Of a stretch of DNA of 64,000 bases, positions 1 to 64,000 are shown piece after piece. How positions within the stretch are numbered: the stretch's first letter is position 1; every line of letters starts with the position of its first letter. A model generated the notes under the pieces. The model did no database searches and had not been told where the DNA came from. It saw only the letters and a program-made list of their open reading frames with translations. The DNA is taken from contig JAHFKN010000001.1 of NCBI GenBank assembly GCA_023245355.1, positions 203,528 to 267,527 on the forward strand, written 5' to 3'. This stretch comes from Candidatus Gottesmanbacteria bacterium (GTDB lineage Bacteria; Patescibacteriota; Microgenomatia; UBA10105; UBA927). Position numbers and translations under genes: made by a program.

Positions 1-171
1 AAAGCGATAAAAGGTGGAAGTCGTGTCGGACAGTTGGCGGTAGATCTCTTCGGTGGATCCGGCAGTACGTTGCTGGCAGCGCACAAATTAGGGCGTGTTT
101 GTTATCTTATGGAGCTTGACCCCAAATTCTGCGATTTGATCAGAAAACGGGCACAAAGGCTCAAAATCTGA
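1..171 (+). CDS. DNA methyltransferase (N4/N6 family), C-terminal fragment; the gene begins upstream of the window
   Basis: Frame 1 translates to KAIKGGSRVGQLAVDLFGGSGSTLLAAHKLGRVCYLMELDPKF... with a stop at 169-171. DLFGGSGST matches the FxGxGxT AdoMet-binding motif of N4/N6 DNA methylases. Confidence 0.6.
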   Translation, partial: KAIKGGSRVGQLAVDLFGGSGSTLLAAHKLGRVCYLMELDPKFCDLIRKRAQRLKI

Positions 172-206
172 GCTTACGCTCGAGTAATGGGCCCGCGTAA
201 TGCCCT

Positions 207-830
207 GTGTGGGCAGATTCAGATCAAGGTGGACCAGTTACACCTAATAAAAAACATATGGCAAAACATAAACCAAAAAAACTGCTAACACTAACTGTTG
301 AGAAGATGCCCGAAGAATCTGAGCAGCAATATGCCGCATGGCTTTTGTACTGCGAAGCTGGGAGTCAAAAGAAGACAATGGACTATTGGGATAAGGTTGG
401 GCAAACCTTGGGTGAAGTTGGTGTGGATTTCGTCCTTCGCCTGGGTAAAAAGCCAAGTCACACAACCATAGAAAATTGGTCAAAAAAATATCGTTGGCCA
501 GAGCGCCGGGACCTACGCCTTGAGGAAGAACTTGTTGAACTAAAGGACAAAGTTGATCGCTTTAGAAAGAAAAGGAAGTATCTGGTGACAGAGCTACTCA
601 TCCAATCTGTGGCTAAGGTGCAAAAACAACTCAAGCAAGCCCCTGTATCAATTCTAGAACTGAAATACTTGTGGGAAATGCATAGGACTGAGTACGACGA
701 ATCAACCGGCAAGACCGAAGTCTCCCACCGTATAGACGAGAGTGAGCAGGTACCACCCACTGACAAGGATCAGGAACTGGGCAGAGAGATAGATACAGCC
801 ATCAAAAAATATTATGACAAACAAAGATAG
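207..830 (+). CDS. Putative terminase small subunit (called by position only; the start may be the internal Met at 255)
   Basis: A 200-aa basic/acidic protein lying directly upstream of the large terminase and overlapping it by 17 nt. No diagnostic motif was seen. Confidence 0.35.
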   Translation: MWADSDQGGPVTPNKKHMAKHKPKKLLTLTVEKMPEESEQQYAAWLLYCEAGSQKKTMDYWDKVGQTLGEVGVDFVLRLGKKPSHTTIENWSKKYRWPERRDLRLEEELVELKDKVDRFRKKRKYLVTELLIQSVAKVQKQLKQAPVSILELKYLWEMHRTEYDESTGKTEVSHRIDESEQVPPTDKDQELGREIDTAIKKYYDKQR

Positions 831-2361
831 AAGCAGTGTCTTACACTGGATACTAAACAACAAAATTAAGAATGAGAACGGCGAGCTTATCGAGTTCGAG
901 GACCACCGCTTCATGCTGGACATCTACGCAGACGAGGCGTCAGTACAGGTTATAAGGAAAGCATCCCAGGTTGGCGCCAGTACAATGGAGATCCTCAAGG
1001 TTATCCATGATTCACGCTTCTGGGGAATAAACCAGATCTATACCCTACCCACCGGGGATGACGTGCAGCAGTTCGTACAAAGCAAGGTAAACCGGATTAT
1101 AAACATCAATCCCTGCATGCTGGATGGTATCAACCCCAAGAGTGTCGACTCCATAGAGCAGAAGCAAATCGGTAAGGCTTTCACTTACTTTAAGGGCACG
1201 TTTACCGAGCGTGAGGCCATCATGCTCTCTTCTGACCGTAACATCCATGATGAGTTGGATAAATCCAAGCCTGAGGTGGTACGCGACTACACCTCGCGTA
1301 TGGGCTATTCCAAAATAAGAAGTCAGCACTTTTTCTCAACGCCAACCATTCCTGATTTTGGAGTGGATAAAATCTTTGAGCAGTCAGACCAGAAATACTG
1401 GCGCTTTAATTGCCCAAGGTGTCAGTACAGACAGCACATGGAGTGGGAGAAAAATGTTGATGAAATCCGGGGCATTTATATCTGCCAGAACTGTAAAAAG
1501 GAAATAATCCCCAAGGAAATCAATGATGGTGGCAGTTGGGAAGCCAAGTACCCTGGTAGACCAATCTCAGGCTACTGGATAAGCCAGCTCCACTGCCCTT
1601 GGAAGACAGCAGCCGATCTAATCAAAGAGAAATCAGATGCTGATGATGACACCTATTTTTATAACTTCGTCCTAGGCCTACCATACCTAGCTGCAGACCA
1701 GAAGATACCAGCCAGCTTATTTCTACGTAATGCTGTGGATAAAGAGGTGGATAACTTCGATGAATATAACGTCATGGGCATAGATACCGGCAAAGGGACT
1801 GGTAAGGGCAACCATGCCATCATAGGCAACCAGAAGGGCATCTTTTGGGTGGGAATCCTGCAAGACCACGAAGGCAATGACCGTTGGCAGCAAGCAGCCG
1901 AGCTAATCACCTTCTTCAACGTCAGGGTGGTCGTCATTGATGGCCAGCCTTATACCGAGGAGGCCTTCCTCTTAGCCAAGCAATTCCCTTATAGGGTGTA
2001 TTTATCATGGTTTAAGGATGACCCCAAGATGCTAGAGGTAATCCGCTTCTTTGACGAGAAGGAAAATAAGGATGCTGAATTTGAGGATGAGGTGAAGGTG
2101 TACTCCTCCCGCACCCGGATCATGGATGACACCATCTCTGCCCTGCGCCGGGGAGACATTAAGTTTGCCATGCCCTCTGACAGCCCTACCTTCAAGCTGC
2201 TTATCACCCATGCCCAAACCATGTACGCCAGAACGGTAACAGACAAACTGGGTCAGGCAAAGCGAGAGTGGGCCAACACTGGTCCAAATGATTTCTGGTT
2301 AGCACTTATTTATTGGCACATTGCCCTACGCAAACGACTTAAATATGAACCAAACAAATAA
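814..2361 (+). CDS. Terminase large subunit (GpA-like ATPase/nuclease)
   Basis: Deviant Walker A KASQVGAST resembles lambda gpA KSARVGYS. Cys pairs CPRCQ...CQNCKK form a zinc-ribbon. Size and position before the portal fit. Confidence 0.6.
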   Translation: MTNKDRSSVLHWILNNKIKNENGELIEFEDHRFMLDIYADEASVQVIRKASQVGASTMEILKVIHDSRFWGINQIYTLPTGDDVQQFVQSKVNRIININPCMLDGINPKSVDSIEQKQIGKAFTYFKGTFTEREAIMLSSDRNIHDELDKSKPEVVRDYTSRMGYSKIRSQHFFSTPTIPDFGVDKIFEQSDQKYWRFNCPRCQYRQHMEWEKNVDEIRGIYICQNCKKEIIPKEINDGGSWEAKYPGRPISGYWISQLHCPWKTAADLIKEKSDADDDTYFYNFVLGLPYLAADQKIPASLFLRNAVDKEVDNFDEYNVMGIDTGKGTGKGNHAIIGNQKGIFWVGILQDHEGNDRWQQAAELITFFNVRVVVIDGQPYTEEAFLLAKQFPYRVYLSWFKDDPKMLEVIRFFDEKENKDAEFEDEVKVYSSRTRIMDDTISALRRGDIKFAMPSDSPTFKLLITHAQTMYARTVTDKLGQAKREWANTGPNDFWLALIYWHIALRKRLKYEPNK

Positions 2362-2569
2362 CCCACCCAAAGTAATAACGGTCCCAGTGACAGAAGCAGA
2401 AGCCAAGATCTTGGCAGACATCCGCCGGGTGAAGTACGGACGAGTGGACGTTTATATCCAGGATGGCAAACCCTACCGTAAAGAAATCGTGGAGCAAGAG
2501 CGTATCACCCCAGAAGAAGGTGGCAGTGCGGGACAGTTCCCCCGCAAACAAGCTGGTATAGAGATTTAA
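2345..2569 (+). CDS. Small protein, DUF2292 (YezD)-like
   Basis: YGRVDVYIQDGKPYRKEIVEQERI resembles the YezD motif GSV.I.V.DGKVV.IE. The start was moved to Met 2345, just after the terminase stop. Confidence 0.3.
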   Translation: MNQTNNPPKVITVPVTEAEAKILADIRRVKYGRVDVYIQDGKPYRKEIVEQERITPEEGGSAGQFPRKQAGIEI

Positions 2570-2678
2570 TTACTCTCCTGACATAGGGATAAATTCACAA
2601 AACCCCAGCAATTCTTATATACTTAGAGCAGGAAAATGTTACTTTTCCCTAACTCGACCGTTTACTTTAATAGAAGCG

Positions 2679-3203
2679 GTGGAGAATGGATTTATTAGTA
2701 TGACGAAACCACCGTTTGAAGAGGTAGTTAAAAACTATATAAAACTAGTTTATTTCTTTGCCAAGAAATCCTTGTCTGATCAGGCAGACGTAGATGACAT
2801 GGTACAAGAAACCTTTTTGAAGGCTATGAAAACATACGATAAATTTAACTTTAAGAGTGAGGGTGAGTTGAAAAGCTGGTTATTAACCATTTGTCGCCAC
2901 CTGATCATCGATCAATTCCGCTCCCGCAAGCATACCGTGACCATGGATGACGAAAAAATGGATCTGTTTGGCAATGGTGAAACAGAAGAACTGCTGGAAG
3001 CCCAAATTGATAAAGAAGATAGCGTAAAGAAAATACAGAAGGCACTCGCCTTGTTAAAACCCACGGAAAAACAAATAATGAATCTGCGTGTATGTGAAGA
3101 GATGGAATTTAAAGAGATCGCCATTGCCCTATGTTCCAAAGAGGCTGCCGTTAAAATGCGATTTTATCGTGCATTAATTAAGCTCAAAGAATCACTGATA
3201 TGA
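2679..3203 (+). CDS. ECF-family sigma-70 factor
   Basis: Region 2 (LLTICRHLIIDQFRSRKH) and region 4 helix-turn-helix (EEMEFKEIAIALCSKEAAVKMRFYRALIKL) are both present. Confidence 0.8.
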   Translation: MENGFISMTKPPFEEVVKNYIKLVYFFAKKSLSDQADVDDMVQETFLKAMKTYDKFNFKSEGELKSWLLTICRHLIIDQFRSRKHTVTMDDEKMDLFGNGETEELLEAQIDKEDSVKKIQKALALLKPTEKQIMNLRVCEEMEFKEIAIALCSKEAAVKMRFYRALIKLKESLI

Positions 3204-4108
3204 AATTCAAAAGTATTATCAAACAAGCATTCGAGAAAGAGGAGCTAAAAGAAGCCAGACACATCGATGATCTGGAGAGCCAAATATTGATGAAGGTCCG
3301 GGCGGAGAAGACAGAAGAAGCAGAACTCAAAAGGTATTTTAGGCCAATAGAATCCTTTTGGAACTTTAAAATTCCGTATGCATTTGCCGTAGCTGTGTTG
3401 GCGGTTATATTCATTACCTTCACCACATCATCTGTTTTGGCAAAGGGTTCGGTCATGGAAATGCTGATAAACCTGAGGAACGCCCTACAACAGGAGCTGT
3501 CGCAGCTATTGAACACTGACCCAACTTATAGAGATAAAGGAACCCAGAAATACCAGCAAGCCCAAAAGGAATGGTGCTTGGTCAGCGCACGACCGGCAGA
3601 GGCGCGTGAGCAGGCGGTAGAAGCCGTAAGGGACTTCTTAGACCGGCCTGATGCCAATGTGGAGTATGAGTGTGTGCGAAACCCAAGCAATAACACGAAC
3701 GAGCAACCACAGACCGAAAGTTATATCGTCGACTTTGACCGCTTTACTATTGATACTCAAACCAATCAAATTACAGAGATGGCACCGACCGGCGGGAGAT
3801 GGGGAGAGAATAAAGACGGTACACGCTGGTTTAGTCCACAGAAGGAATACGACTACACCGCACGATATAGCCAGACTGAGGCAGAACAATTAGCCAGAAC
3901 CTTTATAGCTGACCATGAGAAGGCGTTGGGAAAGATTGATCTAAGCAAACTTACCCTAGAGAGTGGAAAGAAAGACGATGGATCCGGCAAAGTAAACTAC
4001 TTTTTCATCTGGAAAACTGATGGACAGGGTGAGGACATACCCCAGTTAAATATCTCTTATACCCAGGGTGGGCAACTCATCTCCTTCTTGAACGAATTGA
4101 TACACTGA
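3200..4108 (+). CDS. Putative anti-sigma factor, single-pass membrane protein
   Basis: Its start overlaps the sigma-factor stop (ATGA). It has a cytoplasmic N-terminus, one TM helix (YAFAVAVLAVIFITFTT) and a ~200-aa ectodomain. Confidence 0.5.
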   Translation: MKFKSIIKQAFEKEELKEARHIDDLESQILMKVRAEKTEEAELKRYFRPIESFWNFKIPYAFAVAVLAVIFITFTTSSVLAKGSVMEMLINLRNALQQELSQLLNTDPTYRDKGTQKYQQAQKEWCLVSARPAEAREQAVEAVRDFLDRPDANVEYECVRNPSNNTNEQPQTESYIVDFDRFTIDTQTNQITEMAPTGGRWGENKDGTRWFSPQKEYDYTARYSQTEAEQLARTFIADHEKALGKIDLSKLTLESGKKDDGSGKVNYFFIWKTDGQGEDIPQLNISYTQGGQLISFLNELIH

Positions 4109-4341
4109 TCCTGATTTTCTTCAGTAATCACCACTAACAAACAGCACTTGACATTCTCAAACTAATTTGTAATAGTTGATGTATGAGAAGTAAGAATAGT
4201 AAGTATTTACTTATACTACACACGCTTCGTTATCTCTTCCATAAGACATCCAGTGATTGTTCCCAAAACTCCCTTCCTTTGACAACCCAGGTTATTAGTA
4301 ATAACTGGGTTTATTTATAAATTAGTGCTTATAGAAAGGAG

Positions 4342-5145
4342 GTGAAAAATAAAAAAGCTATGAAGTATCCAAAAAGAATGTTAGTAATTCTTCCCCTACT
4401 TGCTGTCTCCGCTTTTGTCGGCTTCGGTCTCGCAAAGACTGATACCGTCGGCGCACAGCAAGACCCAAAACAGGCGAGGATAGAAACTCTGCAAAAGAAG
4501 TACCTAGACGCAGTCGAAAATGCTAAGACAAATGGTGAGTTCACCACGAACCAATTCGGCGAGAAAGTCTACGCTGGTAAAACAGCTGACGACCTAAAGA
4601 GTCTAGAGAAAGAGGTTGGTACTGAGATACGAGAACTGACAGCGCGTCCCGCTGCGGATAGAGCCAAGGCCGTTGAAGCCGTCAATGGATGGAATGATAA
4701 ATTCCTCTATACGATAGATAATCAGCCAAAGCAAACTCTCCAATATGCTGGTCGGTCAGGACAAGTTCAAGGCAGCAAACTCATTGGCGCAGAGCGGTAC
4801 TTTTCGGAAGACTATCAATTCACAATCGACCCGCAAACCAACAAAATCGTTGAGATGTATCTACGTCCCAAAGAAGTTGGCGAACCGGCAGCGTTCGAAG
4901 ACATGACCCCACGCTTTACCGAAGCTCAGTTAGAGCAAAAAGCCCGACAATTGATCGAGGCACAAAACTTAGGCGTGAATCTAAGCTCTTTGAAGTTCGA
5001 GAAAAACCATAAGGTAGGAACCTTTTTCTACACATGGGAAGGTGAAAAGATAGCAGACGGAGTACAACCCTCGCTTTACGTGGCATTCACGCAAGGTGGG
5101 CAACTGATCGGCTACATCAACGCAGGCTTTTTTGACAAACTATGA
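4342..5145 (+). CDS. Secreted protein, paralog of the anti-sigma ectodomain
   Basis: Signal peptide MKYPKRMLVILPLLAVSAFVGFGLA. Shares blocks with the 3200..4108 ectodomain: ARPAADRAKAVEAV vs ARPAEAREQAVEAV, FTIDPQTNKIVEM vs FTIDTQTNQITEM, FTQGGQLIGYIN vs YTQGGQLISFLN. Confidence 0.6.
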   Translation: MKNKKAMKYPKRMLVILPLLAVSAFVGFGLAKTDTVGAQQDPKQARIETLQKKYLDAVENAKTNGEFTTNQFGEKVYAGKTADDLKSLEKEVGTEIRELTARPAADRAKAVEAVNGWNDKFLYTIDNQPKQTLQYAGRSGQVQGSKLIGAERYFSEDYQFTIDPQTNKIVEMYLRPKEVGEPAAFEDMTPRFTEAQLEQKARQLIEAQNLGVNLSSLKFEKNHKVGTFFYTWEGEKIADGVQPSLYVAFTQGGQLIGYINAGFFDKL

Positions 5146-5765
5146 AAAACATATTTTCAAAAATCTTAATAGCATTGGCGGTGATAGCGGTCATGGGCTT
5201 TACCAGCGTGAGTAGTGCATTGGCCTTTGGCGATGCATCTATTTACTGCACGGGTGGTGGCTACTTTGACAAATTCGGCCCCAGCCAATACTGGTCCGAA
5301 TTTACGAGTATGGGATGGTGTAACGCCCCAGCTGGCAACAACTGGTGCGAGAATGGACAATGTGCCCAAAACTCACCCTACAATACTGTGACTCGCAGTA
5401 TGTGGAGAACCTACTCAGGGAGTCAACAGAGTAACTACGCCCGTTGGAATATGGGTAACGATGGTGGTTATTGGTACTGGTTTGCCTTTATACCAAGTAA
5501 CTATGCGACCACCTCGAGGGCGCCGTATACGATTACCTACGCGGGTGGGAGCCAATACAACTTCACTGTTAACCAGAATGCTTATTCAAACATCTGGGTA
5601 ACTCCTGGTTCACGAACTGAGAATTTCACTCAGATCATGAATACATGGTTATCTGATGCGACGAGCGAAAGCCCGTCTCAGCAAATTGGTTTTGATGAGG
5701 TTCAGAAATGTTCTGAAGCAAGTCAATACAGTGCTTATTGTCCAGGCAACCATACCAGAAGGTAA
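5142..5765 (+). CDS. Secreted Cys/Trp/Tyr-rich protein, unknown function
   Basis: Signal peptide ILIALAVIAVMGFTSVSSALA. Start is translationally coupled to the previous gene (ATGA). The mature part is rich in C, W, Y and N. Confidence 0.5.
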   Translation: MKNIFSKILIALAVIAVMGFTSVSSALAFGDASIYCTGGGYFDKFGPSQYWSEFTSMGWCNAPAGNNWCENGQCAQNSPYNTVTRSMWRTYSGSQQSNYARWNMGNDGGYWYWFAFIPSNYATTSRAPYTITYAGGSQYNFTVNQNAYSNIWVTPGSRTENFTQIMNTWLSDATSESPSQQIGFDEVQKCSEASQYSAYCPGNHTRR

Positions 5766-5848
5766 TGGAGGAAGGTCAGGGCCAGCCCGTCAAAAGGCTG
5801 GCCTGACCCAGCAGAGAAAGAATATTTAAACTAAAATAAAAATGCAAT

Positions 5849-6391
5849 ATGAGAAATAAAAAGATAAACATCAAGGAAATAATCCTGATCGCTATTGCCT
5901 GCCTGGTAGTGACAACTGGCTCATATGCGATCTTTACCCATAAAGACAGTAGATTTGAGGCGGTAGACTTGGCCAACAGAACCGAGGATAAAGGAGTAGA
6001 AGATTACTTTGTCGAGAAACTTGGTATGAACGGCGAAGAAGCCAAGAAGTTTGCCGATCAAGGGGTGTCGTTTTATATCACTGGCACTACCAACCTGGAT
6101 GCTATTATCAGCAATCTCCATTACTATGGCCTGATTAAGGACGAGAAGGCCTTCAGAGAGGCATTGGCAAAAACTAAAGACACGCTGCCCGGTAATGAGA
6201 ATGCAATTAAAATAGGTAACAACACTATTGATATTCACGCTTACTATGGCCTGAAGAAGGGGCTCACCGCCTGGCAAGTAGCAGATGTACTACTTAATCA
6301 CCCGGTTTATTTGAAGGGTGAGGAATATAATTACATGTTTATGCCCGGAGAGTACTATGGTGATGCTGCCCAGAACACACCAGCACGATGA
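5849..6391 (+). CDS. Secreted or membrane-anchored protein, unknown function
   Basis: N-terminal hydrophobic segment IILIAIACLVVTTGSYAIF. Same strand as the rest of the cassette. Confidence 0.4.
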   Translation: MRNKKINIKEIILIAIACLVVTTGSYAIFTHKDSRFEAVDLANRTEDKGVEDYFVEKLGMNGEEAKKFADQGVSFYITGTTNLDAIISNLHYYGLIKDEKAFREALAKTKDTLPGNENAIKIGNNTIDIHAYYGLKKGLTAWQVADVLLNHPVYLKGEEYNYMFMPGEYYGDAAQNTPAR

Positions 6392-6416
6392 TAGTAAAAT
6401 TTAGTAGAATACGCTT

Positions 6417-6986
6417 ATGAAGTTAAAAACATTTTTAGTCTGTATCGCAACAATTATTGCCTTAGGTTTTATCATTAAAAACTTCACTGGCAATAACTCA
6501 AAGCAGTCACCCTCCCCTGCGCCTGCTGAGGTAACCAAAACCACACCTGATGCTGTACTGAAACCAGGTAGATCTCTCAAACCAAACGAGGAGTTTATAT
6601 CACCCTTCGGTTTATATGTAACTGTCCCCAAAGATATGACCTTCAGAAAAGAAGTAGCTGACGATGAAGGTATTATTCGTACAGTTGGGTTTTATATCGA
6701 AAACAGCAGTAAAGATAATCCCTATATGCTGTACGGATTATACGAAGCCAAAAATGTCGCCATTGATCAAACCATGGCAAGTGCCAAAAAAGATATGGTC
6801 GCCTCGACAATTAAAGACATAACAATCGGCGGGTATAAAGGTGTCGAAGGATTAATAACCGGCGACAAAACCAGATATATGGCAGTCATCGTCAAAGACG
6901 GCAAAAAGATCACCTTCTCGACTATTCCACCAACCGAAAGCAATAAAGTCATCACTGATCAGCTCCTCTCCACCTTCAGTTTTTAA
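6417..6986 (+). CDS. Secreted or membrane-anchored protein, unknown function
   Basis: N-terminal hydrophobic segment FLVCIATIIALGFII followed by a Ser/Pro-rich linker. Confidence 0.4.
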   Translation: MKLKTFLVCIATIIALGFIIKNFTGNNSKQSPSPAPAEVTKTTPDAVLKPGRSLKPNEEFISPFGLYVTVPKDMTFRKEVADDEGIIRTVGFYIENSSKDNPYMLYGLYEAKNVAIDQTMASAKKDMVASTIKDITIGGYKGVEGLITGDKTRYMAVIVKDGKKITFSTIPPTESNKVITDQLLSTFSF

Positions 6987-7050
6987 ATAACTTCTGACAG
7001 AAACGTTCTTGAAACAGACAATCTTCCCTTTGTAATATTGAAGCATAACT

Positions 7051-7124
7051 AGTTAGCCTAACGAATCAGTCGGGGCTTAGATTTATTTATTCGTAAAGAA
7101 TAGATGAACCTAAGCCCCTTTTTT
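7051..7124 (+). promoter_or_regulatory. Conserved box (GTTAG-C-CTAAC GAA N4 TCGGGGCT), long hairpin and U-run; copy 1
   Basis: Box at 7051-7076. Hairpin ggggcttag (7072-7080) pairs with ctaagcccc (7110-7118), then tttttt at 7119-7124. The same layout recurs at 14381-14461. Confidence 0.45.
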
Positions 7125-8978
7125 GTTATCTCTATGCCAGAAGTCATTGAAGAAAAAATATCAACCGAAAAAAACTACCAGCCTACCCCTGAAGAAGAAA
7201 AACTACTCATAAAATGGAAGGCCAGATTTAAACGTGCTAAAGAATTCCGTGAACCTTACCAAGCCAAGTGGTTGCGGATGTACCAACTCTACCGTGCCTA
7301 TCAACACAAGCAGAACTACGCTTATAACACCCGGCTGATGCCGCCGATCGCTTTTGAGATTGTTAAAACAGTGGTCTCTCGGTTGGCCACCGCTAAGCGC
7401 AAGACCACTATTATTCCCAGACACCAAGAGGATGTGAATTCAAAGGCATTAGGATCTTGGGGAAATCTGGTCAACTACGACTTTGACATTATTGATCTGA
7501 TCAAACGATTGCCTAACTGGATCGAATCTTCCGTTCTTTATGGAAACGGTATCGTTAAGCTTGCCTGGAAAGTCCTGAGTCGAAACGGCAAGGTAGTCTA
7601 TGACGATCCAACCATGGGACTTATTGACCTATGGGAACTGCTCCCAGCTCCAGAGACTGCAGATGACCTCCAGGATGGTTGCCCGTGGCTGATTCATCGT
7701 ATCGTTAAGCGGAAGGAAAAGATTGAAAAAGAAGAAACTGCCCGAGGTGAAAATAATATTTATAAGAACCTGGAGTTTTGTGAGCCGAAAATTGTTGAGG
7801 ATTGGAAAAAGGAACGGTATGAAATAAACGGTAAGAAAATGTCTCAGGTGGATGCCGGTACCAAGAAAGATGGTGGCGATGAGAAAATTGTCCCGGCCAA
7901 GTCAGACACCGAAAAACAACTAGAACTGTGGGAGTGTTGGGACTATGAAGAAGATAAACTGGTCGTTATTTGTAATGGCGAAATTCTTATTAGGGATGAC
8001 GAGAACCCATATCTGGGAGTAAACAACGGTCACATCTATGTTGACCTACCCGACATGCCACTCCTCTGGGAATTCTGGGCCACTGGCCATATCGAACCCG
8101 TCGAGACGACCATTCATGAAGTTGCTGACCTTAGAAACCAACGAATGGATGATGTGGTCTTAATGCTCGATCCTGTCGTTAAAATTCGTAAGGATTCCGG
8201 TATAACTAAAAACGATATCATCTTCTCTCCCGGCGCGACCTGGGAACTGAGAAAAATGGATGATGTGGTTATCGAAAGGCCACCAGAAATAAGCTTGATG
8301 GGAGTAAATGAAGATAAAATTATGCGAGATGAGATCTCCCGAACTCTGGCGCTTGGTGAATATATGCAAGGACAACCTCAGTCCCCCAATGAGCCGCTCG
8401 GGAAAGTGGCGGTGCTACTTGGTCAGAGTAACCTCCGATTAAGTATGAACGCCCAAAACATCGCGGTAGCACTAACCACAGTGGCCAATATCTTAATTCA
8501 ACTGAACCAGGAGTTTATAACGGAAGACAAATTATACCGGTTGGTAGGGAAAGAAGTCGACTTCAATGAGTTTAAAAAGGATGACAAAAAAGTGGTTGTG
8601 GACGCCATTGTTGAGGTGGAGCCGATTATACCTCCGGATAAAACCACGAGACTAAATCAAGTCCTTCTGATGTACGACAAGTTTATCGCCCAGGATAAGC
8701 CGGATCCGAACAATCCAGGGGAAGTAACACGCTGGTTGAAGCGTAAGCGCGAGCTTCAGAAGATGATTCTGGAAGAGCTGGATAAAGAGGAATATATAGA
8801 TGTGTTGCTGGGTCCGGAAGCAGAAGCTATGGCTCCACCTCAAACTAATAACGCACAAGCCCCCGTAACGCCAGCTGAGGGCCAAACTACACCAACAGAG
8901 CCAACTACAGCAGGTCCAAACAAAATTCAGCAGCTTATGGGAAAAATTCCAATTTTAGGGAAAATGCTGGGTGGTTAA
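7104..8978 (+). CDS. Portal (head-to-tail connector) protein; true start may be Met 7134
   Basis: About 620 aa, N-terminal EPYQAKWLRMYQLYR-type helix, Ala/Pro/Thr/Gln-rich C-terminus, placed between terminase and capsid. The track start contains the hairpin 3' arm and U-run. Confidence 0.5.
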   Translation: MNLSPFFVISMPEVIEEKISTEKNYQPTPEEEKLLIKWKARFKRAKEFREPYQAKWLRMYQLYRAYQHKQNYAYNTRLMPPIAFEIVKTVVSRLATAKRKTTIIPRHQEDVNSKALGSWGNLVNYDFDIIDLIKRLPNWIESSVLYGNGIVKLAWKVLSRNGKVVYDDPTMGLIDLWELLPAPETADDLQDGCPWLIHRIVKRKEKIEKEETARGENNIYKNLEFCEPKIVEDWKKERYEINGKKMSQVDAGTKKDGGDEKIVPAKSDTEKQLELWECWDYEEDKLVVICNGEILIRDDENPYLGVNNGHIYVDLPDMPLLWEFWATGHIEPVETTIHEVADLRNQRMDDVVLMLDPVVKIRKDSGITKNDIIFSPGATWELRKMDDVVIERPPEISLMGVNEDKIMRDEISRTLALGEYMQGQPQSPNEPLGKVAVLLGQSNLRLSMNAQNIAVALTTVANILIQLNQEFITEDKLYRLVGKEVDFNEFKKDDKKVVVDAIVEVEPIIPPDKTTRLNQVLLMYDKFIAQDKPDPNNPGEVTRWLKRKRELQKMILEELDKEEYIDVLLGPEAEAMAPPQTNNAQAPVTPAEGQTTPTEPTTAGPNKIQQLMGKIPILGKMLGG

Positions 8979-8983
8979 AATGA

Positions 8984-9373
8984 TCAGATGCTTTCTTGAT
9001 TGTGTGAAGCCAATTTAGAATCCTTAACGTTCCCAGTATTTAACGTACCTTTGGGCTCAATAAGAACTATGTGGACTTCTTCTTTTGCCTCGGGCTTGTG
9101 CTCGATTGGGTGGGGAATAATCACAAATTCACCCTCGTTTACTTGAACATCTTTATCTCGGAAATGAATTGTTAGTTGTCCCTTGATTACAAGAAATAAC
9201 TCATCTTCATTGTCGTGATGGTGCCAAACAAACTCTCCCTTGAGCTTTACAACTTGAACCTTATGGTTATTTAATTCACCGACGATCTTTGGATTCCAAT
9301 ACTCACTAAACAACGAGAGTTTATCTGCAATATTTACAACTTTCACGGAATAAGAGGTATTTTTCATAATCAT
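8984..9373 (-). CDS. Cupin-domain protein
   Basis: Cupin motifs: HHHDNEDELFLVIKG, then ...GEFVIIPHPIEH. Confidence 0.65.
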   Translation of the reverse strand: MIMKNTSYSVKVVNIADKLSLFSEYWNPKIVGELNNHKVQVVKLKGEFVWHHHDNEDELFLVIKGQLTIHFRDKDVQVNEGEFVIIPHPIEHKPEAKEEVHIVLIEPKGTLNTGNVKDSKLASHNQESI

Positions 9374-9439
9374 GAATATTGTAACAATTTTCTACATGAT
9401 TTGCTAGACTATATCAGTTGTAAGCAGTAACATAAGAAC

Positions 9440-10285
9440 ATGAACTACATAATTCGTCCAGCTACACGTAAGGAATTGTGTATCCCGATTGAGTGGGCGG
9501 CTAAAGAAGGTTGGAACCCAGGTCTTTTTGATGCTCGCGCTTTTTATTCTACGGATCCTCAAGGCTTTTTATTAGGATTGCTTGATGGAGAACCAATTGC
9601 TTCGATCTCGTCCGTTGCATATGATTCTAGTTTCGGTTTTCTTGGGTTTTATATTGTTAAACCCGAATATCGCGATAAAGGGTATGGCATTCAAATTTGG
9701 AATGCAGCAATAAAACATTTACCCACGCAAAACATTGGTCTAGATGGTGTACTAGCTCAACAGGAAAACTACAAAAAATCCGGTTTCAAATTAGCATATA
9801 GAAACATAAGATACGAAGGAATGGGTACTAGTGCTCATCAAGTGGATAATCCAAGTGTAATCCCCTTATCAAGCATTCAATTTGAACAGCTTTTTAAATA
9901 CGATAATCAAGTTTTTCCAACAAGCAGATCGGTATTTCTAAAAGAGTGGATCAAGCAATCGGAAAGCTTGGCAGTTGCTTACCAAAAAGATGGAAACCTA
10001 CTTGGATATGGGATGGTGAGAAAATGCCGAATCGGATATAAAGTGGGCCCTTTATTTGCTGACAATAAAGACATTGCAGATGTACTCTTTCAGAAAATGA
10101 GGTCTTTTGTTGGTCAAGATAAGCAAATATTTCTAGATACCCCAGGAGTAAATAAATCAGCAATTTTATTAGCTGAGAAGTATGGAATGAAACCAGTGTT
10201 TGAAACTGCCCGCATGTATACTAAAGACGTACCAAAAGTACAACTCAAAAAGGTTTTTGGAGTAACAACTTTTGAACTTGGATAA
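9440..10285 (+). CDS. GNAT-family N-acetyltransferase (two-lobed)
   Basis: GFYIVKPEYRDKGYGIQIWNAAIKH matches the acetyl-CoA binding motif A (R/Q-x-x-G-x-G/A). Confidence 0.6.
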   Translation: MNYIIRPATRKELCIPIEWAAKEGWNPGLFDARAFYSTDPQGFLLGLLDGEPIASISSVAYDSSFGFLGFYIVKPEYRDKGYGIQIWNAAIKHLPTQNIGLDGVLAQQENYKKSGFKLAYRNIRYEGMGTSAHQVDNPSVIPLSSIQFEQLFKYDNQVFPTSRSVFLKEWIKQSESLAVAYQKDGNLLGYGMVRKCRIGYKVGPLFADNKDIADVLFQKMRSFVGQDKQIFLDTPGVNKSAILLAEKYGMKPVFETARMYTKDVPKVQLKKVFGVTTFELG

Positions 10286-10305
10286 GCATCTTGAACACGT
10301 TAAAT

Positions 10306-10333
10306 TTGACAAAAGACGAATTTTTTGTATAAT
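10306..10333 (+). promoter_or_regulatory. Sigma-70-type promoter with extended -10
   Basis: TTGACA at 10306-10311, a 16-nt spacer, then TGTATAAT with TATAAT at 10328-10333. Confidence 0.55.
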
Positions 10334-10339
10334 ATACTC

Positions 10340-10500
10340 AATACTTAGCTGTGAAGGTCTTTGGCAAGCTGGAGCTGAGCATTCTAAAAGCGGTCTGAAC
10401 TTAAGCGATTATCGATAGTACAGACAATTAGGGTGGAACCACGGGTTAAAAGAAAACTCGTCCCTTTGTATAAGAAATTATATGAAGTGACGAGTTTTTT
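10340..10500 (+). promoter_or_regulatory. T-box riboswitch leader 1 (transcription-terminating type)
   Basis: Core AATTAGGGTGGAACCACGG at ~10426-10444. A terminator follows: cucguc...gacgag stem then UUUUUUU at 10494-10500. Stem-I-like ggcaagctggagc carries a GGC (Gly) triplet. Confidence 0.6.
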
Positions 10501-10671
10501 TGTTACTTCATATAACGACAAGTTAATAGTAGCGATGAAAGGCCTGGCAACCTGGAGCTACACCAACAGTTAAAGAGGGTAAGTTTACTGGAAATCATGA
10601 CTTACCAATTAGGGTGGAACCGCGACCATATATGGCCGTCCCTAAGCGAAAGCTTATGGAGGCATATATGG
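10501..10671 (+). promoter_or_regulatory. T-box riboswitch leader 2 (candidate translational, SD-sequestering type)
   Basis: Second core AATTAGGGTGGAACCGCGACC at 10607-10627. ccatatatggcc (10626-10637) can pair with ggcatatatgg (10661-10671), burying SD GGAGG (10658-10662) and ATG 10668. No U-run follows. Confidence 0.5.
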
Positions 10672-11921
10672 ATACACAACCATACTACAAAACAATAATT
10701 GAACAGATTGACAAGCATACTGCTTATAGGCAGGAATGCCTTAATCTGATCGCTTCAGAAAATGTCTGCAGTCCTGCTGTGGCCAAGATTCTATCTTCTG
10801 ATTTAACCAATCGTTACTCTGTTGGACGTCCTCGCGCGAGATGGTTCCCAGGATTACAGTACTACGACAAAGTTGAGGAAATTGCGGAAAAGCTTTCACA
10901 AAAACTATTCCATGTCCAGTATGCCAATGTTCAAGCCCCTACGGGAATGGTGGCTAATATGGCCGCTTATTTAGCGGTGCTTAAACCCAACGACCTGGTG
11001 TTAGCTCTGCGCGTTAAACACGGAGGACACTATAGTCATGTTGCCGAGAATATATTCAAAAGCTTCAACATCCGCGTTGAGGATCTTCCCTTTGATGAAC
11101 AGTCATATTCTGTAGACATTGAGAGAGCCATTGATCTCATTAGGGTTAAGAAACCACAAATGATTATTCTTGGAACTTCGGAGTTTTTATTCCCAGCACC
11201 CATTAGAGAATTAAGGCAGGTGTGCAACAAAACAAACACTAAAATTCTTTATGATGCCTCACATGTCTCAGGACTCGTGGCTGGACAAACTTTCCAAAAT
11301 CCAATGGCAGAAGGAGCAGATATTCTCACAATGAGCACCAATAAGACATTGGCTGCCCCAAGTCATGGACTTGTGGCCTGCAACGACACAGTCAAGTATC
11401 AGGCTGACTTTGAACATGCAATTACCCCTCTCCTAACGTCAAATCACCATGCGCACCATGTCGCTGCTTTGGCCATGACCTTGGCAGAGTTTGATGTTTT
11501 CGGACACGAATACGCTGCTCAAATTATTATGAATGCAAAAACTTTGGCACGAGCCCTTTATAACCAAGGGGTAAAGGTTTTATGCCCTGAAAAGGATTTT
11601 ACCGAGAGTCACACTGTTTTGATTGATACTGTGACCTCATCAAAAGAAGCAGTGCAGAAGTTGGCTGAGGCAAACATTATGACAAATTCGTTTCAACTTC
11701 CCTGGAATGAAGATGGGTTTGAAAGTGGAATCCGAATAGGAACAAACGAAATAACCAGACTTGGAATGAAAGAGTCAGAGATGAATGTTGTTGCCGATTT
11801 AATAGCAGCTGTTTTATTGAAAAAACAATCGATCGCTGAGATTAAACGGAAAGCACAAAATCTTAGATTGTCTTATCAGACAGTTAATTATTGTTTTAAT
11901 CCAGCTCAATTAAGTAGCTGA
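10668..11921 (+). CDS. glyA: Serine hydroxymethyltransferase-like PLP enzyme
   Basis: LIASENVCSPAV matches SHMT LIASENF; HGGHYSHV matches GGHLTHG; STNKTL sits at the PLP-lysine position. Start set at Met 10668 behind GGAGG. Confidence 0.7.
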   Translation: MDTQPYYKTIIEQIDKHTAYRQECLNLIASENVCSPAVAKILSSDLTNRYSVGRPRARWFPGLQYYDKVEEIAEKLSQKLFHVQYANVQAPTGMVANMAAYLAVLKPNDLVLALRVKHGGHYSHVAENIFKSFNIRVEDLPFDEQSYSVDIERAIDLIRVKKPQMIILGTSEFLFPAPIRELRQVCNKTNTKILYDASHVSGLVAGQTFQNPMAEGADILTMSTNKTLAAPSHGLVACNDTVKYQADFEHAITPLLTSNHHAHHVAALAMTLAEFDVFGHEYAAQIIMNAKTLARALYNQGVKVLCPEKDFTESHTVLIDTVTSSKEAVQKLAEANIMTNSFQLPWNEDGFESGIRIGTNEITRLGMKESEMNVVADLIAAVLLKKQSIAEIKRKAQNLRLSYQTVNYCFNPAQLSS

Positions 11922-11935
11922 AGGAGGTAAATTAT

Positions 11936-12478
11936 ATGGCAAAACCAGAACAGTCAGAATCAATGCAAGAATTCGAACAACGCTGTATTGAGACAGTGAA
12001 GCGAATGCGTGCTCAGGCTCACAAGGTGTTAGATAGGGCTGGAACAGTTCATAAAGCTCAACCGCTCAAGAAGTGGGAAAAGATTGTTTATCCCCTTCTG
12101 GGAATGAAGCCCGAAGGTTATATGGAGTTTGATTCGGCCAACGATCCACGATTAGCGATCGTCACAAGGGCGGCTGCTGGAGGACTGGTAACCCCAAGAG
12201 TTAGAGTTCTGGCACCATCTGAAAGAAACGAAATGTCAGCTATGGAAGTTCGACTGTCCGGCAAACAGCCAGAGACTGGAAGAAATGTCGACATCATGAG
12301 TGTTGACCTCCCAGAGGGATCAAATAGTGCAGTACAAACAAAAGTAATTTTGTGGACCGCACCCTTACCAGGGAGGATTCCATTTTATGAAGTCATGGAT
12401 TCAAACTTTGCCGAAGTAGTAGACTTAACAATAAGAACTCTGGAACACATTAATAAATGTTTATCTGAAAGGAAATAA
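11936..12478 (+). CDS. Hypothetical protein between glyA and glyQS
   Basis: ORF with a GAAGGAGG ribosome-binding site, sitting in the same operon. No motif recognised. Confidence 0.45.
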   Translation: MAKPEQSESMQEFEQRCIETVKRMRAQAHKVLDRAGTVHKAQPLKKWEKIVYPLLGMKPEGYMEFDSANDPRLAIVTRAAAGGLVTPRVRVLAPSERNEMSAMEVRLSGKQPETGRNVDIMSVDLPEGSNSAVQTKVILWTAPLPGRIPFYEVMDSNFAEVVDLTIRTLEHINKCLSERK

Positions 12479-12480
12479 AT

Positions 12481-13860
12481 ATGGACACAACAATGCAAAA
12501 AATCGTCAGTTTATGTAAAAGAAAAGGGTTTGTTTATCCAAACTCTGAAATTTACGGAGGAATTCAGGGGTTCTATGATTACGGACCACTAGGAGCCGAA
12601 CTACAAAATAACATCAAGCGGGTTTGGTGGAAATGGATGACCCAACTCCATGATGATGTCTATCCAATTAACGGAGCAATCATCACCCATCCGAAGGTTT
12701 GGGAAGCATCAGGACACGTTCAGAACTTCACCGATCCGTTAGTCGACTGCAAAAAATGTCATAAACGTTTCCGAGCCGATCACTTGGTTGAGGAATTCCT
12801 CACAGAGGATGCTGGAACTGCTAGTCAAAATCGCTTGGATCAGATAGCAGCAGAACTTAAATCAAGACACATTGTTTGCCCTGAGTGTGGAGGAGAGTTT
12901 ACCGAGGTCCGCAAATTCAATCTTATGGTTGAAACTTCCCTTGGGGTTGTTGAAGGCGAAAAGATGACGGCTTATCTCAAGGGGGAGGCATGCCAAACGA
13001 TCTACCTGGATTACCAGAATGTGCTTAATTCGACTAATGCCAAAATTCCTTTTGGGATATGTCAAATCGGGAAGGCTTTCAGAAATGAAATCACCCCAGG
13101 ACATTTTTTATTTCGTCAGCGTGAGTTTGAACAGTGGGATCTCCAATGGTTTACCAATCCCAAAGAAATGGATAAATGGTATGAGTACTGGAAAGCAGAA
13201 AGAATGATGTGGTATCAAAGCCTAGTGAATCATAAAGATCGTCTGCGCTTTAGACAACACGATCAAAACGAACTTGCTCATTACGCGAAAAAGGCATTCG
13301 ATATCGAGTATGAGACTCCATTTGGATGGAAAGAATGGGAAGGAATCCACTGGCGTGGAGACTGGGATTTGTCCCGTCATGGGCAATACAGTGGGAATGA
13401 TTTTACCTATACTGATCAAAAAACAGGTGATAAATTTATTCCTTGGATTGTCGAAACATCAGGAGGAGTTGATCGCACTTTCCTTTTCCTGCTCATTGAT
13501 GCTTACGATGAAGAGGTCGTAGATGGGAAAACGAGAGTGGTTCTACATTTACGACCAGACCTAGCTCCGTACAAAGTAGCGGTCTTCCCGTTGGTATCCA
13601 ACAAAGAAGATATTGTCGAAAAGGCAAAGTCAATCTACAGAGCATTAAAACCTAGCATTGCAACCATTTGGGACGATATCGGGAATGTTGGAAAGAGATA
13701 TCGAAGACAAGATGAAGTTGGTACTCCGTGGTGTGTCACGGTTGATTACCAAACACTTCAGGACGATACGATAACAGTTCGAGATCGAGACACTATGAAA
13801 CAAGAAAGAGTGAAGGTATTAGATCTGGAATACTTTTTTGCCGAGAAGTTGAAAATTTAA
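12481..13860 (+). CDS. glyQS: Glycine--tRNA ligase (dimeric class II GlyRS)
   Basis: Class II motif 2 QIGKAFRNEITPGHFLFRQREFEQWDLQWF. N-terminal GFVYPNSEIYGG...YDYGPLG is typical of alpha2 GlyRS. Confidence 0.85.
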   Translation: MDTTMQKIVSLCKRKGFVYPNSEIYGGIQGFYDYGPLGAELQNNIKRVWWKWMTQLHDDVYPINGAIITHPKVWEASGHVQNFTDPLVDCKKCHKRFRADHLVEEFLTEDAGTASQNRLDQIAAELKSRHIVCPECGGEFTEVRKFNLMVETSLGVVEGEKMTAYLKGEACQTIYLDYQNVLNSTNAKIPFGICQIGKAFRNEITPGHFLFRQREFEQWDLQWFTNPKEMDKWYEYWKAERMMWYQSLVNHKDRLRFRQHDQNELAHYAKKAFDIEYETPFGWKEWEGIHWRGDWDLSRHGQYSGNDFTYTDQKTGDKFIPWIVETSGGVDRTFLFLLIDAYDEEVVDGKTRVVLHLRPDLAPYKVAVFPLVSNKEDIVEKAKSIYRALKPSIATIWDDIGNVGKRYRRQDEVGTPWCVTVDYQTLQDDTITVRDRDTMKQERVKVLDLEYFFAEKLKI

Positions 13861-13867
13861 AACAGGA

Positions 13868-14254
13868 TTACTCATCGTACTGGCTTAGAAGTGCTTCCAA
13901 GATGGGGTGGATTTGTCTGTCGACCATCAACCTCCCCTTTTCGGTATCCTTAATGACACCCGTTTCTTTTGCTATCTGCAGAAGTCGTGAGATTTCCTCA
14001 TCTCTCAGTGGTTTACCTTCGTCATCAACTCCAACAACCGCTTTATACGCAGCTTCATCAAATGTTGCTGGTTCAGGTGCAAATGGGGCTAGATAGAGAA
14101 TGCCTGTTAGAACTCTCTCTCTGCCTGCATTTCCAAATAGTTGTCTATCTTTTTCTGTGAGCAATGAATCTGCAATCAATTCAAATTGAGCCCTAGTAGT
14201 ATCAGGTTTTAAAAGTTGTCCAAGTTTTGGTAATGGTTGTTCGGCTTTTTCCAT
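13868..14254 (-). CDS. Hypothetical protein
   Basis: 128-aa ORF on the minus strand, reading toward the gly genes. No motif recognised. Confidence 0.35.
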   Translation of the reverse strand: MEKAEQPLPKLGQLLKPDTTRAQFELIADSLLTEKDRQLFGNAGRERVLTGILYLAPFAPEPATFDEAAYKAVVGVDDEGKPLRDEEISRLLQIAKETGVIKDTEKGRLMVDRQIHPILEALLSQYDE

Positions 14255-14380
14255 ATAAATAATCCTTAAAAGATATAAAGATTATAACATTATATGGCCT
14301 GAAGTTCAAAAAATAACACAAAAAGACATAAACATTATTGAAGTCTCCATTACCCCTTGATTACTATTAAACCATTAAGA

Positions 14381-14461
14381 AGTTAGCCTAACGAAACTAT
14401 CGGGGCTGTGGCTTCTGAATATACGCAAGATGCGTGTGTTTAGAAGTTACAGCCTTTTTTT
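14381..14461 (+). promoter_or_regulatory. Conserved box, long hairpin and U-run; copy 2
   Basis: agttagcctaacgaaactatcggggct at 14381-14407. Hairpin ggctgtggcttct (14404-14416) pairs with agaagttacagcc (14442-14454), then ttttttt at 14455-14461. Confidence 0.45.
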
Positions 14462-14472
14462 AAAGGAAAAAT

Positions 14473-14775
14473 ATGAATAACGATACAACTAATCCTCAAA
14501 ACGACAATATGGTTAACCAAGATACCCAGTCTGTTGGCTTTAAAAAAGGTACCGAACCAAATAAAGACGAAGCCTGGAAAAAAGTAGAGGCGGTATTTAA
14601 CGCTGCAAAGAACGCCTTCATTGATAAAAATTCACCGTTTGCTGACGTCCTCGATAGTTTAATTGCTACCTTGATGGATATTCGGGCAGCTGAAAAACAA
14701 GGGTTAAGCGGTATGGGAACTGATAACCCACAAATGGATATCCCTGCCCCAACTGATAATGGGCAAAATTTATAA
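14473..14775 (+). CDS. Hypothetical small protein
   Basis: ORF directly downstream of the conserved box with an AGGAAA-like ribosome-binding site. Confidence 0.4.
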   Translation: MNNDTTNPQNDNMVNQDTQSVGFKKGTEPNKDEAWKKVEAVFNAAKNAFIDKNSPFADVLDSLIATLMDIRAAEKQGLSGMGTDNPQMDIPAPTDNGQNL

Positions 14776-14781
14776 ACAAAT

Positions 14782-15036
14782 ATGGCACAAACTGACGAAC
14801 AAAAATTAGAACGCGGCCGAGATATCTGGGAAATGACCCAGACAAAAGGCTGGCAGATTTTAAGTGACTCAATTGCTGAAGAAATCCAGTTGGAAACAGC
14901 TGAGCTTTTAGATTGCCCTGTTAAGGACGACCTAGAACACAAACAATTAATAAAAGCTTACAAAAAAGTTTTACGCATGGTTGAAGGAGCGATCGCCGAT
15001 CGAGACGAAGCTGCTCAAAACCTGCGGGGAGTATAA
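14782..15036 (+). CDS. Hypothetical small protein
   Basis: ORF tightly packed with its neighbours on the same strand. Confidence 0.4.
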   Translation: MAQTDEQKLERGRDIWEMTQTKGWQILSDSIAEEIQLETAELLDCPVKDDLEHKQLIKAYKKVLRMVEGAIADRDEAAQNLRGV

Positions 15037-15041
15037 AAAAT

Positions 15042-15860
15042 ATGGAAGACGACAAACAAAAAGAACAAGACGAATTAAAATCTTTACTCAATAACCCCGA
15101 CGAGGGTGATGAGGGAGATAAAGGTAAAGACAACTCCGACAAGCAAGATGATCCACCGGCTGATGATAACCAAGACGATACTGGAAACGATAACGGCCAA
15201 GACAATGGTGCTGGTGATGATGATAAAAATAAGGACGAAAAAGATAAAGGAAAAGACGATCGTTGGAATGGTAAGAGCCGGGAAGATGTCATCAAGGAAG
15301 TTCAATCATTGGAAACGAGAATTGCTAGTCTCGAGGGCAAGAAAAAAGAAGATAAAGATAATAAGCCAAATCCGGATGAGAAAAAGGAAACGGTAAATCT
15401 CCCCTCTGCAGAAGAACTCCAAAAAATGACTCCGAGTGATTTTGCTAAGTGGGTCCTAGCCCGAATTGATGAAGGCGTCAAAACCACTCTATCCAGTCAA
15501 GAAAAAGTAAGAAGTGCAGTCCGTCAAGAAATTGCCGAAGCCAAAAAGGATCACCCACTGGACGATCCTGACTACCGAAAAATGGTCTTAACCATTATCG
15601 ATGCTGCCAGTGCCAAAGGAACAACTGTGTCCTTAAAAGAAGCCTGTGAGCAGGTCGATGCCTTTATCGGCAAACACAAAGGGAAATCTGAAGATATATC
15701 AGATGATGAGCGCAATCGCCTTAAAAAAGCGAAGGCTCAGGTTGAGAGTGGAGCGGGCGCTCCGACTCAACCCGATAGCTCGGATGCCGAAACACAACGC
15801 ATCCAGAAAGCTCTCGGTGGAAGCGGGTCAAAAAGCCCCTTGGGAGGGTTAGGAATCTAA
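15042..15860 (+). CDS. Putative scaffolding protein (very acidic, low complexity)
   Basis: D/E/K-rich N-terminus (DEGDEGDKGKDNSDKQDDPPADDNQDD...), a helical middle, and position immediately before the capsid gene. Confidence 0.45.
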   Translation: MEDDKQKEQDELKSLLNNPDEGDEGDKGKDNSDKQDDPPADDNQDDTGNDNGQDNGAGDDDKNKDEKDKGKDDRWNGKSREDVIKEVQSLETRIASLEGKKKEDKDNKPNPDEKKETVNLPSAEELQKMTPSDFAKWVLARIDEGVKTTLSSQEKVRSAVRQEIAEAKKDHPLDDPDYRKMVLTIIDAASAKGTTVSLKEACEQVDAFIGKHKGKSEDISDDERNRLKKAKAQVESGAGAPTQPDSSDAETQRIQKALGGSGSKSPLGGLGI

Positions 15861-15902
15861 CCTCCTGTTATTAGTTAAAAAGAAGGGAGGTGAAAAAATA
15901 TT

Positions 15903-17069
15903 ATGCCATCAGCAACAGGAATAAAAGGAACAGGAAATTTAGGAGTCTTACGTAAGTACGACGTCGCCGACGTGGTCTCGCTACTCGACGTTAATCGTTA
16001 TCCTCTTTTGGCCATCTTGACCAATGCAGGAAAAGATCCAGCAAGTGGTGAAGGTAAAGCCTTGAAAAAGAGTGAAGCGGTAGACCCGGAGTTTAAGTGG
16101 TATGAAGATGACTTTGGTCGTCGCCAATTAACCGGTTCAGCAACTGTCGATCCCGATGGAGGGAACTTGACTGTCACCGGTCAATCACAGTACTTACAAG
16201 TTGGAGATGTAATTTTGGCTGCTGCCCAGAAATGGGTCTTCCAAGTTACTGCTATTGTCGATGCCAACACCGTCACGGTTGGTCCCGAATTAGGAGGGGC
16301 AACCGGCGCAGCTGCTTCGGCAGTTGGAGATGTCTGGCTTATCGGAAACGCTAATGAAGAGGGTGCAGGATTAAGAGATATAAAGTCAACGATCATCCAA
16401 GAAATATCGAACTACTGCCAAATCTTCAGAACGCCAGTCGGTATTACTGAAACATCCAAAAACACTAAGGGATTAACCAAGGAAAACGACTTTGATTTTC
16501 AAAGGCGAAAGAAAGGTATCGAGCACTATGTCGATATCGAAAGATCGTTCTTATTTGGCAAGAAAGGCATCATCACTACAGGGACTCATCCAAAACGATT
16601 CACTGCTGGTATCTTGTCTAGGATTGCAACCTACGCTACAGCGAGTGTTGATACAGAATCAGAATTTGATGCTTGGTTGGAGAGCTTATTTGCACACGGA
16701 AATACAGAAAAATATTTGCTTGCATCTGCGGCCGTGGTTTCCATGGTCAACGGTTGGGCAAAGGGAAAGCTACAGATCGTAAGTCCAACAAAGGCTTATG
16801 GACTGCGAATCGTAACCTACGATTCTCCACACGGAACGCTACACATGATCAAACATCCATTATTAACTGGAACGACATACGGAAATTATGCTGTCGGTTT
16901 GGACATGGAATGTTTGACCTACCGCTACTTGAGCAATCGAGATACCAAGCTTTTGACTAACCGTCAGGCCAATGGTGAAGATAGTCAAGTCGATGAATAT
17001 CTGACCGAATGCGGTCTGCAAATGGAGCAAGAGTCACGCCATGCCATTATGAGCATCGGTGCGCTCTAA
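15903..17069 (+). CDS. Major capsid protein (putative)
   Basis: 388 aa, follows the scaffold, strong GGGAGGTGA ribosome-binding site, a terminator-like hairpin pair downstream, and Gly/Thr/Ala-rich beta-type composition. Confidence 0.5.
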   Translation: MPSATGIKGTGNLGVLRKYDVADVVSLLDVNRYPLLAILTNAGKDPASGEGKALKKSEAVDPEFKWYEDDFGRRQLTGSATVDPDGGNLTVTGQSQYLQVGDVILAAAQKWVFQVTAIVDANTVTVGPELGGATGAAASAVGDVWLIGNANEEGAGLRDIKSTIIQEISNYCQIFRTPVGITETSKNTKGLTKENDFDFQRRKKGIEHYVDIERSFLFGKKGIITTGTHPKRFTAGILSRIATYATASVDTESEFDAWLESLFAHGNTEKYLLASAAVVSMVNGWAKGKLQIVSPTKAYGLRIVTYDSPHGTLHMIKHPLLTGTTYGNYAVGLDMECLTYRYLSNRDTKLLTNRQANGEDSQVDEYLTECGLQMEQESRHAIMSIGAL

Positions 17070-17116
17070 ACCATACGAATAGAAAACCTATGATGTTAAA
17101 CGCAAAAAATTGGAAG

Positions 17117-17190
17117 TCGCTACACGCTTTCTTACTCAGTGTAGCCGTTTAAGCCAAGGGTGAGCGTTATCACCCTTGCAAACTTTATTA
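17117..17190 (+). terminator. Candidate intrinsic terminator or attenuator after the capsid gene
   Basis: Two perfect hairpins: gctacac...gtgtagc (17119-17145) and caagggtga...tcacccttg (17155-17178), followed by U-rich caaacuuuauua. Confidence 0.4.
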
Positions 17191-17211
17191 AAGATAGGAG
17201 GTGAAAAAACA

Positions 17212-17784
17212 ATGACAGAAACAGTTGAAAAAACATTAGAAGAAATGTCCATGACCGAACTTTGGGGTGAAGCCAAACGTCTCGGTGTTTCTAAAGACGG
17301 TAAAAAAGATGAGTTAATTGCTCGGCTCCGCGAAGCCCAAGAAAATGGCGAGACGACGAAACCTGCAGAAACTCTCAAAGAGGTGGTGTATATCGCCAAA
17401 TACCATGAACTGAAGTTAGTGATGAACCCCTCTTATATCAAAGAGGTGGCTGGTCGCGTTATCACTGTAGCCGGTCGTTCAATTCAATTCCATGAGGGAA
17501 TCTATCGAACCAGTGATCCGGAAGAAATCGAATTTTTAGATAACCACAAGAACTTTGGCAACGTCTATCGCAAGGTAGATCGTAACGATCTGAAGTCAGG
17601 TAAACCAATGGAGCAAGTTTATAAAGAGAAATTCCAGACTTTGGAAGATCGCGAAAAGGCAATCACTGCTCGTGAGGAAGCTCTCAAGAAAAAGGAGATG
17701 TCGCTTAAAGGTTTTGAGGAAGGCGCTCCTAAACAACCGGCAGTAACTGGGGTTCGAAGTTCGGCAGACCAACCGAAGTTTTAA
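17212..17784 (+). CDS. SAP-domain protein (virion-associated?)
   Basis: N-terminal MTELWGEAKRLGVSKDGKKDELIARLRE fits the SAP helix-linker-helix pattern. Start set at Met 17212 behind AGGAGGTGA. Confidence 0.45.
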   Translation: MTETVEKTLEEMSMTELWGEAKRLGVSKDGKKDELIARLREAQENGETTKPAETLKEVVYIAKYHELKLVMNPSYIKEVAGRVITVAGRSIQFHEGIYRTSDPEEIEFLDNHKNFGNVYRKVDRNDLKSGKPMEQVYKEKFQTLEDREKAITAREEALKKKEMSLKGFEEGAPKQPAVTGVRSSADQPKF

Positions 17785-17796
17785 AAGGTAATAAAT

Positions 17797-18087
17797 ATGG
17801 AAAGCAGACCTAAATTTACAACGGCTAATGTTACATTGACCAACGCCGATACTTGGTATCCCCTGCCGGACATTGCAGTCGGTGAAGGATGTGAAGTGGT
17901 CATTAAATCCAAAGCTGGGAATACCGGAGCGATTAAGGTTGCCCATGACGATACTGCCAGTAAAACATCACCGTTTTTACTGGATAACTCTGGTGATAGC
18001 GTGAGCTTGAGAGTTAAAGGTACAACTCAAATCGTCCTGGCTTCTAGTGTTGCTGGACAAATTGTGGAGGTTATTGCTGAACAATAA
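17797..18087 (+). CDS. Hypothetical small beta-rich virion protein
   Basis: ORF in the structural block. No motif recognised. Confidence 0.35.
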   Translation: MESRPKFTTANVTLTNADTWYPLPDIAVGEGCEVVIKSKAGNTGAIKVAHDDTASKTSPFLLDNSGDSVSLRVKGTTQIVLASSVAGQIVEVIAEQ

Positions 18088-18089
18088 AT

Positions 18090-18677
18090 ATGGCCAAATT
18101 TAAACCATCATTAGTAAACATACGAAGAATGTTCTCGAAGATGAAAATCATCGTCAATACCGATGACGGTGAGGAAGACTATGACACAACCTTGTACCCG
18201 AATGGTTTCACCGCTAACCAAATCTCAATTGGTAATGACAATACCGGCAGTAATGATGCAGGGCTTAGGTTCTTAAGACCACTTCTACCCAACAACGTCA
18301 AAATCACCAAAGCGATTCTGCGAGTGAAGTCGGCTGTCAATTCCACTAAACGGCCAATTTTTGTGATCAAAGGTATCAAACAAACCAGCACGTTGAGCTT
18401 TGATTCCACCCATCGACCATCTCAGCAACCCAAAACGACTGCTACCGTGGCTTGGGTCCCCGGAGCCGATTGGGTTATTAATACCTGGTATGAAAGCCCG
18501 GATATTAAATCGGTTATCCAAGAAATTATTGATCAAACGGAATTCACCAATAAAGCAATTGGCTTGACGATTGAAGACAATGCTAGTCCAGCCAATAACT
18601 ACGAAAACATCTGGGACTTTAACAGTGGAGCTGCCAACGCGGCTCAGCTGGTATTAACACTAGAACCAGATTTGTAA
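18090..18677 (+). CDS. Stand-alone copy of the repeat domain that recurs twice in the amidase
   Basis: DGEEDYDTTLYPNGFTANQISIGNDNTGSNDAGLRF and ESPDIKSVIQEIIDQTEF align to both repeats inside 18956..20611. Confidence 0.5.
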   Translation: MAKFKPSLVNIRRMFSKMKIIVNTDDGEEDYDTTLYPNGFTANQISIGNDNTGSNDAGLRFLRPLLPNNVKITKAILRVKSAVNSTKRPIFVIKGIKQTSTLSFDSTHRPSQQPKTTATVAWVPGADWVINTWYESPDIKSVIQEIIDQTEFTNKAIGLTIEDNASPANNYENIWDFNSGAANAAQLVLTLEPDL

Positions 18678-18681
18678 GGAG

Positions 18682-19005
18682 GTGAAAACGATGCAAACAA
18701 ACGATGCAACACTATTACAAACAATTTTAGAAGCCATAGCTGCCAGTCCTGACAAAGTGATAGTTGAAAGAACAGTCGATGAAATGGGGGTATTACTGAA
18801 AGTCAAAGTCGATGAAAAAGATGCCGGAGCGGTGATTGGTAAAGAAGGTGCCACTATAGCGGCGATCCGAAAATTGATGGGCGTTTTCGGAAGGAAAAAT
18901 AATGCTCGGATAAACATCAAGTTAGATGTTCCGCCCAGAAAGAAATTAAAAACGTATGAAAAACCAAGTATTGAAGATCAAAACCACGATACAGGAAAAC
19001 TCTGA
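18682..19005 (+). CDS. KH-domain RNA-binding protein (KhpA/YlqC-like)
   Basis: GAVIGKEGATIAAIRKLM is the KH GxxG loop. Size and layout match KhpA. Its 3' end overlaps the track start of the next ORF by 50 nt. Confidence 0.5.
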   Translation: MKTMQTNDATLLQTILEAIAASPDKVIVERTVDEMGVLLKVKVDEKDAGAVIGKEGATIAAIRKLMGVFGRKNNARINIKLDVPPRKKLKTYEKPSIEDQNHDTGKL

Positions 19006-20611
19006 TGATGGCAGAGAGGTGGGCGCTTCGATTTGGTACGCAGATGGTAATGCTGGAAAGGTAATCACCTTCGGCAATTTTGGTGATTCGATCCAGGTAG
19101 CAGCCTTCCGTTTTCGTGGGGTTAATATTCCCAAGTTTGCCAAAGTTTTATTTGCCAGACTCAGACTAAAAACGGCTTCAACTGACGATACTGACTTTCC
19201 GGTGTTATTGAAAATCAGGGGAATCAAAGAAGCTGACCCTCAACCATTCAAACAAACAACCAGACCGTCCACCCGAACAGCGACGAGCAATGGCATCGAC
19301 TGGGATATTATAAAAAAGTGGAACGCCAATGAATGGGTTCAAACTCCTAATTTGAAACTAATCATTGACGAATTGGTCCAACAAAGTGACTGGAAACCTG
19401 GCAACGCCATGGCATTTACTATTGGAGATGATGGAAGCATCGCCGGGAATGCCAAAACTTGTTGGGATTCGAGTAAGGGTAAAAGCTATGAAGCCGAACT
19501 TGAAGTGTATTACATTACCCCAGGTCTTCATGAAGAAATATCAATTATCAGTTTATCCGGTAACGACCGTGATGGCGAAGAAGATTACGATACTACCTGG
19601 TTTCCCAGTGGCTATGCCAGTAATCGGATCAGCATTGGTAATGACAGCACCGGAAATTGTGATGCTGGACTAATATTTAGTCCCGTCAACATTCCTAAAG
19701 GCGCTGAAATTCTTTCGGCAAGACTCCTTCTCACTAGCGAAGCGCAATGGAATGCCATGCTGAATCTTTTGATAAAAGGATTTGCTGAAGATAATGCGCC
19801 AGTATTTGCATCTAATGGTTCTAACCGCCCCTCAACTCGGACTAAGACAGCTACCCAAGTTCAATGGACCCTGGGATTTGGCCAAGCTGGTGTTTTAGTG
19901 GGTGAACATTGGGCCGCTCAAAGTGTCTACGAATCACCCGAGTTAAAAGAAATCATTCAGGAAATTCTTGATCGACCAGGTTGGGTAAAAAATAGATTGG
20001 GGATGGTCATTGAAGATTATGACTCCCAAGCCGGTGCAGTTAAGAACATTTTTGACTCCAATCAAGATAGTGGTAAATACGGCGCGAAATTGGTCATTGC
20101 CTGGACTTGTGAGCGACGAGTCACAACCAGAGGCAAAGACACTAAAGCTTACGATAAAGCGAACTATCCGGAATATATTATCGTTCACCACTCCGCAACT
20201 CCCAGGGATAATACCCATTTTGCCACCATCAAAAAGTCTCACATTAGCTATGGTTGGGACGACATTGGCTACCACAAATGGATTGCGGGCGGCCTTGATG
20301 GTCTGGGGACTCTAATAGCCGGTAGACAAGAAAACAAAATCGGCTCACATAACGACAGTAACAAAATGAACTATCGCTCGATTGGTATTTGTGTTTGCGG
20401 AAGCTTCCACTCTACCGGCGGTAACGAACAACCCTCAACCGAACAGTTAGCCACTTTACAAGCACTTCTTGACGATATCCGGATGAAGCGAGGTATTCCC
20501 AAAGAGCGGGTCATAGGACATGGTGAGACGCCAGAATCGACCACTGATTGCCCTGGTGATCATTTACTCTCGTATATCAAAAATTATCGAAAAACAGGGT
20601 CATTGACCTAA
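18956..20611 (+). CDS. N-acetylmuramoyl-L-alanine amidase (Amidase_2/PGRP) with two N-terminal repeat domains
   Basis: C-terminus YIIVHHSATP...GYH...SIGICVCG...GHGE...TDCPG matches the T7-lysozyme/PGRP zinc amidase. The N-terminus holds two ~190-aa repeats; the start may be Met ~19041. Confidence 0.7.
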   Translation: MKNQVLKIKTTIQENSDDGREVGASIWYADGNAGKVITFGNFGDSIQVAAFRFRGVNIPKFAKVLFARLRLKTASTDDTDFPVLLKIRGIKEADPQPFKQTTRPSTRTATSNGIDWDIIKKWNANEWVQTPNLKLIIDELVQQSDWKPGNAMAFTIGDDGSIAGNAKTCWDSSKGKSYEAELEVYYITPGLHEEISIISLSGNDRDGEEDYDTTWFPSGYASNRISIGNDSTGNCDAGLIFSPVNIPKGAEILSARLLLTSEAQWNAMLNLLIKGFAEDNAPVFASNGSNRPSTRTKTATQVQWTLGFGQAGVLVGEHWAAQSVYESPELKEIIQEILDRPGWVKNRLGMVIEDYDSQAGAVKNIFDSNQDSGKYGAKLVIAWTCERRVTTRGKDTKAYDKANYPEYIIVHHSATPRDNTHFATIKKSHISYGWDDIGYHKWIAGGLDGLGTLIAGRQENKIGSHNDSNKMNYRSIGICVCGSFHSTGGNEQPSTEQLATLQALLDDIRMKRGIPKERVIGHGETPESTTDCPGDHLLSYIKNYRKTGSLT

Positions 20612-20617
20612 AAATAT

Positions 20618-21262
20618 ATGCAATTACAAGAATTTAGACAAGATCTCGATGCCAGAATGTCCGCAGCCAAAATAAGCGGATTTTGGAAGCAACCGGATAA
20701 AGATCGATGGCTTAATAAAGGAATTGTGCGAGCTTGTAATTACGCCCGGTGGAAATTCCTCAGTAAACACGCTTCTCAACTCATTGAGAAAAATCCTGAT
20801 GGAACTTTAAAAGAAAATTACTTCCTACCGTTTGATTTCAAACCGGGTGGATTAATAACAATCAAAGTTGGGGGAACTCCCCACCACAAAGTCAGTGAAG
20901 ACGAATACACCCAACAGTCCTACTCCTACGAGCGAGTAGTGGCCATTATTGGCGATGAGTATCACCTCAATCTAAGCGAACTTACTGGTATTACCGAAGG
21001 CACAATTATCGATATTTATTACAAACGGCGTCCGGTAAGAATGGTTGAAGATGACGACGAGCCAATTACTCCTGAAGAAATGGACGAACCGGTCGTCAAG
21101 TTAGCACTTTCCGTTTGTTTAACCAAAACACCTGGAAAACAAGCTGATGCTCAAAAAGAAGTGGTGGAAGCCCATACCATCCTGCAACAAATTAAAGATA
21201 GGGAGGATGAGGAACCGACCAGTGTCTACAAAGGACAAGCTGGCAGTTCCCGATGGGAATAA
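20618..21262 (+). CDS. Hypothetical virion or tail protein
   Basis: ORF in the structural block. Acidic C-terminus. Confidence 0.35.
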   Translation: MQLQEFRQDLDARMSAAKISGFWKQPDKDRWLNKGIVRACNYARWKFLSKHASQLIEKNPDGTLKENYFLPFDFKPGGLITIKVGGTPHHKVSEDEYTQQSYSYERVVAIIGDEYHLNLSELTGITEGTIIDIYYKRRPVRMVEDDDEPITPEEMDEPVVKLALSVCLTKTPGKQADAQKEVVEAHTILQQIKDREDEEPTSVYKGQAGSSRWE

Positions 21263-22728
21263 AAACTATGGCATTAAACGCATATAAAATACAAGGCTTT
21301 CGAGGAGGGATCGCTGATGACCCCTATCAAGGAGTGCGCGAAGCATTTCGATTCGGCTATGGTCTAAACATTCGGGATGACGGCAATACCCTCAAATGTA
21401 ATCAAGCTCTCAAAGAAGATTTGGGTAGTCTAGAAGTAATAACGGATTTGATTTTATTCTACGTTCCTGCTTCCAACGGTAAACTCTACGGTTTTGGCGA
21501 CACCGGGAATATTTATTGTAAGGACACGGTTGATGCTGCTTGGGTCCTGGTTTACCACGATGCTAATGGCAAAATAACCGGAGCTGCCGAATACACCAAT
21601 AATGATGGCTCAGATAACTACATTCCTTATCTTTACTGGGCAACGGAAACCAAAGTCAGCCGGATAAAACTCTCCGGATCTTGGGCTACTGATGTTGAAC
21701 ATGATTGGGGTTCTCTTAACGGCGACCCTGCTTGGCACACAATGGCCGAAGCCTTGGGAGTGCTGCTTATTTGCGATGCTAAAGATCTGGCCATGGTTGA
21801 CTATGAAGGAGCCTTTGCTGGGGGCGCTTCTCCAGCACTAGATCTTCCTAAAGGACATCGGAATAAATGCTTACTTGGGCAAGACCAACTGGTTATTTTT
21901 GGCTCAACTAAAGGCGACAAAGTCGAAGAAGGCTGGCTCTGGACTTGGGATAAGATTCAGCCTTCATGGATCCAACGTCGAATGGTGGCTGAGCGCGGTA
22001 TCAATGCCATGATTCAAGGTGAGTATCTTCTGATCCAAGCCGGAGTTTATGGTGGCCTCTATTTTTGGGATACAGCCACTCTAATGAGAATCAAAAAGTT
22101 CCCCGGAGAAAATGGTTGGGTTAATCCGGGAGCGGTTTGCAATATGCATGGCCTCCCCATGTTTGGACTAAACGGCTCAGATAAATGCGGAGTCTATTCA
22201 TACGGACGATTAAGTAAAAACGACCCCTACGCCCTCAATCTAGAATATGTGCCTTCCCATGGCAAGTTGGCATACATCTCAATTGGCGCACTAGCCATGT
22301 ACACTGATCAGCTTTTTGTTTCCTGGAAAGACGGTGCCACTTTTGGTGTGGATACCATCGATACCACCAAAAAAGCGGAGGGTCGCTATGAAGGTTTGGT
22401 CTTTGATGCTAATGAAATCTTCACTCAAAAAGGCTTTCGTCACATAAAGCTGGTCACTAAACCACTTCCCAAAGATTCAAGTATTGAAGTGTTTTATAAG
22501 GTCAATGAAGAAGCGGAATGGCAGAAAGCTACGATGGAAGATGGATCCGAAGCATTTGATCAAGAAGGTAAAACCAAAGCGGTATTCACAATTGAAACCG
22601 GTGGCGATGAAGACGAACCGGATCGAGGCGAAGAATATGAAGTGGCGCTAAGCATTCATCCGGCCAGTAACGAAACACCCGACATCAAATCAATTATTAC
22701 CTATTTTGAACCGATGGGAATTTTATAA
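21253..22728 (+). CDS. Hypothetical tail protein
   Basis: 491-aa ORF overlapping the upstream gene and lying just before the fibre gene. Confidence 0.35.
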   Translation: MGIKTMALNAYKIQGFRGGIADDPYQGVREAFRFGYGLNIRDDGNTLKCNQALKEDLGSLEVITDLILFYVPASNGKLYGFGDTGNIYCKDTVDAAWVLVYHDANGKITGAAEYTNNDGSDNYIPYLYWATETKVSRIKLSGSWATDVEHDWGSLNGDPAWHTMAEALGVLLICDAKDLAMVDYEGAFAGGASPALDLPKGHRNKCLLGQDQLVIFGSTKGDKVEEGWLWTWDKIQPSWIQRRMVAERGINAMIQGEYLLIQAGVYGGLYFWDTATLMRIKKFPGENGWVNPGAVCNMHGLPMFGLNGSDKCGVYSYGRLSKNDPYALNLEYVPSHGKLAYISIGALAMYTDQLFVSWKDGATFGVDTIDTTKKAEGRYEGLVFDANEIFTQKGFRHIKLVTKPLPKDSSIEVFYKVNEEAEWQKATMEDGSEAFDQEGKTKAVFTIETGGDEDEPDRGEEYEVALSIHPASNETPDIKSIITYFEPMGIL

Positions 22729-22730
22729 CT

Positions 22731-24032
22731 ATGCTGACTGACTTAATACAAAAAGTGTTTGGCAATAAGGAGATCACAGATACTCCTTTTCCTGTCGTGC
22801 CGGTCCACACCCATAACAGCATTGATTCACCAGCGTTGGCCCCTGGTTCCGTCAGTACGGTCAATATTAAATCTGATGCGGTCGATGAAAGTAAACTGAT
22901 GGATTTATCGGTGACTGAGGAAAAATTGGCTGAGGCAGCTGTCGCTACTCAAAAGATCAAAGACGATGCGATTACTGCTGCTAAAGTTTGGAAAGGTGGA
23001 TCGGTTATTACCCTCTCGGCTCAAATTGCGGAAGCGATTATTCTAACTGCCCACATTCAAGACTTGGCCGTCAAATGGGCAAAAATCGGTAATTTGGAAG
23101 TTGGTAATAGCAAGATCATGGATGCAGCGATCAGTAATGCCAAAATTCAGGACTTATCAGTTACCAACGGTAAAATCGGGCTTCTTGAGGTAGGTAACTC
23201 CCGGATCATGGATGCGGCTATTAGTACCGCAAAAATCCAAGACCTAGCAGTTGAGTGGGCGCAAATTGCAACGCTTGCTGTCGGCAACTCAAAAATAATG
23301 AATGCTGCTATCAGTACGGCTAAGATCCAGAATTTGGCAGTGACTGACGCTGAAGTAAACGATTTGAATGCGGCCAAAATATCGGCGGGACTCATGATGG
23401 CTGACAGAATTTGGGGTGGGTCTGGGTATTTTGATTACATTCAGGTTCGGGAGTGTGGGACCCAAGCGGTAAATGTTGCCGGGAATATCAATAAATCCGG
23501 AACTTGTAACTTTGCGATTCCTCACCCATTCAAGCCTGGTAAGCAGTTAGTTTATACCGGAATTGAATCAGCCGAGGTAATGCTGGTCGAGCGCGGTAGT
23601 AGCCAACTTCAGAATGGTCAAAAGCAGATTGATTTCTCTGACCACTATAAAGCCGTCAGCGACCCAAGAAAAACAACGGCTTATCTTACACCTCGAGAAG
23701 ATTGTAAAGGCTTGTTGCTTCAAGAAACGACTGGAGATCACATCACGGTAAAAGAAATGGGTAACGGTAAATCAAACGCCAAATTTGACTACATTATTTT
23801 TACAGTCCGCAAGGGCTTCTATGGCGTTGATTTTGAACCGGAAGATCTCTCACTTTTCCAAAACGATGGGGAAGATGAGGAATCATTCAAACAGCGCTAT
23901 CACGACCATCGAATTAAGTTGATTCAGAAAAAAGGTGGTCTGGATGTTGATGCAAAAGTCGCTGAATTTCACCAAACATGGATCTCAACTCAAGGAAATA
24001 AAAGGGTTAATCAAAAGGAGGTGAACACGTAA
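22731..24032 (+). CDS. Tail fibre or spike protein with tandem ~30-aa repeats
   Basis: Four copies of ...VGNSKIMDAAISxAKIQDLxV... between residues ~80-210, as expected for a receptor-binding protein. Confidence 0.45.
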   Translation: MLTDLIQKVFGNKEITDTPFPVVPVHTHNSIDSPALAPGSVSTVNIKSDAVDESKLMDLSVTEEKLAEAAVATQKIKDDAITAAKVWKGGSVITLSAQIAEAIILTAHIQDLAVKWAKIGNLEVGNSKIMDAAISNAKIQDLSVTNGKIGLLEVGNSRIMDAAISTAKIQDLAVEWAQIATLAVGNSKIMNAAISTAKIQNLAVTDAEVNDLNAAKISAGLMMADRIWGGSGYFDYIQVRECGTQAVNVAGNINKSGTCNFAIPHPFKPGKQLVYTGIESAEVMLVERGSSQLQNGQKQIDFSDHYKAVSDPRKTTAYLTPREDCKGLLLQETTGDHITVKEMGNGKSNAKFDYIIFTVRKGFYGVDFEPEDLSLFQNDGEDEESFKQRYHDHRIKLIQKKGGLDVDAKVAEFHQTWISTQGNKRVNQKEVNT

Positions 24033-25096
24033 TGGCAACAAAACAATTAGGCGGGTGGTATTGGCAACCTGAGCAGAATAAAGCTCTGCGTTGGTGGGGT
24101 ACTGATTCTGCTGGCAAAGATATTTATACCGCAGGTGATGAACCAAGTAAGCCACAAACTGTATCTAATTTGAGTACAGGACTAAGTACGGTTGGATCCG
24201 GAAATGTTTTGGGGTTTGACCTCAACACTCTTAATTCTAAATTCCAAGACACCTACGGTCAGGTCCAAGGGCTGTCGACTGATCTGGAAGATTATTCAAC
24301 GCGGCGATATGACGAGGAATACAGCAAGGCAGGCTTGGGTAAAACTAAAGATGAAATTGCGGCATTAGACGCTAGTATTGCCAGTGAGAAAAACGTCCGA
24401 GATGAATCGGTTAGTAAGGTCAGAAAAAACCCTGGGTACTCTGCGGCAACCATTACCGGAGAAACCGGTGAAGTCCAAAAACTAGCCGACTCGAAAATTG
24501 GCAATTTAATTGAAGAACGAAATGCAAAAGCACAAACCTACAATGCTACCTTAGGTGAAATCACCCAAAGAGTAGCTACTGAAACTCAAGGCAAACAAAG
24601 CAAACTGAATAGCTTACGTTCTGATCTACAGCTTATAAGCGGATTAGTAGATTCCTATAACAAAACCAGATCAACCGAACTTTCCAGTCAAACCGATGAA
24701 ACACATTGGGAAAAAGAATTCGAACTAAAACTCTATAGTGCCCAAACCGATCGTATGAAAACCGGCGACGGGAGTGGTACGTATGCCAAACAACAGGTCA
24801 AGGATGCCTTTGGTAATGTGACTGGTTTCTTTGATCCAGTATCCGGACAAACAACGCCTTATCAATCAGATTCTCAAAAGAATCAGACAACAACAGTAAA
24901 TGAAGGTGAGCTTAGAAATGAAATTAGAGCAGCCTGGAAAACTGGCTTGAACGCTGACCAACTAAAGACAAATCTGGCAAACGTGACGACTGATAAAGGT
25001 AAGAACGCCTCACAAGTGATTGACGAGGAGTGGCAGTTAAAAAATCAACCAGGAATCATGGGCTTTTTACGAAGGCTCTTTACCCCTGGAGTTTAG
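24032..25096 (+). CDS. Hypothetical tail protein
   Basis: Start overlaps the previous stop (TAATGG). Ser/Thr/Gln-rich. Confidence 0.35.
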   Translation: MATKQLGGWYWQPEQNKALRWWGTDSAGKDIYTAGDEPSKPQTVSNLSTGLSTVGSGNVLGFDLNTLNSKFQDTYGQVQGLSTDLEDYSTRRYDEEYSKAGLGKTKDEIAALDASIASEKNVRDESVSKVRKNPGYSAATITGETGEVQKLADSKIGNLIEERNAKAQTYNATLGEITQRVATETQGKQSKLNSLRSDLQLISGLVDSYNKTRSTELSSQTDETHWEKEFELKLYSAQTDRMKTGDGSGTYAKQQVKDAFGNVTGFFDPVSGQTTPYQSDSQKNQTTTVNEGELRNEIRAAWKTGLNADQLKTNLANVTTDKGKNASQVIDEEWQLKNQPGIMGFLRRLFTPGV

Positions 25097-25098
25097 AA

Positions 25099-28000
25099 AT
25101 GATTATGGACAACTTTTTAGAACAACTAAAGAAAAACATCACCTCGTCGTTTGCCAATACCAAACAGTCAGTGGGTGATATTTTTGGTAAGGCTCAAACA
25201 AGTCTGACTAATCTGGTGCGTGGTGGTCAACAAAAAGTTGATGAGGTCATTAAACCATTGCAGTACGATATCGCAATTCCTGGCCCAACAAGTGGAAGCT
25301 ACAAACCGTTTAAGAATTTATATTTGGAGACGGCAGCCCAAGCGCTAGGAGTTGGGGCTCGGGACACTGATGTCTTGGAGAGGTTGCCTAGTGCAACTTT
25401 TGGCGCACTTAAGGGTGCCGGTAACGGACTGGGTGAAGCGTTGTCATTTGGTTGGTGGAAACCGGAAATAAAATATGCCGATGATATAGAAAAACAAGCC
25501 GGTGACATGACTGAGGTTGAGTTTAATGTTCTGGGAACTATTGGAACATTTTTGGTCGGTGGCGAGTTGGTCCAAGGAGCCTTACGAGGTGTGCCTCTTC
25601 TGGCGCGAGTAGCGACTGTCGCCCCTAGAACTTTCAATGTGTTATCGACTGGACTGACATTTGCCGGACTTACTCAAATTCAAAAGGACGAAGCACAAAA
25701 GAACGCTGCACAGCGAGCAAAAGATTTTGTGGGTGATTTTGCTCTCGGTGGAGCCTTCTCGATTGCCGGAATGAAAACATCGTTCCTGAAGTCTTCGGCG
25801 ATTATTGGTCCAGCCACTTATGTCACTTCACTCTTAAAAGGAGAGTCAAACGGTGATGCGCTTAAAGATACAACAGCCATGATGGGACTCCACTCCCTTA
25901 ATTTCGCAGTGGCTAAGTTTTTACCTAATGGATCAGAAATAGAAAACCGAATAGAAAAAGCGGCCAGTGAACAACTCAAAATAACTAAAGCAGAGGCAAT
26001 GGAATACTTGGGCATTAGCGATAAAGCGACGGCAGAGGAAATGAAACAAGCTTGGAAAAATAAGGTGGTTGACATCACCAAGCGATTCCCGGCTCAGGCC
26101 AATCAAACACCACAAGAAATGGGAGTATTTAATCAAGCTTGGAATACAGCCAATAGAGCCTATGAATTCTTAGCAAAGGTGAGTAATCCGGAAGGATATA
26201 CCGGCAAGTCTTTTGCTCAAGAGTTTCAAGATTTATATTACCAACTCTGGAAAGATGTCCCAGATAAACGCTCGGCCATTGTCAAAGCCGTTCGCAGCTT
26301 ACCGGCCGGTCTATCTGTTCGGGCGACACTAAATGATGGCCAAAGAAACGAAATTGTTACTACCCTAGGTGGTGAAGAAGCAAAGACGAGACTGGGAAAA
26401 GTGGCTGAATTAACTGATGCAGATTTAGTGTCAGTGGCCATGGAGAATAAAATCACGGTTACCCCTTCTAAAACAACAGTACCGGAAACAATACAACTTC
26501 CTGCGACAGAACAAACTGCTGAGGCTTCAGCTCAACTAAAAACTAATTTAAGTCTTCAAGAACAAAAAGCTGTTAAAGCAGCCGAGATCCGAGATAAATA
26601 TATAACACCTGAAGAAAAAGAACTGGCTGATGCCGAAAAGATTCCTAGCATCGGTGACATTTTACAATCACAAACCTTTCAAGATCGATTGCAAGGCAAA
26701 GTTACAGCACCCACTACTCCACGAGCAGATCAGTTGAGAGAACTACCTCCAGGTAAACCGCCTCGCCCGCCACAAGAAGTGTCCCTCGATGGTGCACCAC
26801 CATCGCCAGAAGGCAGTGCTTTGGATGAGATCGATAAAATGGTTGGCAAAATCTCAACGGCTAAATCAATTCTGGGGAATATTAAAAACGCTATCGAAAC
26901 ATTTCCTCGAATGTTTACTGACAGGTTTGCACCTATAAAGAATTTTGAGGATCAAATAACCAAACTCCAAGGGCAACCAATCAATATCGATTCCAGTCCA
27001 TATGTGGCAGCCAGAATGTATGCTGGCCGATTTGGAATTGTTGAGGGAAACTTCAAAGATTTATATAACATCCTACAACCGGTGCGAAAGCTTCGTGCTG
27101 ACTTTACCCGATTTGTTTTATCTGAACGTGCCATAGAGCGTGCAGAGCGAGGATTTGATAACCCTAATGGGGTTACAAAAGAAACGGCAGAACAAGCTCT
27201 GGTGGAATTGAAAGATAAAGTCGGTGATAAAGCATTCAAAGCATTCGAGCAGGTTGGCCAGGGAATTCAAAACTGGTCCATTAAATCAATACTCCAACCC
27301 ATGAAGGATGCCGGAATCTTAGGGAAAGAAGCCTTCACCTCAATTGTCGAGAACAACAAACGATGGATGCCGTTCCATGTTCTCGAGTATATGCCTTCAG
27401 TGGAGCAAGCCGACCAGATGGCAGTTGGTAGTGAAACTTTCTCGGTAAGTAAACAGGGGGTGATCAAATCTCTAGAAGGAACGGAAAAAATCATTCGTGA
27501 TCCGTTTATGTCGATTATTGATAATCTAACGAAATCGGTCAGCTTAGTGGAGCGCAATAAGGTGGCCCAAAAACTGATTGACCTGCGAAATAGCCATCCT
27601 GATGCTGCCAAAGAGTTTATAAAGTTTTTACCGGATGGTTTACGACCGCCAGCAGAGTGGGATGCAATTAGCGTCTTTATTGACGGCAAAGTGACGAAAT
27701 GGGCAGTACCCAAAGATCTCTCGGAAGCGATGCATGCTTTATCCTCAGCCGAAACAGGACTGATGGGTAAAATGATTTTAGCTTCGTCAAAAGCCTTCAA
27801 AGCCGGAACTACGTCACTCTATTTCCCGTTTACTCTTTCAAATGCCATCCGGGATTACCAAACTGCCTCAATTGTTTCTAAGTGGGGATTTAATCCAGCC
27901 AACTGGCTATCAGGATTCAAAGACGGACTAAAGGCCGCCTTTAAGTTTGACTCCAAAGCATATGACGAATTCATGACCAACAAAGGTGGTTATGGAGGAT

Positions 28001-29385
28001 ATATCGAATCATCAAAAGGGCTCGCTGTCGCTTCTGAACAACTTTTCACCCCTGAGTGGATGAATCGAGCAAAAATTGTCGTCAATCCCTTTCAGCTCAT
28101 CAGTACCTTTTCAGAAGCAATAGAACTGGCTCCCCGATTGGGGGTTTATAAAAAAGGAATTGCTCAAGGAGCTACTCGACTTGAAGCAGCTTACGAAGCA
28201 CGCAATGTGACGGTTGATTTTGCAAAGGCTGGAATTGAAGGTCGACTGATTAATATGTGGATTCCCTTTGTGAATGCTCGTTGGCAAGGACTTCTGACCA
28301 TTGGCAAAGTGATGAAGGAAAATCCATTTAGAACGACGGTGCGAGCTTTGGCCTTGACGGTCCTGCCTGGTGTAGCTACTTATTTTTATAACGTCATGAA
28401 CCATGAAGATCTTTGGGACGATATCCCCCAATGGGCCAAAGATACATATTTTATTGTGATTGTAGGTGAAGGCCAAGATAGCCAAGGAAATCGGGTGCCG
28501 AAAGTAGTTCAAATCCCTAAAGGTGATATGGGGACTATATTTTTCAACCCGTTAATGTATGCCTTGGAATACGTGCGAAAACAGGAGCCAACTAACCTCT
28601 TTAAGTTAGGACTCGAGTGGATGAGCCAATTGTCACCGGTCTCGTTTACCAGAGATGGAGAATTATCAGCTCAGTCTTTCCTTGGGAGCGCACTACCTCC
28701 AGCGTTAAAAGTGCCATTGGAGCTGGCGACAAACACTAATCTTTTCACCGGATTCCCAATTGTGCCTCAGCGCTTAGAGAAAGTGACACCAACTGAGCAA
28801 TATGATGAGAAAACACCACAAATAGCAGTTACGGCCGGTCGAGCTTTGGGCATCAGTCCGATGAAGCTGACCCATGCAATTTCAGGATTAGCCGGAAGTT
28901 TTTCTCGTCAAGTAATGAACCCCGCCGACATTATCAATTTAACGACACAGCGCTTTTATCGGCTTCAGGGTGGGCAAAAACAACAGGCAGCCTGGGATAT
29001 TAAGTATGACGCTGAAGTGGGCTACAACACCACGAGGCTGCAGATGAAACGGCTGATCGAGCAGGGTCAGCTTCAGCAAGCCCAACAGATGGCGCTCAAA
29101 TGGAATCAGGAGGCCGAGAAACTCATTTCCCAGATAGTTCCACTCCTAATGAAAGATGACCCCAAGGAAGCGGCTTCATTTCAAAGTAGCATCACTTTTG
29201 ATGCTGCAGATTTGCAGCGACTCCTGAAGACAACGCTTCCTGGTGGTGTACCACAAAATGCTGGAACTGATCAAACACTAATTCCCCTTCAGCCTGGACT
29301 TAATACTAATTCGACCATGGGACAACTATTCCAGGGTGGTCAACAAAATAGTGGCGACGCTATAAGGAGGTTAATTTACAAATGA
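25099..29385 (+). CDS. Large virion protein (~1,430 aa): internal core, ejection or tape-measure-like
   Basis: Giant ORF in the tail block with long helical segments and a Pro-rich linker PPGKPPRPPQEV. Start set at Met 25099 after the previous stop. Confidence 0.4.
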   Translation: MIMDNFLEQLKKNITSSFANTKQSVGDIFGKAQTSLTNLVRGGQQKVDEVIKPLQYDIAIPGPTSGSYKPFKNLYLETAAQALGVGARDTDVLERLPSATFGALKGAGNGLGEALSFGWWKPEIKYADDIEKQAGDMTEVEFNVLGTIGTFLVGGELVQGALRGVPLLARVATVAPRTFNVLSTGLTFAGLTQIQKDEAQKNAAQRAKDFVGDFALGGAFSIAGMKTSFLKSSAIIGPATYVTSLLKGESNGDALKDTTAMMGLHSLNFAVAKFLPNGSEIENRIEKAASEQLKITKAEAMEYLGISDKATAEEMKQAWKNKVVDITKRFPAQANQTPQEMGVFNQAWNTANRAYEFLAKVSNPEGYTGKSFAQEFQDLYYQLWKDVPDKRSAIVKAVRSLPAGLSVRATLNDGQRNEIVTTLGGEEAKTRLGKVAELTDADLVSVAMENKITVTPSKTTVPETIQLPATEQTAEASAQLKTNLSLQEQKAVKAAEIRDKYITPEEKELADAEKIPSIGDILQSQTFQDRLQGKVTAPTTPRADQLRELPPGKPPRPPQEVSLDGAPPSPEGSALDEIDKMVGKISTAKSILGNIKNAIETFPRMFTDRFAPIKNFEDQITKLQGQPINIDSSPYVAARMYAGRFGIVEGNFKDLYNILQPVRKLRADFTRFVLSERAIERAERGFDNPNGVTKETAEQALVELKDKVGDKAFKAFEQVGQGIQNWSIKSILQPMKDAGILGKEAFTSIVENNKRWMPFHVLEYMPSVEQADQMAVGSETFSVSKQGVIKSLEGTEKIIRDPFMSIIDNLTKSVSLVERNKVAQKLIDLRNSHPDAAKEFIKFLPDGLRPPAEWDAISVFIDGKVTKWAVPKDLSEAMHALSSAETGLMGKMILASSKAFKAGTTSLYFPFTLSNAIRDYQTASIVSKWGFNPANWLSGFKDGLKAAFKFDSKAYDEFMTNKGGYGGYIESSKGLAVASEQLFTPEWMNRAKIVVNPFQLISTFSEAIELAPRLGVYKKGIAQGATRLEAAYEARNVTVDFAKAGIEGRLINMWIPFVNARWQGLLTIGKVMKENPFRTTVRALALTVLPGVATYFYNVMNHEDLWDDIPQWAKDTYFIVIVGEGQDSQGNRVPKVVQIPKGDMGTIFFNPLMYALEYVRKQEPTNLFKLGLEWMSQLSPVSFTRDGELSAQSFLGSALPPALKVPLELATNTNLFTGFPIVPQRLEKVTPTEQYDEKTPQIAVTAGRALGISPMKLTHAISGLAGSFSRQVMNPADIINLTTQRFYRLQGGQKQQAAWDIKYDAEVGYNTTRLQMKRLIEQGQLQQAQQMALKWNQEAEKLISQIVPLLMKDDPKEAASFQSSITFDAADLQRLLKTTLPGGVPQNAGTDQTLIPLQPGLNTNSTMGQLFQGGQQNSGDAIRRLIYK

Positions 29386-30485
29386 AACAACTAACACTAC
29401 CGATTATTTTTAGTCAAAATGATAGCCGATGGAAAAATAGTCCTCTGGGAACCAGAGGCACAATTGGCTTATATGGCTGCCTGGAGAATGATGCCACGAT
29501 GGTGACCAATTATTACGGCTTCCAGGAAACGCCGCTCACCTTAAATGAGAAGCTAACCAACAATGCTGGATATCAGGATGGGAATAAATTTGTCTGGAGC
29601 GTCTTTGCTCGATTATTCGGTCTTAAGTATTCTGGCCAATGGTCCAATACCGGAGCGTTGACCCAAGCCCAAATGGACCAGATCCGAAAAGCTATTGATG
29701 GTGGTTACCCGGTGTTTCTCCAAATCGACACGATTCCAGCCACTTCAGCTCTGGATGAACATTGGATCCTGGCTATTGGGTATGAAGGTGATGACTTTCT
29801 TATTCAAGATCCATGGGACGGAGCGACTAAACGAATCACCAGCTGGGGTGTGACTGCTCAGAAGCTAATTTACGCCTGGTGTTGGTTTGAAGGAAAGCCA
29901 GTCAAAGTAGAGGTAGCCGATGGCTGTCTTGTTCCTAACACTCCGGAATGGCGTACGAAGTACGAACAAATCGTCGCATCAGCCACTAAGTGGGCAGATA
30001 CCCTCAAGATTTTAGAGATAACCGATGACCCCAACGCTACCCCTACAGACAAAATTAAAAGCACTATGGCAGGGTATAAAAGTCGCGAAACCGACCTATC
30101 TAACAAGCTAAATGATAAACAGGGATTGCTTGATAATGCCAACAAGGAGATTGAGAACCGAACCGAGCAAGTAAGCAGACTCGATGGCGATCTGCTAGAG
30201 AAGGATAAATACTATAAATCACTGGTTGACGCACTAAATAAGCAAGTCAAAAACGGCTCAGATGCCCTACCCTTGGCACAGGCTAGGGTTGGGGTGCTTG
30301 AGGGGGAACTGGATGAAGCCAATAAAGCTAAGGGTCGTGCCTTGCTAGAGGCTCAACAGAACAAAAGCCAATTGGAAGCCTGCCAAAAAGGAACCATTGC
30401 TCCTACACCCCAATTAATTCTCAAGTTGACTATCCAATACATTACAAATTTAGTAACCAAAAAAGGAGGTGAGAACAATGGATAA
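29382..30485 (+). CDS. Papain-like cysteine peptidase (C39-like or CHAP-like), endolysin candidate
   Basis: Gln...Cys...His in order: SQNDSRWKN (oxyanion Gln), LYGCLENDATMV (Cys), EHWILAIGYEGDDFLIQDPWDG (His/Asp), then a coiled-coil tail. Confidence 0.45.
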   Translation: MKQLTLPIIFSQNDSRWKNSPLGTRGTIGLYGCLENDATMVTNYYGFQETPLTLNEKLTNNAGYQDGNKFVWSVFARLFGLKYSGQWSNTGALTQAQMDQIRKAIDGGYPVFLQIDTIPATSALDEHWILAIGYEGDDFLIQDPWDGATKRITSWGVTAQKLIYAWCWFEGKPVKVEVADGCLVPNTPEWRTKYEQIVASATKWADTLKILEITDDPNATPTDKIKSTMAGYKSRETDLSNKLNDKQGLLDNANKEIENRTEQVSRLDGDLLEKDKYYKSLVDALNKQVKNGSDALPLAQARVGVLEGELDEANKAKGRALLEAQQNKSQLEACQKGTIAPTPQLILKLTIQYITNLVTKKGGENNG

Positions 30486-30741
30486 TATATATCCCGAATG
30501 GAAGAAGGTCGCATGGAGATTTCTGCGAGTCTTTATTTCAGCCTTTTTATTTACCGGATCGATGGTGTTAATCAATGCCCAACCAGAAATGTTGAGTAGT
30601 TGGAATAAATTTCTCAACACACTTGTCCTGCCATTTTTAATGGCTGGTGGAGTGGCGGGAATTAACTCAGTCGGCAAACTATTGCGTGACCTATTTGGTA
30701 CACAAGACAAAACCGGATTAATTGACAAATTGCCATTCTAA
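30469..30741 (+). CDS. Holin-like two-TM protein
   Basis: Two hydrophobic helices (FLRVFISAFLFTGSMVLI and LVLPFLMAGGVAGI). It lies directly after the peptidase with an AAAGGAGGTGAGAACAATG ribosome-binding site. Confidence 0.4.
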   Translation: MRTMDNIYPEWKKVAWRFLRVFISAFLFTGSMVLINAQPEMLSSWNKFLNTLVLPFLMAGGVAGINSVGKLLRDLFGTQDKTGLIDKLPF

Positions 30742-30746
30742 ATACT

Positions 30747-30995
30747 ATGAACAATAACCAATCCACCGACACAAATATGGGTGAACGAATCGCTAAACTC
30801 GAAGAACGAGTGGACGGTGGATTGGGTTATATTAATAAGGAATTGGTGGAAATAAAAGAGAACCATCTCTATCACCTGCAAATTGATGTAACCGATTTGA
30901 AAATGAAGGTTAATACCCTAACAGTGAAAGTGAGTGTTGGAGTAGCAATCGCGACAATTTTAGTCGATTTGGTTTTTCGCTATCTGCTCAAATAA
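30747..30995 (+). CDS. Small membrane protein (holin, antiholin or spanin-like)
   Basis: C-terminal TM VSVGVAIATILVDLVF with a coiled-coil N-terminus. Confidence 0.3.
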   Translation: MNNNQSTDTNMGERIAKLEERVDGGLGYINKELVEIKENHLYHLQIDVTDLKMKVNTLTVKVSVGVAIATILVDLVFRYLLK

Positions 30996-30996
30996 G

Positions 30997-31272
30997 CTAC
31001 TTATCCTTTTTCTTATTAAGATCGGTTCCGAGAAGATTATGTAGGTCTTTGGTAAAACCCTCAAAAGCGTTAGCGTTTAAGACGGTAAAATATGTGGATC
31101 CGGGAACGCCAGTAAAGACCAAGGTATCACCAGGCTGAATGTTCTGGGCTTTTCTCAGTTTGGCAGGAATAACTAACTGACCGCGTGAACTCACCGGCGA
31201 GGTGCCGAAAACAACGGTCTTAGCTGACTTTTTATCTTTAGGCTTACTTTTATCGTTCATAGTTGAAATCAA
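30997..31272 (-). CDS. AbrB/MazE/SpoVT-family DNA-binding protein
   Basis: SSRGQLVIPAKLRKAQNIQPGDTLVF fits the swapped-hairpin (looped-hinge helix) motif. Opposite strand to the phage genes, at the block's edge. Confidence 0.5.
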   Translation of the reverse strand: MISTMNDKSKPKDKKSAKTVVFGTSPVSSRGQLVIPAKLRKAQNIQPGDTLVFTGVPGSTYFTVLNANAFEGFTKDLHNLLGTDLNKKKDK

Positions 31273-31570
31273 CTTGCTTTGAGACAGTAAAGCAATTCCC
31301 TATAATTAAGAATAATCTTTAATTACAGTAGTCGTATTATACAATAAATAGGTCTTGAGAAGAACGAAAGTTGGAAAATGACAGAAAGATACAATACCAA
31401 CCTTGTGTTGACAGGGGGTTACGAAGTAAAATACTAGTTGTGGTTATTGAGGGAGAGCAAAAGAATCAATACCCATATGTTCTTTAAGAGCTGAAAACTG
31501 TAACTGAAGATCTGGTGTGATATAGTTGACCAGGCTAAATAGGTCCGAGCCAATTACGGTTACCAGCTCC

Positions 31571-31596
31571 AAAAACAGACCCCATTCGGGGTCTTT
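31571..31596 (+). terminator. Intrinsic terminator at the composition boundary
   Basis: cagaccccattcggggtc hairpin followed by ttttttt. Confidence 0.5.
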
Positions 31597-31646
31597 TTTT
31601 GACTTATATTCCCTTCGCCCGCTCACTTTTGCTACACTGATTCTAT

Positions 31647-32591
31647 ATGCTCCAGCATATCCTGCTTTATATCGTATCGTTTGTCGGCATATGGATCGGT
31701 GCGGGGCTTGCGATATCCTCTGTCGAAAAACTTTCCCACCGGCTGCGCCTTTCTTCTTTTATCGTTTCGTTTCTCGTGCTGGGCTTTTTTACGTCTATCA
31801 GCGAATTTTCCGTAGGCATCAATGCGGTCCTCGATAACGACCCGGAAATATTTGTCGGAAATTTAATCGGCGCTTCTATCGTGCTGTTTATGCTGGTCAT
31901 TCCCTTACTGGCCATAACCGGCAAACAAATCCACATAAGCAAGGAGCTACGGGGCATCAATCTGGTATTGCCGCTTATCGTCGTAGCCGTTCCTGTCCTG
32001 CTATCGCTGGACGGTGTTGTCAGCCGGATTGATGCGGCAATATCGCTCATTCTGTATGGCATCTCTGCGTTTATCATCGAACAAAAACGCGGGTTTACCA
32101 GCAATCCTGCGCTGCTCAAACAGTTCGCGAAAGCGTCGGTCGGCCTAGAGTTCGGAAAAATTATTGCCGGTATCGGTGTAATTTTCGCTTCCAGTCATTT
32201 GGTCGTTACGGAAACGCTGTATTTTTCCGGCGCATTCGGACTTTCACCGTTTCTCATCAGCCTGCTGCTGGTTGCTATCGGCACGAACCTGCCGGAGTTG
32301 TCTTTTATCTTCCGGTCGTTATTTATGAAAAGCAATCAGGTGGCATTCGGGGATTATCTGGGGTCTGCCGCATTCAATACGTTCCTGTACGGGTTTCTGA
32401 CGCTATTTTACGGGCGGACAATTCTACTGACCAACAGTTATGTCGTGAGTCTTACGTTTCTTATCGTCGGACTTATACTGTTTTATATTTTTGCCCGAAG
32501 CAAACACACGATTTCCAAAAGCGAAGCGGCCGGATTATTTGCTATCTACGTCCTTTTCCTCTTTACCGAGTATTATCTGCACAAAGGCTAA
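31647..32591 (+). CDS. Ca2+/Na+ antiporter (CaCA/YrbG family)
   Basis: Two alpha-repeats: GNLIGASIV and AIGTNLPELSF...GDYLGSAAFNTFL. About ten TM helices. Confidence 0.7.
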   Translation: MLQHILLYIVSFVGIWIGAGLAISSVEKLSHRLRLSSFIVSFLVLGFFTSISEFSVGINAVLDNDPEIFVGNLIGASIVLFMLVIPLLAITGKQIHISKELRGINLVLPLIVVAVPVLLSLDGVVSRIDAAISLILYGISAFIIEQKRGFTSNPALLKQFAKASVGLEFGKIIAGIGVIFASSHLVVTETLYFSGAFGLSPFLISLLLVAIGTNLPELSFIFRSLFMKSNQVAFGDYLGSAAFNTFLYGFLTLFYGRTILLTNSYVVSLTFLIVGLILFYIFARSKHTISKSEAAGLFAIYVLFLFTEYYLHKG

Positions 32592-32599
32592 TGGACGGA

Positions 32600-33598
32600 T
32601 TAATTGAGGAACGTGCGGATATTCTCAAGATGCTCTTCGTACGTTTTTGCACAGTGAATCTCCCGGTCAGAAGAATGCAGGTAAAAAATACAATCGGTTT
32701 CCTCGGGGTGTAACACCGCTTTTATGGCAGCCAGCCCCGGATTACTGATAGGCCCCGGAGGCAAACCTTTGTTCCGGTACGTGTTGTACGGCGACTCCAG
32801 ATACTTATCGGCAGGAACGACTCTGCCCCACCACCCGTCATCGCTGTTTCCTTTGATGTACTGAAGCGTCGCGTCGATCTCGAGCCGCATGTCTTTATCC
32901 AGCCGGTTCCAGATGATGCCGGCAATCAGCGCTTTATCACTGTCGCCCCCGGATTCGCGCTCGATAAGCGACGCGATTTTTATGGCGGTCGTCCATTTGA
33001 TATTTTTGGCGGTGAAAGCATCGATGTACGGAGCGAGTACTTCATTAAAATGATCGGTAAACCGTTTTGCTACCGCACGAACCGGTTCATCGGACGGCAA
33101 CAGATACGTATCGGGGAAATACACTCCCTCGTGGTACTCTTGGGAATCGTTGTTATACGCATTCCATTCCTGTTCCTGAACAGGCGTCCATCCGAGCATT
33201 GTTCCCAAGTGTTCGCCGATCTGCTCTTTCCGAAGTCCTTCACGCACACTCACCCAGACAAATTGGGGCGGACTGGTCAGTTTTTTTACCAGTGCCCATG
33301 CACTCATCGAACGGTTGAGACGATACCCGCCCGGTGCTACTGTTTTTCCTGAACCGAAAACCGACATAAACCACGAAAATGCATGTTGATTCCGGATAAG
33401 ATGTTTTGAAAACAGATCCTGCGGCGCGTCATAGCCGGAAGTTCCCTGCGGAACGACAACGATCACTTCAGACGCATCGTTTGAGACCGGCCCCAACACC
33501 TGCCACATCAGGGTACTTATACCCGTAAGCGACACTACAAATACCAGAAAAAATACTATGAAATGTTTCATTCTGTGAGCGCTGCTCTGCTCACCCAT
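32600..33598 (-). CDS. mltG: Endolytic murein transglycosylase MltG (YceG-like)
   Basis: N-terminal TM, then YNTYRNKGLPPGPISNPG, the MltG signature. Confidence 0.8.
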   Translation of the reverse strand: MGEQSSAHRMKHFIVFFLVFVVSLTGISTLMWQVLGPVSNDASEVIVVVPQGTSGYDAPQDLFSKHLIRNQHAFSWFMSVFGSGKTVAPGGYRLNRSMSAWALVKKLTSPPQFVWVSVREGLRKEQIGEHLGTMLGWTPVQEQEWNAYNNDSQEYHEGVYFPDTYLLPSDEPVRAVAKRFTDHFNEVLAPYIDAFTAKNIKWTTAIKIASLIERESGGDSDKALIAGIIWNRLDKDMRLEIDATLQYIKGNSDDGWWGRVVPADKYLESPYNTYRNKGLPPGPISNPGLAAIKAVLHPEETDCIFYLHSSDREIHCAKTYEEHLENIRTFLN

Positions 33599-33612
33599 GA
33601 TACAATCTATGC

Positions 33613-34488
33613 ATGGAAAACTCTATAACACTGCTTGCTCCCTCCGACTGGAAAGACTATGAACTGATCGACTGCGGCGACGGCGCGAAACTGGAACGGT
33701 TCGGCTCCTACATCATTTCCCGTCCTGACCCGCGTGCCGTCTGGCAGCGCCTCGCCCCTCCGGATGTCTGGAATCATGTGCATGCGGCATTTGTACGCAC
33801 TACGAAAGACGAGGGTCATTGGCAGGTCCAGACGCCGCCCCCTGCTGACTGGTCCGTGCGCTATAAAGATATGGTATTTACGCTCAAACCGACGTCGTTT
33901 AAACACGTAGGCGTATTTCCTGAACAGGCGGTAAACTGGAAATGGATGCGCGATGCGATCGCCGGCTCAAAAAGTAACGTACTAAATTTATTCGCATACA
34001 CCGGCGGGGCCTCTATGGCCGCTGCTCTCGAAGGCGCGTTAGTCACGCATGTGGACTCCTCCAGAGGTACCGTGGACTGGGCCAAAAAAAATGCAGCAGC
34101 TTCCGGACTCTCTGACAAATCCATACGATGGATTATTGATGACGCCTATAAATTCGCGCTTCGGGAAGCCCGGCGCGGCAATACATATGACGGCATCATC
34201 CTGGATCCCCCGCGGTTCGGCCGGGGAACCAAAGGCGAAATCTGGAAAATAGAGGAGGACCTGCCTAAACTACTGGCCGTCGTCCGTTCTCTTCTTTCCC
34301 CCAGGCCCCGCTTTATCCTCATTAACGCGTACACCGCGGATCTTTCCGGCTTGGTCATAGCCAACCTGTTAAGTGACCTCACGCGCGAACTGGGCGGCCG
34401 TATCACAAGCGGAGAATTGGCGCTTCAGGCGACTGCCGGAGACCGCCTCCTGCCGAACGGAATTTTTGCGCGGTGGTCGGCTTCCTGA
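33613..34488 (+). CDS. SAM-dependent rRNA methyltransferase (RlmI/RlmK-like)
   Basis: YTGGASMAAA (SAM motif I-like) and ILDPPRFGRG (motif IV). Confidence 0.55.
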   Translation: MENSITLLAPSDWKDYELIDCGDGAKLERFGSYIISRPDPRAVWQRLAPPDVWNHVHAAFVRTTKDEGHWQVQTPPPADWSVRYKDMVFTLKPTSFKHVGVFPEQAVNWKWMRDAIAGSKSNVLNLFAYTGGASMAAALEGALVTHVDSSRGTVDWAKKNAAASGLSDKSIRWIIDDAYKFALREARRGNTYDGIILDPPRFGRGTKGEIWKIEEDLPKLLAVVRSLLSPRPRFILINAYTADLSGLVIANLLSDLTRELGGRITSGELALQATAGDRLLPNGIFARWSAS

Positions 34489-34530
34489 GGCCCGGATAAT
34501 TTGATACAATACGTCCGTATAAAGAGTCGC

Positions 34531-34604
34531 GCCTCCTTAGCTCAACGGCAGAGCAGCGGTATCGTAAACCGTAGATGTCAGTCCAATTCTGACAGGGGGC
34601 TCCA
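34531..34604 (+). tRNA. tRNA-Thr (anticodon CGU) with a non-canonical T-loop
   Basis: Manual fold: acceptor GCCTCCT/AGGGGGC, D-arm TAGCTCAACGGCAGAGC, anticodon stem GCGGT/ACCGT with loop ATCGTAA, T-stem GTCAG/CTGAC with loop TCCAATT, then TCCA. Confidence 0.55.
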
Positions 34605-35314
34605 TGGTAGTATCCCGTCTCCGCAGATTTGAAGAAAAAAACGCGTCGCGCAGAATTGCGGTAGCTTTCATCGGCACCGTCGCACTACTGGTATTCTTTG
34701 CGCTCTTCGGACTCCGAATCCTTATCGGCTTCAGCCTGCTTATCGACCGTATACGCGGCGGATCAGCCGCGTTGCCGCAGCAGCAGGCAGTTATTCTCCC
34801 CCCGATCCTTGACCCGCTGCCGGAAGCGACCAACAGCGCAACATTGGACGTCCGCGGGAAAGCGGCTGCGAAAATGCAGCTTATTCTCTACGTGAATGAC
34901 AGCGAATACAAAAAACTGACCGTTGCCGACGACGGAACATTTGAAAACAAGGGTATTCCCGTCCAGGAAGGCACGACCACCATCAGCGCAAAAGCCGCCG
35001 ATGATAAAAACAACATAAGCGACCTTTCCAACGTGTTAACCACCGTTGTCGACCGCACCGCTCCCAAACTGGTTATAGATGCCCCTGCTGATAACGCGAC
35101 GATCAATGACGGAACGCACAAAGCAACCGTAAGCGGTATGACGGATGAAGATATGAAAGTTACCATTAACGGCCGTATCGTTGTGGTAAAGTCAGACGGA
35201 TCATTTACGTACAGCATGCCGTTAAACGACGGGGAAAACAAACTGACGATTATCGCCCACGATGCAGCGGGCAACGAAACCAAAGCCGAACGCAAAGTTA
35301 CTTACCAGCCTTAA
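34604..35314 (+). CDS. Membrane-anchored protein with Ig-like beta domains
   Basis: N-terminal TM IAVAFIGTVALLVFFALFGL. Repeated T/D/N-rich beta segments. Confidence 0.4.
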   Translation: MVVSRLRRFEEKNASRRIAVAFIGTVALLVFFALFGLRILIGFSLLIDRIRGGSAALPQQQAVILPPILDPLPEATNSATLDVRGKAAAKMQLILYVNDSEYKKLTVADDGTFENKGIPVQEGTTTISAKAADDKNNISDLSNVLTTVVDRTAPKLVIDAPADNATINDGTHKATVSGMTDEDMKVTINGRIVVVKSDGSFTYSMPLNDGENKLTIIAHDAAGNETKAERKVTYQP

Positions 35315-36482
35315 TATACCGTTCCATCGCTCCGAATCCCACCCACATCCACACCATAACCCACGGATAAAATAAACTGTTGATAAACAAACTGTGGACC
35401 AATAGTGCAGCAAATGACGCCAGATACCCGGCTGCCACAGTGCGCACGCCGGGTTTACCGTTGATACCGGCAATTCCCGGACGGAGAAAAGAAATAAGCA
35501 GCCAGCCGTATATGACAATTCCTATAATTCCCGTGGTCGCCCCGACAAATAACAGGCTGGTATCGAGTCCGTTTCCTGCACGCGAAGGCGCTGTCCGCTC
35601 GTCTATCCAACTGCGTTCCGTCGCGATAAACCGCAGAATATTAAACCCGTGTCCCATGATCGGTTTCTCACGGATAAGCCCCAGTGCCCGCTCCGCATTC
35701 CCCAAACGCGCATAGGAAGAAACCGTGCGGAGGAGATTTTGTCCCTCTCCGGTATGCGGAGCCAGCATCAGCCCGGCCGCCAATAGCACCGTCACACCGA
35801 TAACCAGTGTTACCCGTTTGGTAAGAATACCGAATACGATCAATCCGGCGGCAAACGCCGCGATACTGCTTCTGGAATATGTGAGGATAAGAGAAACGAC
35901 CGCAATTGCCAATCCTGCCAGTTTCCACGCCGCTCCTTTTCCCTTCCCTATGACCGATAGCAGCATAATGGCAGTAATGCCAAGCAGTATACCGGTAAAA
36001 TTCGGGTCCAAAAGTGTGCTGAACAGCCGCTGGTAATGCGGATCCCACCCGAGATAATAGAGGTTACGCAAATCCGGATACCACGCGTACTGCATAAATC
36101 CCACAAGTCCCACTGCAATACCGCTGCCGATAAGCAGGGCCAGCCAGGATGCGGCCGGGATAACCGCGCTTGCCGACACCCAATACAGCGCGGCATATAC
36201 AATCCAACGGAATACATACAGCAATCCTCCGCCGACAACATACGTGGGTACATATCCCCACGTTAAGGAAAGTGAAATAAGCGCGACAGCGGCAAATGAC
36301 AATATCGGCGCCCAGTGCGGCGGGATGAATCTTTTTTTCCGGCTTTCATACGCTCCGTAAAGCAAAACTATGAGCACGGAGATATCCAGAAGCGTTATGC
36401 GGGTGTTTGCAAACAGCGGCAACGAAGTGATTTGCCCGCCGATAAGCCCGAGACCCAATATTGTCAATACAAATAGCTGCAT
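35298..36482 (-). CDS. O-antigen ligase/polymerase-family membrane protein (Wzy_C-like)
   Basis: Polytopic, with the TYSRSSIAAF loop motif of WaaL/Wzy. Start set at Met 36482, giving TAAtATG with the upstream gene. Confidence 0.5.
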   Translation of the reverse strand: MQLFVLTILGLGLIGGQITSLPLFANTRITLLDISVLIVLLYGAYESRKKRFIPPHWAPILSFAAVALISLSLTWGYVPTYVVGGGLLYVFRWIVYAALYWVSASAVIPAASWLALLIGSGIAVGLVGFMQYAWYPDLRNLYYLGWDPHYQRLFSTLLDPNFTGILLGITAIMLLSVIGKGKGAAWKLAGLAIAVVSLILTYSRSSIAAFAAGLIVFGILTKRVTLVIGVTVLLAAGLMLAPHTGEGQNLLRTVSSYARLGNAERALGLIREKPIMGHGFNILRFIATERSWIDERTAPSRAGNGLDTSLLFVGATTGIIGIVIYGWLLISFLRPGIAGINGKPGVRTVAAGYLASFAALLVHSLFINSLFYPWVMVWMWVGFGAMERYIKAGK

Positions 36483-36483
36483 A

Positions 36484-37566
36484 TTACAACGCGATAATCC
36501 AGACAATCAGCGCGCCGATTGTACCGTGAGACGCAATCAACCACCCCAATGGCATAGTATCAAGAAATCGGCTCGAGGCAAAATTCCAGCTGATGAGAAA
36601 ATAACTCAGTATGAGAAACCCCCTGGTGCGGCGCGGCATATGACTCATCCACAGCATGATATATGTCGGAATCAGCAGAACGAAATGGTGCTGCCAGGCG
36701 ATAGGTTCCATAAGCAGCAATGCCGGCATATACCTCCACATGCTTTCCCCAAATGGCCGTTGTTTTTTCCAACATGCATACCAGGTGATCAGGGCGACCG
36801 CGAGCGTTGCGGCGCCAAACACCCATACCGATGCAACACCGGCGCGTGAGAGTAATCCCGTAAGACTCTGGTTATAATAAATGCCTGCGTCGGTAAACCC
36901 CCGGGTTAACTGCGTGAGCCGTTGCACATAGACAGCATATGCCTCCGTACCCCAAAAAAAGAACGACAGCATACCCGATACAAAAAGTGCCCCGGCAGCT
37001 CCCAAAAGCACCCGCCACTGTTTGCAAAGCCCCATAACGGGCAATACCAATACCAATTCCGGCTTGAGCAACCAGGAAACGGCCATCATGACGCCCGACA
37101 TGATGCGGTATCTTTTGTGAGATGAAAGCAGCACCGATACGACGACAAACAGCAGCGCGATCAGGTTTACCTGCCCCATGCCCAACGTAAACTGCGTCGG
37201 AAACGAAAGATATGAAAGTACCGCAATAAGCATGAGCGCGCGCGGATGCGTTATGGCTTCTGACCGGGCGATCAATGCCACAATCAGAATCAAACTTACA
37301 AAGGACACCATCACCCATACCGCTTGGGCCACGCTAAACGGCAGGTAGTGTAACGGCGCGTACAGAAGCACTGATGGAGGCGGCAATAAATGGATAGGGC
37401 GCGCGACTCTGTCGGTTGCCTCCCCGGCCGCCTGGTAGTAGTACGCGAAATCGGGGGCAGAGGTTGTGATGATACGCCAGAGGGAATATGCGGCTTTTGC
37501 CAAAGCCAGCAGGATAACGACGGAAATTGCGGGGCTGTCTAGCCGCGATTTTGCTGGAGCTGCCAT
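36484..37566 (-). CDS. Polytopic membrane protein, GT87/DUF2029-like glycosyltransferase candidate
   Basis: About ten TM helices in a glycosylation locus. No catalytic motif recognised. Confidence 0.35.
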   Translation of the reverse strand: MAAPAKSRLDSPAISVVILLALAKAAYSLWRIITTSAPDFAYYYQAAGEATDRVARPIHLLPPPSVLLYAPLHYLPFSVAQAVWVMVSFVSLILIVALIARSEAITHPRALMLIAVLSYLSFPTQFTLGMGQVNLIALLFVVVSVLLSSHKRYRIMSGVMMAVSWLLKPELVLVLPVMGLCKQWRVLLGAAGALFVSGMLSFFFWGTEAYAVYVQRLTQLTRGFTDAGIYYNQSLTGLLSRAGVASVWVFGAATLAVALITWYACWKKQRPFGESMWRYMPALLLMEPIAWQHHFVLLIPTYIMLWMSHMPRRTRGFLILSYFLISWNFASSRFLDTMPLGWLIASHGTIGALIVWIIAL

Positions 37567-38294
37567 AATTTTGCGCGTGTCAGAAACGAGTGGAAACTCA
37601 TCATGATCGCAATCGTGATACCCGGCATACCGTCCAGGAATCCGAGGCGCAGGATATAGTTCTGGAAAAATTTTCCGACAGGATACAACACGATCTGCAG
37701 CCAGGAGACACGCACTTTTTCTTCAAAAAGATATGCTGCATTGATCGAGGAATACGTATTTATGTCATCCAGAAAATGTGCGACGTTCGGATGGGGAGTA
37801 TGCCTGAGCGGATTGATAAGCGTTCCCACGACACCAGTCACATTCCATACTTCATGCACCGGGCGCTGCCACTGCCCTTTCCCCTTTTTGGCCAGCCGGA
37901 TAAGCCTGACGTTCTGCGTTTCTCCGTGAAGCAACGGTTTCCCCCACATCACATCCTGCCGTTTGAGATAAAATCCGTTCACGTCAACCTGCAGCACGGC
38001 TTCTTTCACTTCACGGGCAAGTGATTCCGGCACTTCTTCGTCGGAATCGACAAACAGCACCCACTCCCCGCGTGCTTTTGACAACCCGAAATTCCTCTGC
38101 GCGGCAAAATTCCCTCCGAGCTCCCGCTCATGCACCAACGCCCCGGACTTTTCGGCGATACTGTGCGTTTTGTCTTCGGAATGATCATCTATAACCAGCA
38201 CTTCGTCACAGAATTTGACGCTATCAAGCGTGGATGCGAGGGTATCTTCGTTATTATGCGTCAGAACAACCGCGGATATACCCATAGTGTGCAT
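37539..38294 (-). CDS. Family 2 glycosyltransferase
   Basis: ISAVVLTHNNEDTLASTLDS...VLVIDDHSED...FVDSDEE contains the GT-A DxD. Confidence 0.7.
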   Translation of the reverse strand: MHTMGISAVVLTHNNEDTLASTLDSVKFCDEVLVIDDHSEDKTHSIAEKSGALVHERELGGNFAAQRNFGLSKARGEWVLFVDSDEEVPESLAREVKEAVLQVDVNGFYLKRQDVMWGKPLLHGETQNVRLIRLAKKGKGQWQRPVHEVWNVTGVVGTLINPLRHTPHPNVAHFLDDINTYSSINAAYLFEEKVRVSWLQIVLYPVGKFFQNYILRLGFLDGMPGITIAIMMSFHSFLTRAKLWQLQQNRG

Positions 38295-38313
38295 TCATTG
38301 TATCATACGCATA

Positions 38314-39444
38314 ATGGAACTCCGGCGTGCCGTACTCCTTATCGTTGTCATCTATATCCTCGGGTTTATGACTCACGCGTGGCATCTTCGGAAAACCGTG
38401 TACGGCGACGGCATATTTTACTATGCATGGCTGCGGTCCGTTGTGGTCGACCACGATATAAACTTTGCCGATGAGTATGCACGCGAGCAGGTAAACCAAC
38501 CCAAAACGGTTTACGGCCAGTACGGCAATAAATACAGCGTCGGACCCGCACTGTTATGGGCGCCTCTGTATGTCACAACCCATGCTATTGTCCGCGGGGA
38601 CGGCTGGGGTCTGCCGTATCAGCTTTCCGTGGGAATCATATCCGTGCTGTACGCACTTTCAGGACTCATATTACTTATCCGCCTGATTAAACTCCCTCCC
38701 CGCATTATGTCGCTTATCCTGCTTTTAACAGCCGGAGCGACGAACCTGCTTTTTTACGGAAGTCTGGATACCGTCAATTCCCACGCACTTTCGTTTTTTA
38801 CCGCCGTCGTGTATCTGCTGTTTATCTCCGCATCGAAAAAAAACTGGATTGCAATCGGCTTCGCCTTGGCACTCATCGCATCAGTGCGTCTTCAGGATCT
38901 CGTGTACATCATCGCCCTGATTCCTCTATGGAAACAGATACAGTGGCCCCGTCTGCTGCTCGGATTCTGGATAGGATTTACGCCCCAGATGTTGGCGTGG
39001 TCTCTGCTCTACGGCTCGCTTGTAAATCCGTATCTAGCCGGGGGAGAATCCTTTAACCTGCTGCGGCCGCATATCTTCGGCGTACTCATGAGCCTTCAGA
39101 GCGGACTCTTCCTGTGGACGCCGATTGTCGCCGTAGGAGTCGCCGGTCTATATCTGGCGCGTTCAGAGAATACAAAAAAACGCGTGAACATGCAGGTGCT
39201 CACCTACCTTTGTATCTTTTGCATACAGCTCTATCTGGTCGCAAGCTGGAGTACCTGGTGGCAGGGGGCCAGTGTCAGCGGACGGATGTTTGTGAGCATA
39301 CTGCCGCTTATTGCCGTAGGGTTGGGTGAAATCGTCCGCCGCATCTACATACACAAACTGCTCCGGAGCGTGCTGCCGCTTTTCGTACTTGGCATATGCG
39401 TGGTAAATGCGATGGGAATCTTTTACTACCTCTTCACCTACTGA
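38314..39444 (+). CDS. Polytopic membrane protein, putative GT-C glycosyltransferase (PMT/ArnT-like)
   Basis: About eleven TM helices in the glycosylation locus. Start set at Met 38314 to avoid overlapping the divergent GT2. Confidence 0.35.
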   Translation: MELRRAVLLIVVIYILGFMTHAWHLRKTVYGDGIFYYAWLRSVVVDHDINFADEYAREQVNQPKTVYGQYGNKYSVGPALLWAPLYVTTHAIVRGDGWGLPYQLSVGIISVLYALSGLILLIRLIKLPPRIMSLILLLTAGATNLLFYGSLDTVNSHALSFFTAVVYLLFISASKKNWIAIGFALALIASVRLQDLVYIIALIPLWKQIQWPRLLLGFWIGFTPQMLAWSLLYGSLVNPYLAGGESFNLLRPHIFGVLMSLQSGLFLWTPIVAVGVAGLYLARSENTKKRVNMQVLTYLCIFCIQLYLVASWSTWWQGASVSGRMFVSILPLIAVGLGEIVRRIYIHKLLRSVLPLFVLGICVVNAMGIFYYLFTY

Positions 39445-40588
39445 AAAGTACACGCTCATATACGCGTGCGACCGCCCGAGCTCCCACCCTGATATCGTGC
39501 CTGGAAACGGCCCGTTTGCGCGCGCGGGCAGCATACATACCGCGCTTTTTCGGAGTGATAAGAAAAGATATAATTTCCCGGGCGATTGCGTCAGGATCTG
39601 ACGGGGGGACTACGATTGCGGCGTCTCCCACGTTTTCCGGAATCCCTCCGCATCTGGTTGTAACTATCGGGAGTCCGCTGGCCTGCGCTTCCAGAAGCGC
39701 CATACCGTATTGCTCTTCCCACGTCTTTGTCGACGTGCTGGGAGCCAGGAATATGTCGGCCTCGCGATAGAGGCGGGGCATTTGATCATACGTAGCACTC
39801 TCCACGGTCGAGTGCCAATTTTTCCCGATTACCCTGTTTTGGTTTGCTAGTACCTGCTGCCACGGCCCGCTCCCGACAAACACCCACTGTATCCTGAAGC
39901 CCCTGCGCACTGCTTCGGAGATGATGTTTGGCGCCGCCGCCAAAATGTCCGGCACTCCTTTTTCGCTTACCAGCCGACCGCAAAAAAGGATAGTAAACAG
40001 CCGCCTCTTGGGGTCGGCTAGATGCGTAAGCCAGCCTTTCTCCGGCGCAAAGCGGGCAGTATCGATATGAGCCCCGATAACAGAAATCTTACGCGGGTCA
40101 GTACCCTCAGAAACCAGTGCGGCTTTCGCTTTTTCCGTCACGGCGATGATGTGGTCGAGTTCCCGGCGCGCACGCGCTTTGTACGCCAATCTGCCCCTGA
40201 TCCCCTCGTTGTTATGAGGAATCGTTTCCCACACGGTCGCAACTACACTTCTCACCCGCCCTCTCTTTTTGGCGTTGAGACACTGCTGGGTGTACCGGAA
40301 ATACGTTTCGGCTGTATGTACAAGATCAAATCCCCGGAGCGCATCCTCAAGCCCGTACAAATACTGCGCATCGGTCCACACCCTGTTTATAATCGGCATT
40401 TTGTACGGAACATCCGGCAGATCCATGGGACTCGGGAGCTTAATAACCGGGAATGCAAAGGCTTCATGCATCGGGGTAAGAGAACCGAACGCGGTAATCC
40501 GGTACCGGGATGTAAGCGGCTCAAACGTCTGCATCTCGTAGCGGTTTAAGAATTTTCCGCGGACAATCGCGACAGCGGGGAGTTTCAT
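39434..40588 (-). CDS. Family 4 glycosyltransferase
   Basis: C-terminal EQYGMALLEAQASGLPIVTTRCGGIPE is the GT-B E-x7-E region. Confidence 0.7.
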   Translation of the reverse strand: MKLPAVAIVRGKFLNRYEMQTFEPLTSRYRITAFGSLTPMHEAFAFPVIKLPSPMDLPDVPYKMPIINRVWTDAQYLYGLEDALRGFDLVHTAETYFRYTQQCLNAKKRGRVRSVVATVWETIPHNNEGIRGRLAYKARARRELDHIIAVTEKAKAALVSEGTDPRKISVIGAHIDTARFAPEKGWLTHLADPKRRLFTILFCGRLVSEKGVPDILAAAPNIISEAVRRGFRIQWVFVGSGPWQQVLANQNRVIGKNWHSTVESATYDQMPRLYREADIFLAPSTSTKTWEEQYGMALLEAQASGLPIVTTRCGGIPENVGDAAIVVPPSDPDAIAREIISFLITPKKRGMYAARARKRAVSRHDIRVGARAVARVYERVLFSR

Positions 40589-41679
40589 GAGCGCCGGTAC
40601 CTGGTCATGACGTCATAGACAGTCTGAGCAAACGAACGCCACGCAAACTGTTTAGCGCGTGTAACTCCGTTTTGTATAAGCCGCGCTCTGAGTGACGCGT
40701 CCTGCGTGACGCGGCAAATCGCATCTGTCAGCGCCCGTTCGTTCCCCGGGTCTACCAGTATGCCGGCTGAGCCCACTACCTCCGGGTATGCGCCCGCCGT
40801 CGAACCGATCACCGGACATCCGCAGGCCATCGCCTCTACGACCGGCAATCCGAACCCTTCGATAAGCGAGACGGTAAGAAACGCTGATGCTCCGCGGTAA
40901 TATTCGGCGAGCGTATCGTCATCTACGAAACCGACGATTTTTACCCGTTTTGCCAACCCTAACGAATTGATCGTCGCGGATATCCCGGGATCCAGCCAAT
41001 AGTCGCTTCCGACCAGCAGAAAATCATACGCTTCTTTTTGCGTTGCCAAAAACGCCGCAAAGGCCCGGATCATCATCGGCACGTTCTTGCCCGGCTTGAG
41101 TGAACCGACGAAGAGAAAATACGGATTCGCATGCCGGTACTTTTTCCCCGTCCGGTGAAATTGCTTTTCCACGCCCAGGTAGGCGACGGTCAGCTTCTCT
41201 TTAGGTACATGGTATATACGCCGGATACTGTCTGCGGAAGATTGCGAAATGGTAATGATGTGATGCGATTTGCGGACAACGGCTCTGGTTTGACCAGAAA
41301 GGGTGAAATACGACTCGCGGTAAAACTCCGGGTGATCCAGGAATCCCACGTCATAAATGAACCCGATTTTCTTAACGTCGTACAATGTAAATGGTAATGA
41401 TTGGGATATACCCAGATACATATCGACCGGATTCGTTATGAGTTCCAGAGGTTGCCATATTTTTTGGAATCCGGGACGCGGCAACTGGATAAAGTCTACA
41501 TTTCGCTTCCGAAGCTCATGACTTCCCCTCTCTCCCCTGCTGAAGCTATAAATCCTATAGTCATTTTTCGCATCAATCGCCGGCAATTCTTTCACCAAAT
41601 TGTGCGCCACACGGTATACGCCGACTTTCAGCCGGTCATCGGTAATGGATAACGCTCCACCGTCTATCCCTACCTTCAT
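40585..41679 (-). CDS. Family 4 glycosyltransferase
   Basis: EGFGLPVVEAMACGCPVIGSTAGAYPEVVG. Confidence 0.7.
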   Translation of the reverse strand: MKVGIDGGALSITDDRLKVGVYRVAHNLVKELPAIDAKNDYRIYSFSRGERGSHELRKRNVDFIQLPRPGFQKIWQPLELITNPVDMYLGISQSLPFTLYDVKKIGFIYDVGFLDHPEFYRESYFTLSGQTRAVVRKSHHIITISQSSADSIRRIYHVPKEKLTVAYLGVEKQFHRTGKKYRHANPYFLFVGSLKPGKNVPMMIRAFAAFLATQKEAYDFLLVGSDYWLDPGISATINSLGLAKRVKIVGFVDDDTLAEYYRGASAFLTVSLIEGFGLPVVEAMACGCPVIGSTAGAYPEVVGSAGILVDPGNERALTDAICRVTQDASLRARLIQNGVTRAKQFAWRSFAQTVYDVMTRYRRS

Positions 41680-42446
41680 ACTCCCCTCCCCGTATATGCT
41701 CCGAAGCGCCGCAACGCGTAATCTCTGATTCCGGCCAGCGCTCCCTTTTCATGCCGCATGATATGTTCTGATATGGTTTTGGGCATACGGAAAAATTCAT
41801 AAAGTTTGACCGGCGTAGGGGCAAGCCGCTTCACGAACAGCAAATGATTGCGTGCCAGATAATACTGATGCAGCCGGGATCCTTTCCCGAGCGAGGCGGA
41901 CTCTTCGTGCTCTGCTTCTTCCATCGCAATTTTCGTGAGCGGGAATCCGGCGAGTTTGGCGCGGATACAGAAATCCGCATCCTCGTAATAAAGAAAATAC
42001 GGTTCGAAAAAGTATCCGATTTTACTGACCACTTTCTCATGAATAGCCAGACACGAACCGGTGAGGTAGTCCACGCGCTCAGACGGCAGCAGGGTCGTCC
42101 GCCTGCTGGCATCTAACCCCGCGCCGAACGGCCCGGCTATACAGGGAGAAAGGGTTTTACATGCCTTGAGCAGATTGTGTATCGACAACTTGGTAAACGA
42201 AATGTCCTGATTTAAAATCACAAACCACTTCACTCCCAAACCGCTGGCGTGATGAATCCCGATATTTGCCGCGGCCGCGTATCCCAGATTCCGGGTCTGG
42301 GAAAGCAGCGTCGCCCGCCCTACATCGTCGAGTGTGAGCGTGCTGCCGTTATCCACGATGATAACCGTGTGGTCTTTGAGCCGCAAAAGAAGCCGTCTGA
42401 ATGCTTCCATTTTGGGTTTATAGGCGATGATGATAAACGCAACCAT
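41676..42446 (-). CDS. Family 2 glycosyltransferase
   Basis: VAFIIIAYKP...TVIIVDNGST...QDISF GT-A fold motifs. Confidence 0.6.
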   Translation of the reverse strand: MVAFIIIAYKPKMEAFRRLLLRLKDHTVIIVDNGSTLTLDDVGRATLLSQTRNLGYAAAANIGIHHASGLGVKWFVILNQDISFTKLSIHNLLKACKTLSPCIAGPFGAGLDASRRTTLLPSERVDYLTGSCLAIHEKVVSKIGYFFEPYFLYYEDADFCIRAKLAGFPLTKIAMEEAEHEESASLGKGSRLHQYYLARNHLLFVKRLAPTPVKLYEFFRMPKTISEHIMRHEKGALAGIRDYALRRFGAYTGRGV

Positions 42447-42482
42447 ACCGTGTGTGCTGTGGCCTATTGTACCAAAATGCTC

Positions 42483-43517
42483 CTAATATAGTTTCCGGAG
42501 CGATCTGTAGAGCCACAAAGCACCAATGGGAACGAGAAAATACAGAGCAAGAAGCGGAAGTTCGATAAGGGTAAAGATGACGGCGTCCGGGTGGTAATAC
42601 GAAAACGACGTATAGGTAGGCGTGCCGCTGAGCGCACCCAAGACACCCAACACGGTTAAAAGAAACGTAAGCCACTGCATGATGGGCCAATGGGTACAAA
42701 GAAGAATCATAGAATATTTCCCAACATACACGAGTGCGTCGTGGATAAATCCGCTCAGGCCGGCCATACCCTTTGCCGCGCGGATAACGAGAATGCTTCC
42801 CGTCAGCGCCGTAATCCAGTACACCGCGGGCTGATGAAATACCCGGCCGAATATATCTACCGTTCCGTTATACCAGACGAGAGCCATGAATCCGCCGGCG
42901 AGCATATACCATGCAAGTTTCGGCACCTGTTCCCAACGAGTGGCAGAAAGCCACGAACCCATGACCATACAGGCGGCAAACAGAAACGCAAGATCGTATG
43001 AGAACACGAGTTTGGTGCCGGACGGATTGATCATAAACGACACGACCACAAGCACGTGAGCGGTGAAAAGTAGACCGAGCTTGTTTATCGGAAGAATAAG
43101 CCGGCGCACGATGGCAAACATAATGGCAGCCAGGAAAAACGACGGCAAAAACCACAGCGGACCGTTGTAGATGAGCCCGGTTCCGGTTGCAAACTGATGT
43201 AAACCTTCCTGCCAGGAAGCAAACAGCACACTTCCCGGCGCATACATGCGCAGCACCAGCCACAGAGCGTACGTAGATAGCCCGTACAGCAGGTACGGCA
43301 CAAGCAGTGAACGAATCCGACGCAGCAGTACCTGCCCCGGCGAGTAGTTGCCGCCAGCAATCATCCCGTGAAGCACGGCAAATACGGGCAGCATCCACGG
43401 CGTGATAAGCGGGAGCAATTGGTGCTGAAAAGGCAGGAATCCCGTGTGGTAGGCGATGACGGAGAGGATAGCGATACCCCGGGCGATATCTACGTAGTCT
43501 ATGCGCTTAGGGTTCAT
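42483..43517 (-). CDS. Acyltransferase family 3 (OatA/OafA-like) membrane O-acyltransferase
   Basis: RIDYVDIARGIAILSVIAYH N-terminal signature. About ten TM helices. Confidence 0.7.
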   Translation of the reverse strand: MNPKRIDYVDIARGIAILSVIAYHTGFLPFQHQLLPLITPWMLPVFAVLHGMIAGGNYSPGQVLLRRIRSLLVPYLLYGLSTYALWLVLRMYAPGSVLFASWQEGLHQFATGTGLIYNGPLWFLPSFFLAAIMFAIVRRLILPINKLGLLFTAHVLVVVSFMINPSGTKLVFSYDLAFLFAACMVMGSWLSATRWEQVPKLAWYMLAGGFMALVWYNGTVDIFGRVFHQPAVYWITALTGSILVIRAAKGMAGLSGFIHDALVYVGKYSMILLCTHWPIMQWLTFLLTVLGVLGALSGTPTYTSFSYYHPDAVIFTLIELPLLALYFLVPIGALWLYRSLRKLY

Positions 43518-44220
43518 TGATGGTACTAACCCCTATTATATACCGATACAGGAGCAACCAGTACATAAGCGACTCCATGTAGCCGAAACAGAAAGCTATG
43601 AGGATTCCCCGCCACCCGTCGCGCCAGCCTTCGTCTTTGATCACCCGCGCCCACACCATGTGGGGGCCATACAGAAAGAGCTTTTTGAGGGTTACTTTTT
43701 CGCGGGCTTTATACTTCTCCCCCGCCATCTGCCACGCATATTTGGTAAATTTTGTGAGAACAATTAGTAGGTTACTATAAGAATAGTGATGAATAACACC
43801 CTTTAATTTTCCAATTTCCCCTTCAATTTCAGGATGCTCATGGATAGACACGGGAGTAAAAGCTCCATACTCCTTTCTAAAAAGCTGTTTTCGCGAATAG
43901 CGCTCACCACCAAAATGCACTGGTTTTCCAAATATATAATTTTGATATGAAATTTCATAACCATGTATATTATCGAGCGGATGACTAATTATATTTTTAA
44001 TTTCAGTTACTAACTCAGGCGAGACAACTTCATCGGTATCCAATATGAATACCCACTCATAAGCGGCACAGTTTATAAGCCGATTTTTTCGAGCCCCCAA
44101 CGGCGCTATTCCATCACTTGATATACCAACTAATATCTGTGGCGACAGATCTTGAACACTATTAACAGTTTTAGCTAAGTATTTATCTACTTGTCGACAA
44201 ACAATAAGCACAGAAAGCAT
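43507..44220 (-). CDS. Family 2 glycosyltransferase (AT-rich)
   Basis: LSVLIVCRQVDKYL...ILDTDEV shows the GT-A DxD. Its codon composition differs from neighbouring genes. Confidence 0.55.
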   Translation of the reverse strand: MLSVLIVCRQVDKYLAKTVNSVQDLSPQILVGISSDGIAPLGARKNRLINCAAYEWVFILDTDEVVSPELVTEIKNIISHPLDNIHGYEISYQNYIFGKPVHFGGERYSRKQLFRKEYGAFTPVSIHEHPEIEGEIGKLKGVIHHYSYSNLLIVLTKFTKYAWQMAGEKYKAREKVTLKKLFLYGPHMVWARVIKDEGWRDGWRGILIAFCFGYMESLMYWLLLYRYIIGVSTINEP

Positions 44221-44227
44221 ATTTAGT

Positions 44228-45073
44228 TTATTTTCTTGCTACTACCACTATTAAACCGCCTCGATTTGTTAACCACCCTATCCATTCAGATATAAGAAAC
44301 AAAGGAATCAAAAAAATATAGATAAGCTTTAATAAATAATTACTGGAGAATTTTCCTTTTATATTTGACATGTAATCTAAACGATCCTCATAAGTATAAC
44401 TTTCTTGAATAGTAAAACCATTTGTCTTCAAATACTTGATTAAATATAAATATGAAAAATGCAAAACATGATCAGGAATACACCACCAATCCCAATAGTT
44501 ACCGGTAATCATAGCCATAATACTTTTATAATTTGGGGCTTGAACAAAAAGAAGTCCACCTGGCTTTAAAACTCTCTTAAGCTCATCAATATTCTTTGCC
44601 AATCTTGCATCATGTTCTAGCACATCATAACAAGTGACAACATCAAAACAATTATCTTTAAAGGGAATGTTGCATAATTCCCCGTCTCTAATCTCCAACC
44701 CCGTATTTTTAATCGCCTCTTTCCTAAGAATATTACTGGGTTCAACTCCAAATACACTCCATGACGAATACTGTTTTGTTAAATACTTAAGAAAGTATCC
44801 TGTACCACAACCTATATCCAATAATTTCTTCCCCGAACTGTATCGCTCTATAAGTGCCATGTGTCGAGCAAAACGTTGATTTAGCTTCGACCATGCATTT
44901 TTATATTCTTGTGCGTAGCGCACAGAATACTTTTTTTGAACATACTTAAACCGCTCTGATTCACTCGTTTTTGTCTGCAGTAAACCACATTTTACACATT
45001 GGATTAGCGCAAACCCACTTATATATCGATAGCTAATAAATTTATTAGTTAAGCAAGAGGCGCAGCGAAACAT
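44228..45073 (-). CDS. Class I SAM-dependent methyltransferase with N-terminal zinc ribbon
   Basis: LDIGCGTGYFLKYL (motif I). N-terminal CxxC...CxxC. Confidence 0.6.
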   Translation of the reverse strand: MFRCASCLTNKFISYRYISGFALIQCVKCGLLQTKTSESERFKYVQKKYSVRYAQEYKNAWSKLNQRFARHMALIERYSSGKKLLDIGCGTGYFLKYLTKQYSSWSVFGVEPSNILRKEAIKNTGLEIRDGELCNIPFKDNCFDVVTCYDVLEHDARLAKNIDELKRVLKPGGLLFVQAPNYKSIMAMITGNYWDWWCIPDHVLHFSYLYLIKYLKTNGFTIQESYTYEDRLDYMSNIKGKFSSNYLLKLIYIFLIPLFLISEWIGWLTNRGGLIVVVARK

Positions 45074-45100
45074 GTTGGTAGTGTAGCATATTTAATTTTT

Positions 45101-47134
45101 GTGAGACGTTATACATACAAAAACTTAATGAGGGTATATTGTCTAAATAATTTAGACCCGCAGGAGAATTGTGTGAAAAGGAACCTGTCTATTCTGTTGG
45201 TTTTGTTGACCTTTTGTGCTATTTTATTTTTTCCTCCCTCAATTAGGGCTATTTTACTTTTTATTGATTCATTTTCAGGTGGGTTTAACTCTTCCTGGTA
45301 TGTGCCAGCAGGAGCAGTCGCCCCTATATCTTCTTCATTTGGAATCACAGGTGCCGATTCCACAACTTGGAGTGTGATCCAGCTTCCAATAACAGAAAAT
45401 TATACTTATCAACTTCAATTTGATCTTAAAGTTAATCAAGAAAATACTTCTAACGCTTGGGGTGTTGGCATTTCAAATAACTTAGGTGCGTGGAAATTTG
45501 CTGGAAATTGGGGTCAACTATTACAAATACACGACTCAAGCGGAAGTGATAAATTAGTTAATTGGACGCAATCCCCTGGTATTCATCACTTTGAAGTGAT
45601 CGTGTCTCCAATTGGAAATACTCCATTCATTGTTAAAGAGGACGGTAACCTATTATATGAACTTAATTCTATTGCAAATTTCAACATCTCCTCTATAGTT
45701 GTGTCCATATTGGGTAAAGGAGATTATGAAATGGCAAATTTCGCTTTATCAACATATGAGTCGCCCACGCCAACCCCGACTATGGAACCAACAATTACAC
45801 CGACGCCTACCCCTCCAAATACTCCTACCCCTACTCCCACACCAAATCTAGCTAAAAAAGTTATTGTTCTTCACGGAGTCGGTGGCAGTTGGAATAAAGA
45901 CGCCATGATGAATTGCAAATCAGCAAACTACTCTGGATCTTGGTCTCCATGGAAAATTTCTAACTGGGATGTGTATGAACCACTAATTAACGGCCTTACT
46001 GACGCGGGTTATGAGCCGATACCATATTATTATGACTGGCGGCAGCAGGTGACAACTTCAGCATCAGAACTGGAAATATATATCCAAAATACTATTCCAA
46101 ATGATCAGACCTTTAACCTAGTGGGTCATAGTCTAGGCGGGCTAGTAGGAAGAGCATATTTAGAAAAAACAAAAATGAGCAGCAGACTAAATAAATTTAT
46201 GACAGTCGGATCATCTCATCAGGGATCGGTTTTCGCATATCCCGCATGGTCTGGTGGTGATATATGGATATCTGATCCAAAATTCCAAATCGGATTCACA
46301 CTTATGAAAGCCCTATGCAGTTCACGACGTAACTGGACCCCATTACAAGCAATACATAATGCATTTCCTTCTATTCAAAATCTATTACCAACATTTGATT
46401 ACCTAAAAGATTCTTTAGGAATACTAAAGCCTGAGTCCTCGATGGTTACACAAAATAACTGGCTACCTACCAACACTTTTAACCCTCCATTTTATGGAGT
46501 AACTGTCGGCTCTCTTTCCGGAAGTGGATATCAAACTCTACAGACACTTGAAGTTAAACCTCCAAGCCGAATCGACAAACGTATCGGTAACTGGTTAGAT
46601 GGAAAACCAACAGAGAACAAAACATATTCAGACGGCGATGGAACTGTATTAACTGAAAGCAGTCTTCTTCCTGGTGCCCAAAACACATTCCTCTCACTCA
46701 AACACGACGCCCTTATCTATGATCAGCAAGGGGTTGCAACTATACTCAATTTTCTTAATGGCAATGACTCTCTACGCGCGGCAGCCATAAACACTAACAA
46801 CAATGGTTTTTCTATAAAGCCATCTACAGGAATAAGCGCATTAGTCATAATAATAGACGGCGGGCGAGCTATTTTGACTGATAATGTTACCTCATTTGAG
46901 GATACGGAAGGTCAGATAACCTTGCTCAATCCACAAAATAATTCATACAAACTTACCGTAACTCCAGACAGTATTTTGCGCGGAAAAGCAAAATATAAAA
47001 TTATTGTCTTACAGTTATTTGAAGACGGCACATCTAAATTAAAGGAATATGAACGTCATGGGCTTTTTAAAAAGCATCTCAGACTTCGCTTCGATCGAGC
47101 AGGAAAAAATGAGGATATCCTTTATGACGACTAA
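45101..47134 (+). CDS. Secreted alpha/beta-hydrolase (lipase/esterase-like) with a Pro/Thr linker
   Basis: Hydrophobic N-terminus, linker PTPTPTMEPTITPTPTPPNTPTPTPTP, lipase nucleophile elbow NLVGHSLGGLVGRAYL. The true start may be ~45172. Confidence 0.5.
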   Translation: MRRYTYKNLMRVYCLNNLDPQENCVKRNLSILLVLLTFCAILFFPPSIRAILLFIDSFSGGFNSSWYVPAGAVAPISSSFGITGADSTTWSVIQLPITENYTYQLQFDLKVNQENTSNAWGVGISNNLGAWKFAGNWGQLLQIHDSSGSDKLVNWTQSPGIHHFEVIVSPIGNTPFIVKEDGNLLYELNSIANFNISSIVVSILGKGDYEMANFALSTYESPTPTPTMEPTITPTPTPPNTPTPTPTPNLAKKVIVLHGVGGSWNKDAMMNCKSANYSGSWSPWKISNWDVYEPLINGLTDAGYEPIPYYYDWRQQVTTSASELEIYIQNTIPNDQTFNLVGHSLGGLVGRAYLEKTKMSSRLNKFMTVGSSHQGSVFAYPAWSGGDIWISDPKFQIGFTLMKALCSSRRNWTPLQAIHNAFPSIQNLLPTFDYLKDSLGILKPESSMVTQNNWLPTNTFNPPFYGVTVGSLSGSGYQTLQTLEVKPPSRIDKRIGNWLDGKPTENKTYSDGDGTVLTESSLLPGAQNTFLSLKHDALIYDQQGVATILNFLNGNDSLRAAAINTNNNGFSIKPSTGISALVIIIDGGRAILTDNVTSFEDTEGQITLLNPQNNSYKLTVTPDSILRGKAKYKIIVLQLFEDGTSKLKEYERHGLFKKHLRLRFDRAGKNEDILYDD

Positions 47135-47251
47135 CTTCAATTCCGTCGCGTACTGTTTTAAACGCTTACTATTCTCACCCTCCTCTTGATCTTCCAAATC
47201 ACTCCTGTATAATCCGTATAAATTATCTGCCCGCATGAAGGAGGAACGTCT

Positions 47252-47473
47252 ATGAAAGGTATACGCATCAAACAGCAGCCGGGCATGGTCCGGGCAGCCG
47301 GCCGCAAACGCCACAACCGCGCGCTCCGTGAAGAACAGCTGGCAGGAGAAGCCATGCGGCTTGGTATCACGGTCCGTGAACACAAACAGAACCAATACGA
47401 AGAAGTACAGGAGATCAGGAAGCACCCGCCGCTTACTCCTGATTGGGTAAACCCCTGGGCAACGCGGAGATAA
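47252..47473 (+). CDS. Small basic protein
   Basis: Promoter-like TTGATC, 16 nt, TGTATAAT at ~47189-47218. GAAGGAGG ribosome-binding site. Confidence 0.4.
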   Translation: MKGIRIKQQPGMVRAAGRKRHNRALREEQLAGEAMRLGITVREHKQNQYEEVQEIRKHPPLTPDWVNPWATRR

Positions 47474-47475
47474 TA

Positions 47476-47772
47476 TTACAATCTCTGCTGCGGCCGCACA
47501 TACACCACTTCGTGTCCCATGAACACGTGGTCCATACCAGTGTTTTCCGCTATACGGAATTTTATCCTGTCGCGTATGGAGCGGACTTCGCCTTCAAAAA
47601 ATACCCGCTCACACTTGGAACAGTACAGCCTGGTAAGTGCCGGACCTTCTTTTTTCGGCGCGTATAGCACGGTTTGAAACACTTCATGGTAAAGTTTTTC
47701 TTCCGGCTGCCAGCGTAATGGTCTGTGTGCGCGCATTTCCACGCATTGTACGCCGCAGCCGCATGTTGTCAA
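47476..47772 (-). CDS. Hypothetical Cys-containing small protein
   Basis: ORF only, with CGCG...CSKC pairs. Low confidence. Confidence 0.25.
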   Translation of the reverse strand: MTTCGCGVQCVEMRAHRPLRWQPEEKLYHEVFQTVLYAPKKEGPALTRLYCSKCERVFFEGEVRSIRDRIKFRIAENTGMDHVFMGHEVVYVRPQQRL

Positions 47773-47783
47773 TCATGCAAGTG

Positions 47784-48449
47784 TTATAACGTGGGAGTTG
47801 CAGAGGGGGTGGAAGTCGGTCCTTTGGGCGTATGGGTGGGAGGCAGCGGGCATTCCCCGCTCCATAGCCCTCTCTTTTCCGCCACGGCCAGGCGCTGTGC
47901 TTCTACAAAAAGGGCCTGATACTTCACATCCGGCGGATACGTACTCACCTGGGCATATCCTTCACGCACCAGTGCTTCGTTTATCATCGTGTCACCGATC
48001 CAGACAAACCGCAGCAGCCGGCCGTATTTATCGCGCGCTGATACGTCTTTTTCCAGTTCTACCCGTTTGCCTTGTACAAGTTCTTTGTTTTTTGCCGAGG
48101 CTTCCTTGCCGTAACATTCGACGGGTCGGTTCGGTGCCACCGTTTCGGGGGTATTGACGCCGATATAGCGCACGATCTCTCCTCCCTCTATTTTGATCGT
48201 GTCGCCGTCTACGACACTTACGACCGTCGCAAATACCCCTCCGTGAGTGGCTGCCGGTGTCGCAGACGGACTAGCCACAGCAACCCCGGGCGTCGGCGTA
48301 TTCTGCTGAGTTGTACCGGGTTGCAGCGGATAGTACTGCGAAAACAGGGTGTATGCGGCTCCCGCCAACAGAAGAATAATCGCGCTAATCTGTACGGCCC
48401 GTTTTTTCCCGGTAAACGGGCTAAATAGTGTAACGAGGGTATTTTTCAT
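47784..48449 (-). CDS. Secreted thermonuclease (SNase-like)
   Basis: N-terminal TM/signal segment, then VVSVVDGDTIKI...RYIGVNTPE...YGRLLRFVWI, matching micrococcal nuclease motifs. Confidence 0.7.
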   Translation of the reverse strand: MKNTLVTLFSPFTGKKRAVQISAIILLLAGAAYTLFSQYYPLQPGTTQQNTPTPGVAVASPSATPAATHGGVFATVVSVVDGDTIKIEGGEIVRYIGVNTPETVAPNRPVECYGKEASAKNKELVQGKRVELEKDVSARDKYGRLLRFVWIGDTMINEALVREGYAQVSTYPPDVKYQALFVEAQRLAVAEKRGLWSGECPLPPTHTPKGPTSTPSATPTL

Positions 48450-48510
48450 AACGCTACTTTACGCATTATATGACGATTAGGGAAGCAACTTCAAAAAAGG
48501 GGCGTGCAGC

Positions 48511-48587
48511 TGGTGGACCCGAGAGGACTTGAACCTCTGACCTTTTCAATGTCAATGAAACGCTCTAGCCAGCTGAGCTACGGGTCC
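48511..48587 (-). tRNA. tRNA-Val (anticodon GAC)
   Basis: Reverse complement GGACCCGTAGCTCAGCTGGCTAGAGCGTTTCATTGACATTGAAAAGGTCAGAGGTTCAAGTCCTCTCGGGTCCACCA gives a canonical cloverleaf with anticodon loop TTGACAT. Confidence 0.8.
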
Positions 48588-48663
48588 CTGGAAAACTTAG
48601 TTATTATACCTTCTTTTCCCCCGCTTGACCACCTACATACAGTACACTACACTAAAAATACGT

Positions 48664-49227
48664 ATGTTTAAATTGTTGGGAAAAGCCCTGGCGGCTCTCT
48701 TTGATTTTCTGCAGGGAATCGTCGCTATTGCAGCGGTTATGGTCATGGTATATCTGTTCATTATGTCTCCGCAGGAAGTCAGCGGACATTCCATGGAACC
48801 CAATTTCCAGAACGGCGACTATATCCTGACCAACAAAATTGTCTACAAGATGAAAGACCCGCAGCGCGGAGATATCGTCATCTTCAAATCCCCCTCTAAC
48901 AAAGATGTCGACTATATCAAACGCGTCATCGGGCTGCCGGGAGAAACGGTGATGCTGAGCAAACAGAAATTTTACATCAACGGCAAGCTGCTCGAAGAAC
49001 GGTATGACTACAACAAGCCGGTCTACGGAGAATCGTTCATGCAGGAAGATGAAGTTATAGAAGTCCCCCCGGATCATTATTTCGTCGTCGGTGACAACCG
49101 TCCGGGAAGTTCCGACTCGCGGGAGTTCGGAACCGTGTCCAAATACGACTTTATCGGACAGGCATTTCTGCGATATTGGCCGACCAAATCGTTCGGCGTT
49201 CTCCCTCACCCCACGTACGATTTCTAA
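48664..49227 (+). CDS. lepB: Signal peptidase I
   Basis: Catalytic Ser box GHSMEPNF, Lys box DYIKRVIGLPGE, and VVGDNRPGSSDSREFG. Confidence 0.8.
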   Translation: MFKLLGKALAALFDFLQGIVAIAAVMVMVYLFIMSPQEVSGHSMEPNFQNGDYILTNKIVYKMKDPQRGDIVIFKSPSNKDVDYIKRVIGLPGETVMLSKQKFYINGKLLEERYDYNKPVYGESFMQEDEVIEVPPDHYFVVGDNRPGSSDSREFGTVSKYDFIGQAFLRYWPTKSFGVLPHPTYDF

Positions 49228-49307
49228 ACCGCATCACTGCATTTTTGCTGTTTATCCCGTGATACACCGTATAACGTAAATGTAACCGGGAGGTTCTACG
49301 GAGAAAG

Positions 49308-50123
49308 TTATTTCTTTCCTGCGAGCTGTTCGTGCACGTGTTTGAGGGCCTGGCTGGTCGTTTCCAGATTTCCCCGGATGACAAATACCAGACGTGCTTC
49401 TACTTTGGACTGCGTGATTTTTACCAGACCGTTGACGGACTGTGCCAGGTCTTTGGCAATCGCATCCAACTCATCGGAGTGGATCCGTTCTATCTTGTGA
49501 GCCGGCTGCTGGTCGGAATTTGCTTTCAAACGGCGTGCCAGATCTTCTGCCCTGCGCACCGATGCGCTTTCTGACAATATCGTTTTGTACGCATCGACCA
49601 TCAGTTTCACGTCGTTAAGGCCCGCAATGGCCCGTGCATGCCCTTCACTGATCGCGCCGGATACCAATCCGTCTTTGATAGCGTCAGGGAGAGCAAGCAA
49701 GCGCATGGTGTTGGACACATAGGATTCGCTTTTTCCTATCCGTTTGGCAATCATGGTGACTGCCAGACCGAATTCTTCAATCAGACGCTGGAATGCGAGT
49801 GCGCGGTCGATAGGGTTTAGGTCTACGCGTTGTACGTTTTCGACAAGCGCCATTTCCAACATTCCTTTGGCGGACGTTTCTTTGATGATGACGGGAACCG
49901 TCGTAAGTCCTGCAACTTTGGATGCTCTCCAGCGCCGTTCTCCGGCGATAATCTGATATCCTGCGGGCGTTTTGGCGATGACGAGTGGCTCGATAATGCC
50001 GTGTTCTTTGATGGAATCGACCAGGTCAGCCAGTTGCTCGGGATTGATCATACCCCGCGGTTGCAGCGGGTTGGGTTGCAGAAGATCCAAATCTAAATGC
50101 AGAATCTGTTGGGTATCAGCCAT
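49308..50123 (-). CDS. parB: ParB/Spo0J chromosome-partitioning protein
   Basis: LQPNPLQPR...IIEPLVIAK...YQIIAGERRWRA are ParB boxes I and II. Confidence 0.8.
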   Translation of the reverse strand: MADTQQILHLDLDLLQPNPLQPRGMINPEQLADLVDSIKEHGIIEPLVIAKTPAGYQIIAGERRWRASKVAGLTTVPVIIKETSAKGMLEMALVENVQRVDLNPIDRALAFQRLIEEFGLAVTMIAKRIGKSESYVSNTMRLLALPDAIKDGLVSGAISEGHARAIAGLNDVKLMVDAYKTILSESASVRRAEDLARRLKANSDQQPAHKIERIHSDELDAIAKDLAQSVNGLVKITQSKVEARLVFVIRGNLETTSQALKHVHEQLAGKK

Positions 50124-50384
50124 TTATTTTTCGTTCGAGGGCAAGACCGAGACGTACCGTTTACCGCGTTTCGTGATAAAAGCTACTACTCCGGCTGCTG
50201 TTGCGAATATAGTGAAATCCTTGCCCATATCCACACCGGTTCCCGGATAAAACTTCGATCCTTTTTGCCGTACGATGACATTGCCGGCAATGGCGCGTTG
50301 TCCGCCGTAGATTTTCACTCCCAACCGTTTCGATACGGAATCTTTATTTCCTTTTGCTGTACCGCCTGCTTTTACGTGTGCCAT
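50124..50384 (-). CDS. rpmA: 50S ribosomal protein L27
   Basis: [28 protein letters not shown] is the L27 N-terminal signature. Confidence 0.85.
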
Positions 50385-50386
50385 AA

Positions 50387-51541
50387 TTAGTTCTTTTGAA
50401 AAATATAAAATTCTCTTCGTACGACCGCTTGCGGGCGACCATACTCTATAGGTCCAGTGAGGAGAGTATATCCGAGGCTTTCACATCTGTCAACAACTTT
50501 TTTCACGCGGAGTACTCTGCCGTTTGCCATATACGATGGCATTGCCATGACAATCCGCGCGCCGGGTTTGAGCAAATGTGCCCATTCACGGAGCGATCCG
50601 ATATACAACTTTTCCAGTCCTTTGAGAATATTTTTTACCCGTTCGGGCGTTAAACCGGCGGCATCTTTGCTGTCTACCGGCTCCCCCATGAACGGCTCGG
50701 TCGCAATAGCGTCGATACTTCCGGGAGTCAGATGGGTACCAAGATGCGTCGCGTCAGAAACGAAGACGTTAGCATACAGCGGAGTTGCAGACGGATATGT
50801 ATGACGCAGCCATTCCAGATTTTTTTTGGCATGCGCGACCGCAGTTTCGGAAATATCGCTCCCGACGGTATTTGCCCCGCGCAGAAGCGCTTCCGCAAGA
50901 ATTGTTCCGACACCGCAATACGGATCCAGCAGCATGGGATGGTGATCCGGGGCCAGAGAGCCGCCGGAAAGAGCCACGTTTACAATCATGCGGGCTACTT
51001 TCGGGGGCAGCATACCCGCTTTGGGGTCCGGCTCCGGGCGTCCGAAATCCCGCGTGTTCCAATCTTCGAAATCCTGCACCGCACGGGTAACACCTACCAG
51101 ATATCCCGTTTCCGTACCGATTACGATCAACTCCGTAATCTGCTGTTTGGACACGACGACGCTGGAAAGCGTCTCATGCTGCTTCGTTTCTACATAGCGG
51201 GCCGAAATTCCGCGTGCGGCAAGCTGTTTTTTGAACACTGCCAATACGGATGTGCCCATATGCGCTTTTCCGTACGTGCTGATACCAAACGTCAGATGCC
51301 CGTTTTCTGCATGATGTTCCAGTTCGGTAAGAAGCGCGTCCGTATCCAGTTCCGGCATGGTACCGGTAATTTCCACGATTTTTACCGTGCCGCCCAGCAG
51401 ATGAATCATTTCGCTAGCGTCCACGGCCTTTGTGACCATAGCAACGCTATCCAGGATTCTCGTGGCCTCAGGATAAAAAGATTGGAGTTCTAGGAAAGAG
51501 AGGTGTGGAGTTCGTCCGAATATAAAAACGGTTTGTTTCAT
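50387..51541 (-). CDS. Putative THUMP-associated RNA methyltransferase (UPF0020-like)
   Basis: [14 protein letters not shown] (motif I) and ATEPFMG (degenerate NPPY-like motif IV). Confidence 0.45.
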
Positions 51542-51544
51542 GCC

Positions 51545-51853
51545 TCAGGCAACCGTCAGGATCTCCAGGCGGGTAAGTTGTGCTCTGAATCCTTTTGCCC
51601 GTCGGTAGTTTACCTTGGATTTAAAGCGGTGAATATCGATCTTATCGCCTTTTTCCTGCGCGAGGATCTTGGCGGTCACTTTGTGGCCCTTCACGACCGG
51701 CTTACCTACTTCCGGCTTTTTTTCACCGGAAACGAGCAGGATATCTGCTAATTCGACCGTATCCCCAACGGCGCCGTCCATCTTATCGACGACGATGACG
51801 TCTTTGGCGGATACTTTGAACTGTTTGTTACCGACTCGTACTACAGCGAACAT
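51545..51853 (-). CDS. rplU: 50S ribosomal protein L21
   Basis: MFAVVRVGNKQFKVSAKDVIVVDKM matches the L21 N-terminus MYAVIxTGGKQYRV. Confidence 0.85.
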   Translation of the reverse strand: MFAVVRVGNKQFKVSAKDVIVVDKMDGAVGDTVELADILLVSGEKKPEVGKPVVKGHKVTAKILAQEKGDKIDIHRFKSKVNYRRAKGFRAQLTRLEILTVA

Positions 51854-51877
51854 AGGCTCATATTATATCGCTACTGA

Positions 51878-52984
51878 CTACCCAATTGCAATGCTTCCTT
51901 CGTCCCGGGCGTTTCTCCGTAATGCCAGAAGCAGCCCGAACGCCACACACAACGACAATATGGAGCTCCCGCCGTAGGAGACAAACGGCAGCGTAATCCC
52001 GGTCACCGGGATAATCCCCATATTCATACCGGCGTTTATGACCACCTGTGTGATAAGCACGCCGAACAGCCCGATCGTATAAAAAAACACAAACGGACTC
52101 CCGATCGACCCGCGTAAATACGGGCGCAACAGTTGCCATAGGAGCACACCGTACAACAGAAGCAGCAGCAGTCCGCCGAAAAATCCAAGCTCCTCAACCA
52201 GGGTCGCAAATATGAAGTCCGTGTGATATTCCGGCAGAAACCGCAGATGACTTTGCGTCCCCATACCCAATCCCCGTCCGAACAGTTGCCCGCTTCCGAC
52301 GGCTATCATAGCCTGCAGCGCATTATAGCCGGCTCCCTGCGGATCTATGGCAGGATTCAGAAAGGTAAATATACGCGACTTCTGATAATCCGCCAGCGCA
52401 TGCCAAAATACCGGGAATCCCAATGTGCCGATGACTCCTCCGAGCGCAAAAAGGATAAGTGGGAACCCTCCTGCAACCATCATAGCAAGCCATGACGCCG
52501 CATAGACGATAGAGGTACCCAAATCCGGCTGACGAAATACCAGAAGGAACGGCACGGCAAACAATCCGACATGAACCGCCAGCCAACGGAAAGAACGCGG
52601 CGTGTAGGTCGCTGCTGCACGGGCAAACGCTAAGATCAGTAATGGTTTAACAATCTCCGACGGTTGCAGCTGCGCTCCTAAAATGAATATCCACCGGGAC
52701 GAGCCTCTGATAGGTTCACCGAAATAGGAAGCGATCAAAAGCAGGATAGACAACACATATCCGTACGGCGCAAACCACCACAATATGATTGCATCCAGTC
52801 CGGAAAAAAACCAAATGATTGCGCTTCCGATAAGCAGGAAGAGAAGCTGCTGCCAAAACAGAGAAGCATTCGTCGTAAGCAGCACAAACAGTCCTACCAA
52901 TCCCAACAGCAGAAGGGGCAAAAAAATCACCCAGTCTGTTTGGTGCTCTTTCCCGCGGTAACTATGTCCGTAAGGGTACCCCAT
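51878..52984 (-). CDS. SEDS-family peptidoglycan polymerase (RodA or FtsW)
   Basis: Polytopic, with ...GQLFGRGLGMGTQSHLRFLPEYHTDFIFA... conserved SEDS loops. Confidence 0.75.
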   Translation of the reverse strand: MGYPYGHSYRGKEHQTDWVIFLPLLLLGLVGLFVLLTTNASLFWQQLLFLLIGSAIIWFFSGLDAIILWWFAPYGYVLSILLLIASYFGEPIRGSSRWIFILGAQLQPSEIVKPLLILAFARAAATYTPRSFRWLAVHVGLFAVPFLLVFRQPDLGTSIVYAASWLAMMVAGGFPLILFALGGVIGTLGFPVFWHALADYQKSRIFTFLNPAIDPQGAGYNALQAMIAVGSGQLFGRGLGMGTQSHLRFLPEYHTDFIFATLVEELGFFGGLLLLLLYGVLLWQLLRPYLRGSIGSPFVFFYTIGLFGVLITQVVINAGMNMGIIPVTGITLPFVSYGGSSILSLCVAFGLLLALRRNARDEGSIAIG

Positions 52985-55794
52985 GTGATCGAATCCGCAA
53001 GCGTTTCCCGCTGTATGTCGGGAAGCAGTGCTTCCAGACTTGTTTTATACGTTTCGGGCAACACGAGAGTCACCCGCTCATCTATTCTACAGCCTTTTTC
53101 TTTCCGAAGCATTTGGATTTCGCGGATAAGCTTGCGCGCATCGCCTTTCGCTTTCAGTTCCGGCGTAATATCCGTATCAAATTCGATATACATTTCTTTA
53201 TCGGTTTTGGTAATCGTTTCCTCTACGACGTTCAACTCGTTGCCTAATACACGCAGCCAATCAGAAGACATTTCAGGATGCTCGGATACGTATACCGTCA
53301 CTTTTTGCAGCGGCTGGCGGACCGGAATACCCAGTTCCTTGCGTTTGGCGTGTCCGGCCTCGACTACTTTCCGGACAAATGCCATGCGCGCTTCCAGCTC
53401 GTCATCGACGAGGCTTTCATCTGCCTTCGGCCAATCAGCCAAATGTACGGATTCCTCGCCTGTCAGGTTTCTGTATATCTCCTCAGTGATAAACGGGATA
53501 AGCGGGGCAAGTGCTTTGGTATATTCGGTTAATACCGTCCACAATGTCTGATATGCTTCGTTTTTGTCGTCGCCCGCCGATGCACTGGGACCTACGCGGT
53601 CGCGGATACGGCGCACATACCACTGCGACAGATCGCGCATGAAATTCCACGCCTCACCCACGATCTCCGGCGTATCGTATGCTTCATACCCGTTGACTGT
53701 CATATTTCCTATACTGCGGTGCATTTTCGACAGGATCCATTTATCCATGAGGTGATTCGGTTTTGTGACAACTGTTGCCGGCTGCCACTCATCGATACTC
53801 GCATACGTCACGAAAAAGTTATAGACGTTCCAAAGCAGGAGCAGCGTGCCCCGTACCTGATTACGGTAATCAATCTCCGATATGCGGATATCTTCTCCGT
53901 GCATGACGGGAGTTCCCAGCAAATACAGACGCAATGCGTCTCCGCCGTATTTTTTCAGCATTTCTTTGGGATCCGGATAGTTTCCGTAATTTTTACTCAT
54001 CTTGCGTCCGTCCGTTCCCAAAATTACTCCCGTGACCACGACGTTTTTAAACGCCGGACGGTCATAGAGAGCGGTAGAGATGACATGCAGCACATAAAAC
54101 CACGCGCGGATCTGCCCCGTGTACTCCACAATGAAATCCGGCGGGAAAAACTCGTCGAGTTTCATGGTTGTATCAAACGGAAAATGACGCTCGGCAAACG
54201 ACGCGCTTCCCGCTTCTATCCAGCTGTCCAGCACTTCCGGTACGCGGACTGATGTCTTGCCGCATTCACGGCATGGCACTGTCACATCATCGATTTCCGG
54301 TTTATGCAGGTCGGTAATTTTTTTACCCGATGCTTGTTCCAGTTCCGCTATCGAACCCGCGACAAACCTGTGTCCGTCGGGACATTCCCATACCGGAACC
54401 GGACTTCCCCAATACCGGCTGCGCGAAATACACCAATCCGGTGCGTTTTCCAGACTCTTTAGGTATCTGCCGAGTTTGAAATGGTCCGGATACCAATGCA
54501 CTGACTCGTTGGTCGCTTTCATGCGTTCTTTGAGTCCCTGCACGTTCACATACCATGCATTTTGCGGCGCGTAGTACAGACGGGTATGGCAACGCCAGCA
54601 GGTAGGTACGGCATGCGTATACTGGTCCACGCGGTACACGAGTCCCCGCTTTTCCAGATCTTCCAGTACCATAGGATTTGCATCCAGATAAAACGTACCG
54701 GCATAGCCCGTCACTTCCGGCTTCATCACGCCCTCTTCGTCCACATGTAACACTAGCTGCACGTTTTCTTTCTGCATCACCGCCAAATCTTCTTCTCCGT
54801 AGGCTGCTATCGTGACGATTCCCGTTCCCTCATCGGCTGTGACAAACTCGCCGGGGATCACGACATGCGCATTTTTCCCCTGTTCTACGTTGTAATACGT
54901 GAAGTGCGGCACAAACGTCTTGCCGACCAGTGCACTCCCCGGAAATTCCTCCAGAATCGTGTATGGATCTGCCGTAAGCATGGCCAGCGTCGTTTTGGCG
55001 AGAATATATTTCTTGCCGTTTTGTTCTACTTTGACGTAGGTGAGCGTAGGGTGCACGGCGAGCGCCGGAGTCGCAAGCTTGTTCCACGGCGTCGTCGACC
55101 ATGCCAAAAGATAGGTATCATTTTCATCGGTAAGCTGATATTTGTATACGGCTGTCGCTTCCGTCACTTCCTTGTAATTGTCCGGATCCATCGCGACTTC
55201 GAAATTGGATATCGGCGTGACGCAGTGCGGGCAATACAGTGACACGCGCATACCTTTGTAAATCAGCTGTTTTTCGTACATTTGCTTAAACACCCACATC
55301 ACCGATTCCATATACGGCGTGTCCATCGTTTTGTATGCATGCTGGAAATCCACCCAGCGGGCAATATGGTCCACATACCATTCCCATTCCCCGGAAACGT
55401 TCTGCACATAGGCTTTGCACTCATCGATAAAGCGCTTGATGCCGACTTTTTCCTCGATGTCTTTTTTGCGCTTAATACCGAGCTTCGTTTCTACTTTGTT
55501 TTCTGCCGGCAATCCGTGACAATCCCAACCCCATACCCGGCGCACGCGGTACCCTTTCATCGTCCAGTACCGGGGGAATAAATCTTTGGGAATGCTGGAC
55601 AACAAGCTACCGTAATGCGGCAGACCTGTGATAAACGGCGGGCCGTCCAAAAACGTCCAGGTCTTGTTTTCCGGACGCATGGAGACGGATTTTTCAAAAA
55701 TCTTTTGTGTTTTCCAGTACGCGAGAATCTCCTCCTCCAGTTCGGGGAAGTTGATATTCGGTTTCACCGCGCTGAATGTATGTGTTTTTGCCAT
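52927..55794 (-). CDS. ileS: Isoleucine--tRNA ligase
   Basis: PPFITGLPHYG (HIGH region), DWCISRSRYWGSPVPVWEC, and KMSKN. Start set at Met 55794 because the track start contains the leader terminator. Confidence 0.7.
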   Translation of the reverse strand: MAKTHTFSAVKPNINFPELEEEILAYWKTQKIFEKSVSMRPENKTWTFLDGPPFITGLPHYGSLLSSIPKDLFPRYWTMKGYRVRRVWGWDCHGLPAENKVETKLGIKRKKDIEEKVGIKRFIDECKAYVQNVSGEWEWYVDHIARWVDFQHAYKTMDTPYMESVMWVFKQMYEKQLIYKGMRVSLYCPHCVTPISNFEVAMDPDNYKEVTEATAVYKYQLTDENDTYLLAWSTTPWNKLATPALAVHPTLTYVKVEQNGKKYILAKTTLAMLTADPYTILEEFPGSALVGKTFVPHFTYYNVEQGKNAHVVIPGEFVTADEGTGIVTIAAYGEEDLAVMQKENVQLVLHVDEEGVMKPEVTGYAGTFYLDANPMVLEDLEKRGLVYRVDQYTHAVPTCWRCHTRLYYAPQNAWYVNVQGLKERMKATNESVHWYPDHFKLGRYLKSLENAPDWCISRSRYWGSPVPVWECPDGHRFVAGSIAELEQASGKKITDLHKPEIDDVTVPCRECGKTSVRVPEVLDSWIEAGSASFAERHFPFDTTMKLDEFFPPDFIVEYTGQIRAWFYVLHVISTALYDRPAFKNVVVTGVILGTDGRKMSKNYGNYPDPKEMLKKYGGDALRLYLLGTPVMHGEDIRISEIDYRNQVRGTLLLLWNVYNFFVTYASIDEWQPATVVTKPNHLMDKWILSKMHRSIGNMTVNGYEAYDTPEIVGEAWNFMRDLSQWYVRRIRDRVGPSASAGDDKNEAYQTLWTVLTEYTKALAPLIPFITEEIYRNLTGEESVHLADWPKADESLVDDELEARMAFVRKVVEAGHAKRKELGIPVRQPLQKVTVYVSEHPEMSSDWLRVLGNELNVVEETITKTDKEMYIEFDTDITPELKAKGDARKLIREIQMLRKEKGCRIDERVTLVLPETYKTSLEALLPDIQRETLADSITWGTLTDIVTAGKSTKQTG

Positions 55795-55995
55795 AAAAAA
55801 ACCGTTCTCCATTTCAGTATATACCGAAAGGACGAACGGATGTTCGTGGTACCACCTTCGTTGCTTCTTGATTACTGCTGTTACGGGCTTACCCGGGGAA
55901 TTCTACTCTCCTTGCTTAGGATTTCTTTTCCCAGCCTGTTCCGATTCTATCGGAACCTCCCCGCTGATAACGGGGTTTTACGACGCTTCTACAAA
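55795..55995 (-). promoter_or_regulatory. T-box riboswitch leader of ileS, short Stem I with an AUC specifier
   Basis: Minus-strand RNA has hairpin CCCCGUUAUCAGCGGGG (AUC then A in the loop), T-box-like AACGAAGGUGGUACCACGAAC, a terminator (+55801-55840) and UUUUUUU (+55794-55800). Confidence 0.5.
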
Positions 55996-55998
55996 CAG

Positions 55999-56012
55999 TA
56001 GTATACCACAAT
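55999..56012 (-). promoter_or_regulatory. Extended -10 promoter for the ileS leader
   Basis: Minus-strand TGTGGTATACT (TGnTATACT). Confidence 0.4.
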
Positions 56013-56088
56013 GCTCTGACACGGGGATATCTGAAGCACAAAGAATTTATTGACATAAATCATCTATTATCCCTATACTACGCGCCGT

Positions 56089-56415
56089 ATGGGATACCGA
56101 AGTGTTGCAAAATGGGAAATAGACATAACCGGCGTACAGAACGCCGGAGGCTGGAGAGAATTTTTCGGGGTGAACCATTTGTCAGAAGAATTCGGGATAA
56201 AATTCCGCGGCCGCGAAATCCGGTTTACCGTCCGTACGTCGGATCTTATGACATTAACCGAAATTGAGCATATTCTTCCGTCGCTTGCCCGGGCCAGATA
56301 CCGGTACCATCACCGGTACGGAACCGGAAACGAATACAACAGGGATACGGAAGATATCGATCTTTCGGAACGGTTGGAAAACTTCGGTGTCCGTTTGCCC
56401 GGCTGGCTGCGGTGA
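56089..56415 (+). CDS. Hypothetical protein
   Basis: ORF divergent from ileS. No motif recognised. Confidence 0.3.
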   Translation: MGYRSVAKWEIDITGVQNAGGWREFFGVNHLSEEFGIKFRGREIRFTVRTSDLMTLTEIEHILPSLARARYRYHHRYGTGNEYNRDTEDIDLSERLENFGVRLPGWLR

Positions 56416-56626
56416 CACGTACCTAATGGGTATGTATCCGTTTTCCTGTCCGCTTGATGTGTTTTTTCTCCACTTCCGGCTTTCTGATGATACGTTGAGG
56501 GCGCTCCCGTTCCGGTGCGCGTATTTCGATACGCGTATCAGTTTTCTGATGGTTTTTTTGAAATTCGACGCTCATCGATAAAATAATTTCATTTCCCCCA
56601 CCGGAGCAGTAGTAGCGGAGAAACAA

Positions 56627-56956
56627 TTATTGATTTAATGAATTCAGAAACCCGCTGACAATAGCTAGTACAATAGCTGCAAAGAGTGCCGTGCCGAAAC
56701 CGTCTACTTTAAATCCCGGCACGAGGCTGCTGGTCATAAGTATCAATAGAGCGTTTATAACAAGGGTAAATAATCCTAAGGTCAGAATATTTATCGGGAG
56801 CGTCAGAATGAGAAGTATAGGCTTGATCACGACGGACAGTATTCCCCATACAATGGCAATCACCAGAAGCGCCGGCCACCCGCTGATCGTAATACCGGGG
56901 ATCAGGTACGCGGTGACATAAAAAGCAGCCGCATTGATCAGTAACTGCATGAACAT
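56627..56956 (-). CDS. DUF360 / phage-holin-family-4-like membrane protein (YvlD/YqxA-like)
   Basis: Four-TM, 109 aa, with N-terminal LLINAAAFYVTAYLIPGITISGW. Confidence 0.5.
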   Translation of the reverse strand: MFMQLLINAAAFYVTAYLIPGITISGWPALLVIAIVWGILSVVIKPILLILTLPINILTLGLFTLVINALLILMTSSLVPGFKVDGFGTALFAAIVLAIVSGFLNSLNQ

Positions 56957-57002
56957 ACTAGTAGTATATACACGTCTCTACCAATAAATACAATCTACCC
57001 AA

Positions 57003-57185
57003 TTATTTCTTTTGCCAAACGTACCCCGCTACTGCAAACAGCAGTATGCCAAACACTGTGTGCACCGTATGATAAGGGGGCAAACCGATCGACTCATGAT
57101 TTAACGGGAACGGCGCGGTGTGAAAAAGTGCAAAATACACCCCGAGCAGGACAAGAATAGATACTGTGATTGTTTTTTTATTCAT
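57003..57185 (-). CDS. Small two-TM membrane protein
   Basis: MNKKTITVSILVLLGVYFALF...FGILLFAVAGYVWQKK. Confidence 0.35.
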   Translation of the reverse strand: MNKKTITVSILVLLGVYFALFHTAPFPLNHESIGLPPYHTVHTVFGILLFAVAGYVWQKK

Positions 57186-57313
57186 ATAACTCCCATCTTG
57201 TTTCAGTATAAGGAATGCGTCGTACAACTGCAATCGACCCTGAACCCCCCCCAGTAGCCGCGAAGAAGGGAAAGGAACCATTTTCCCCTCCCTTACTTCA
57301 CCATAATCGACGT

Positions 57314-57916
<603 letters not shown>

Positions 57917-57965
57917 TCATGTCAAATATTTGGTATTTTTCGGCGGGGTAGACACCTTAACCGAA

Positions 57966-58673
57966 TTATTTGTGTACCAACTGCCCAAGAATTAAATTCG
58001 TGCCCTTTCCGCTTGGACCACGCAGATGCCAGACGTTCCATCCTAATGCGGCCATGCGGTCTTCTATATCCGGCATTCCTATTACTCCTCTCGATCTTGT
58101 TCCGCGGAATATTGCGCCCGGTTTGGCTATCCGCGTAAGCTCAGCGACCGCGGAATCGACATTTCCGTATTTTCCGATGCCCATATCCGAAAGAAACGCG
58201 TTCACCGTATTATCGCCTAATTTAAAATGTCGCCAATCTTCCTGCCGGAACTGCAGATTCTTTTCATTATGTTTGGGAAACGGTATCTCTTTTCCTAATT
58301 CGTAATCGACAGCCAATATCTGAGTTCTCCTGTTTGCCCGTGCCATTCCCAATGCAGCACTGCCGCCTCCACACCCCAAATCCATCAGTGTCGTATTTGG
58401 TTTAAAAAATTCCCGGATTCCTAGCAACGGTGTGTTCCTTGTAACAAGTTCTGAATGACTTGCATCTGGATCAAAAGCTGTGTCTGCAGGAGTATGCCAA
58501 TATTGAAACTCTTTCCAATTCTTCTGGTGTGAAAGTCGTTTTAATAACGCGAACGGGGATAATGCCTGCACATCATCAAAGAACAATCGATGTTTATACG
58601 TGTCCCACGACCTGCTCCAAATCTCTATCCCTTCATGACTTTGACCTATCGCGCCTTGTGCTTCTGATACCAT
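57966..58673 (-). CDS. Class I SAM-dependent methyltransferase
   Basis: LMDLGCGGGSAALGMA (motif I). Confidence 0.55.
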   Translation of the reverse strand: MVSEAQGAIGQSHEGIEIWSRSWDTYKHRLFFDDVQALSPFALLKRLSHQKNWKEFQYWHTPADTAFDPDASHSELVTRNTPLLGIREFFKPNTTLMDLGCGGGSAALGMARANRRTQILAVDYELGKEIPFPKHNEKNLQFRQEDWRHFKLGDNTVNAFLSDMGIGKYGNVDSAVAELTRIAKPGAIFRGTRSRGVIGMPDIEDRMAALGWNVWHLRGPSGKGTNLILGQLVHK

Positions 58674-58772
58674 AGGACAAAGATATCAATAACGAACCGT
58701 TCCGTCTATTGCCCCTTTAACACTAGAGAAGCTAGCTAAATGAATCATGTGTAAATCGAAGCTAACTTGCCC

Positions 58773-59948
58773 TTAACTCCGCTGTCTTAGGAATGCGGGG
58801 ATATCGAATTCATCCTCTTCCGGCGGCGCTTCATCCGCAGGAGGTGTGAATGTAGCCGGAGGCTGCTGCTTTATAGGCTGCTCAATCGGTACCGGGGGGG
58901 CTGACGGCCGGGTAAACGATGCTGCTCCCCGCGGATATGCGTAGCGCGGATCGGTGGATGCCGGTTTACCCGTCAACTCGCGGAGACGTTTTTTCGTCTC
59001 GTCAAATCCTGTCGCAATCACAGTAATTTTGATCTGATCAACGAGTTTCTCATCGATGATAGCGCCGAAAATTATGTTGGCATCGGGATCGACGGCAGAC
59101 GAAATCAGTTTAGCCGCTTCATCGACTTCGGCCATCGTCAGGTCATTGCCTCCGATTATATTAAACAAGACACCTTTGGCTCCCTCGATCGTGGTTTCCA
59201 ACAGCGGAGACGCTACCGCGGTACGGGCTGCAGTAGCCGCCCTGTTTTCTCCCACACCGGTACCGATTCCCATGAGCGCGCTTCCGGCATTTGTCATGAT
59301 CGCCCGCACGTCAGCAAAGTCCACGTTGATAAGCCCAGGCATCGTGATAAGGTCGGAAATACCCTGCACGCCCTGCCCCAGTACGGAATCGGTTACCCGG
59401 AATGCTTCTACCAGCGTCATTTTTTTGTCGATAACTTCCAGTAACCGCTGATTCGGGATGACGATAAGCGTATCCACTTTGTCTTTGAGATTGGCAATTC
59501 CCTCTTCGGCAGATACCATGCGGCGCGTGCCCTCGAAATGGAACGGCTTTGTGACGACTGCCACGGTAAGGGCTCCCAACTCTTTGGCAATCTCGGCAAA
59601 TACGGGAGTTGCCCCGGTGCCGGTTCCGCCGCCTTCTCCGCAGGTGAGAAATACCATATCGCTATCGCGCATGTATTCGGCGATTTTTTCCCGGGATTCT
59701 TCTGCCGCCTGGCGCCCGACATCCGGACTTCCGCCCGCGCCCAATCCACGGGTCAGATTTTCACCGATCTGAATTTTATTCTGCGCCTGCGACAAAAGGA
59801 GTGCCTGTGCATCGGTGTTGACGGAGATGAAATCCACGCCGTTGATCTGGTTGTTGATGATCATGGAGTTTACGGCATTACTGCCGCCGCCGCCGATACC
59901 GACAACTTTTATTTTGGCAAACCGTGCTAAGTCAGGTTTAATGAGCAT
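58773..59948 (-). CDS. ftsZ: Cell division GTPase FtsZ
   Basis: [17 protein letters not shown] and the tubulin signature GGTGTGA. Confidence 0.9.
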
Positions 59949-60007
59949 AGATAAAAAGAATATGTAATGATTCCATCAGGGGCAAGTCTGAGGGGGGCGG
60001 GTATTTG

Positions 60008-61306
60008 TCAGGGCAAGAATGACTTTACCAGATCGACCAGCTTTCCGGCAAGTCCTTTCACTTGTGCAGAACTTCCTATCTTTCCGAAACCGGATAACAA
60101 CGAGCCTGATGATTCACTTTTACCCGTCGTATTCCCCCAAAGCAATAGTCCGACTCCGGTCGCATACGACGGCGTCATGATTTCGTCGATCAGTCCCGTA
60201 ATCCGCTGCGGCATGCCGATATGCACCGGCATGGCCAGATTTCGGCGCGCTGCCTCAACTGCACCGACCGTGAGCGAACCTCCTCCGGTCATCACGACAC
60301 CCGACGGCGTCATGCCGCCGAAGCCGCTGCGTTTAATTTCCAGTCCCACCATGGTGAAAATTTCGTTTAACCGCGGTTTTATGATGCCCTCAATCAGAGT
60401 TTTCCGGGAAATAGTGCGCATTCCCTCCGGCAATCCCAAATCCGATACGTCGATTTCGTCGTCTTTGTCGCCTTTACCTTTCGGCTTGTCTTCGTCTCCC
60501 GTGATCGGCGCTTTCGGAAGTAACCCCAACCGCAGTTTAATTTTTTCCGCGCTTTCCAGGGAAACACGCAGGCCGGCTGCCAAATCTTTGGTGATGTTGA
60601 TCGCTCCTACCGGAATAACGGACGAATACGACAGTGCGCCCTCGACAAAAATCGCGACATCGGTCGTTCCTCCGCCGATATCGACCAATACGACACCGAG
60701 CTCCCGTTCCGTATCGGAAAGAGTGGCTGTCGCCGATGCCAGACCGCTGAATGCAATCCCTGCTACTTCCACACCCAACTCACTCACACATTTGTGAAGA
60801 TTCCGTATCGCTGTCGCTCCTCCGGTCACAAGATGTGTCTCTACCTCCAGCCGGACGCCGCCCATACCTACAGGGTCTACAATCCCTTCCTGGCCGTCTA
60901 CGCTGTAGCCGCGCGGCAGCACATGAAGAATTTCGCGCGAAGTGGGAAGCTGCACTGCTTTGGCAGCATCAATCACCCGTTTGACGTCGGATGCGACGAT
61001 TTCTTTTTCCGGCTCCGAAACGGCAACTACCCCGTGGGAATTGAGCGATGCGATATGGGAACCTCCGATGCTGACAAACGCCTGTGCGACAGACGCGCCT
61101 GCCATGCGTTCCGCAGCTTCCAATGACGCGGATATCGCTTCTGTGGCTTCTTCGATATTTACGACCTGGCTCTTCCGGAGTCCGCGGCTGGGAGATGAGG
61201 ATACGCCGATGATACGGGCGTCACCTTCTTCAGAAATTGTAGCTATCAGCGTTACAATTTTGGAGGAACCGATGTCAATTGCGGAGAGGATTCTATCGCG
61301 TGCCAT
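60008..61306 (-). CDS. ftsA: Cell division protein FtsA
   Basis: Actin-fold phosphate-1 AIDIGSSKIVTLIA and VLVDIGGGTTDVAIF. Confidence 0.85.
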   Translation of the reverse strand: MARDRILSAIDIGSSKIVTLIATISEEGDARIIGVSSSPSRGLRKSQVVNIEEATEAISASLEAAERMAGASVAQAFVSIGGSHIASLNSHGVVAVSEPEKEIVASDVKRVIDAAKAVQLPTSREILHVLPRGYSVDGQEGIVDPVGMGGVRLEVETHLVTGGATAIRNLHKCVSELGVEVAGIAFSGLASATATLSDTERELGVVLVDIGGGTTDVAIFVEGALSYSSVIPVGAINITKDLAAGLRVSLESAEKIKLRLGLLPKAPITGDEDKPKGKGDKDDEIDVSDLGLPEGMRTISRKTLIEGIIKPRLNEIFTMVGLEIKRSGFGGMTPSGVVMTGGGSLTVGAVEAARRNLAMPVHIGMPQRITGLIDEIMTPSYATGVGLLLWGNTTGKSESSGSLLSGFGKIGSSAQVKGLAGKLVDLVKSFLP

Positions 61307-61325
61307 AAAGAGCTTTCTGGTGTTA

Positions 61326-62027
61326 TTAGTTTGTGATGATCGGCTTCTCATGCCGCAGATCAATCACAGTGGGCAGTGTACCTTTTATTCTAAACCCCTC
61401 TACAATTGTTTGTAAAGTATCTGCTTTCACGCTCATGTCGCCGATTTGAGGAAGAAATATGTTTGTATGTCCGCTTATGGCCTGTATGGATAGGCTATCC
61501 CGCTCAAAAATACGGGAAACCGGAGGCGATCCGTTCAGCTGTTTTATAAAAGCGAGAGCGGATAATACGCCCGGATGCCGTACCGTGCCGCCGATAGAAA
61601 GGATCCCGGCCCGGAATTCCAGCGTGGGATACCCCTGGGCGTCGGATACCCCTCCCAATACCAATCCGCGTTCGTCGAGTGCATATACATTCCCCTCGCT
61701 TCTCAGCACCGCAAACACATTTCTTCTGACCAGATGAACGATAAGTGTATCGGGATAGCGCTTCTCAAACCGCACATCGGCAAGTAACGGATAATTATTG
61801 AGGAGGTCAGCCCGCAGTTTATCCGTGGGCAAAAACAACAAATTTTTTCCGATTTTGGTCTTGTCCAGCTCTATACTCATGAGCGGCGCATCCACGATGA
61901 CGTCTTTTATGGTAAACACGCGGACGACGAGCAGAGCAAAAACAGCAGCCAGCAGAACAATCCCGATAACTCCGGCGGCAATCCTGAGCATTCGTCTTAT
62001 CGTATATGCGTGGAGTCGTGATGCCAT
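61326..62027 (-). CDS. ftsQ: Cell division protein FtsQ/DivIB (POTRA)
   Basis: Single N-terminal TM, then VRVFTIKDVIVD... POTRA-like domain. Position between murG and ftsA. Confidence 0.6.
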   Translation of the reverse strand: MASRLHAYTIRRMLRIAAGVIGIVLLAAVFALLVVRVFTIKDVIVDAPLMSIELDKTKIGKNLLFLPTDKLRADLLNNYPLLADVRFEKRYPDTLIVHLVRRNVFAVLRSEGNVYALDERGLVLGGVSDAQGYPTLEFRAGILSIGGTVRHPGVLSALAFIKQLNGSPPVSRIFERDSLSIQAISGHTNIFLPQIGDMSVKADTLQTIVEGFRIKGTLPTVIDLRHEKPIITN

Positions 62028-62036
62028 TGAATTGTA

Positions 62037-63167
62037 TTACCCGTTCAGCACGTCAGAAATCACACGGACAAAACGCGCTGCCCCGTCGTGCGGAATGGTT
62101 TTAGCAAACAGCGTAGCTTTTTTAGTCCGTTCCGGTAATTCGTCTGTCAGCGTACGGATATTCCGTACCAATGAAGACTCGTTGAAGTGCTGCTGTTCCA
62201 ATATCAGCGCAGAGCCTGCGGCTTCCAATATTTTTGCGTTGTAATACTGCTCATTTCCGGCGGCCCACGGCAGCGGAATAAACAATGCGACTTTCCCGGA
62301 AACGGCAACTTCGGTTACGGTATTGGCTCCTGACCGACCGGCAATCACAGATGCATGATGCAACAGATAACTGTATGCGTCCGTCGATACGAACGGCACC
62401 GGGATATACCGCGCACGCACCGACACGTCCAGCTCTTTTTTCATATCGTCCGCCCGGGCGACGGAAATCCTTCCTACCTGATGCACTACCGTAAATGTTG
62501 TCACAAGCTGCGGCAACGCCCGGAATACGACGTCATTTATACTGGTCGATCCGGTATTGCCTCCCACGATAAACAAAAGCGGCAATGAAGTATCCAGCGC
62601 AAACGGAGATTTTTTCGGAGGATGAAGTACTTCTTTCCGGATGGGAAGCCCGGTTACCGTCACATCGGCTTTTCGGGGAAATCCCGAAACCGTATCGGGA
62701 AACGTCACGCATAGTTTCGTCGTCACACGCGCGATCATACGGTTGGCCAGTCCCGGCCGGGTCGTCTGCTCATGTGTGACTGTCGGGATCCCCGTCACCC
62801 ACGCTGCCAATACGACCGGCAATCCGACATACCCCCCGAACGAAACGACGACGGACGGTTTTTCCCGATATATGTGCCACAGCGCCTGAATACATCCCAC
62901 GGGAATTTTGAAAAATGCGGTTACGGCAGCAAGGCCGCCTTCACGCTTCAGTCGTCCTGCCGTAATGGAAATAAATTTGATGCCCATTCCTGTAATCAGC
63001 CGGTATTCTTCCGAATGCGTATCCTGCCCTTCAAGAGCAATTTTCCGGCCGGCAAATACGATGGTCCACGCAGGAAACAGATTTTGTATTTCCTCTATCG
63101 TGGCCAGTGCCGGCGTGATATGTCCGCCGGTCATCAGAATCTTTATATGAGGATCTGTTGTTTTCAT
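62037..63167 (-). CDS. murG: Undecaprenyl-PP-MurNAc-pentapeptide-UDPGlcNAc GlcNAc transferase
   Basis: ILMTGGHITPALA N-terminal G-loop, GT-B C-terminus (FIVGGNTGSTSIND), and position in the division/cell-wall cluster. Confidence 0.7.
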   Translation of the reverse strand: MKTTDPHIKILMTGGHITPALATIEEIQNLFPAWTIVFAGRKIALEGQDTHSEEYRLITGMGIKFISITAGRLKREGGLAAVTAFFKIPVGCIQALWHIYREKPSVVVSFGGYVGLPVVLAAWVTGIPTVTHEQTTRPGLANRMIARVTTKLCVTFPDTVSGFPRKADVTVTGLPIRKEVLHPPKKSPFALDTSLPLLFIVGGNTGSTSINDVVFRALPQLVTTFTVVHQVGRISVARADDMKKELDVSVRARYIPVPFVSTDAYSYLLHHASVIAGRSGANTVTEVAVSGKVALFIPLPWAAGNEQYYNAKILEAAGSALILEQQHFNESSLVRNIRTLTDELPERTKKATLFAKTIPHDGAARFVRVISDVLNG

Positions 63168-64000
63168 GTATTTTTTTTGCTGATGTTATATACAATTCCT
63201 AACGCGCCCAACGTAATGACCAGGTTTGATCCGCCGTACGAGATAAGCGGCAGCGGTACTCCGGTAAGCGGCAGCAATGCCACCATGGACCCGATATTGA
63301 TAAGCGTCTGTGCGCCGATCCATGACCCGATGCCAAGCGCCAGCATTTTTCCGAACGGCTCATTGACTCTGCGCGCAATTTTAAAACAGCGCCATACCAG
63401 AAACAAAAACAGCAAAATCACAATCGCCGCCCCGACAAATCCCGTTTCTTCTCCTAATATAGCAAATATGGAATCCGTATTTGCTTCCGGCAGATATTCG
63501 TACTTCTGACGCGACTTCCCCAGTCCCACACCGAACAGGCCGCCGCTCCCCAGCGCGAGAATCACCTGCCGGATCTGATACGAAGATCCGAGAGGATCCG
63601 CATCGGGATTTAAAAACGTGAGTACTCTACGCATCCTATACGGGTGCGAGATGGCAAGCCCGCCAACCCCCAAAAGCAACACGGGCAATAGCATCACAAA
63701 ATGCATAATCGGAGCTCCTGAGAGAAAATACAGCGCGACGGCCGTCACCAGAATCGTCACGGCAGTTCCCAAATCCGGCTCTATAACGACGAGGCCTACC
63801 ACCATACCGATAAGCAATACAAATGCGAGCAGTCTGCCCCGTTCTTTTGTGGAAAACCACGCAGACAGATAAATTACCATCGTGAGTTTAGCCAGTTCCG
63901 CAGGCTGCACGATAAAAATTCCGAAGTTCAGCCACCGGTGCGCCCCGAGCGCCCGCACGCCGAATCCCGGGATAAATACAGCAAGGAGCAATACGAGGGT
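63164..64000 (-). CDS. ftsW: FtsW (SEDS), C-terminal part; the N-terminus lies beyond the window end
   Basis: ...GLGKSRQKYEYLPEANTDSIFAILGEETGF... SEDS loop. The ORF is open to the window edge. Confidence 0.75.
   Translation of the reverse strand, partial: TLVLLLAVFIPGFGVRALGAHRWLNFGIFIVQPAELAKLTMVIYLSAWFSTKERGRLLAFVLLIGMVVGLVVIEPDLGTAVTILVTAVALYFLSGAPIMHFVMLLPVLLLGVGGLAISHPYRMRRVLTFLNPDADPLGSSYQIRQVILALGSGGLFGVGLGKSRQKYEYLPEANTDSIFAILGEETGFVGAAIVILLFLFLVWRCFKIARRVNEPFGKMLALGIGSWIGAQTLINIGSMVALLPLTGVPLPLISYGGSNLVITLGALGIVYNISKKNT

Follow-up and report, generated by a model that had tools for sequence, protein, structure and literature searches.

Two copies of a conserved RNA leader of ~80 nt were identified in a prophage within the analysed window (the whole stretch of DNA under study, 64,000 nt). 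Judging from sequence comparison, each leader consists of a host-type promoter, an RNA box and a very long terminator hairpin, and most likely keeps the structural genes behind it, the portal gene in one case and the capsid block in the other, off until termination is overridden. In the mechanism that we favour, to which we assign a probability of roughly one half and which draws on analogy with characterised phages, a promoter-proximal conditional terminator would gate two late operons and insulate them from cargo transcription, with the box serving as the antitermination recognition site.

The window contains a prophage (GC about 0.43) beside host DNA (GC about 0.52). The missing left part of the prophage was recovered by an exact-protein look-up in a longer sequence (L198; L198 coordinate = window + 9187). 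In this part, a tRNA-Gly gene is overlapped by a serine integrase gene (attL), accompanied by genes for a DUF3800 protein, an ImmA-like peptidase and an XRE repressor. A divergent operon, read rightward, encodes a cro-like ORF, a replication-initiator-like protein of 239 aa, two proteins of 50 and 85 aa and a ParB-methylase. A 332-aa protein at 32600-33598 was considered as an integrase and rejected; it is the host YceG/MltG. In the window, the order continues with TerS and TerL, followed by a cargo cassette with an ECF-type sigma gene, copy 1 of the element, the portal gene, a second cargo cassette (cupin, GNAT and SHMT-like genes), copy 2, the head genes and then the tail genes, up to a bidirectional terminator of 7 bp at 31577-31594 (Table 1). 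The upstream + strand operon (TerS to the gene at 6417-6986) ends at the hairpin of copy 1. The genes of the second cassette had no homologue in any relative whose sequence was examined, and the host genes flanking the prophage in the window had no match among the loci of the relatives.

Table 1. Features of the two leader elements and of neighbouring genes, in window coordinates.
Feature	Position	Strand	Details
ECF-type sigma gene	2679-3203		
Predicted sigma-70-type promoter, copy 1	7009..7038	+	-35 TTGAAA 7009-7014, 18-nt spacer, -10 TAATAT 7033-7038
Leader box, copy 1	7056..7077	+	GCCTAACGAA-TCAG-TCGGGGCT; ~+12 to +33 of predicted RNA
Long RNA hairpin, copy 1 (portal type)	7072..7118	+	GGGGCUUAG...CUAAGCCCC; 20 pairs (9+11 bp, 1x1 internal loop)
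U-run, copy 1	7119..7124	+	TTTTTT then GTT; ends 9 nt before portal AUG
Portal gene, corrected start	7134..8978	+	ATG 7134; PHROG portal and head-tail adaptor matches
Cargo promoter in cassette 2	10306..10333	+	TTGACA-N16-TATAAT, 12/12 consensus
Predicted sigma-70-type promoter, copy 2	14338..14367	+	-35 TTGAAG 14338-14343, 18-nt spacer, -10 TACTAT 14362-14367
Leader box, copy 2	14386..14407	+	GCCTAACGAA-ACTA-TCGGGGCT
Long RNA hairpin, copy 2 (capsid type)	14403..14455	+	25 contiguous pairs, many G.U
U-run, copy 2	14455..14461	+	TTTTTTT; 11 nt before AUG at 14473
Head-morphogenesis block behind copy 2	14473..17069	+	100-aa, 84-aa and 272-aa scaffold-like proteins, major capsid protein
Major capsid protein	15903-17069	+	

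The pattern AGTTAGCCTAACGAA-N4-TCGGGGCT matched the 64 kb exactly twice, both times on the + strand (7051-7077 and 14381-14407), and no third site was found with up to 3 mismatches allowed. By chance, 0 occurrences of this 27-nt box are expected, and 100 dinucleotide-preserving shuffles gave 0 matches. The first-pass annotation of this DNA had described the repeat, each copy with a long hairpin and a T-run, and this description was confirmed in full except for the length of the box, which had been given as 26 nt. Its suspicion that the portal start was over-extended was likewise well founded. The codon at 7104 falls within the 3' arm of the hairpin and is ACG or GAA in most relatives, and the start conserved among relatives (MPEVKEEK or MPKPEVKE) is that of the ATG at 7134. 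The portal AUG has no Shine-Dalgarno sequence and, in portal-type copies, lies 76-89 nt from the box. On the capsid side, the element is followed first by the homologue of 14473-14775 in the lineage of the window; in most relatives, an extra ORF of about 137 aa comes in between and the homologue is the second gene.

The right part of the box was found to be its conserved part. In 34 protein-anchored copies (alignment A1, 20 portal-type sequences; alignment A2, 14 capsid-type sequences), GCCT(A/G)ACGAA-N4-TCGGGGCT was invariant apart from the A/G position. More than 80 related copies share the core GCCTRACGAA-N4-TCGGGGCT and vary in the left half. The last 6 nt of the box in copy 1 form the base of the hairpin 5' arm. 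The sequence GTTAG (7052-7056 in copy 1) becomes AATCC, AAACC, AATTC, AATTT, GTAAA or AAGTC in relatives, and the inverted repeat GTTAG-C-CTAAC is confined to the two window copies and their closest relatives. On this comparison, the palindrome is incidental.

A sigma-70-type promoter was predicted upstream of each box (Table 1), with 9/12 consensus matches in copy 1 and predicted transcription starts at ~7045 and ~14374. Scoring by the best promoter match failed to tell the real AT-rich sequence upstream from its shuffled versions, and a positional test was used in its place. In 79 of 85 unique copies, a TAnnnT ended 17-24 nt upstream of the box, and within the 95 nt upstream the combination TTG-N16-18-TAnnnT was confined to that box offset. 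The capsid-type promoters have TTGAGA, TTGCGA or TTGACA, a spacer of N17-18 and then TAGACT or TACAAT, and distant relatives carry at the same place the consensus TTGACA-N17-TAAAAT, or TGcTATAAT. The AAAGTTTATTGAAG context is common to the element promoters and the early promoter region of the prophage, a ACAGAAAC..TT motif is conserved just upstream of the -35, and many portal-type copies have weak -35 hexamers. We infer that the promoters fire. Since the box sits downstream of the conserved -10, it would be transcribed, at ~+12 to +33. A -10-like pause element within the box was not convincing on sequence grounds: TAACGA at ~+15 agrees at T1 and A2 but ends in A where position 6 calls for T, and the sequence in distant relatives is TGACGG.

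These data bear on the earlier proposal that a dimeric regulator, possibly the AbrB-like protein, uses the box as its DNA operator, and on the related possibility that the phage ECF sigma factor uses it as a promoter. Both could draw on the inverted repeat in the two window copies and their closest relatives and on the ECF-type sigma gene encoded in the first cargo cassette. The operator fails because its left half-site is not conserved, being lost in most relatives, whereas the right half and TCGGGGCT are invariant. The box lies in the transcribed region, downstream of the conserved -10, and the G.U pairs and strand asymmetry of the adjoining hairpin (see below) point to selection on RNA. Moreover, the sigma and AbrB-like genes are missing from most relatives whose sequence was examined: only 4 of the relatives' loci with a readable upstream region carry the ECF sigma gene, and the AbrB/MazE-like protein has no homologue in any of the examined relatives. 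No conserved ECF-type -35/-10 and no AAC...CGT-type motif with a spacing of 16-17 nt in register between the two copy types were found, and no box-like sequence occurs between the repressor and the early operon. The comparative data thus largely refute a role of the box as operator or ECF promoter, which we consider very improbable.

The hairpins were well separated from the shuffled controls that had been suggested for them. On the + strand, the RNA of copy 1 folded at -30.3 kcal/mol vs -12.2 kcal/mol for shuffled sequences (z -6.6) and that of copy 2 at -40.1 vs -17.4 kcal/mol (z -8.0), with 0/200 shuffles as good for either copy. The - strand folds were much weaker (copy 1, -24.1 kcal/mol; copy 2, -21.5 kcal/mol); therefore, the G.U pairs contribute to stability and the structure belongs to the + strand RNA. 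Across the whole prophage, a sliding scan found only the two elements to combine a fold of <=-27 kcal/mol on the + strand, an intergenic position and a T-run after the hairpin. A comparably stable hairpin at 5775-5810 occurs on both strands and is not followed by a T-run. The consensus helix of alignment A1 has 19 pairs, with 99.2% of cells paired and double compensatory changes at 3 pairs, and that of A2 has 25 pairs, with 98.9% of cells paired and double changes at 3 pairs; slid controls were 31-68% paired overall and 37-68% paired for A1. Many switches from G.U to G-C or A-U were observed in both helices. Being rich in G.U pairs, strand-specific, 99% paired and marked by compensatory changes, the hairpin is, from this sequence evidence, selected at the RNA level.

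Portal-type and capsid-type stems have no sequence relation above the GGGGCU/AGCCCC base, and the U-run persists in copies whose stem sequence has been replaced entirely. A first hairpin filter passed GC-rich chance matches, and a U-run criterion was then required. Among the 85 unique genuine copies, for which >=6 T in the 10-nt stretch behind the stem were required, 83 have >=7 T there. The U-run is broken in some capsid-type copies (CCCATTTTAG, CCCCAATTTATT). With a G+C-rich stem base (GGGGCU/AGCCCC) followed by 6-7 T on the transcribed strand, hairpin and U-run have the composition of an intrinsic terminator and are predicted to act as one, ending 9-17 nt before the portal AUG. The original proposal of a terminator-type hairpin tied to a late promoter is in line with the conserved position of the predicted promoter, the U-run and the RNA fold.

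The stem is far longer than termination requires, and it may have another or an additional role. One such role would be that of an RNase III site, in which the near-perfect duplex of 20-40 bp is cut, separating messages or removing the leader. A stem of about two helical turns or more, vs the 7 bp of the host-type terminator at 31577-31594, agrees with this idea. In portal-type and some capsid-type copies, the box sequence UAACGAA can also pair with UUUGUUA/G just past the U-run, which in these subtypes would lengthen the helix only in read-through RNA. However, neither window copy 2 nor the TTTTTGCTTGG subtype has this pairing, which was thus ruled out as a general feature, and the conserved U-run abutting the stem would be needless at a pure processing site. 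We regard RNase III processing as an improbable main function; it would be compatible with a conditional terminator as an added layer.

Searches by nucleotide sequence gave no relatives. The exact 15-mer AGTTAGCCTAACGAA had 12 matches in viral contigs, all by chance and without TCGGGG or a hairpin, and a longer core found nothing in the viral-contig collection. A megablast of 11 kb against GenBank phages gave no match, and the best match of the capsid protein among these phages had 29% identity. As far as these sequence searches reach, there is no annotated or cultured relative. Relatives were gathered by their portal and capsid proteins, independently of the box, which yielded 44 viral-contig loci and 21 genome loci. 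The genome loci belong almost entirely to Patescibacteria/CPR MAGs (Woesebacteria, Daviesbacteria, Shapirobacteria, Roizmanbacteria and Amesbacteria) and include a complete 0.9-Mb chromosome and a few records with other NCBI labels. The element lies directly before the portal gene in every relative that has readable upstream sequence and a portal identity of >= ~57%, and closer relatives have a second element before the head block. Its place at the start of both the portal unit and the scaffold/capsid unit, as first noted in the window, is thus kept among relatives.

Metagenomic sequences extended this distribution. A scan with the conserved core retrieved >=120 matching stretches. Among the matches listed, about 80 were genuine copies and about 40 were chance matches inside high-GC coding sequence without a hairpin; in 32 of the 33 portal-type copies among them, a portal homologue was the first downstream ORF. 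A covariance model built on the capsid type alone scored capsid-type copies at 92-105 bits, portal-type copies at 44-54 bits and diverged copies of distant relatives (class B) at 20-33 bits (E down to 2e-6), and its hits in portal-type and class-B copies were on the + strand before the portal gene. Exactly two copies were found by this model in the full prophage. At the sequence level, a single covariance model therefore unites portal-type, capsid-type and diverged distant copies. An extra match of the model in L045/L046 was rejected as an ordinary short terminator. At the gathering score of Rfam 15, only two tRNAs in the window were reported and no family matched the element; permissive scans of both loci gave only miRNA-like hairpin noise far below threshold. 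No description of a regulatory RNA in CPR phages was found in the papers searched.

The relatives also differ in the make-up of the element. Box classes comprise CCTAACGAA, CCTGACGAA, the class-B form CCTGACGGC with a small hairpin, and a box-less type represented by L039, which retains promoter and hairpin. In class B, the stems have 30-40 bp, the box region forms a GCC-UGAC-GGC mini-hairpin and a small hairpin of 6-8 bp with variable sequence follows the box; this small hairpin is lacking in close relatives. Promoter and box are kept and the long hairpin is missing in L112 and L192, and in L143 a clean deletion between two AGCCT repeats has removed the 3' part of the box and the whole hairpin and left the promoter. 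The compact relatives L020, L067, L070 and L073 have both copies and no cassette between the portal and capsid block. This bears on the suggestion that the element insulates the structural genes from the inserted cassettes: in the window, it does stand between cargo and structural genes, but its presence in relatives without a cassette indicates that such insulation is not its primary reason. Within every compact genome, the box variant and the N4 spacer are identical between both copies, and CCTGACGAATTTA is found in both copies of L067, L081 and L110. A shared variant within a genome fits a common trans-acting reader or, equally, gene conversion between the copies.

Under the mechanism favoured here, a sigma-70-like promoter of the host type would start RNA at ~7045 or ~14374. 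The first ~27 nt of this RNA would bear the box GCCURACGAA-N4-UCGGGGCU, followed by the hairpin of 20-25 bp and the U-run, which together would form an intrinsic terminator whose end lies 9-17 nt ahead of the first late gene. The space between the U-run and the start codon is too short for a promoter, so the portal and the capsid-to-tail genes would need read-through of the terminator. In the lysogen, transcription from the local promoter and from the upstream cargo genes would end at the hairpin, giving an RNA of ~80 nt from the local promoter. Transcripts from the cargo promoter at 10306 head towards copy 2 and would be stopped before the capsid block, as would those of the TerS-TerL-cargo operon at copy 1. 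During lytic growth, termination would be overridden, and the box, which overlaps the base of the terminator 5' arm, is the putative recognition element for this regulation. A phage or host protein might bind the nascent RNA and keep the bottom of the stem from closing; alternatively, a factor might be loaded onto the polymerase at the box. An alternative helix (GCCU..CGA/UCG.GGGC) folds at -4.9 to -5.3 kcal/mol and would tie up the initial bases of the terminator arm; it is weak, and all its positions are invariant, so nothing covaries in its support.

The hairpin could also act constitutively, as a partly leaky attenuator, insulator or stabiliser of mRNA ends. It would then end upstream units, protect their 3' ends and allow low, constant read-through into the portal and capsid genes; timing would be set at the promoter, and conservation of the box would have a separate cause, for instance stability of the 5'-UTR or promoter escape. 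The placement of copy 1 at the end of the upstream operon suits this view, and so does the portal, a low-copy protein translated from an AUG without a Shine-Dalgarno sequence. The ACAGAAAC..TT motif and the weak -35 hexamers could mean that the promoters depend on an activator, hairpin-less variants exist, and no antiterminator was found among the visible genes. Against this, consensus promoters adjoin the portal gene in distant relatives and a lysogen needs something that holds structural genes off. A G-C-based stem of 20-40 bp with 6-8 U is expected to terminate efficiently, and constitutive action leaves unexplained why a 22-nt leader is invariant across two otherwise unrelated hairpins. 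Taken together, we consider a constitutive element unlikely.

Alternatively, the two loci might be small-RNA genes, whose terminated transcripts of ~80 nt act in trans in the lysogen with the box as a single-stranded seed. The architecture is typical (a promoter, a single-stranded 5' region of ~27 nt and a terminator hairpin), the same seed stands on two different hairpins, and there is a precedent in StxS, which arises from PR'-tR' (PMC7547250). However, the ~38-kb prophage has no complement of the box elsewhere beyond 1-mismatch chance matches, and the strict place before portal or head genes in >80 copies favours action in cis. Expression of the portal would still need read-through. A function exclusively in trans therefore seems doubtful, and small RNAs could exist alongside a conditional terminator.

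For the conditional terminator, the visible genes offered no ready candidate for the override. Pfam, PHROG and PDB comparisons of the neighbouring and early proteins gave only the replication-initiator-like protein, the ParB-methylase, ImmA/XRE, the ECF sigma factor and cargo, and tied none of the visible early or middle genes to Q, N, CAT-domain or NusG-like proteins. The place immediately before the element, where a Q-like gene would be expected, is occupied by variable genes, none of them conserved. Proteins that might still be considered for the role are the 50-aa, 85-aa and 60-aa DUF2292-like proteins, the ECF sigma factor and the 189-aa product of 6417-6986. The natural variants lacking the long hairpin or the box also weigh against a conditional terminator, as do the excess length of the stem and the broken U-runs of some capsid-type copies. 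We tentatively suggest, as a possibility of rather low probability, that the leaders belong to a previously undescribed box-dependent antitermination system of Patescibacteria phages and perhaps double as small RNAs of the lysogen. In such a system, resistance of the polymerase to the terminator would be conferred by the leader RNA itself or by a new factor that binds RNA or loads onto the polymerase.

Phages of Microgenomates were first described as late as 2019, on the basis of sequence alone (PMC6509639), and no paper on the timing of gene expression in CPR phages was found in the literature. The element described here is an abundant, sharply defined RNA leader (>80 metagenomic copies) at what appears to be a decision point for structural-gene expression. 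If the terminator is regulated, its 22-nt box, terminator and two copies per genome would provide a handle for finding the antitermination factor; lysogenic and lytic states could be read in metatranscriptomes of uncultured hosts, and a natural promoter-terminator part would be available for organisms without genetic tools. Should a box-dependent system exist, CPR phages would have their first described cis-regulatory RNA and their first described mechanism for timing lysis and lysogeny. In addition, the portal start has been corrected, and the covariance model can be used to annotate the family.

The element shares single features with several known regulatory RNAs and fits none of them. Like the nut sites of lambda and P22 (boxA and boxB, with the N protein), it is a promoter-proximal leader with a conserved linear box, and the small variable hairpin (6-8 bp) after the box in distant relatives adds to this likeness. 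Unlike at nut, close relatives lack the small hairpin and the terminator is part of the element. The core GCCURACGAA is presumably also distinct from the boxA consensus, and no arginine-rich N-like protein was identified among the visible genes. The put RNAs of HK022 resemble the element in that two related, cis-acting structured RNAs occur per genome, downstream of promoters. They are two stem-loops without a U-run that mediate factor-independent antitermination and do not themselves terminate, whereas a single long hairpin with a U-run is found here. In the RAT switches of BglG, SacY and LicT, an invariant sequence likewise overlaps the terminator 5' arm, with an alternative helix, here of ~-5 kcal/mol, that would block the bottom of the terminator stem when held by a protein. 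Neither a RAT consensus nor a protein with CAT/PRD domains was seen, however, and the helix is weak and without covariation. RNase III hairpins (lambda sib/tI, T7 R sites) share the near-perfect duplex of about two helical turns and the association with a terminator, but the element lies 5' of the regulated genes, directly after the promoter.

An override could also be supplied by site-independent antiterminators such as gp39 and Xp10 p7. The gp39 protein of the Thermus phage P23-45 is a small phage protein that allows passage of intrinsic terminators independently of site (PMC3351154). Such proteins need no cis element, which would leave the invariant box unexplained, and no homologue was detected.

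The closest parallel is the lambdoid late module, PR'-qut-tR', which gives rise to the lambda 6S RNA and to StxS in Stx phages (PMC7547250). There are clear differences: no Q-family gene was found beside the promoter or among the visible genes (Pfam, PHROG), two copies occur per genome, a conserved RNA element overlaps the terminator stem, and no convincing -10-like pause element was seen. The stem is also longer (20-40 bp), sequence similarity is lacking and the hosts are Patescibacteria. Nevertheless, both systems have a sigma-70 promoter with a terminator within ~80-200 nt, placed immediately before the late genes in a temperate phage, with a short RNA as the default product and a need for read-through, features that are predicted in our case. 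At PR'-tR', the promoter is constitutively active, and its transcripts end a short distance downstream as long as antitermination has not set in (PMC7547250). Since the element likewise places a host-type promoter and only a terminator before the structural genes, its logic can be likened to that of PR'-tR', and even with the adjacent Q gene lacking, the lambdoid late module is the known system that the element would, by analogy, most resemble in its working.

The leader element, built of a predicted sigma-70-type promoter, a conserved box, a long terminator-type hairpin and a U-run, has natural variants without the terminator at three loci of relatives, L143 (6600-6720, minus strand), L112 and L192. 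L143 retains the promoter together with the beginning of the box (GTTAGCCT), from which it runs straight into CTTTTTATCGAG..ATG; a clean deletion, bounded by two AGCCT repeats, accounts for the loss of the terminator. The long hairpin was likewise missing from L112 and L192, both of which retained the promoter and box, and the sole hairpin of L192 was a short one (CGGGGCUGCCCCG). These variants are ready-made controls for the function of the element.

Other relatives carried additional structures. L031 and L039 have tandem hairpins: downstream of the element, but still ahead of the portal AUG, comes a second long hairpin of ca. 30 bp (CCCTTTGAAGGTTTAGTTTCTTCC...) with a T-rich run after it. 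At L045 (1760-2010), and also at L046, a stretch of ca. 250 nt separated an ordinary terminator from the promoter of the element. This stretch contains several hairpins and a TTGATATAAT-like promoter of its own, and could represent a small ORF or a further non-coding RNA.

No Shine-Dalgarno sequence was found before the portal in any portal-type copy (window 7125-7136 and the equivalent positions in relatives), in which the portal AUG lay 9-17 nt downstream of the U-run. Strong AGGAGGTGA sites were used by the genes neighbouring the portal (families D1 and D2).

The prophage was ca. 38 kb in size, of which cargo accounted for roughly 10 kb. Its right end was placed at ca. 31.6 kb of the window, and on the left, in L198 (the continuation of the prophage beyond the window), the overlap between a tRNA gene and a recombinase gene probably marks attL (see table). 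A cro-like helix-turn-helix ORF (MTKTKSKKTIFINKDKRV...; L198:6540-6800), omitted from the recorded gene calls, was divergent from the XRE repressor. No replication module was visible in the prophage beyond one weak replication-initiator-like gene.

Features of the left prophage end and the cargo cassette
Feature	Position	Remark
tRNA-Gly(CCC)	L198:2691-2764 (window -6496..-6423)	overlapped by serine recombinase 3' end
Large serine recombinase	L198:2655-4307	3' end overlaps tRNA-Gly(CCC)
Cupin (minus strand)	in 8984-14254	
GNAT acetyltransferase	in 8984-14254	
SHMT/aminotransferase-like gene	in 8984-14254	downstream of perfect consensus promoter 10306-10333
Two genes without assigned function	in 8984-14254	
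128-aa gene (minus strand)	in 8984-14254	

A search for homologues of the cargo cassette at window 8984-14254 found none among the relatives examined; on this comparison, the cassette is unique to this prophage. At window 2679-4108, an ECF-type sigma gene (Sigma70_r2 and r4_2) preceded that of a 302-aa protein, which is conserved in a wider set of relatives than the sigma itself, and the two could form a sigma/anti-sigma cargo pair.

Between genes 5142-5765 and 5849-6391, a near-perfect intergenic hairpin of ca. 14 pairs (GGTCAGGGCCAGCC...GGCTGGCCTGACC; window 5775-5810) folded stably on either strand (about -33 to -36 kcal/mol for windows of 80 nt), with no T-run on either side. Separately, a low-GC island (0.365; window 44001-46000) was observed within the host region (GC 0.52), around a 677-aa gene (45101-47134).

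The YceG/MltG-like transglycosylase at window 32600-33598 is a host gene. Its homologues (42-49% identity) occurred as phage cargo between TerL and portal at L070 (6326-7465) and also at L020, L081 and L026, where they may represent a lysis or cell-wall function acquired from the host.

Follow-up and report, generated by a model that had tools for sequence, protein, structure and literature searches.

A tandem glycine T-box leader with a minimal Stem I in the cargo region of a Patescibacteria prophage

According to a review (PMC7583486), transcriptional T-boxes generally require a long Stem I, and truncation of Stem I without Stem II leaves tRNA binding barely detectable. The actinobacterial ileS T-boxes keep Stem II, with its S-turn and 5-purine string, and the IIA/B pseudoknot, which were reported to be essential for tRNA binding (Sherwood et al. 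2015, via PMC7583486). Stem II is thought to be dispensable in glycine T-boxes, in which the GGC:GCC duplex is strong (PMC11404447). The tandem T-boxes reported so far are transcriptional at both units and essentially confined to Bacillota and, among aminoacyl-tRNA synthetase genes, they concern only ThrS (PMC12452182). No description of a mini T-box class, of T-boxes in CPR bacteria or of T-box-regulated phage cargo was found in the literature.

The locus presented here lies in a 64,000-nucleotide stretch of DNA, called the window when the whole of it is meant. Its two serial T-boxes are not classical, Stem I being ultrashort and Stem II absent, a point overlooked in an earlier sequence-only reading. 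Together with serine hydroxymethyltransferase (SHMT), ORF180 and glycyl-tRNA synthetase (GlyRS) genes, they probably form a "glycine supply" operon on the phage, which uncharged tRNA-Gly(GCC) would turn on; tRNA binding, switching and physiological role are proposed by homology to characterised T-boxes.

Promoter, leader and cassette genes

10306–10333, + strand: sigma-70-type promoter (TTGACA 10306–10311, 16-nt spacer, TATAAT 10328–10333)
10668–11921, + strand: SHMT, 417 aa (Pfam SHMT, 6e-64; NCBIfam NF000586, 380 bits, cut-off 335 bits)
11936–12478, + strand: ORF180, an orphan that travels with the cassette
12481–13860, + strand: glycine--tRNA ligase, single-chain dimeric (alpha2) type, 459 aa (NCBIfam NF003211, 620 bits, cut-off 312 bits)

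The promoter, already pointed out in the sequence-only reading, is the sole 12/12 consensus match in a scan of positions 9300–14500. Transcription would begin about 7 nt past the -10 box, and the predicted start, near 10340, lies some 3 nt ahead of the Stem I of copy 1. Two T-box cores, AAUUAGGGUGGAACC(A/G)CG, are present at 10426–10443 and 10607–10624, with a spacing of 181 nt (previously estimated at about 180). A terminator-type copy 1 is followed by a copy 2 that sequesters the Shine-Dalgarno sequence (SD) and AUG, and then by SHMT, ORF180 and GlyRS. All the sequence features listed in that reading were found where it had placed them, save the SHMT start codon, which is at 10668 and not at 10669.

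As had been proposed, the regulated genes make glycine and charge tRNA-Gly, both protein assignments being above their cut-offs. The gene order glyA, unknown ORF, glyQS was right for the first two; glyQS does not apply, the synthetase being of the single-chain type (NF003211/TIGR00389 glyS_dimeric). ORF180 has no match in Pfam, NCBIfam or PHROG, its AlphaFold model (pLDDT 38.7) is too low for use, and its only 7 homologues all occur in cassette relatives. The nearest named relatives of the GlyRS are Patescibacteria enzymes (65–73% identity), a sequence relationship which indicates that the cassette derives from the host lineage. The cassette is also found on other mobile backgrounds, on a conjugative-type element and beside recombinases.

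Architecture of the two T-boxes

Copy 1:
10344–10379, + strand: mini Stem I (distal Stem I deleted in the Rfam alignment; covariation over 32 homologous Stem I sequences; same helices in RNAalifold)
10392–10425, + strand: Stem III (MFE fold; homologous to Stem III of the L129, L060, L085 and L100 first copies)
10430–10465, + strand: antiterminator (Rfam alignment; isolated fold -9.1 kcal/mol; model R1 alignment)
10456–10501, + strand: intrinsic terminator (stem 10456–10495, U7 10495–10501; fold -26.7 kcal/mol)
Copy 2:
10529–10561, + strand: mini Stem I (Rfam alignment, fold, covariation, RNAalifold)
10578–10606, + strand: Stem III (covariation in 11 homologues)
10611–10643, + strand: antisequestrator (Rfam alignment; fold -7.6 kcal/mol; model R1 alignment)
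10626–10671, + strand: sequestrator hairpin, CCAUAUAUGGCCGUCCCUAAGC-GAAA-GCUUAUGGAGGCAUAUAUGG (fold -28.3 kcal/mol)

When the whole window was searched on both strands with all 4227 Rfam families, RF00230 matched both copies, at 46.6 bits (E 4.4e-7) and 40.2 bits (E 2e-5), scores that are significant by E-value but below the gathering score of 93 bits. The central claim of the sequence-only reading, a tandem glycine T-box leader, is sustained by these E-values and by the GGC specifier of both copies. The low scores (40–47 versus 93 bits) are due to the stripped-down Stem I and the absence of Stem II and the platform; the glycine T-boxes of cultured Negativicutes, which are genuine and have the long Stem I, likewise fall under the cut-off with 63–68 bits. 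The K-turn, the specifier plus A, the T-box bulge, A1 and A2 all align to RF00230 in both copies. In both, all that is left of Stem I is the K-turn and a 4-bp helix, capped by a 6-nt apical loop bearing GGCA, and the elbow-docking platform, Stem II and IIA/B are absent from both. The glycine triplet had been noticed in each Stem I region, where it is followed by A.

Stem I of copy 1 is composed of a 6-bp basal helix (CUUAGC/GCUGAG), the K-turn (bulge UGU, tandem G.A), an upper helix of 4 bp interrupted by a single bulged U, and the apical loop UUGGCA, in which GGC occupies 10363–10365 and the conserved A 10366. An A-rich linker of 12 nt (10380–10391) leads to Stem III, in which an outer helix (GUCUG.AC/GU.CAGAC) is followed by the internal loop UUAA and encloses a small hairpin. 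The antiterminator consists of A1 (AGGG/CCCU), the 7-nt T-box bulge UGGAACC (10434–10440) and A2 (ACGGG/CUCGU). Its 3' strand is overlapped by the 5' strand of the terminator, whose stem (ACUCGUC...GACGAGU, with a 10-bp helix inside) and U7 had been read at 10455–10500.

In copy 2, a 5-bp basal helix (GUAGC/GCUAC), the K-turn bulge GAU and an upper helix of A-U, G-C and G-C pairs carry an apical loop with GGC at 10546–10548 and A at 10549; the position 5' of UGGCA is C, A or U across close relatives (window, L133, L138). After a linker of 16 nt (10562–10577), Stem III shows an 8-bp outer helix, GGUAAGUU/GACUUACC; its inner helix is UGG/UCA, and the motif at its apex is conserved. The antisequestrator contains A1 (AGGG/CCCU), the bulge UGGAACC (10615–10621) and A2 (GCG.CCA-UAUA-UGG.CGU). 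In the sequestrator, 10626–10647 are paired to 10652–10671 around the GAAA loop, enclosing the SD GGAGG (10658–10662) and the AUG (10668–10670); in the computed fold, P(unpaired) from SD to AUG is about 0. No U-tract follows this hairpin in the sequence, and the suggestion that copy 2 hides GGAGG and ATG without a U-run was correct. The switch energetics of both copies are typical of T-boxes: the fold comparison envisaged earlier gives -26.7 versus -9.1 kcal/mol for terminator and antiterminator, and -28.3 versus -7.6 kcal/mol for sequestrator and antisequestrator.

Among 32 homologous sequences the mini Stem I is 91.3% paired, with compensatory changes in 7/9 pairs and a covariation of 0.569, compared with a shuffled mean of 0.267 (reached in 0/500) and with at most 0.115 when the structure is slid; RNAalifold independently recovers its helices. 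Stem III of copy 2 is 95% paired in 11 homologues, with compensatory changes in 7 of 8 outer pairs (0/500 shuffles). Such strong compensatory covariation indicates that the structures of Stem I and Stem III are under selection. The copy 2 sequestrator lacks covariation support of its own because it is identical in all close relatives.

Copy 2 might not be translational: it could be a second transcriptional attenuator with a non-canonical terminator, or a processing/stability element, since in L060, L131 and L128 the orthologous position is a canonical U-tract terminator on the same hairpin. This is unlikely. The window clade has lost the U-tract, the 3' strand now reads GGAGG, 5 nt before the AUG, and the helix has been extended across the AUG; moreover, the independent second copies of L085, L100 and L130 also enclose AGGAGG and have no U-runs. 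These three loci share the terminator-then-sequestrator order upstream of GlyRS. The mixture of transcriptional and translational units that the sequence-only reading found notable is supported, but it is not peculiar to the phage, being seen at these chromosomal GlyRS genes.

Relatives in CPR genomes and the proposed switch

In CPR genomes, GlyRS genes are preceded by about 30 distinct mini T-box relatives, many of them in tandem and some in terminator-then-sequestrator order. They were fetched by patterns taken from the window sequence, and for this reason the constancy of GGCA, of CUGGAG and of GGGUGGAACC, like the short spacing from Stem I to T-box, is partly built in. Five second copies were found by position; one (L126 copy 2) did fit the search pattern, and the four outside it carry GGC-A (three) or GGA-A (one), all glycine codons. 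A covariance model whose training set was restricted to 20 chromosomal mini T-boxes of CPR bacteria recovered both phage copies at full length, with 91.8 bits (E 9e-21) and 73.0 bits (E 3e-16), its sole other match in the 64 kb being the discriminator of the host IleRS leader. The tRNA-Gly genes at related CPR loci have U73, complementary to the UGGA bulge; the window contains no tRNA-Gly gene. Sequence comparison points to CPR bacteria as the native hosts of this leader type, which would control their chromosomal GlyRS.

In copy 1 the mini Stem I is a recent replacement of a long one, which the orthologue L129 has, and it may reflect a loss that was tolerated without being adaptive. Alternatively, both T-boxes would be decayed and blind to tRNA, copy 1 acting as a constitutive attenuator and copy 2 as a constitutive translational damper that keep the cargo at a low, fixed level. 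The recent replacement, the low Rfam scores and the poor tRNA binding predicted by current models agree with such decay, which we nevertheless consider quite improbable. The architecture is kept upstream of GlyRS enzymes only 42–55% identical to each other's lineage, and both Stem I helices and Stem III are preserved by compensatory changes. All members retain an intact discriminator, UGGA bulge and pair of mutually exclusive folds, and the pattern-independent second copies have GGC-A (3/4) or GGA-A (1/4). Moreover, if the leader were dead, its -27 kcal/mol terminator would shut off a chromosomal GlyRS that is essential.

Platform and Stem II are lacking and, therefore, efficient co-transcriptional sensing by copy 1 is unexpected under current models. 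A tentative alternative is that the mini T-boxes are functional but that anticodon and NCCA are insufficient, a third contact being provided by the Stem III apical motif (UGGA..AUCA as candidate, at the Stem III apex of the copy-2 type), by a K-turn-binding protein or by ORF180. The published view, in which an ultrashort Stem I depends on Stem II and a transcriptional T-box on the elbow platform (PMC7583486), favours this possibility, as do the K-turn, strictly kept in all members, and the inner Stem III helix and loop, invariant in 11 sequences. In L083 an ORF 27% identical to ORF180 separates T-box and GlyRS, a placement also seen in the cassette, but most chromosomal mini T-boxes adjoin GlyRS directly and have no ORF180, and the Stem III apical motif is missing from the copy-1 type. 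Furthermore, glycine T-boxes are believed to manage without Stem II owing to their strong GGC:GCC duplex (PMC11404447), which makes further reduction conceivable.

In the favoured reading, a switch operated by tRNA-Gly itself, the GGC in the apical loop of copy 1 would pair with the GCC anticodon, and the 3' UCCA of uncharged tRNA-Gly with the UGGA bulge, stabilising the weak antiterminator and letting RNA polymerase pass the terminator. Charged tRNA would be unable to pair with the bulge and stabilise the antiterminator, so that transcription would end at 10501. In readthrough transcripts, the default hairpin of copy 2 would mask the SD and start codon of SHMT, which uncharged tRNA-Gly would free by stabilising the antisequestrator. 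These serial checkpoints, the first irreversible and co-transcriptional, the second reversible and post-transcriptional, should yield a tight, steep induction only upon reduced glycyl-tRNA charging.

Prophage context and comparison with known systems

7104–8978: portal, left flank of the cargo interval
8979–14472, no strand: cargo interval, from the portal gene to the o14473-scaffold-capsid block (gap comparison with related IMG/VR phages)
8984–9373, - strand: cupin, inside the interval
9440–10285, + strand: GNAT acetyltransferase, inside the interval, before the T-box operon
13868–14254, - strand: 128-aa ORF, inside the interval, after the T-box operon
15903–17069: SU10-type capsid, right of the interval

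In related IMG/VR phages the portal-scaffold gap measures only about 0.3–0.8 kb or is filled by unrelated cargo. This gap is a cargo hot-spot, in keeping with the earlier description of the cassette as cargo that sits between portal and capsid. Chromosome makes up the right half of the window (YceG, IleRS, FtsZ, MurG), the cassette GlyRS is of host-phylum type and a search of the window revealed neither an integrase nor an att site, all of which would suit an ordinary chromosomal island with the T-box operon as a host gene cluster. That is very improbable: the cassette has on its flanks, in the canonical order, genes for TerS, TerL, portal, SU10-type capsid, adaptor, endolysin and tail fibre (a sigma factor gene is also present); 25 IMG/VR viral contigs share a syntenic TerL-portal-scaffold-capsid block with capsids 57–87% identical; and GC is 43% in the phage element versus 52% in the chromosome. 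The region is phage, as had been claimed, and in addition it is integrated as a prophage; the host, a bacterium with a tiny genome, is Candidatus Gottesmanbacteria-like (Patescibacteria/CPR). The cassette would have been taken up by this prophage as cargo. It may serve to sustain translation in an infected or lysogenic host of minimal biosynthesis or, alternatively, provide the lysogen with a second, starvation-induced GlyRS. Arriving with its native riboswitch and its biosynthetic partner SHMT, the GlyRS would be expressed conditionally on host tRNA charging.

Phage-encoded aminoacyl-tRNA synthetases and translation auxiliary genes are known mostly from jumbo phages. The cassette resembles them as a host-derived translation enzyme carried as accessory cargo, but this phage is small (related IMG/VR contigs reach about 62 kb) and the gene has native riboswitch control and an SHMT partner.

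With the Bacillota glyQS T-boxes (Bacillus subtilis, Geobacillus kaustophilus glyQ/glyQS; RF00230) the leader shares the GGC specifier followed by a purine, the K-turn at the Stem I base, the lack of Stem II and IIA/B, Stem III stacked beside the discriminator, the UGGA bulge fitting tRNA-Gly U73, terminator/antiterminator competition (copy 1) and a glycyl-tRNA synthetase target. However, Stem I has lost its distal two-thirds and, with them, the AG bulge and the distal loop that make up the tRNA-elbow platform; the specifier is in a 6-nt apical loop and not in an internal loop; and the synthetase is single-chain, the arrangement tandem and the host a CPR bacterium or its phage.

The actinobacterial ileS T-boxes (Mycobacterium tuberculosis/M. 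smegmatis/Nocardia farcinica) are similar in that the apical loop of an ultrashort Stem I displays the specifier, the elbow platform is missing and the output is SD sequestration (copy 2). Here, in contrast, just 12–16 unpaired nt connect Stem I to Stem III, the amino acid is Gly and not Ile, and copy 1 and most CPR relatives possess intrinsic terminators, unreported for an ultrashort Stem I. As in the Bacillota tandem T-boxes (thrS/thrZ, trp and ilv-leu operons; PMC12452182), two complete sensor-plus-platform units of the same specificity stand in series, but in this CPR/phage lineage the targets are GlyRS and SHMT, and the two units act at different levels.

Tandem glycine T-boxes of reduced architecture

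The leader interval of 360 nt, from the stop codon of a GNAT gene (10285) to the ATG of the SHMT gene (10668), and the cassette that it opens contain the following elements:

10306-10333, promoter TTGACA-16-TATAAT
10363-10366, specifier GGC and the conserved purine A of copy 1
10426-10443, T-box core of copy 1
10456-10501, long hairpin followed by U7, copy 1
10546-10549, specifier GGC and the conserved purine A of copy 2
10607-10624, T-box core of copy 2
10626-10647 and 10652-10671, strands of the predicted copy 2 hairpin, round a GAAA loop
10658-10662, GGAGG (SD) enclosed in that hairpin, together with the AUG
10668-11921, SHMT gene
11936-12478 (+), ORF180
12481-13860, GlyRS gene

The promoter is the sole perfect sigma-70 match within 9300-14500 and, as the sequence-only reading had proposed, it is followed by two T-box cores, AAUUAGGGUGGAACC(A/G)CG, spaced 181 nt. 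In both copies the segment AAUUAGGGUGGAACC(A/G)CG...CGUCCCU is composed of helix A1, the 7-nt bulge UGGNACC and helix A2, and is aligned to the T-box family RF00230 with a posterior probability of ~1. The fourth base of the UGGA bulge of both copies would pair with U73 as the tRNA discriminator base, which is seen in tRNA-Gly(GCC) of L135 and tRNA-Gly(CCC) of L060, two of the related loci fetched from other genomes, metagenomes and IMG/VR contigs; the window itself has no tRNA-Gly gene. The GGC triplets, already taken for glycine specifiers, are located in both copies just 5' of the 3' strand of the helix above a K-turn. This specifier fits the amino acid of the regulated genes, since SHMT and GlyRS are encoded downstream. 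Both copies and 32/32 homologues have the K-turn (GA motif), AGC-NNN-GA ... GGA-GCU, at the base of Stem I, with flanking helices that covary.

Each copy is predicted to adopt two mutually exclusive folds that share strands. In copy 1 these are a terminator (-26.7 kcal/mol) and an antiterminator (-9.1 kcal/mol). Copy 2 lacks the U-run, and its folds are a sequestrator (-28.3 kcal/mol) and an antisequestrator (-7.6 kcal/mol), the region from SD to AUG being practically never unpaired in the predicted ensemble. The terminator and the sequestrator described from the sequence alone are both recovered in these predicted folds. SD sequestration is predicted for copy 2, while copy 1 and most of the relatives have intrinsic terminators instead.

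The scan against RF00230 that had been suggested as a check (whole window, both strands, 4227 families) matches copy 1 (46.6 bits, E 4.4e-7) and copy 2 (40.2 bits, E 2e-5) over their whole length with significant E-values, though neither reaches the Rfam gathering score of 93 bits. However, the authentic long-Stem-I glycine leaders of Phascolarctobacterium succinatutens and a relative reach no more than 62.9-67.8 bits, and the long-Stem-I T-boxes of cassette relatives 70.8-81.7 bits, also under that score. The 93-bit cut-off is therefore not decisive for glycine T-boxes. A scan at the gathering threshold found no T-box; in view of the E-value scans and of this calibration, it was not taken to mean that none is present. 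With authentic long-Stem-I glycine T-boxes at Negativicutes loci (L066, L088 and others) at 63-68 bits against the gathering score of 93, surveys applying this threshold will systematically under-count glycine T-boxes.

The sequence-only reading missed that both elements are of minimal architecture. The alignment to RF00230 retains the K-turn and the discriminator but deletes 70/78 Stem I positions, all of Stem II and the IIA/B pseudoknot. In both copies the truncated Stem I has 33-36 nt and consists of a 5-6-bp basal helix, the K-turn (3-nt bulge, tandem G.A), a 4-bp helix and a 6-nt apical loop, NNGGCA, so that the specifier sits in the apical loop. Both copies lack the long Stem I with its AG bulge, distal loop and interdigitated T-loop platform for the tRNA elbow, as well as Stem II with its S-turn or 5-purine string and the IIA/B pseudoknot. 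Stem I is connected to Stem III by an A-rich linker only (12 nt in copy 1, 16 nt in copy 2), and Stem III abuts the discriminator. There is no room for hidden Stem I sequence, since the predicted start lies ~3 nt upstream of copy 1 and the copy 1 terminator ends 27 nt before copy 2. A cryptic Stem II, based on an S-turn look-alike (GAA/AGUA) in Stem III of copy 1, was rejected because relatives have a regular helix there (CUGAC/GUUAG in L129). Its discriminator, specifier, K-turn and switch logic place the element in the T-box family, but it has neither the long Stem I platform of classical T-boxes nor the Stem II of the ultrashort class.

A covarying family in CPR bacteria

Relatives were obtained by two pattern scans, one of species-representative genomes and the other of metagenomes. 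They fall into two groups, the canonical long-Stem-I glycine T-boxes of Negativicutes and other Bacillota, and ~30 distinct elements with the mini Stem I, present in Saccharibacteria, Daviesbacteria, unclassified Patescibacteria and a few MAGs labelled otherwise. The latter are located directly upstream of GlyRS genes whose products are 42-55% identical to the phage enzyme. Three of these loci (L081, L083 and L106) carry Gammaproteobacteria or Pseudomonadales MAG labels, with CPR-type mini glycine T-boxes and a GlyRS 44-48% identical to the phage enzyme; these labels may reflect mis-binning. Housekeeping CPR GlyRS genes in the RecO-GlyRS-MraZ context (L063, L064) have no T-box.

Among 32 distinct mini Stem I sequences, 91.3% of the cells pair and 7/9 pairs show changes on both sides. 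The covariation score, 0.569, was reached by none of 500 shuffles (mean 0.267) and fell to <=0.115 when the partners were slid. The same Stem I helices were obtained by RNAalifold, unguided. Since MAFFT could not align Stem III across all members, its covariation was assessed within the subgroup of 11 copy-2-type sequences, in which 95% of the cells pair and 7/8 outer pairs covary (0/500 shuffles). A covariance model trained on 20 chromosomal CPR members, leaving out the window and every cassette relative, matches the phage copies over their full length with 91.8 bits (E 9e-21) and 73.0 bits (E 3e-16), and elsewhere in the window it matches only the discriminator of the IleRS leader in the host chromosome. 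This training set was fetched with window-derived patterns, in which GGCA, CUGGAG, UGA and GGGUGGAACC were fixed and spacing was limited, so that the selection itself accounts for the invariance of these four motifs, for part of the model score and for the lack of Stem II throughout the set; it does not account for the covariation of the helices. By their position, five second copies were identified, four of them independent of the patterns (copy 2 of L126 also matched these). The apical specifier is GGC-A in three of these four and GGA-A in the other.

Tandem pairs of mini T-boxes occur at >= 11 loci. In L085, L100 and L130 the first copy carries a terminator and the second hides AGGAGG in a hairpin without a U-run, which makes the mixed tandem a recurrent CPR design. 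Hence, the mixing of transcriptional and translational mechanisms in one leader, to which the sequence-only reading drew attention, stands, but not as a phage peculiarity. The second T-box of L100 (~5130-5300, -) has the apical loop CUGGAAA (GGA-A), while its first copy has GGC-A; this tandem may monitor two tRNA-Gly isoacceptors, UCC and GCC.

The relatives also shed light on the history of the phage leader. In L129, whose SHMT is 87% identical to that of the window, copy 2 is identical to the window copy 2 through the start codon. Copy 1 of this locus has a discriminator and a terminator homologous to those of the window, together with ~90 extra nt that constitute a canonical long Stem I, from which it follows that copy 1 of the window gained its mini Stem I recently. 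The 18-mer GUCUUUGGCAAGCUGGAG is common to this mini Stem I and to Daviesbacteria-type leaders. With regard to copy 2, in L060, L131 and L128 its orthologue has this hairpin as the stem of a U-tract terminator, GCCGUCCCUAGC...GCUAGUGGCGGC-U6, whereas the window clade has GGAGGC as 3' strand, has lost the U-tract and has the helix stretched over the AUG. Comparison of these sequences points to a terminator converted into a sequestrator. Finally, L062 (2550-2820; cf. L060, 2550-2970) contains a single chimeric T-box, with the long Stem I of copy 1 and, joined to it at the T-box core, the copy 2 terminator; judging from its sequence, recombination between the two core repeats evidently deleted what lay between them.

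A further compact T-box-like leader, the third in the window, is present in the host chromosome at 55825-55941 (-), upstream of the IleRS gene (52927-55812, -). It matches RF00230 with 33.5 bits (E 1e-3 for the whole window, 5e-6 locally). Its bulge, UGGUACC, fits A73 of tRNA-Ile; Stem I is nearly all deleted in the alignment, Stem II (AGUAG) and IIA/B-like segments are aligned, and no specifier could be assigned with confidence. In this leader (55792-55845, -) and in L083 (~5700-5800, -), the SD lies within the 3' strand of the terminator and the U-tract runs straight into the AUG. In these two leaders one hairpin could both terminate transcription and mask the ribosome-binding site.

The cassette as mobile cargo of a prophage

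The region from 1 to ~31,000 (GC ~43%) is phage, with genes for the small and large terminase, a sigma factor, portal, SU10-type capsid, adaptor, endolysin and tail fibre. From ~32,000 onward, GC rises up to ~52% and the genes are chromosomal (YceG, tRNA-Thr, IleRS, FtsZ, MurG). Exact-sequence look-ups place the phage and host proteins on one NCBI contig of 384,795 bp, and FtsZ is 92% identical to proteins named Candidatus Gottesmanbacteria or Patescibacteria group. Phage and chromosomal genes on one contig with a CPR-type FtsZ indicate a prophage in a CPR bacterium. Within ~30500-34604, the junction, where GC changes from 43% to 52%, lies between a Peptidase_C39-like gene (29382-30485) and a Na/Ca exchanger gene (31647-32591). 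Near it is a tRNA-Thr(CGT) gene (34531-34604), about where, by collinearity, a 41-kb Logan contig with the same phage would end. Neither an integrase nor an att repeat was identified in the window, and the left end of the prophage lies outside it. The phage has its own sigma-70-family factor (2679-3203, +; phrog_1740, 4e-25); the promoter of the cargo operon is nonetheless a perfect sigma-70 promoter of the housekeeping type.

A block of TerL, portal, scaffold and capsid genes is syntenic in 25 IMG/VR contigs whose capsids are 57-87% identical. In six of them (L152, L153, L158, L159, L162 and L163) the gap between portal and o14473/scaffold is only 0.3-0.8 kb, and in L149 (1730-8500) it holds unrelated cargo, namely HEPN, PAP2, DsrE, a P-type cation ATPase, a low-molecular-weight phosphatase and PadR. 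None of the 25 contains GlyRS or the mini T-box. Since this gap is short or filled with other cargo, the 5.5-kb interval 8979-14472 represents a cargo hot-spot and the T-box operon one acquisition among many, which agrees with the earlier view of the cassette as cargo between portal and capsid. Such a variable slot between conserved syntenic core genes, with contents missing from related phages, is what defines phage accessory (moron or auxiliary) cargo. The slot also holds a cupin gene (8984-9373) and a two-domain GNAT gene (9440-10285). A search of IMG/VR for GlyRS found nothing, and INPHARED gave no nucleotide match; tblastn with GlyRS yielded only 46-47% matches, to fecal contigs and a Staphylococcus record. 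The 55 matches of a loose architecture pattern over IMG/VR were rejected, all being chance matches inside coding sequence.

The first gene of the cassette encodes a genuine SHMT (NF000586, 380 bits, cut-off 335). The third encodes a glycine--tRNA ligase of the single-chain dimeric type (NF003211, 620 bits, cut-off 312), so that the SHMT and glycyl-tRNA synthetase assignments made from the sequence alone hold, but the two-subunit GlyQ/GlyS designation does not. The ORF180 product (180 aa) has no family match, and its 7 homologues are all encoded in copies of this cassette. An ORF between the T-box and GlyRS of L083 (5243-5785, -), in an unrelated genome, is 27% identical to it. The AlphaFold2 model of ORF180 is unusable (pLDDT 38.7). 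In the cassette, ORF180 and GlyRS are part of one predicted transcription unit.

Among the homologues of GlyRS, identity declines gradually from 95% to 73% in unnamed ones; enzymes with a Patescibacteria name come next, at 65-73%. The cassette is found between GmrSD/HNH/AAA defence-like genes and T4SS pilin/TraC-like genes in L058 (1-13377), and beside a serine recombinase or transposase in L060 (44-1594) and L061 (32-1057). The T-box-SHMT-(ORF180)-GlyRS cassette thus behaves as a mobile module within the CPR. On the whole, the original observation is confirmed and its interpretation is supported with the corrections described.

Putative mechanism and comparison with known T-boxes

Recognition of one structured RNA by another via several distant contacts is classically exemplified by T-box riboswitches. 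Structural and kinetic work has led to the view that transcriptional T-boxes need a long Stem I for timely capture of the tRNA and that an ultrashort Stem I depends on Stem II. This view is called into question by a conserved, covarying family that has neither the long Stem I nor Stem II, yet precedes strong intrinsic terminators in the leaders of an essential synthetase gene.

By analogy with the established T-box mechanism (PMC7583486, PMC7778990), uncharged tRNA-Gly(GCC) would be bound by pairing of its anticodon to the apical GGC and of its UCCA end to the UGGA bulge. This would stabilise the antiterminator in copy 1, allowing the polymerase to pass 10501, and the antisequestrator in copy 2, exposing the SD and the AUG; charged tRNA would be able to do neither. 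Serial gates at two levels would be expected to provide tighter control (PMC12452182). The products of the cassette would make glycine from serine and charge tRNA-Gly. In a host with minimal biosynthesis, the phage might in this way sustain translation when glycyl-tRNA is short, and in a lysogen the cassette might act as a starvation-induced second GlyRS.

We give an even chance to a joint reading in which CPR bacteria and their mobile elements possess an undescribed minimal T-box class (~100-120 nt: K-turn, apical specifier loop, Stem III and discriminator), which recognises tRNA by two contacts only, the anticodon and the NCCA end, and works co-transcriptionally, the elbow platform and Stem II being dispensable. 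The phage would have captured this switch with GlyRS and SHMT, giving an auxiliary translation module whose expression depends on tRNA charging in the host. The chief doubt concerns function, namely whether such a two-contact T-box would bind tRNA well enough, especially co-transcriptionally; the need for a third contact or a cofactor besides the two is a live alternative. If the two-contact reading holds, the mini T-box would be the smallest natural tRNA-sensing switch, and it could provide a compact part for synthetic tRNA-responsive regulation. L129 (long Stem I) and the window (mini Stem I), which share the same discriminator, offer a natural control pair.

With these elements the range of T-boxes comes to include the Candidate Phyla Radiation, in which they escape standard thresholds. 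The presence of a riboswitch-controlled glycine-supply module in a small phage of a CPR host suggests that tRNA-Gly charging is limiting in metabolically minimal cells during infection or lysogeny. A full-text search of an incomplete library, so that a description elsewhere is possible, found no literature linking T-box riboswitches with Saccharibacteria, the Candidate Phyla Radiation, Patescibacteria or phage auxiliary genes. TBDB mentions neither phage nor Patescibacteria, and its translational model is applied to Actinobacteria only. Tandem T-boxes are mainly known from Bacillota and, among aaRS genes, have been reported for ThrS only (PMC12452182).

Transcriptional T-boxes generally require a long Stem I (PMC7583486). 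Known glycine T-boxes lack Stem II but have a long Stem I (PMC11404447), whereas the CPR and phage elements lack both. As summarised in PMC7583486 after Sherwood et al. 2015, the actinobacterial ileS T-boxes, in which an ultrashort Stem I bears the specifier at its apex, act on translation and require Stem II. Thus, while glycine and ileS T-boxes present one reduction each, the elements described here combine both and, in most cases, are followed by terminators.

Follow-up and report, generated by a model that had tools for sequence, protein, structure and literature searches.

The closest described counterpart of the element analyzed here is the licS leader, in which the RAT hairpin overlaps the terminator by 8 nt and the antiterminated state costs 6.6 kcal/mol, a cost that is paid by LicT binding (PMC5393181, PMC12591593). 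In RAT hairpins, the apical loop is variable, and the internal loops are conserved and read by the protein (PMC5393181, PMC12591593). The average terminator stem in E. coli and B. subtilis has 7-9 bp, a 15-bp stem has been termed extraordinarily long, and long stems such as TerR of pLS20 withstand processive antitermination by conAn (PMC10325885). In phage lambda, late expression proceeds by antitermination from the host-type promoter PR' through the promoter-proximal terminator tR', and Q loads via a DNA site and a sigma-dependent pause near the start. In the lambda boxB hairpin, which overlaps no terminator, the conserved loop is what is recognized. HK022 put-type RNAs bind the zinc-binding domain of the RNA polymerase beta' subunit with two stem-loops and use no protein factors. 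The element described here, found in prophages of Patescibacteria (CPR), appears to be of the terminator/antiterminator attenuator kind, and its sequence and hairpin have no Rfam family. It works most like the RAT/terminator leaders, yet it is outside the RAT family. Its unusual features are very long terminator stems, its occurrence in CPR prophage late operons, and its duplication at cargo boundaries.

The two copies analyzed lie in the window, that is, the whole 64-kb stretch of DNA. From position 1 to ~31.6 kb, the window is the late half of a prophage in a Patescibacteria/Microgenomates genome. This was concluded from the G+C content (~43% over 1 to ~32 kb and ~51% beyond), from phage genes on the left and cellular genes from 31647 on the right (Na/Ca exchanger, MltG/YceG, methyltransferase, and tRNA-Thr), and from the closest named homologues of MltG, which were in Patescibacteria, Microgenomates, Woesebacteria, and Gottesmanbacteria. 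No near-identical DNA match was detected by megablast among INPHARED phages or E. coli genomes. The coordinates of the features are collected in Table 1.

Table 1. Positions of the features of the two element copies and of the phage genes around them in the window
Feature	Positions	Strand	Details
Sigma-70-type promoter, copy 2 (class C)	14338-14367	+	-35 TTGAAG 14338-14343, 18-nt spacer, -10 TACTAT 14362-14367; consensus match
Predicted transcription start, copy 2	~14374	+	predicted from the promoter
AT hairpin, copy 2 (the box of the original prediction)	14385-14407	+	nascent-RNA fold
AT outer helix, copy 2	A14385-U14407, G14386-C14406, C14387-G14405, C14388-G14404, U14389-G14403	+
AT bulge, copy 2	A14390-A14391	+
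AT inner helix and loop, copy 2	C14392-G14402, G14393-C14401, A14394-U14400; loop 14395-14399	+
Long terminator-like (T) hairpin, copy 2	14403-14455	+	25 bp, apical loop 14428-14430
U-tract, copy 2	14455-14461	+	7 T, directly 3' of the GC-rich stem base
Sigma-70-type promoter, copy 1 (class P)	7009-7038	+	TTGAAA, 18-nt spacer, TAATAT; positionally conserved; start predicted at ~7045
AT hairpin, copy 1	7055-7077	+
AT outer helix, copy 1	A7055-U7077, G7056-C7076, C7057-G7075, C7058-G7074, U7059-G7073	+
AT bulge, copy 1	A7060-A7061	+
AT inner helix and loop, copy 1	C7062-G7072, G7063-C7071, A7064-U7070; loop 7065-7069	+
T hairpin, copy 1	7072-7118	+	20 bp with one 1x1 mismatch
U-tract, copy 1	7119-7124	+
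TerS	207-830
TerL	814-2361
ECF-type sigma factor	2679-3203
Portal	7134-8978	+	PHROG head-tail adaptor / portal; ATG 7134; downstream of copy 1
Two small proteins	14473-14775, 14782-15036	+	downstream of copy 2; first start codon 14473
Likely scaffold	15042-15860	+
Major capsid protein	15903-17069	+	PHROG major head protein, E = 1.4e-30

The left part of the prophage also encodes an amidase-containing protein and a 1451-aa protein. Downstream of the sigma gene come an overlapping gene for a CPR-specific protein of 302 aa and several genes whose products have hydrophobic N-terminal segments. Together with these membrane or secreted neighbours, the sigma gene resembles a sigma/anti-sigma cargo module, and secreted cargo is also what the genes from sigma to portal appear to encode. 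Between the portal gene and copy 2 lie 5.3 kb of unrelated genes, including those for a cupin, an acetyltransferase, a class II aminoacyl-tRNA-synthetase-like protein, and a methyltransferase preceded by a perfect TTGACA-16-TATAAT promoter, as well as the minus-strand ORF 13868-14254. The block 14473-17069 is syntenic in ~60 relatives. The late operon runs on to ~30.5 kb, and no internal terminator was convincing before 31577; apart from the two element copies, the prophage has one convincing terminator, at 31577-31594, which has an ordinary 7-bp stem and marks the operon end.

Copy 2, at 14381-14461 on the plus strand, reads AGTTAGCCTAACGAA-ACTA-TCGGGGCT, followed by a long inverted repeat and TTTTTTT. 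At 7051-7124, also on the plus strand, the 15-mer and TCGGGGCT were identical to those of copy 2, the 4-nt spacer and the inverted repeat differed, and TTTTTT ended the copy. The pattern AGTTAGCCTAACGAA-NNNN-TCGGGGCT matched exactly twice in 64 kb, both times on the plus strand (7051-7077 and 14381-14407), and the 23 specified bases common to both copies had no match in 100 dinucleotide-preserving shuffles. The original prediction that both places share one architecture of box, hairpin, and T-run was thus confirmed, the similarity of the copies being above chance level, and copy 2 was also correctly placed between the minus-strand ORF and the plus-strand block from 14473. Since the box is repeated and its folding is strand-specific, as shown below, the observation is real. 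The results further supported the proposal that a conserved cassette of box and hairpin precedes the late structural genes: the two copies are homologous regulatory cassettes, with the portal block downstream of one and the scaffold/capsid block downstream of the other.

Searches with the capsid and portal proteins led to 43 viral contigs, a DNA pattern scan of GTDB genomes gave 34 real and 5 chance matches, and a profile search of metagenomes gave 79 loci. In total, 101 distinct homologous elements were collected across IMG/VR, the GTDB genomes, and metagenomes, each with a promoter upstream and with portal (class P) or scaffold/capsid genes (class C) downstream. Genome matches were in MAGs named Shapiro-, Woese-, Davies-, Gottesman-, Collier-, Roizman-, and Nomurabacteria and WWE3, and some were in low-GC MAGs labelled "uncultured Pseudomonadales/Gammaproteobacteria". 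The GTDB contigs, up to 1.1 Mb long, often carried two matches each, and elements also came from many groundwater and sediment metagenomes.

Among 73 portal loci with upstream DNA, 35 were of type A and 34 of type B, three had a variant box (UCU for CCU), and one was truncated. Type A is the form in the window and has two copies, one of class P before the portal gene and one of class C before the scaffold/capsid block. Type B phages and the locus L008 have a single copy, before the portal gene. The distance between copies was 2.0 kb when the class C copy directly followed the portal gene and 7.3-7.7 kb or more with cargo inserted; post-portal cargo ranged from 0 to >9 kb, and cargo can also precede the class P copy. 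For class C, the median identity to the window copy was 89% in the element, 60% in the 80 nt upstream, and 52% in 400 nt of downstream coding DNA; the corresponding values for class P were 82%, 56%, and 69%. Rfam scans of the window brought only two tRNAs to the gathering threshold, and permissive scans of copy 2 and one type B element returned chance matches (miRNA precursors etc.) far below threshold.

A promoter of the form TTGnnn-17/18-TAnnnT stood upstream of every element copy, at the same position across relatives. Many phages had full-consensus promoters (TTGACA-17-TACAAT or TTGACA-N14-TGCTAAAAT), and TGcTAAAAT was also seen. The distance from the -10 element to the box was 18-29 nt across relatives, so the box would start at about +12 to +23 of the predicted transcript. 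In relatives, the start codon followed the hairpin by 10-25 nt, often without a Shine-Dalgarno sequence.

The unit conserved across relatives is (G)CCTAACGAA-N4-TCGGGGCT. The box is not conserved as a DNA palindrome; it folds as a hairpin in the predicted nascent RNA. GTTAG-C-CTAAC forms a perfect DNA palindrome in the window, but its left arm, GTTAG, is restricted to the window lineage, relatives having ..GTAAAG, ..AACCG, or ..ATTCG before CCTAAC, and a viral scan with a pattern that included GTTAG found nothing. The suggestion that the palindromic half serves as the operator of a divergent minus-strand promoter consequently did not hold up: besides the unconserved arm, the minus-strand gene beside copy 2 is cargo found in one other locus only (L075), the predicted minus-strand promoter (14309-14281) lies ~75 nt left of the box, and the RNA-hairpin signs described next (a U-G wobble, C-to-U changes, compensatory changes, a variable loop, and a hairpin inserted in distant relatives) do not suit a double-stranded DNA site of fixed spacing.

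As RNA, the box is a 23-nt hairpin, 5'-(A)GCCU[AA]CGA[A-NNNN]UCGGGGC(U)-3', which we call the small antiterminator (AT) hairpin. Its outer helix GCCU/GGGC is separated by two bulged purines from the inner helix CGA/UCG, which closes a 5-nt loop holding the variable N4 spacer. In all type A elements, it was the MFE structure of nascent RNA ending in GGGGCU, with energies of -7.6 to -7.7 kcal/mol (copy 2: -7.7) and a mean pair probability of ~0.95, which was still 0.84 when 22 nt of the next stem were added. An alignment of 27 distinct 5' parts was used for covariation analysis. The seven core pairs formed in all 27 sequences, with two compensatory pairs: the terminal pair was G:C in 25 and A:U in two, and the third inner pair was A:U in 24 and G:C in three. 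In two sequences, one C:G pair was changed to U-G. The covariation score exceeded that of all 500 shuffles, and registers slid along the alignment had at most 58.6% of cells paired. This covariation comprises few independent events, and most AT pairs are invariant.

The base before CCU, the base after GGGG, and its partner in the 3' arm of the long stem formed the triplet G/C/G in 99 of the 101 elements and A/U/A in two, which represent independent lineages (L007 and L038; one of type A class C, the other of type B). The 3'-arm partner also switched in both A:U lineages, so each of the competing pairings has been preserved. Two viral scans for further A...U variants returned the known L007 lineage and chance matches only. 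Box positions 1 and 2 were only C or U and always faced G; the invariant U-G wobble and the C/U changes fit plus-strand RNA and misfit duplex DNA. In type B, a separate hairpin is inserted between the half-boxes, which are 26-31 nt apart as compared with 8 nt in type A, and its stem took at least five different covarying forms (GUCCGG/CCGGAC, GUUCCGAU/AUCGGAAC, GUCUC/GAGAC, GUUCUA/UAGAAC, and GCCUG/CAGGC). Insertion into the loop of an RNA helix is usual; the type B insertion is incompatible with a DNA site of fixed spacing.

The box is followed by the long terminator-like (T) hairpin. The plus-strand RNA of copy 2 had an MFE of -40.8 kcal/mol (z = -8.3) as compared with -21.5 for the minus strand, and that of copy 1 had -31.1 kcal/mol (z = -5.7) as compared with -25.5; the minus strands fold much worse because the stems are rich in G-U pairs. 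In both window copies, as in terminators, the stem base GGGGCU/AGCCCC is followed by 6-7 U. A U-rich run (median 6 U in 8 nt) followed the stem in 101 of 101 elements, a set whose detection criteria included a minimum of 5 U in the 8 nt past the stem. Furthermore, a T-rich run stood directly after the stem in every listed relative that extended past the stem and in all real matches found by the box only. In class C stems, 98.9% of cells were paired, with 3 compensatory and 11 one-sided pairs, and in class P stems, 97.8% were paired, with 4 compensatory pairs; the one-sided changes (G-U to A-U or G-C) numbered 7-11 across the classes. The class P and class C hairpins differ from each other, and each is conserved across phages. 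The upper stem sequence is conserved more than pairing requires, which suggests that the hairpin may have a further role. The motif ACGCA-aga-TGCGT, which had been described as a small hairpin nested in the big loop and specific to copy 2, is actually the apex of the continuous 25-bp helix 14403-14455; it is specific to copy 2 within the window, but among relatives it is kept in all class C copies. Stem length was 18-40 pairs (median 25) among relatives. With 20-25 bp in the window, the stems are far above the usual terminator length, which we count against the attenuator reading discussed below.

The two structures share a strand. G14403-U14407 form the 3' strand of the AT outer helix and also the bottom five pairs of the T stem by the U-tract. 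Since the AT 3' strand is thus the 5' base of the T stem, the two structures are mutually exclusive. The overlap is 5 nt in copy 2 and 7 nt in copy 1. In copy 2, the full terminator had -40.4 kcal/mol and the best structure that keeps AT had -35.0, a gap of 5.4; in copy 1, the values were -31.0 and -18.4, a gap of 12.6. A conserved second structure that shares the base of the terminator stem is what defines terminator/antiterminator systems in general.

On these structures and their overlap, conservation, covariation, and placement, we base the reading that each copy is a promoter-proximal transcription attenuator acting at the RNA level, which we hold with moderate confidence. As judged from the sequences, the leader probably decides whether the structural genes of the virus are transcribed. 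Promoter use and termination in the CPR host are predicted from the match to consensus. The sigma-70-type promoter would start the transcript ~11-12 nt before the box, and the box would fold first, as the 23-nt AT hairpin. The 3' strand of its outer helix would then be reused as the 5' base of the long hairpin, which ends with GGGGC/GCCCC before the U-tract. By default, the AT helix would be displaced by the terminator strand and a short RNA of ~80-88 nt would be released; this default follows from the higher stability of the terminator, by 5.4 and 12.6 kcal/mol. The portal and capsid blocks would thereby be silent in the lysogen, and the cassette would also shield them from transcription entering from the variable upstream cargo genes. 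During lytic growth, a putative factor, probably an early phage protein, would hold AT via its invariant stem and bulge. With AT held, the remaining 20-bp stem would stop 5 nt before the U-tract, and RNA polymerase would enter the late genes; at this distance from the RNA 3' end, the stem would be unable to release the polymerase. Both the factor, in its existence as well as its origin, and the insulating role are putative.

A relative, L085, encodes an ImmA/HTH repressor module at 897-1782, which indicates that the phage family is temperate. For a temperate phage with near-consensus host-type promoters before its structural genes, a block after initiation would be needed. Insulation from cargo would likewise provide a rationale for the second copy, which is located where post-portal cargo is inserted. 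Some 43 proteins from L085 and from the window, which covers the late half of the prophage, were scanned with Pfam and PHROG; no domain of the CAT, ANTAR, Q, N, or NusG-like kind was detected, and no CAT_RBD/PRD match either, although small proteins may escape such detection. The ECF-type sigma factor is an unlikely antiterminator candidate, because homologues turned up in only 13 of the loci fetched and its neighbours are cargo-like. Against the attenuator reading counts L008, in which promoter, hairpin, and U-tract are present without the AT box. In type B, a second terminator-like hairpin without its own AT lies just before the portal start codon, so a purely local switch would be insufficient; the arrangement hints at processive action, as in N/nut or put, either of the factor or of the RNA.

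The likeness to the RAT/LicT leaders lies in the terminator being the more stable fold, by 5.4 kcal/mol in copy 2 (12.6 in copy 1) compared with 6.6 in licS, and in an AT/T overlap of 5-7 nt compared with 8 nt. However, the sequence is unrelated, and the AT hairpin has 23 nt compared with ~30 nt in RAT. It also contains one 2-nt bulge (AA or GA) in place of the two internal loops of RAT, which sets it apart from that family. The target is a phage structural operon, whereas sugar genes are controlled in the BglG/SacY/LicT systems; the terminator stem of 20-25 bp and the lack of a detected CAT/PRD protein among the ~43 proteins are further differences. To our knowledge, CAT proteins are rare outside Bacillota, Pseudomonadota, and Actinomycetota.

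Similarly, the arrangement recalls lambda PR'-tR', in that the late genes of a temperate phage immediately follow a promoter of the constitutive host type, the terminator close to this promoter would yield a short RNA in the lysogen, and late expression would occur by antitermination. In contrast to the DNA site and pause used by Q, an RNA hairpin here competes with the terminator, the variable promoter distance and insertions tolerated by the CPR-phage element differ from a fixed position, and no Q homologue was seen among the ~43 scanned proteins. As in lambda N/nut (boxA-boxB) and other systems with arginine-rich-motif antiterminators, the reader of a small phage RNA hairpin near the promoter could be an early protein of small size and low conservation, which would explain both the undetected domain and the second terminator of type B. 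Unlike boxB, however, AT has a variable loop and a conserved stem and bulge, and it overlaps the terminator. The stem resembles TerR of pLS20 in being far above the 7-9 bp average, and by analogy, conAn-resistant long stems would suit an insulator placed after cargo genes. TerR, though, ends its operon, whereas the CPR-phage hairpins head the operon after their own promoter and have a built-in competing hairpin.

The strongest of the other readings, although unlikely, is a factor-independent, cis-acting antitermination RNA like HK022 put, Tn916 canT, or conAn2, in which AT and, directly abutting it, the top 20 bp of the long stem would bind the transcribing RNA polymerase and confer terminator resistance, with timing by promoter repression only. 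Like those RNAs, which are 70-100 nt long and head long operons of mobile elements, the element is structured, promoter-proximal, and at the head of a long operon, and its alternative fold consists of two adjacent stem-loops, as in put (PMC9378689). This reading is also favored by a long-stem sequence conserved beyond the needs of pairing, by the second terminator-like hairpin ~100 nt downstream in type B, which calls for processivity, and by the failure to find a protein factor among the ~43 proteins scanned. However, put, canT, and conAn2 are not terminators, whereas the dominant fold here is a hairpin with a U-tract, and no sequence similarity is known (PMC9378689, PMC11658703, PMC10325885). 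The full terminator is 5-13 kcal/mol more stable than the two-hairpin fold, the GC-rich base and the U-tract, needless for a purely put-like element, are kept in every copy, and the late operon in the window is without convincing internal terminators to overcome; nor was there an Rfam match. We consider it quite unlikely, and a shade more so, that the small and long hairpins together form a self-sufficient sensor, either a tiny riboswitch-like aptamer, whose conserved bulge and stem would bind a metabolite or host factor indicative of the condition of the CPR cell or of that cell's own host, or a put-like RNA that reprograms RNA polymerase and works without a phage protein. If this were true, RNA alone would set the timing of structural gene expression in a temperate phage that infects an ultra-small bacterium.

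It is improbable that the copies are a pair of sRNA genes, each producing an abundant trans-acting RNA of ~80-88 nt (e.g., for immunity or host takeover), with the late genes expressed via leak-through or from elsewhere. A promoter, a conserved 5' part, and a terminator are indeed the usual anatomy of a bacterial sRNA, and the short RNA is produced anyway if the attenuator model holds. However, the conserved 5' part is paired and thus not a free seed, and no complementary target was found in the window, where the sole exact 9-mer complement lay in a host gene, at chance frequency. Moreover, the element is always in sense orientation and immediately before the portal/capsid genes, which have no other promoter. 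Equally improbable is an RNA-processing or 5' UTR element, in which the 20-25 bp helix would be an RNase III site, an mRNA stabilizer, or a translational operator and the U-tract incidental. The stem amounts to two helical turns, far longer than typical terminators (PMC10325885), its G-U pairs and sequence are conserved, and the proximity of the start codon, often without a Shine-Dalgarno sequence, would suit such a role; this reading nevertheless leaves unaccounted for the conserved GC-rich base and U-tract of all variants and the competition of AT for exactly the bottom pairs.

A DNA-level site (a divergent-promoter operator, a Q-binding or pause element, or a promoter for a phage ECF-type sigma) is very improbable and was largely refuted by the comparative data, given that the perfect palindrome, the sigma gene of the prophage, and AAC and CG motifs that loosely recall ECF promoters stand against an unconserved left arm, half-box and -10-to-box distances that vary (with a covarying hairpin between the half-boxes in type B), a U-G wobble and C-to-U changes that fit RNA only, and a sigma gene that is found in only a subset of element-carrying phages and is accompanied by membrane/secreted proteins.

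Several specific candidates were rejected. ECF-sigma promoters have a -35 element (..AAC) and a -10 element (CGT-like) ~16-17 bp apart; the corresponding motifs here were AAC-TCG at 7 nt (AAC-CGGGG at 8 nt) in type A and GAC-CGGGG at 26-31 nt in type B. A sigma-dependent pause or Q-like site did not agree with the hexamer TAACGA, which lacks the final T of a -10-like pause element (TAnnnT) in the early transcribed region, with the variable promoter distance, or with the tolerated 20-nt insertion. Some likeness to the hammerhead motif CUGANGA...GAAA was seen in type B (CUGACGG-stem-UAAAC) and in a few relatives (CUGACGA). A hammerhead ribozyme was rejected, since the commonest variant, CUAACGA, has lost G5, type B deviates at A9 and G12, and none of the ribozyme models scored. 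In guanidine-II (mini-ykkC) RNAs, ACGR forms loops; here, it lies in the stem and bulge and not in a tetraloop. An anti-antiterminator in the leader was dismissed as well, because class C alone has the UUAGG...CCUAA pairing, which class P does not conserve, and an extended A-tract/U-tract pairing (AACGAA with UUUGUU) failed because its G is not conserved. Recombination cassettes of the T4 promoter/stem-loop type were rejected, since recombination between the copies would delete the portal gene.

Hardly anything is known about how phages of Patescibacteria regulate their genes, and the hosts cannot be grown alone. In this setting, the element is a concrete, widespread, and testable control point in CPR prophages, a new RNA motif that is a candidate for an Rfam entry, and its AT hairpin is a ready bait for the putative antiterminator. 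The attenuator reading suggests a way for temperate CPR phages to silence structural genes behind strong host-type promoters. It also suggests how these phages may tolerate large, variable cargo beside the portal gene, each late block having its own promoter-attenuator cassette.

Within a sub-lineage of relatives carrying related prophages, namely loci L033 (7900-7975), L049, L068, L116 and L118, the copy of the element before the portal gene (class P) and that before the scaffold/capsid block (class C) were found to be identical in box and loop in any one phage. Even an A-to-G change of a bulged base was present in both copies alike in L116 and L118. On sequence comparison, these matching boxes suggest gene conversion between the two copies. 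A further case of homogenisation may be seen in the window, where the same six bases, AGTTAG, stand 5' of CCTAAC in both copies. The window's closest relatives (L089, L090, L120 and L151) likewise have these bases in common between copy P and copy C; in most other phages, the bases at this position are not alike. In the window and these relatives, AGTTAG adds one A-U pair to the small hairpin. The class C promoters of L033 and L049 additionally contain an inverted repeat, CTTGAC-AAAGG-GTCAAG, spanning the -35 element, which is a possible operator.

Natural variants of the leader were also observed. The leader in L008 (1490-1660) is a natural variant lacking the antiterminator hairpin: it has a promoter, TTGACA-17-TAAAAT, a purine-rich sequence, a 90-nt hairpin built on a GGGGCU base, and a U-tract, and the CCURACGR box is absent. 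At about 5940-6000 in L155, the class P hairpin is reduced to its 3' arm and U-tract, and unrelated sequence replaces the 5' arm, box and promoter, indicating a natural deletion or recombinant. Type B leaders, from phages with a single copy of the element before the portal, contain a second conserved hairpin with a U-tract about 100 nt 3' of the main element, abutting the portal start codon, with more small hairpins in between (examples are L019 2204-2229, L036 about 5960-5995, and L123).

Further features of the window
Feature	Position	Description
74-aa protein	2345-2569	right after TerL; weak match to DUF2292 (YezD-like)
ECF-type sigma factor gene	2679-3203	between terminase and portal
302-aa protein	3200-4108	overlaps sigma factor gene end; homologues in CPR genomes only
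Paralogue of 302-aa protein	4342-5145	31% identity across C-terminal part
AGTTAG, class P copy	7051-7056	
Portal to class C element	8979-14330	cargo interval
Promoter	10306-10333	TTGACA-16-TATAAT; perfect sigma-70 consensus
Cargo methyltransferase gene	10614-11921	3' of the promoter
Cargo gene	12481-13860	class II aminoacyl-tRNA-synthetase-like; tRNA-synt_2b core and HGTP_anticodon domain
AGTTAG, class C copy	14381-14386	
Bidirectional terminator	31577-31594	ordinary 7-bp stem; late operon end
Host genes	31647-34604	Na/Ca exchanger, MltG, methyltransferase, tRNA-Thr (at 34531)

As judged from the window and L033, L116, L118, L043 and L101, the interval from the portal to the class C element forms a hot spot for insertions. 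The amount of cargo there varies: some relatives have 0 kb, their copies standing 2.0 kb apart, others have 5-6 kb, and certain IMG/VR contigs carry >9 kb. The genes differ from phage to phage and are unrelated. The consensus promoter in this interval is a candidate for expressing the cargo methyltransferase in the lysogen.

In window 2679-6986, the paralogue is followed by three proteins whose N-termini contain hydrophobic segments. This stretch resembles a sigma/anti-sigma module that carries secreted cargo and lies within the packaging/head region. The 74-aa protein is kept in several type A relatives (those with both P and C copies), with and without the sigma gene.

Since the late-operon terminator is followed by host genes, the right prophage junction was placed in the interval from about 30.5 to 31.6 kb. 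The window contains no integrase.

Finally, one prophage family is common to Patescibacteria (CPR) metagenome-assembled genomes and to those named 'uncultured Pseudomonadales/Gammaproteobacteria' (L050, L054-L056, L062, L063, L066-L068, L074, L076, L078, L081 and L082). The latter loci have a GC content of about 36-47% on contigs as long as 950 kb, and proteins of these genomes have homologues in CPR. Their labels are probably wrong.
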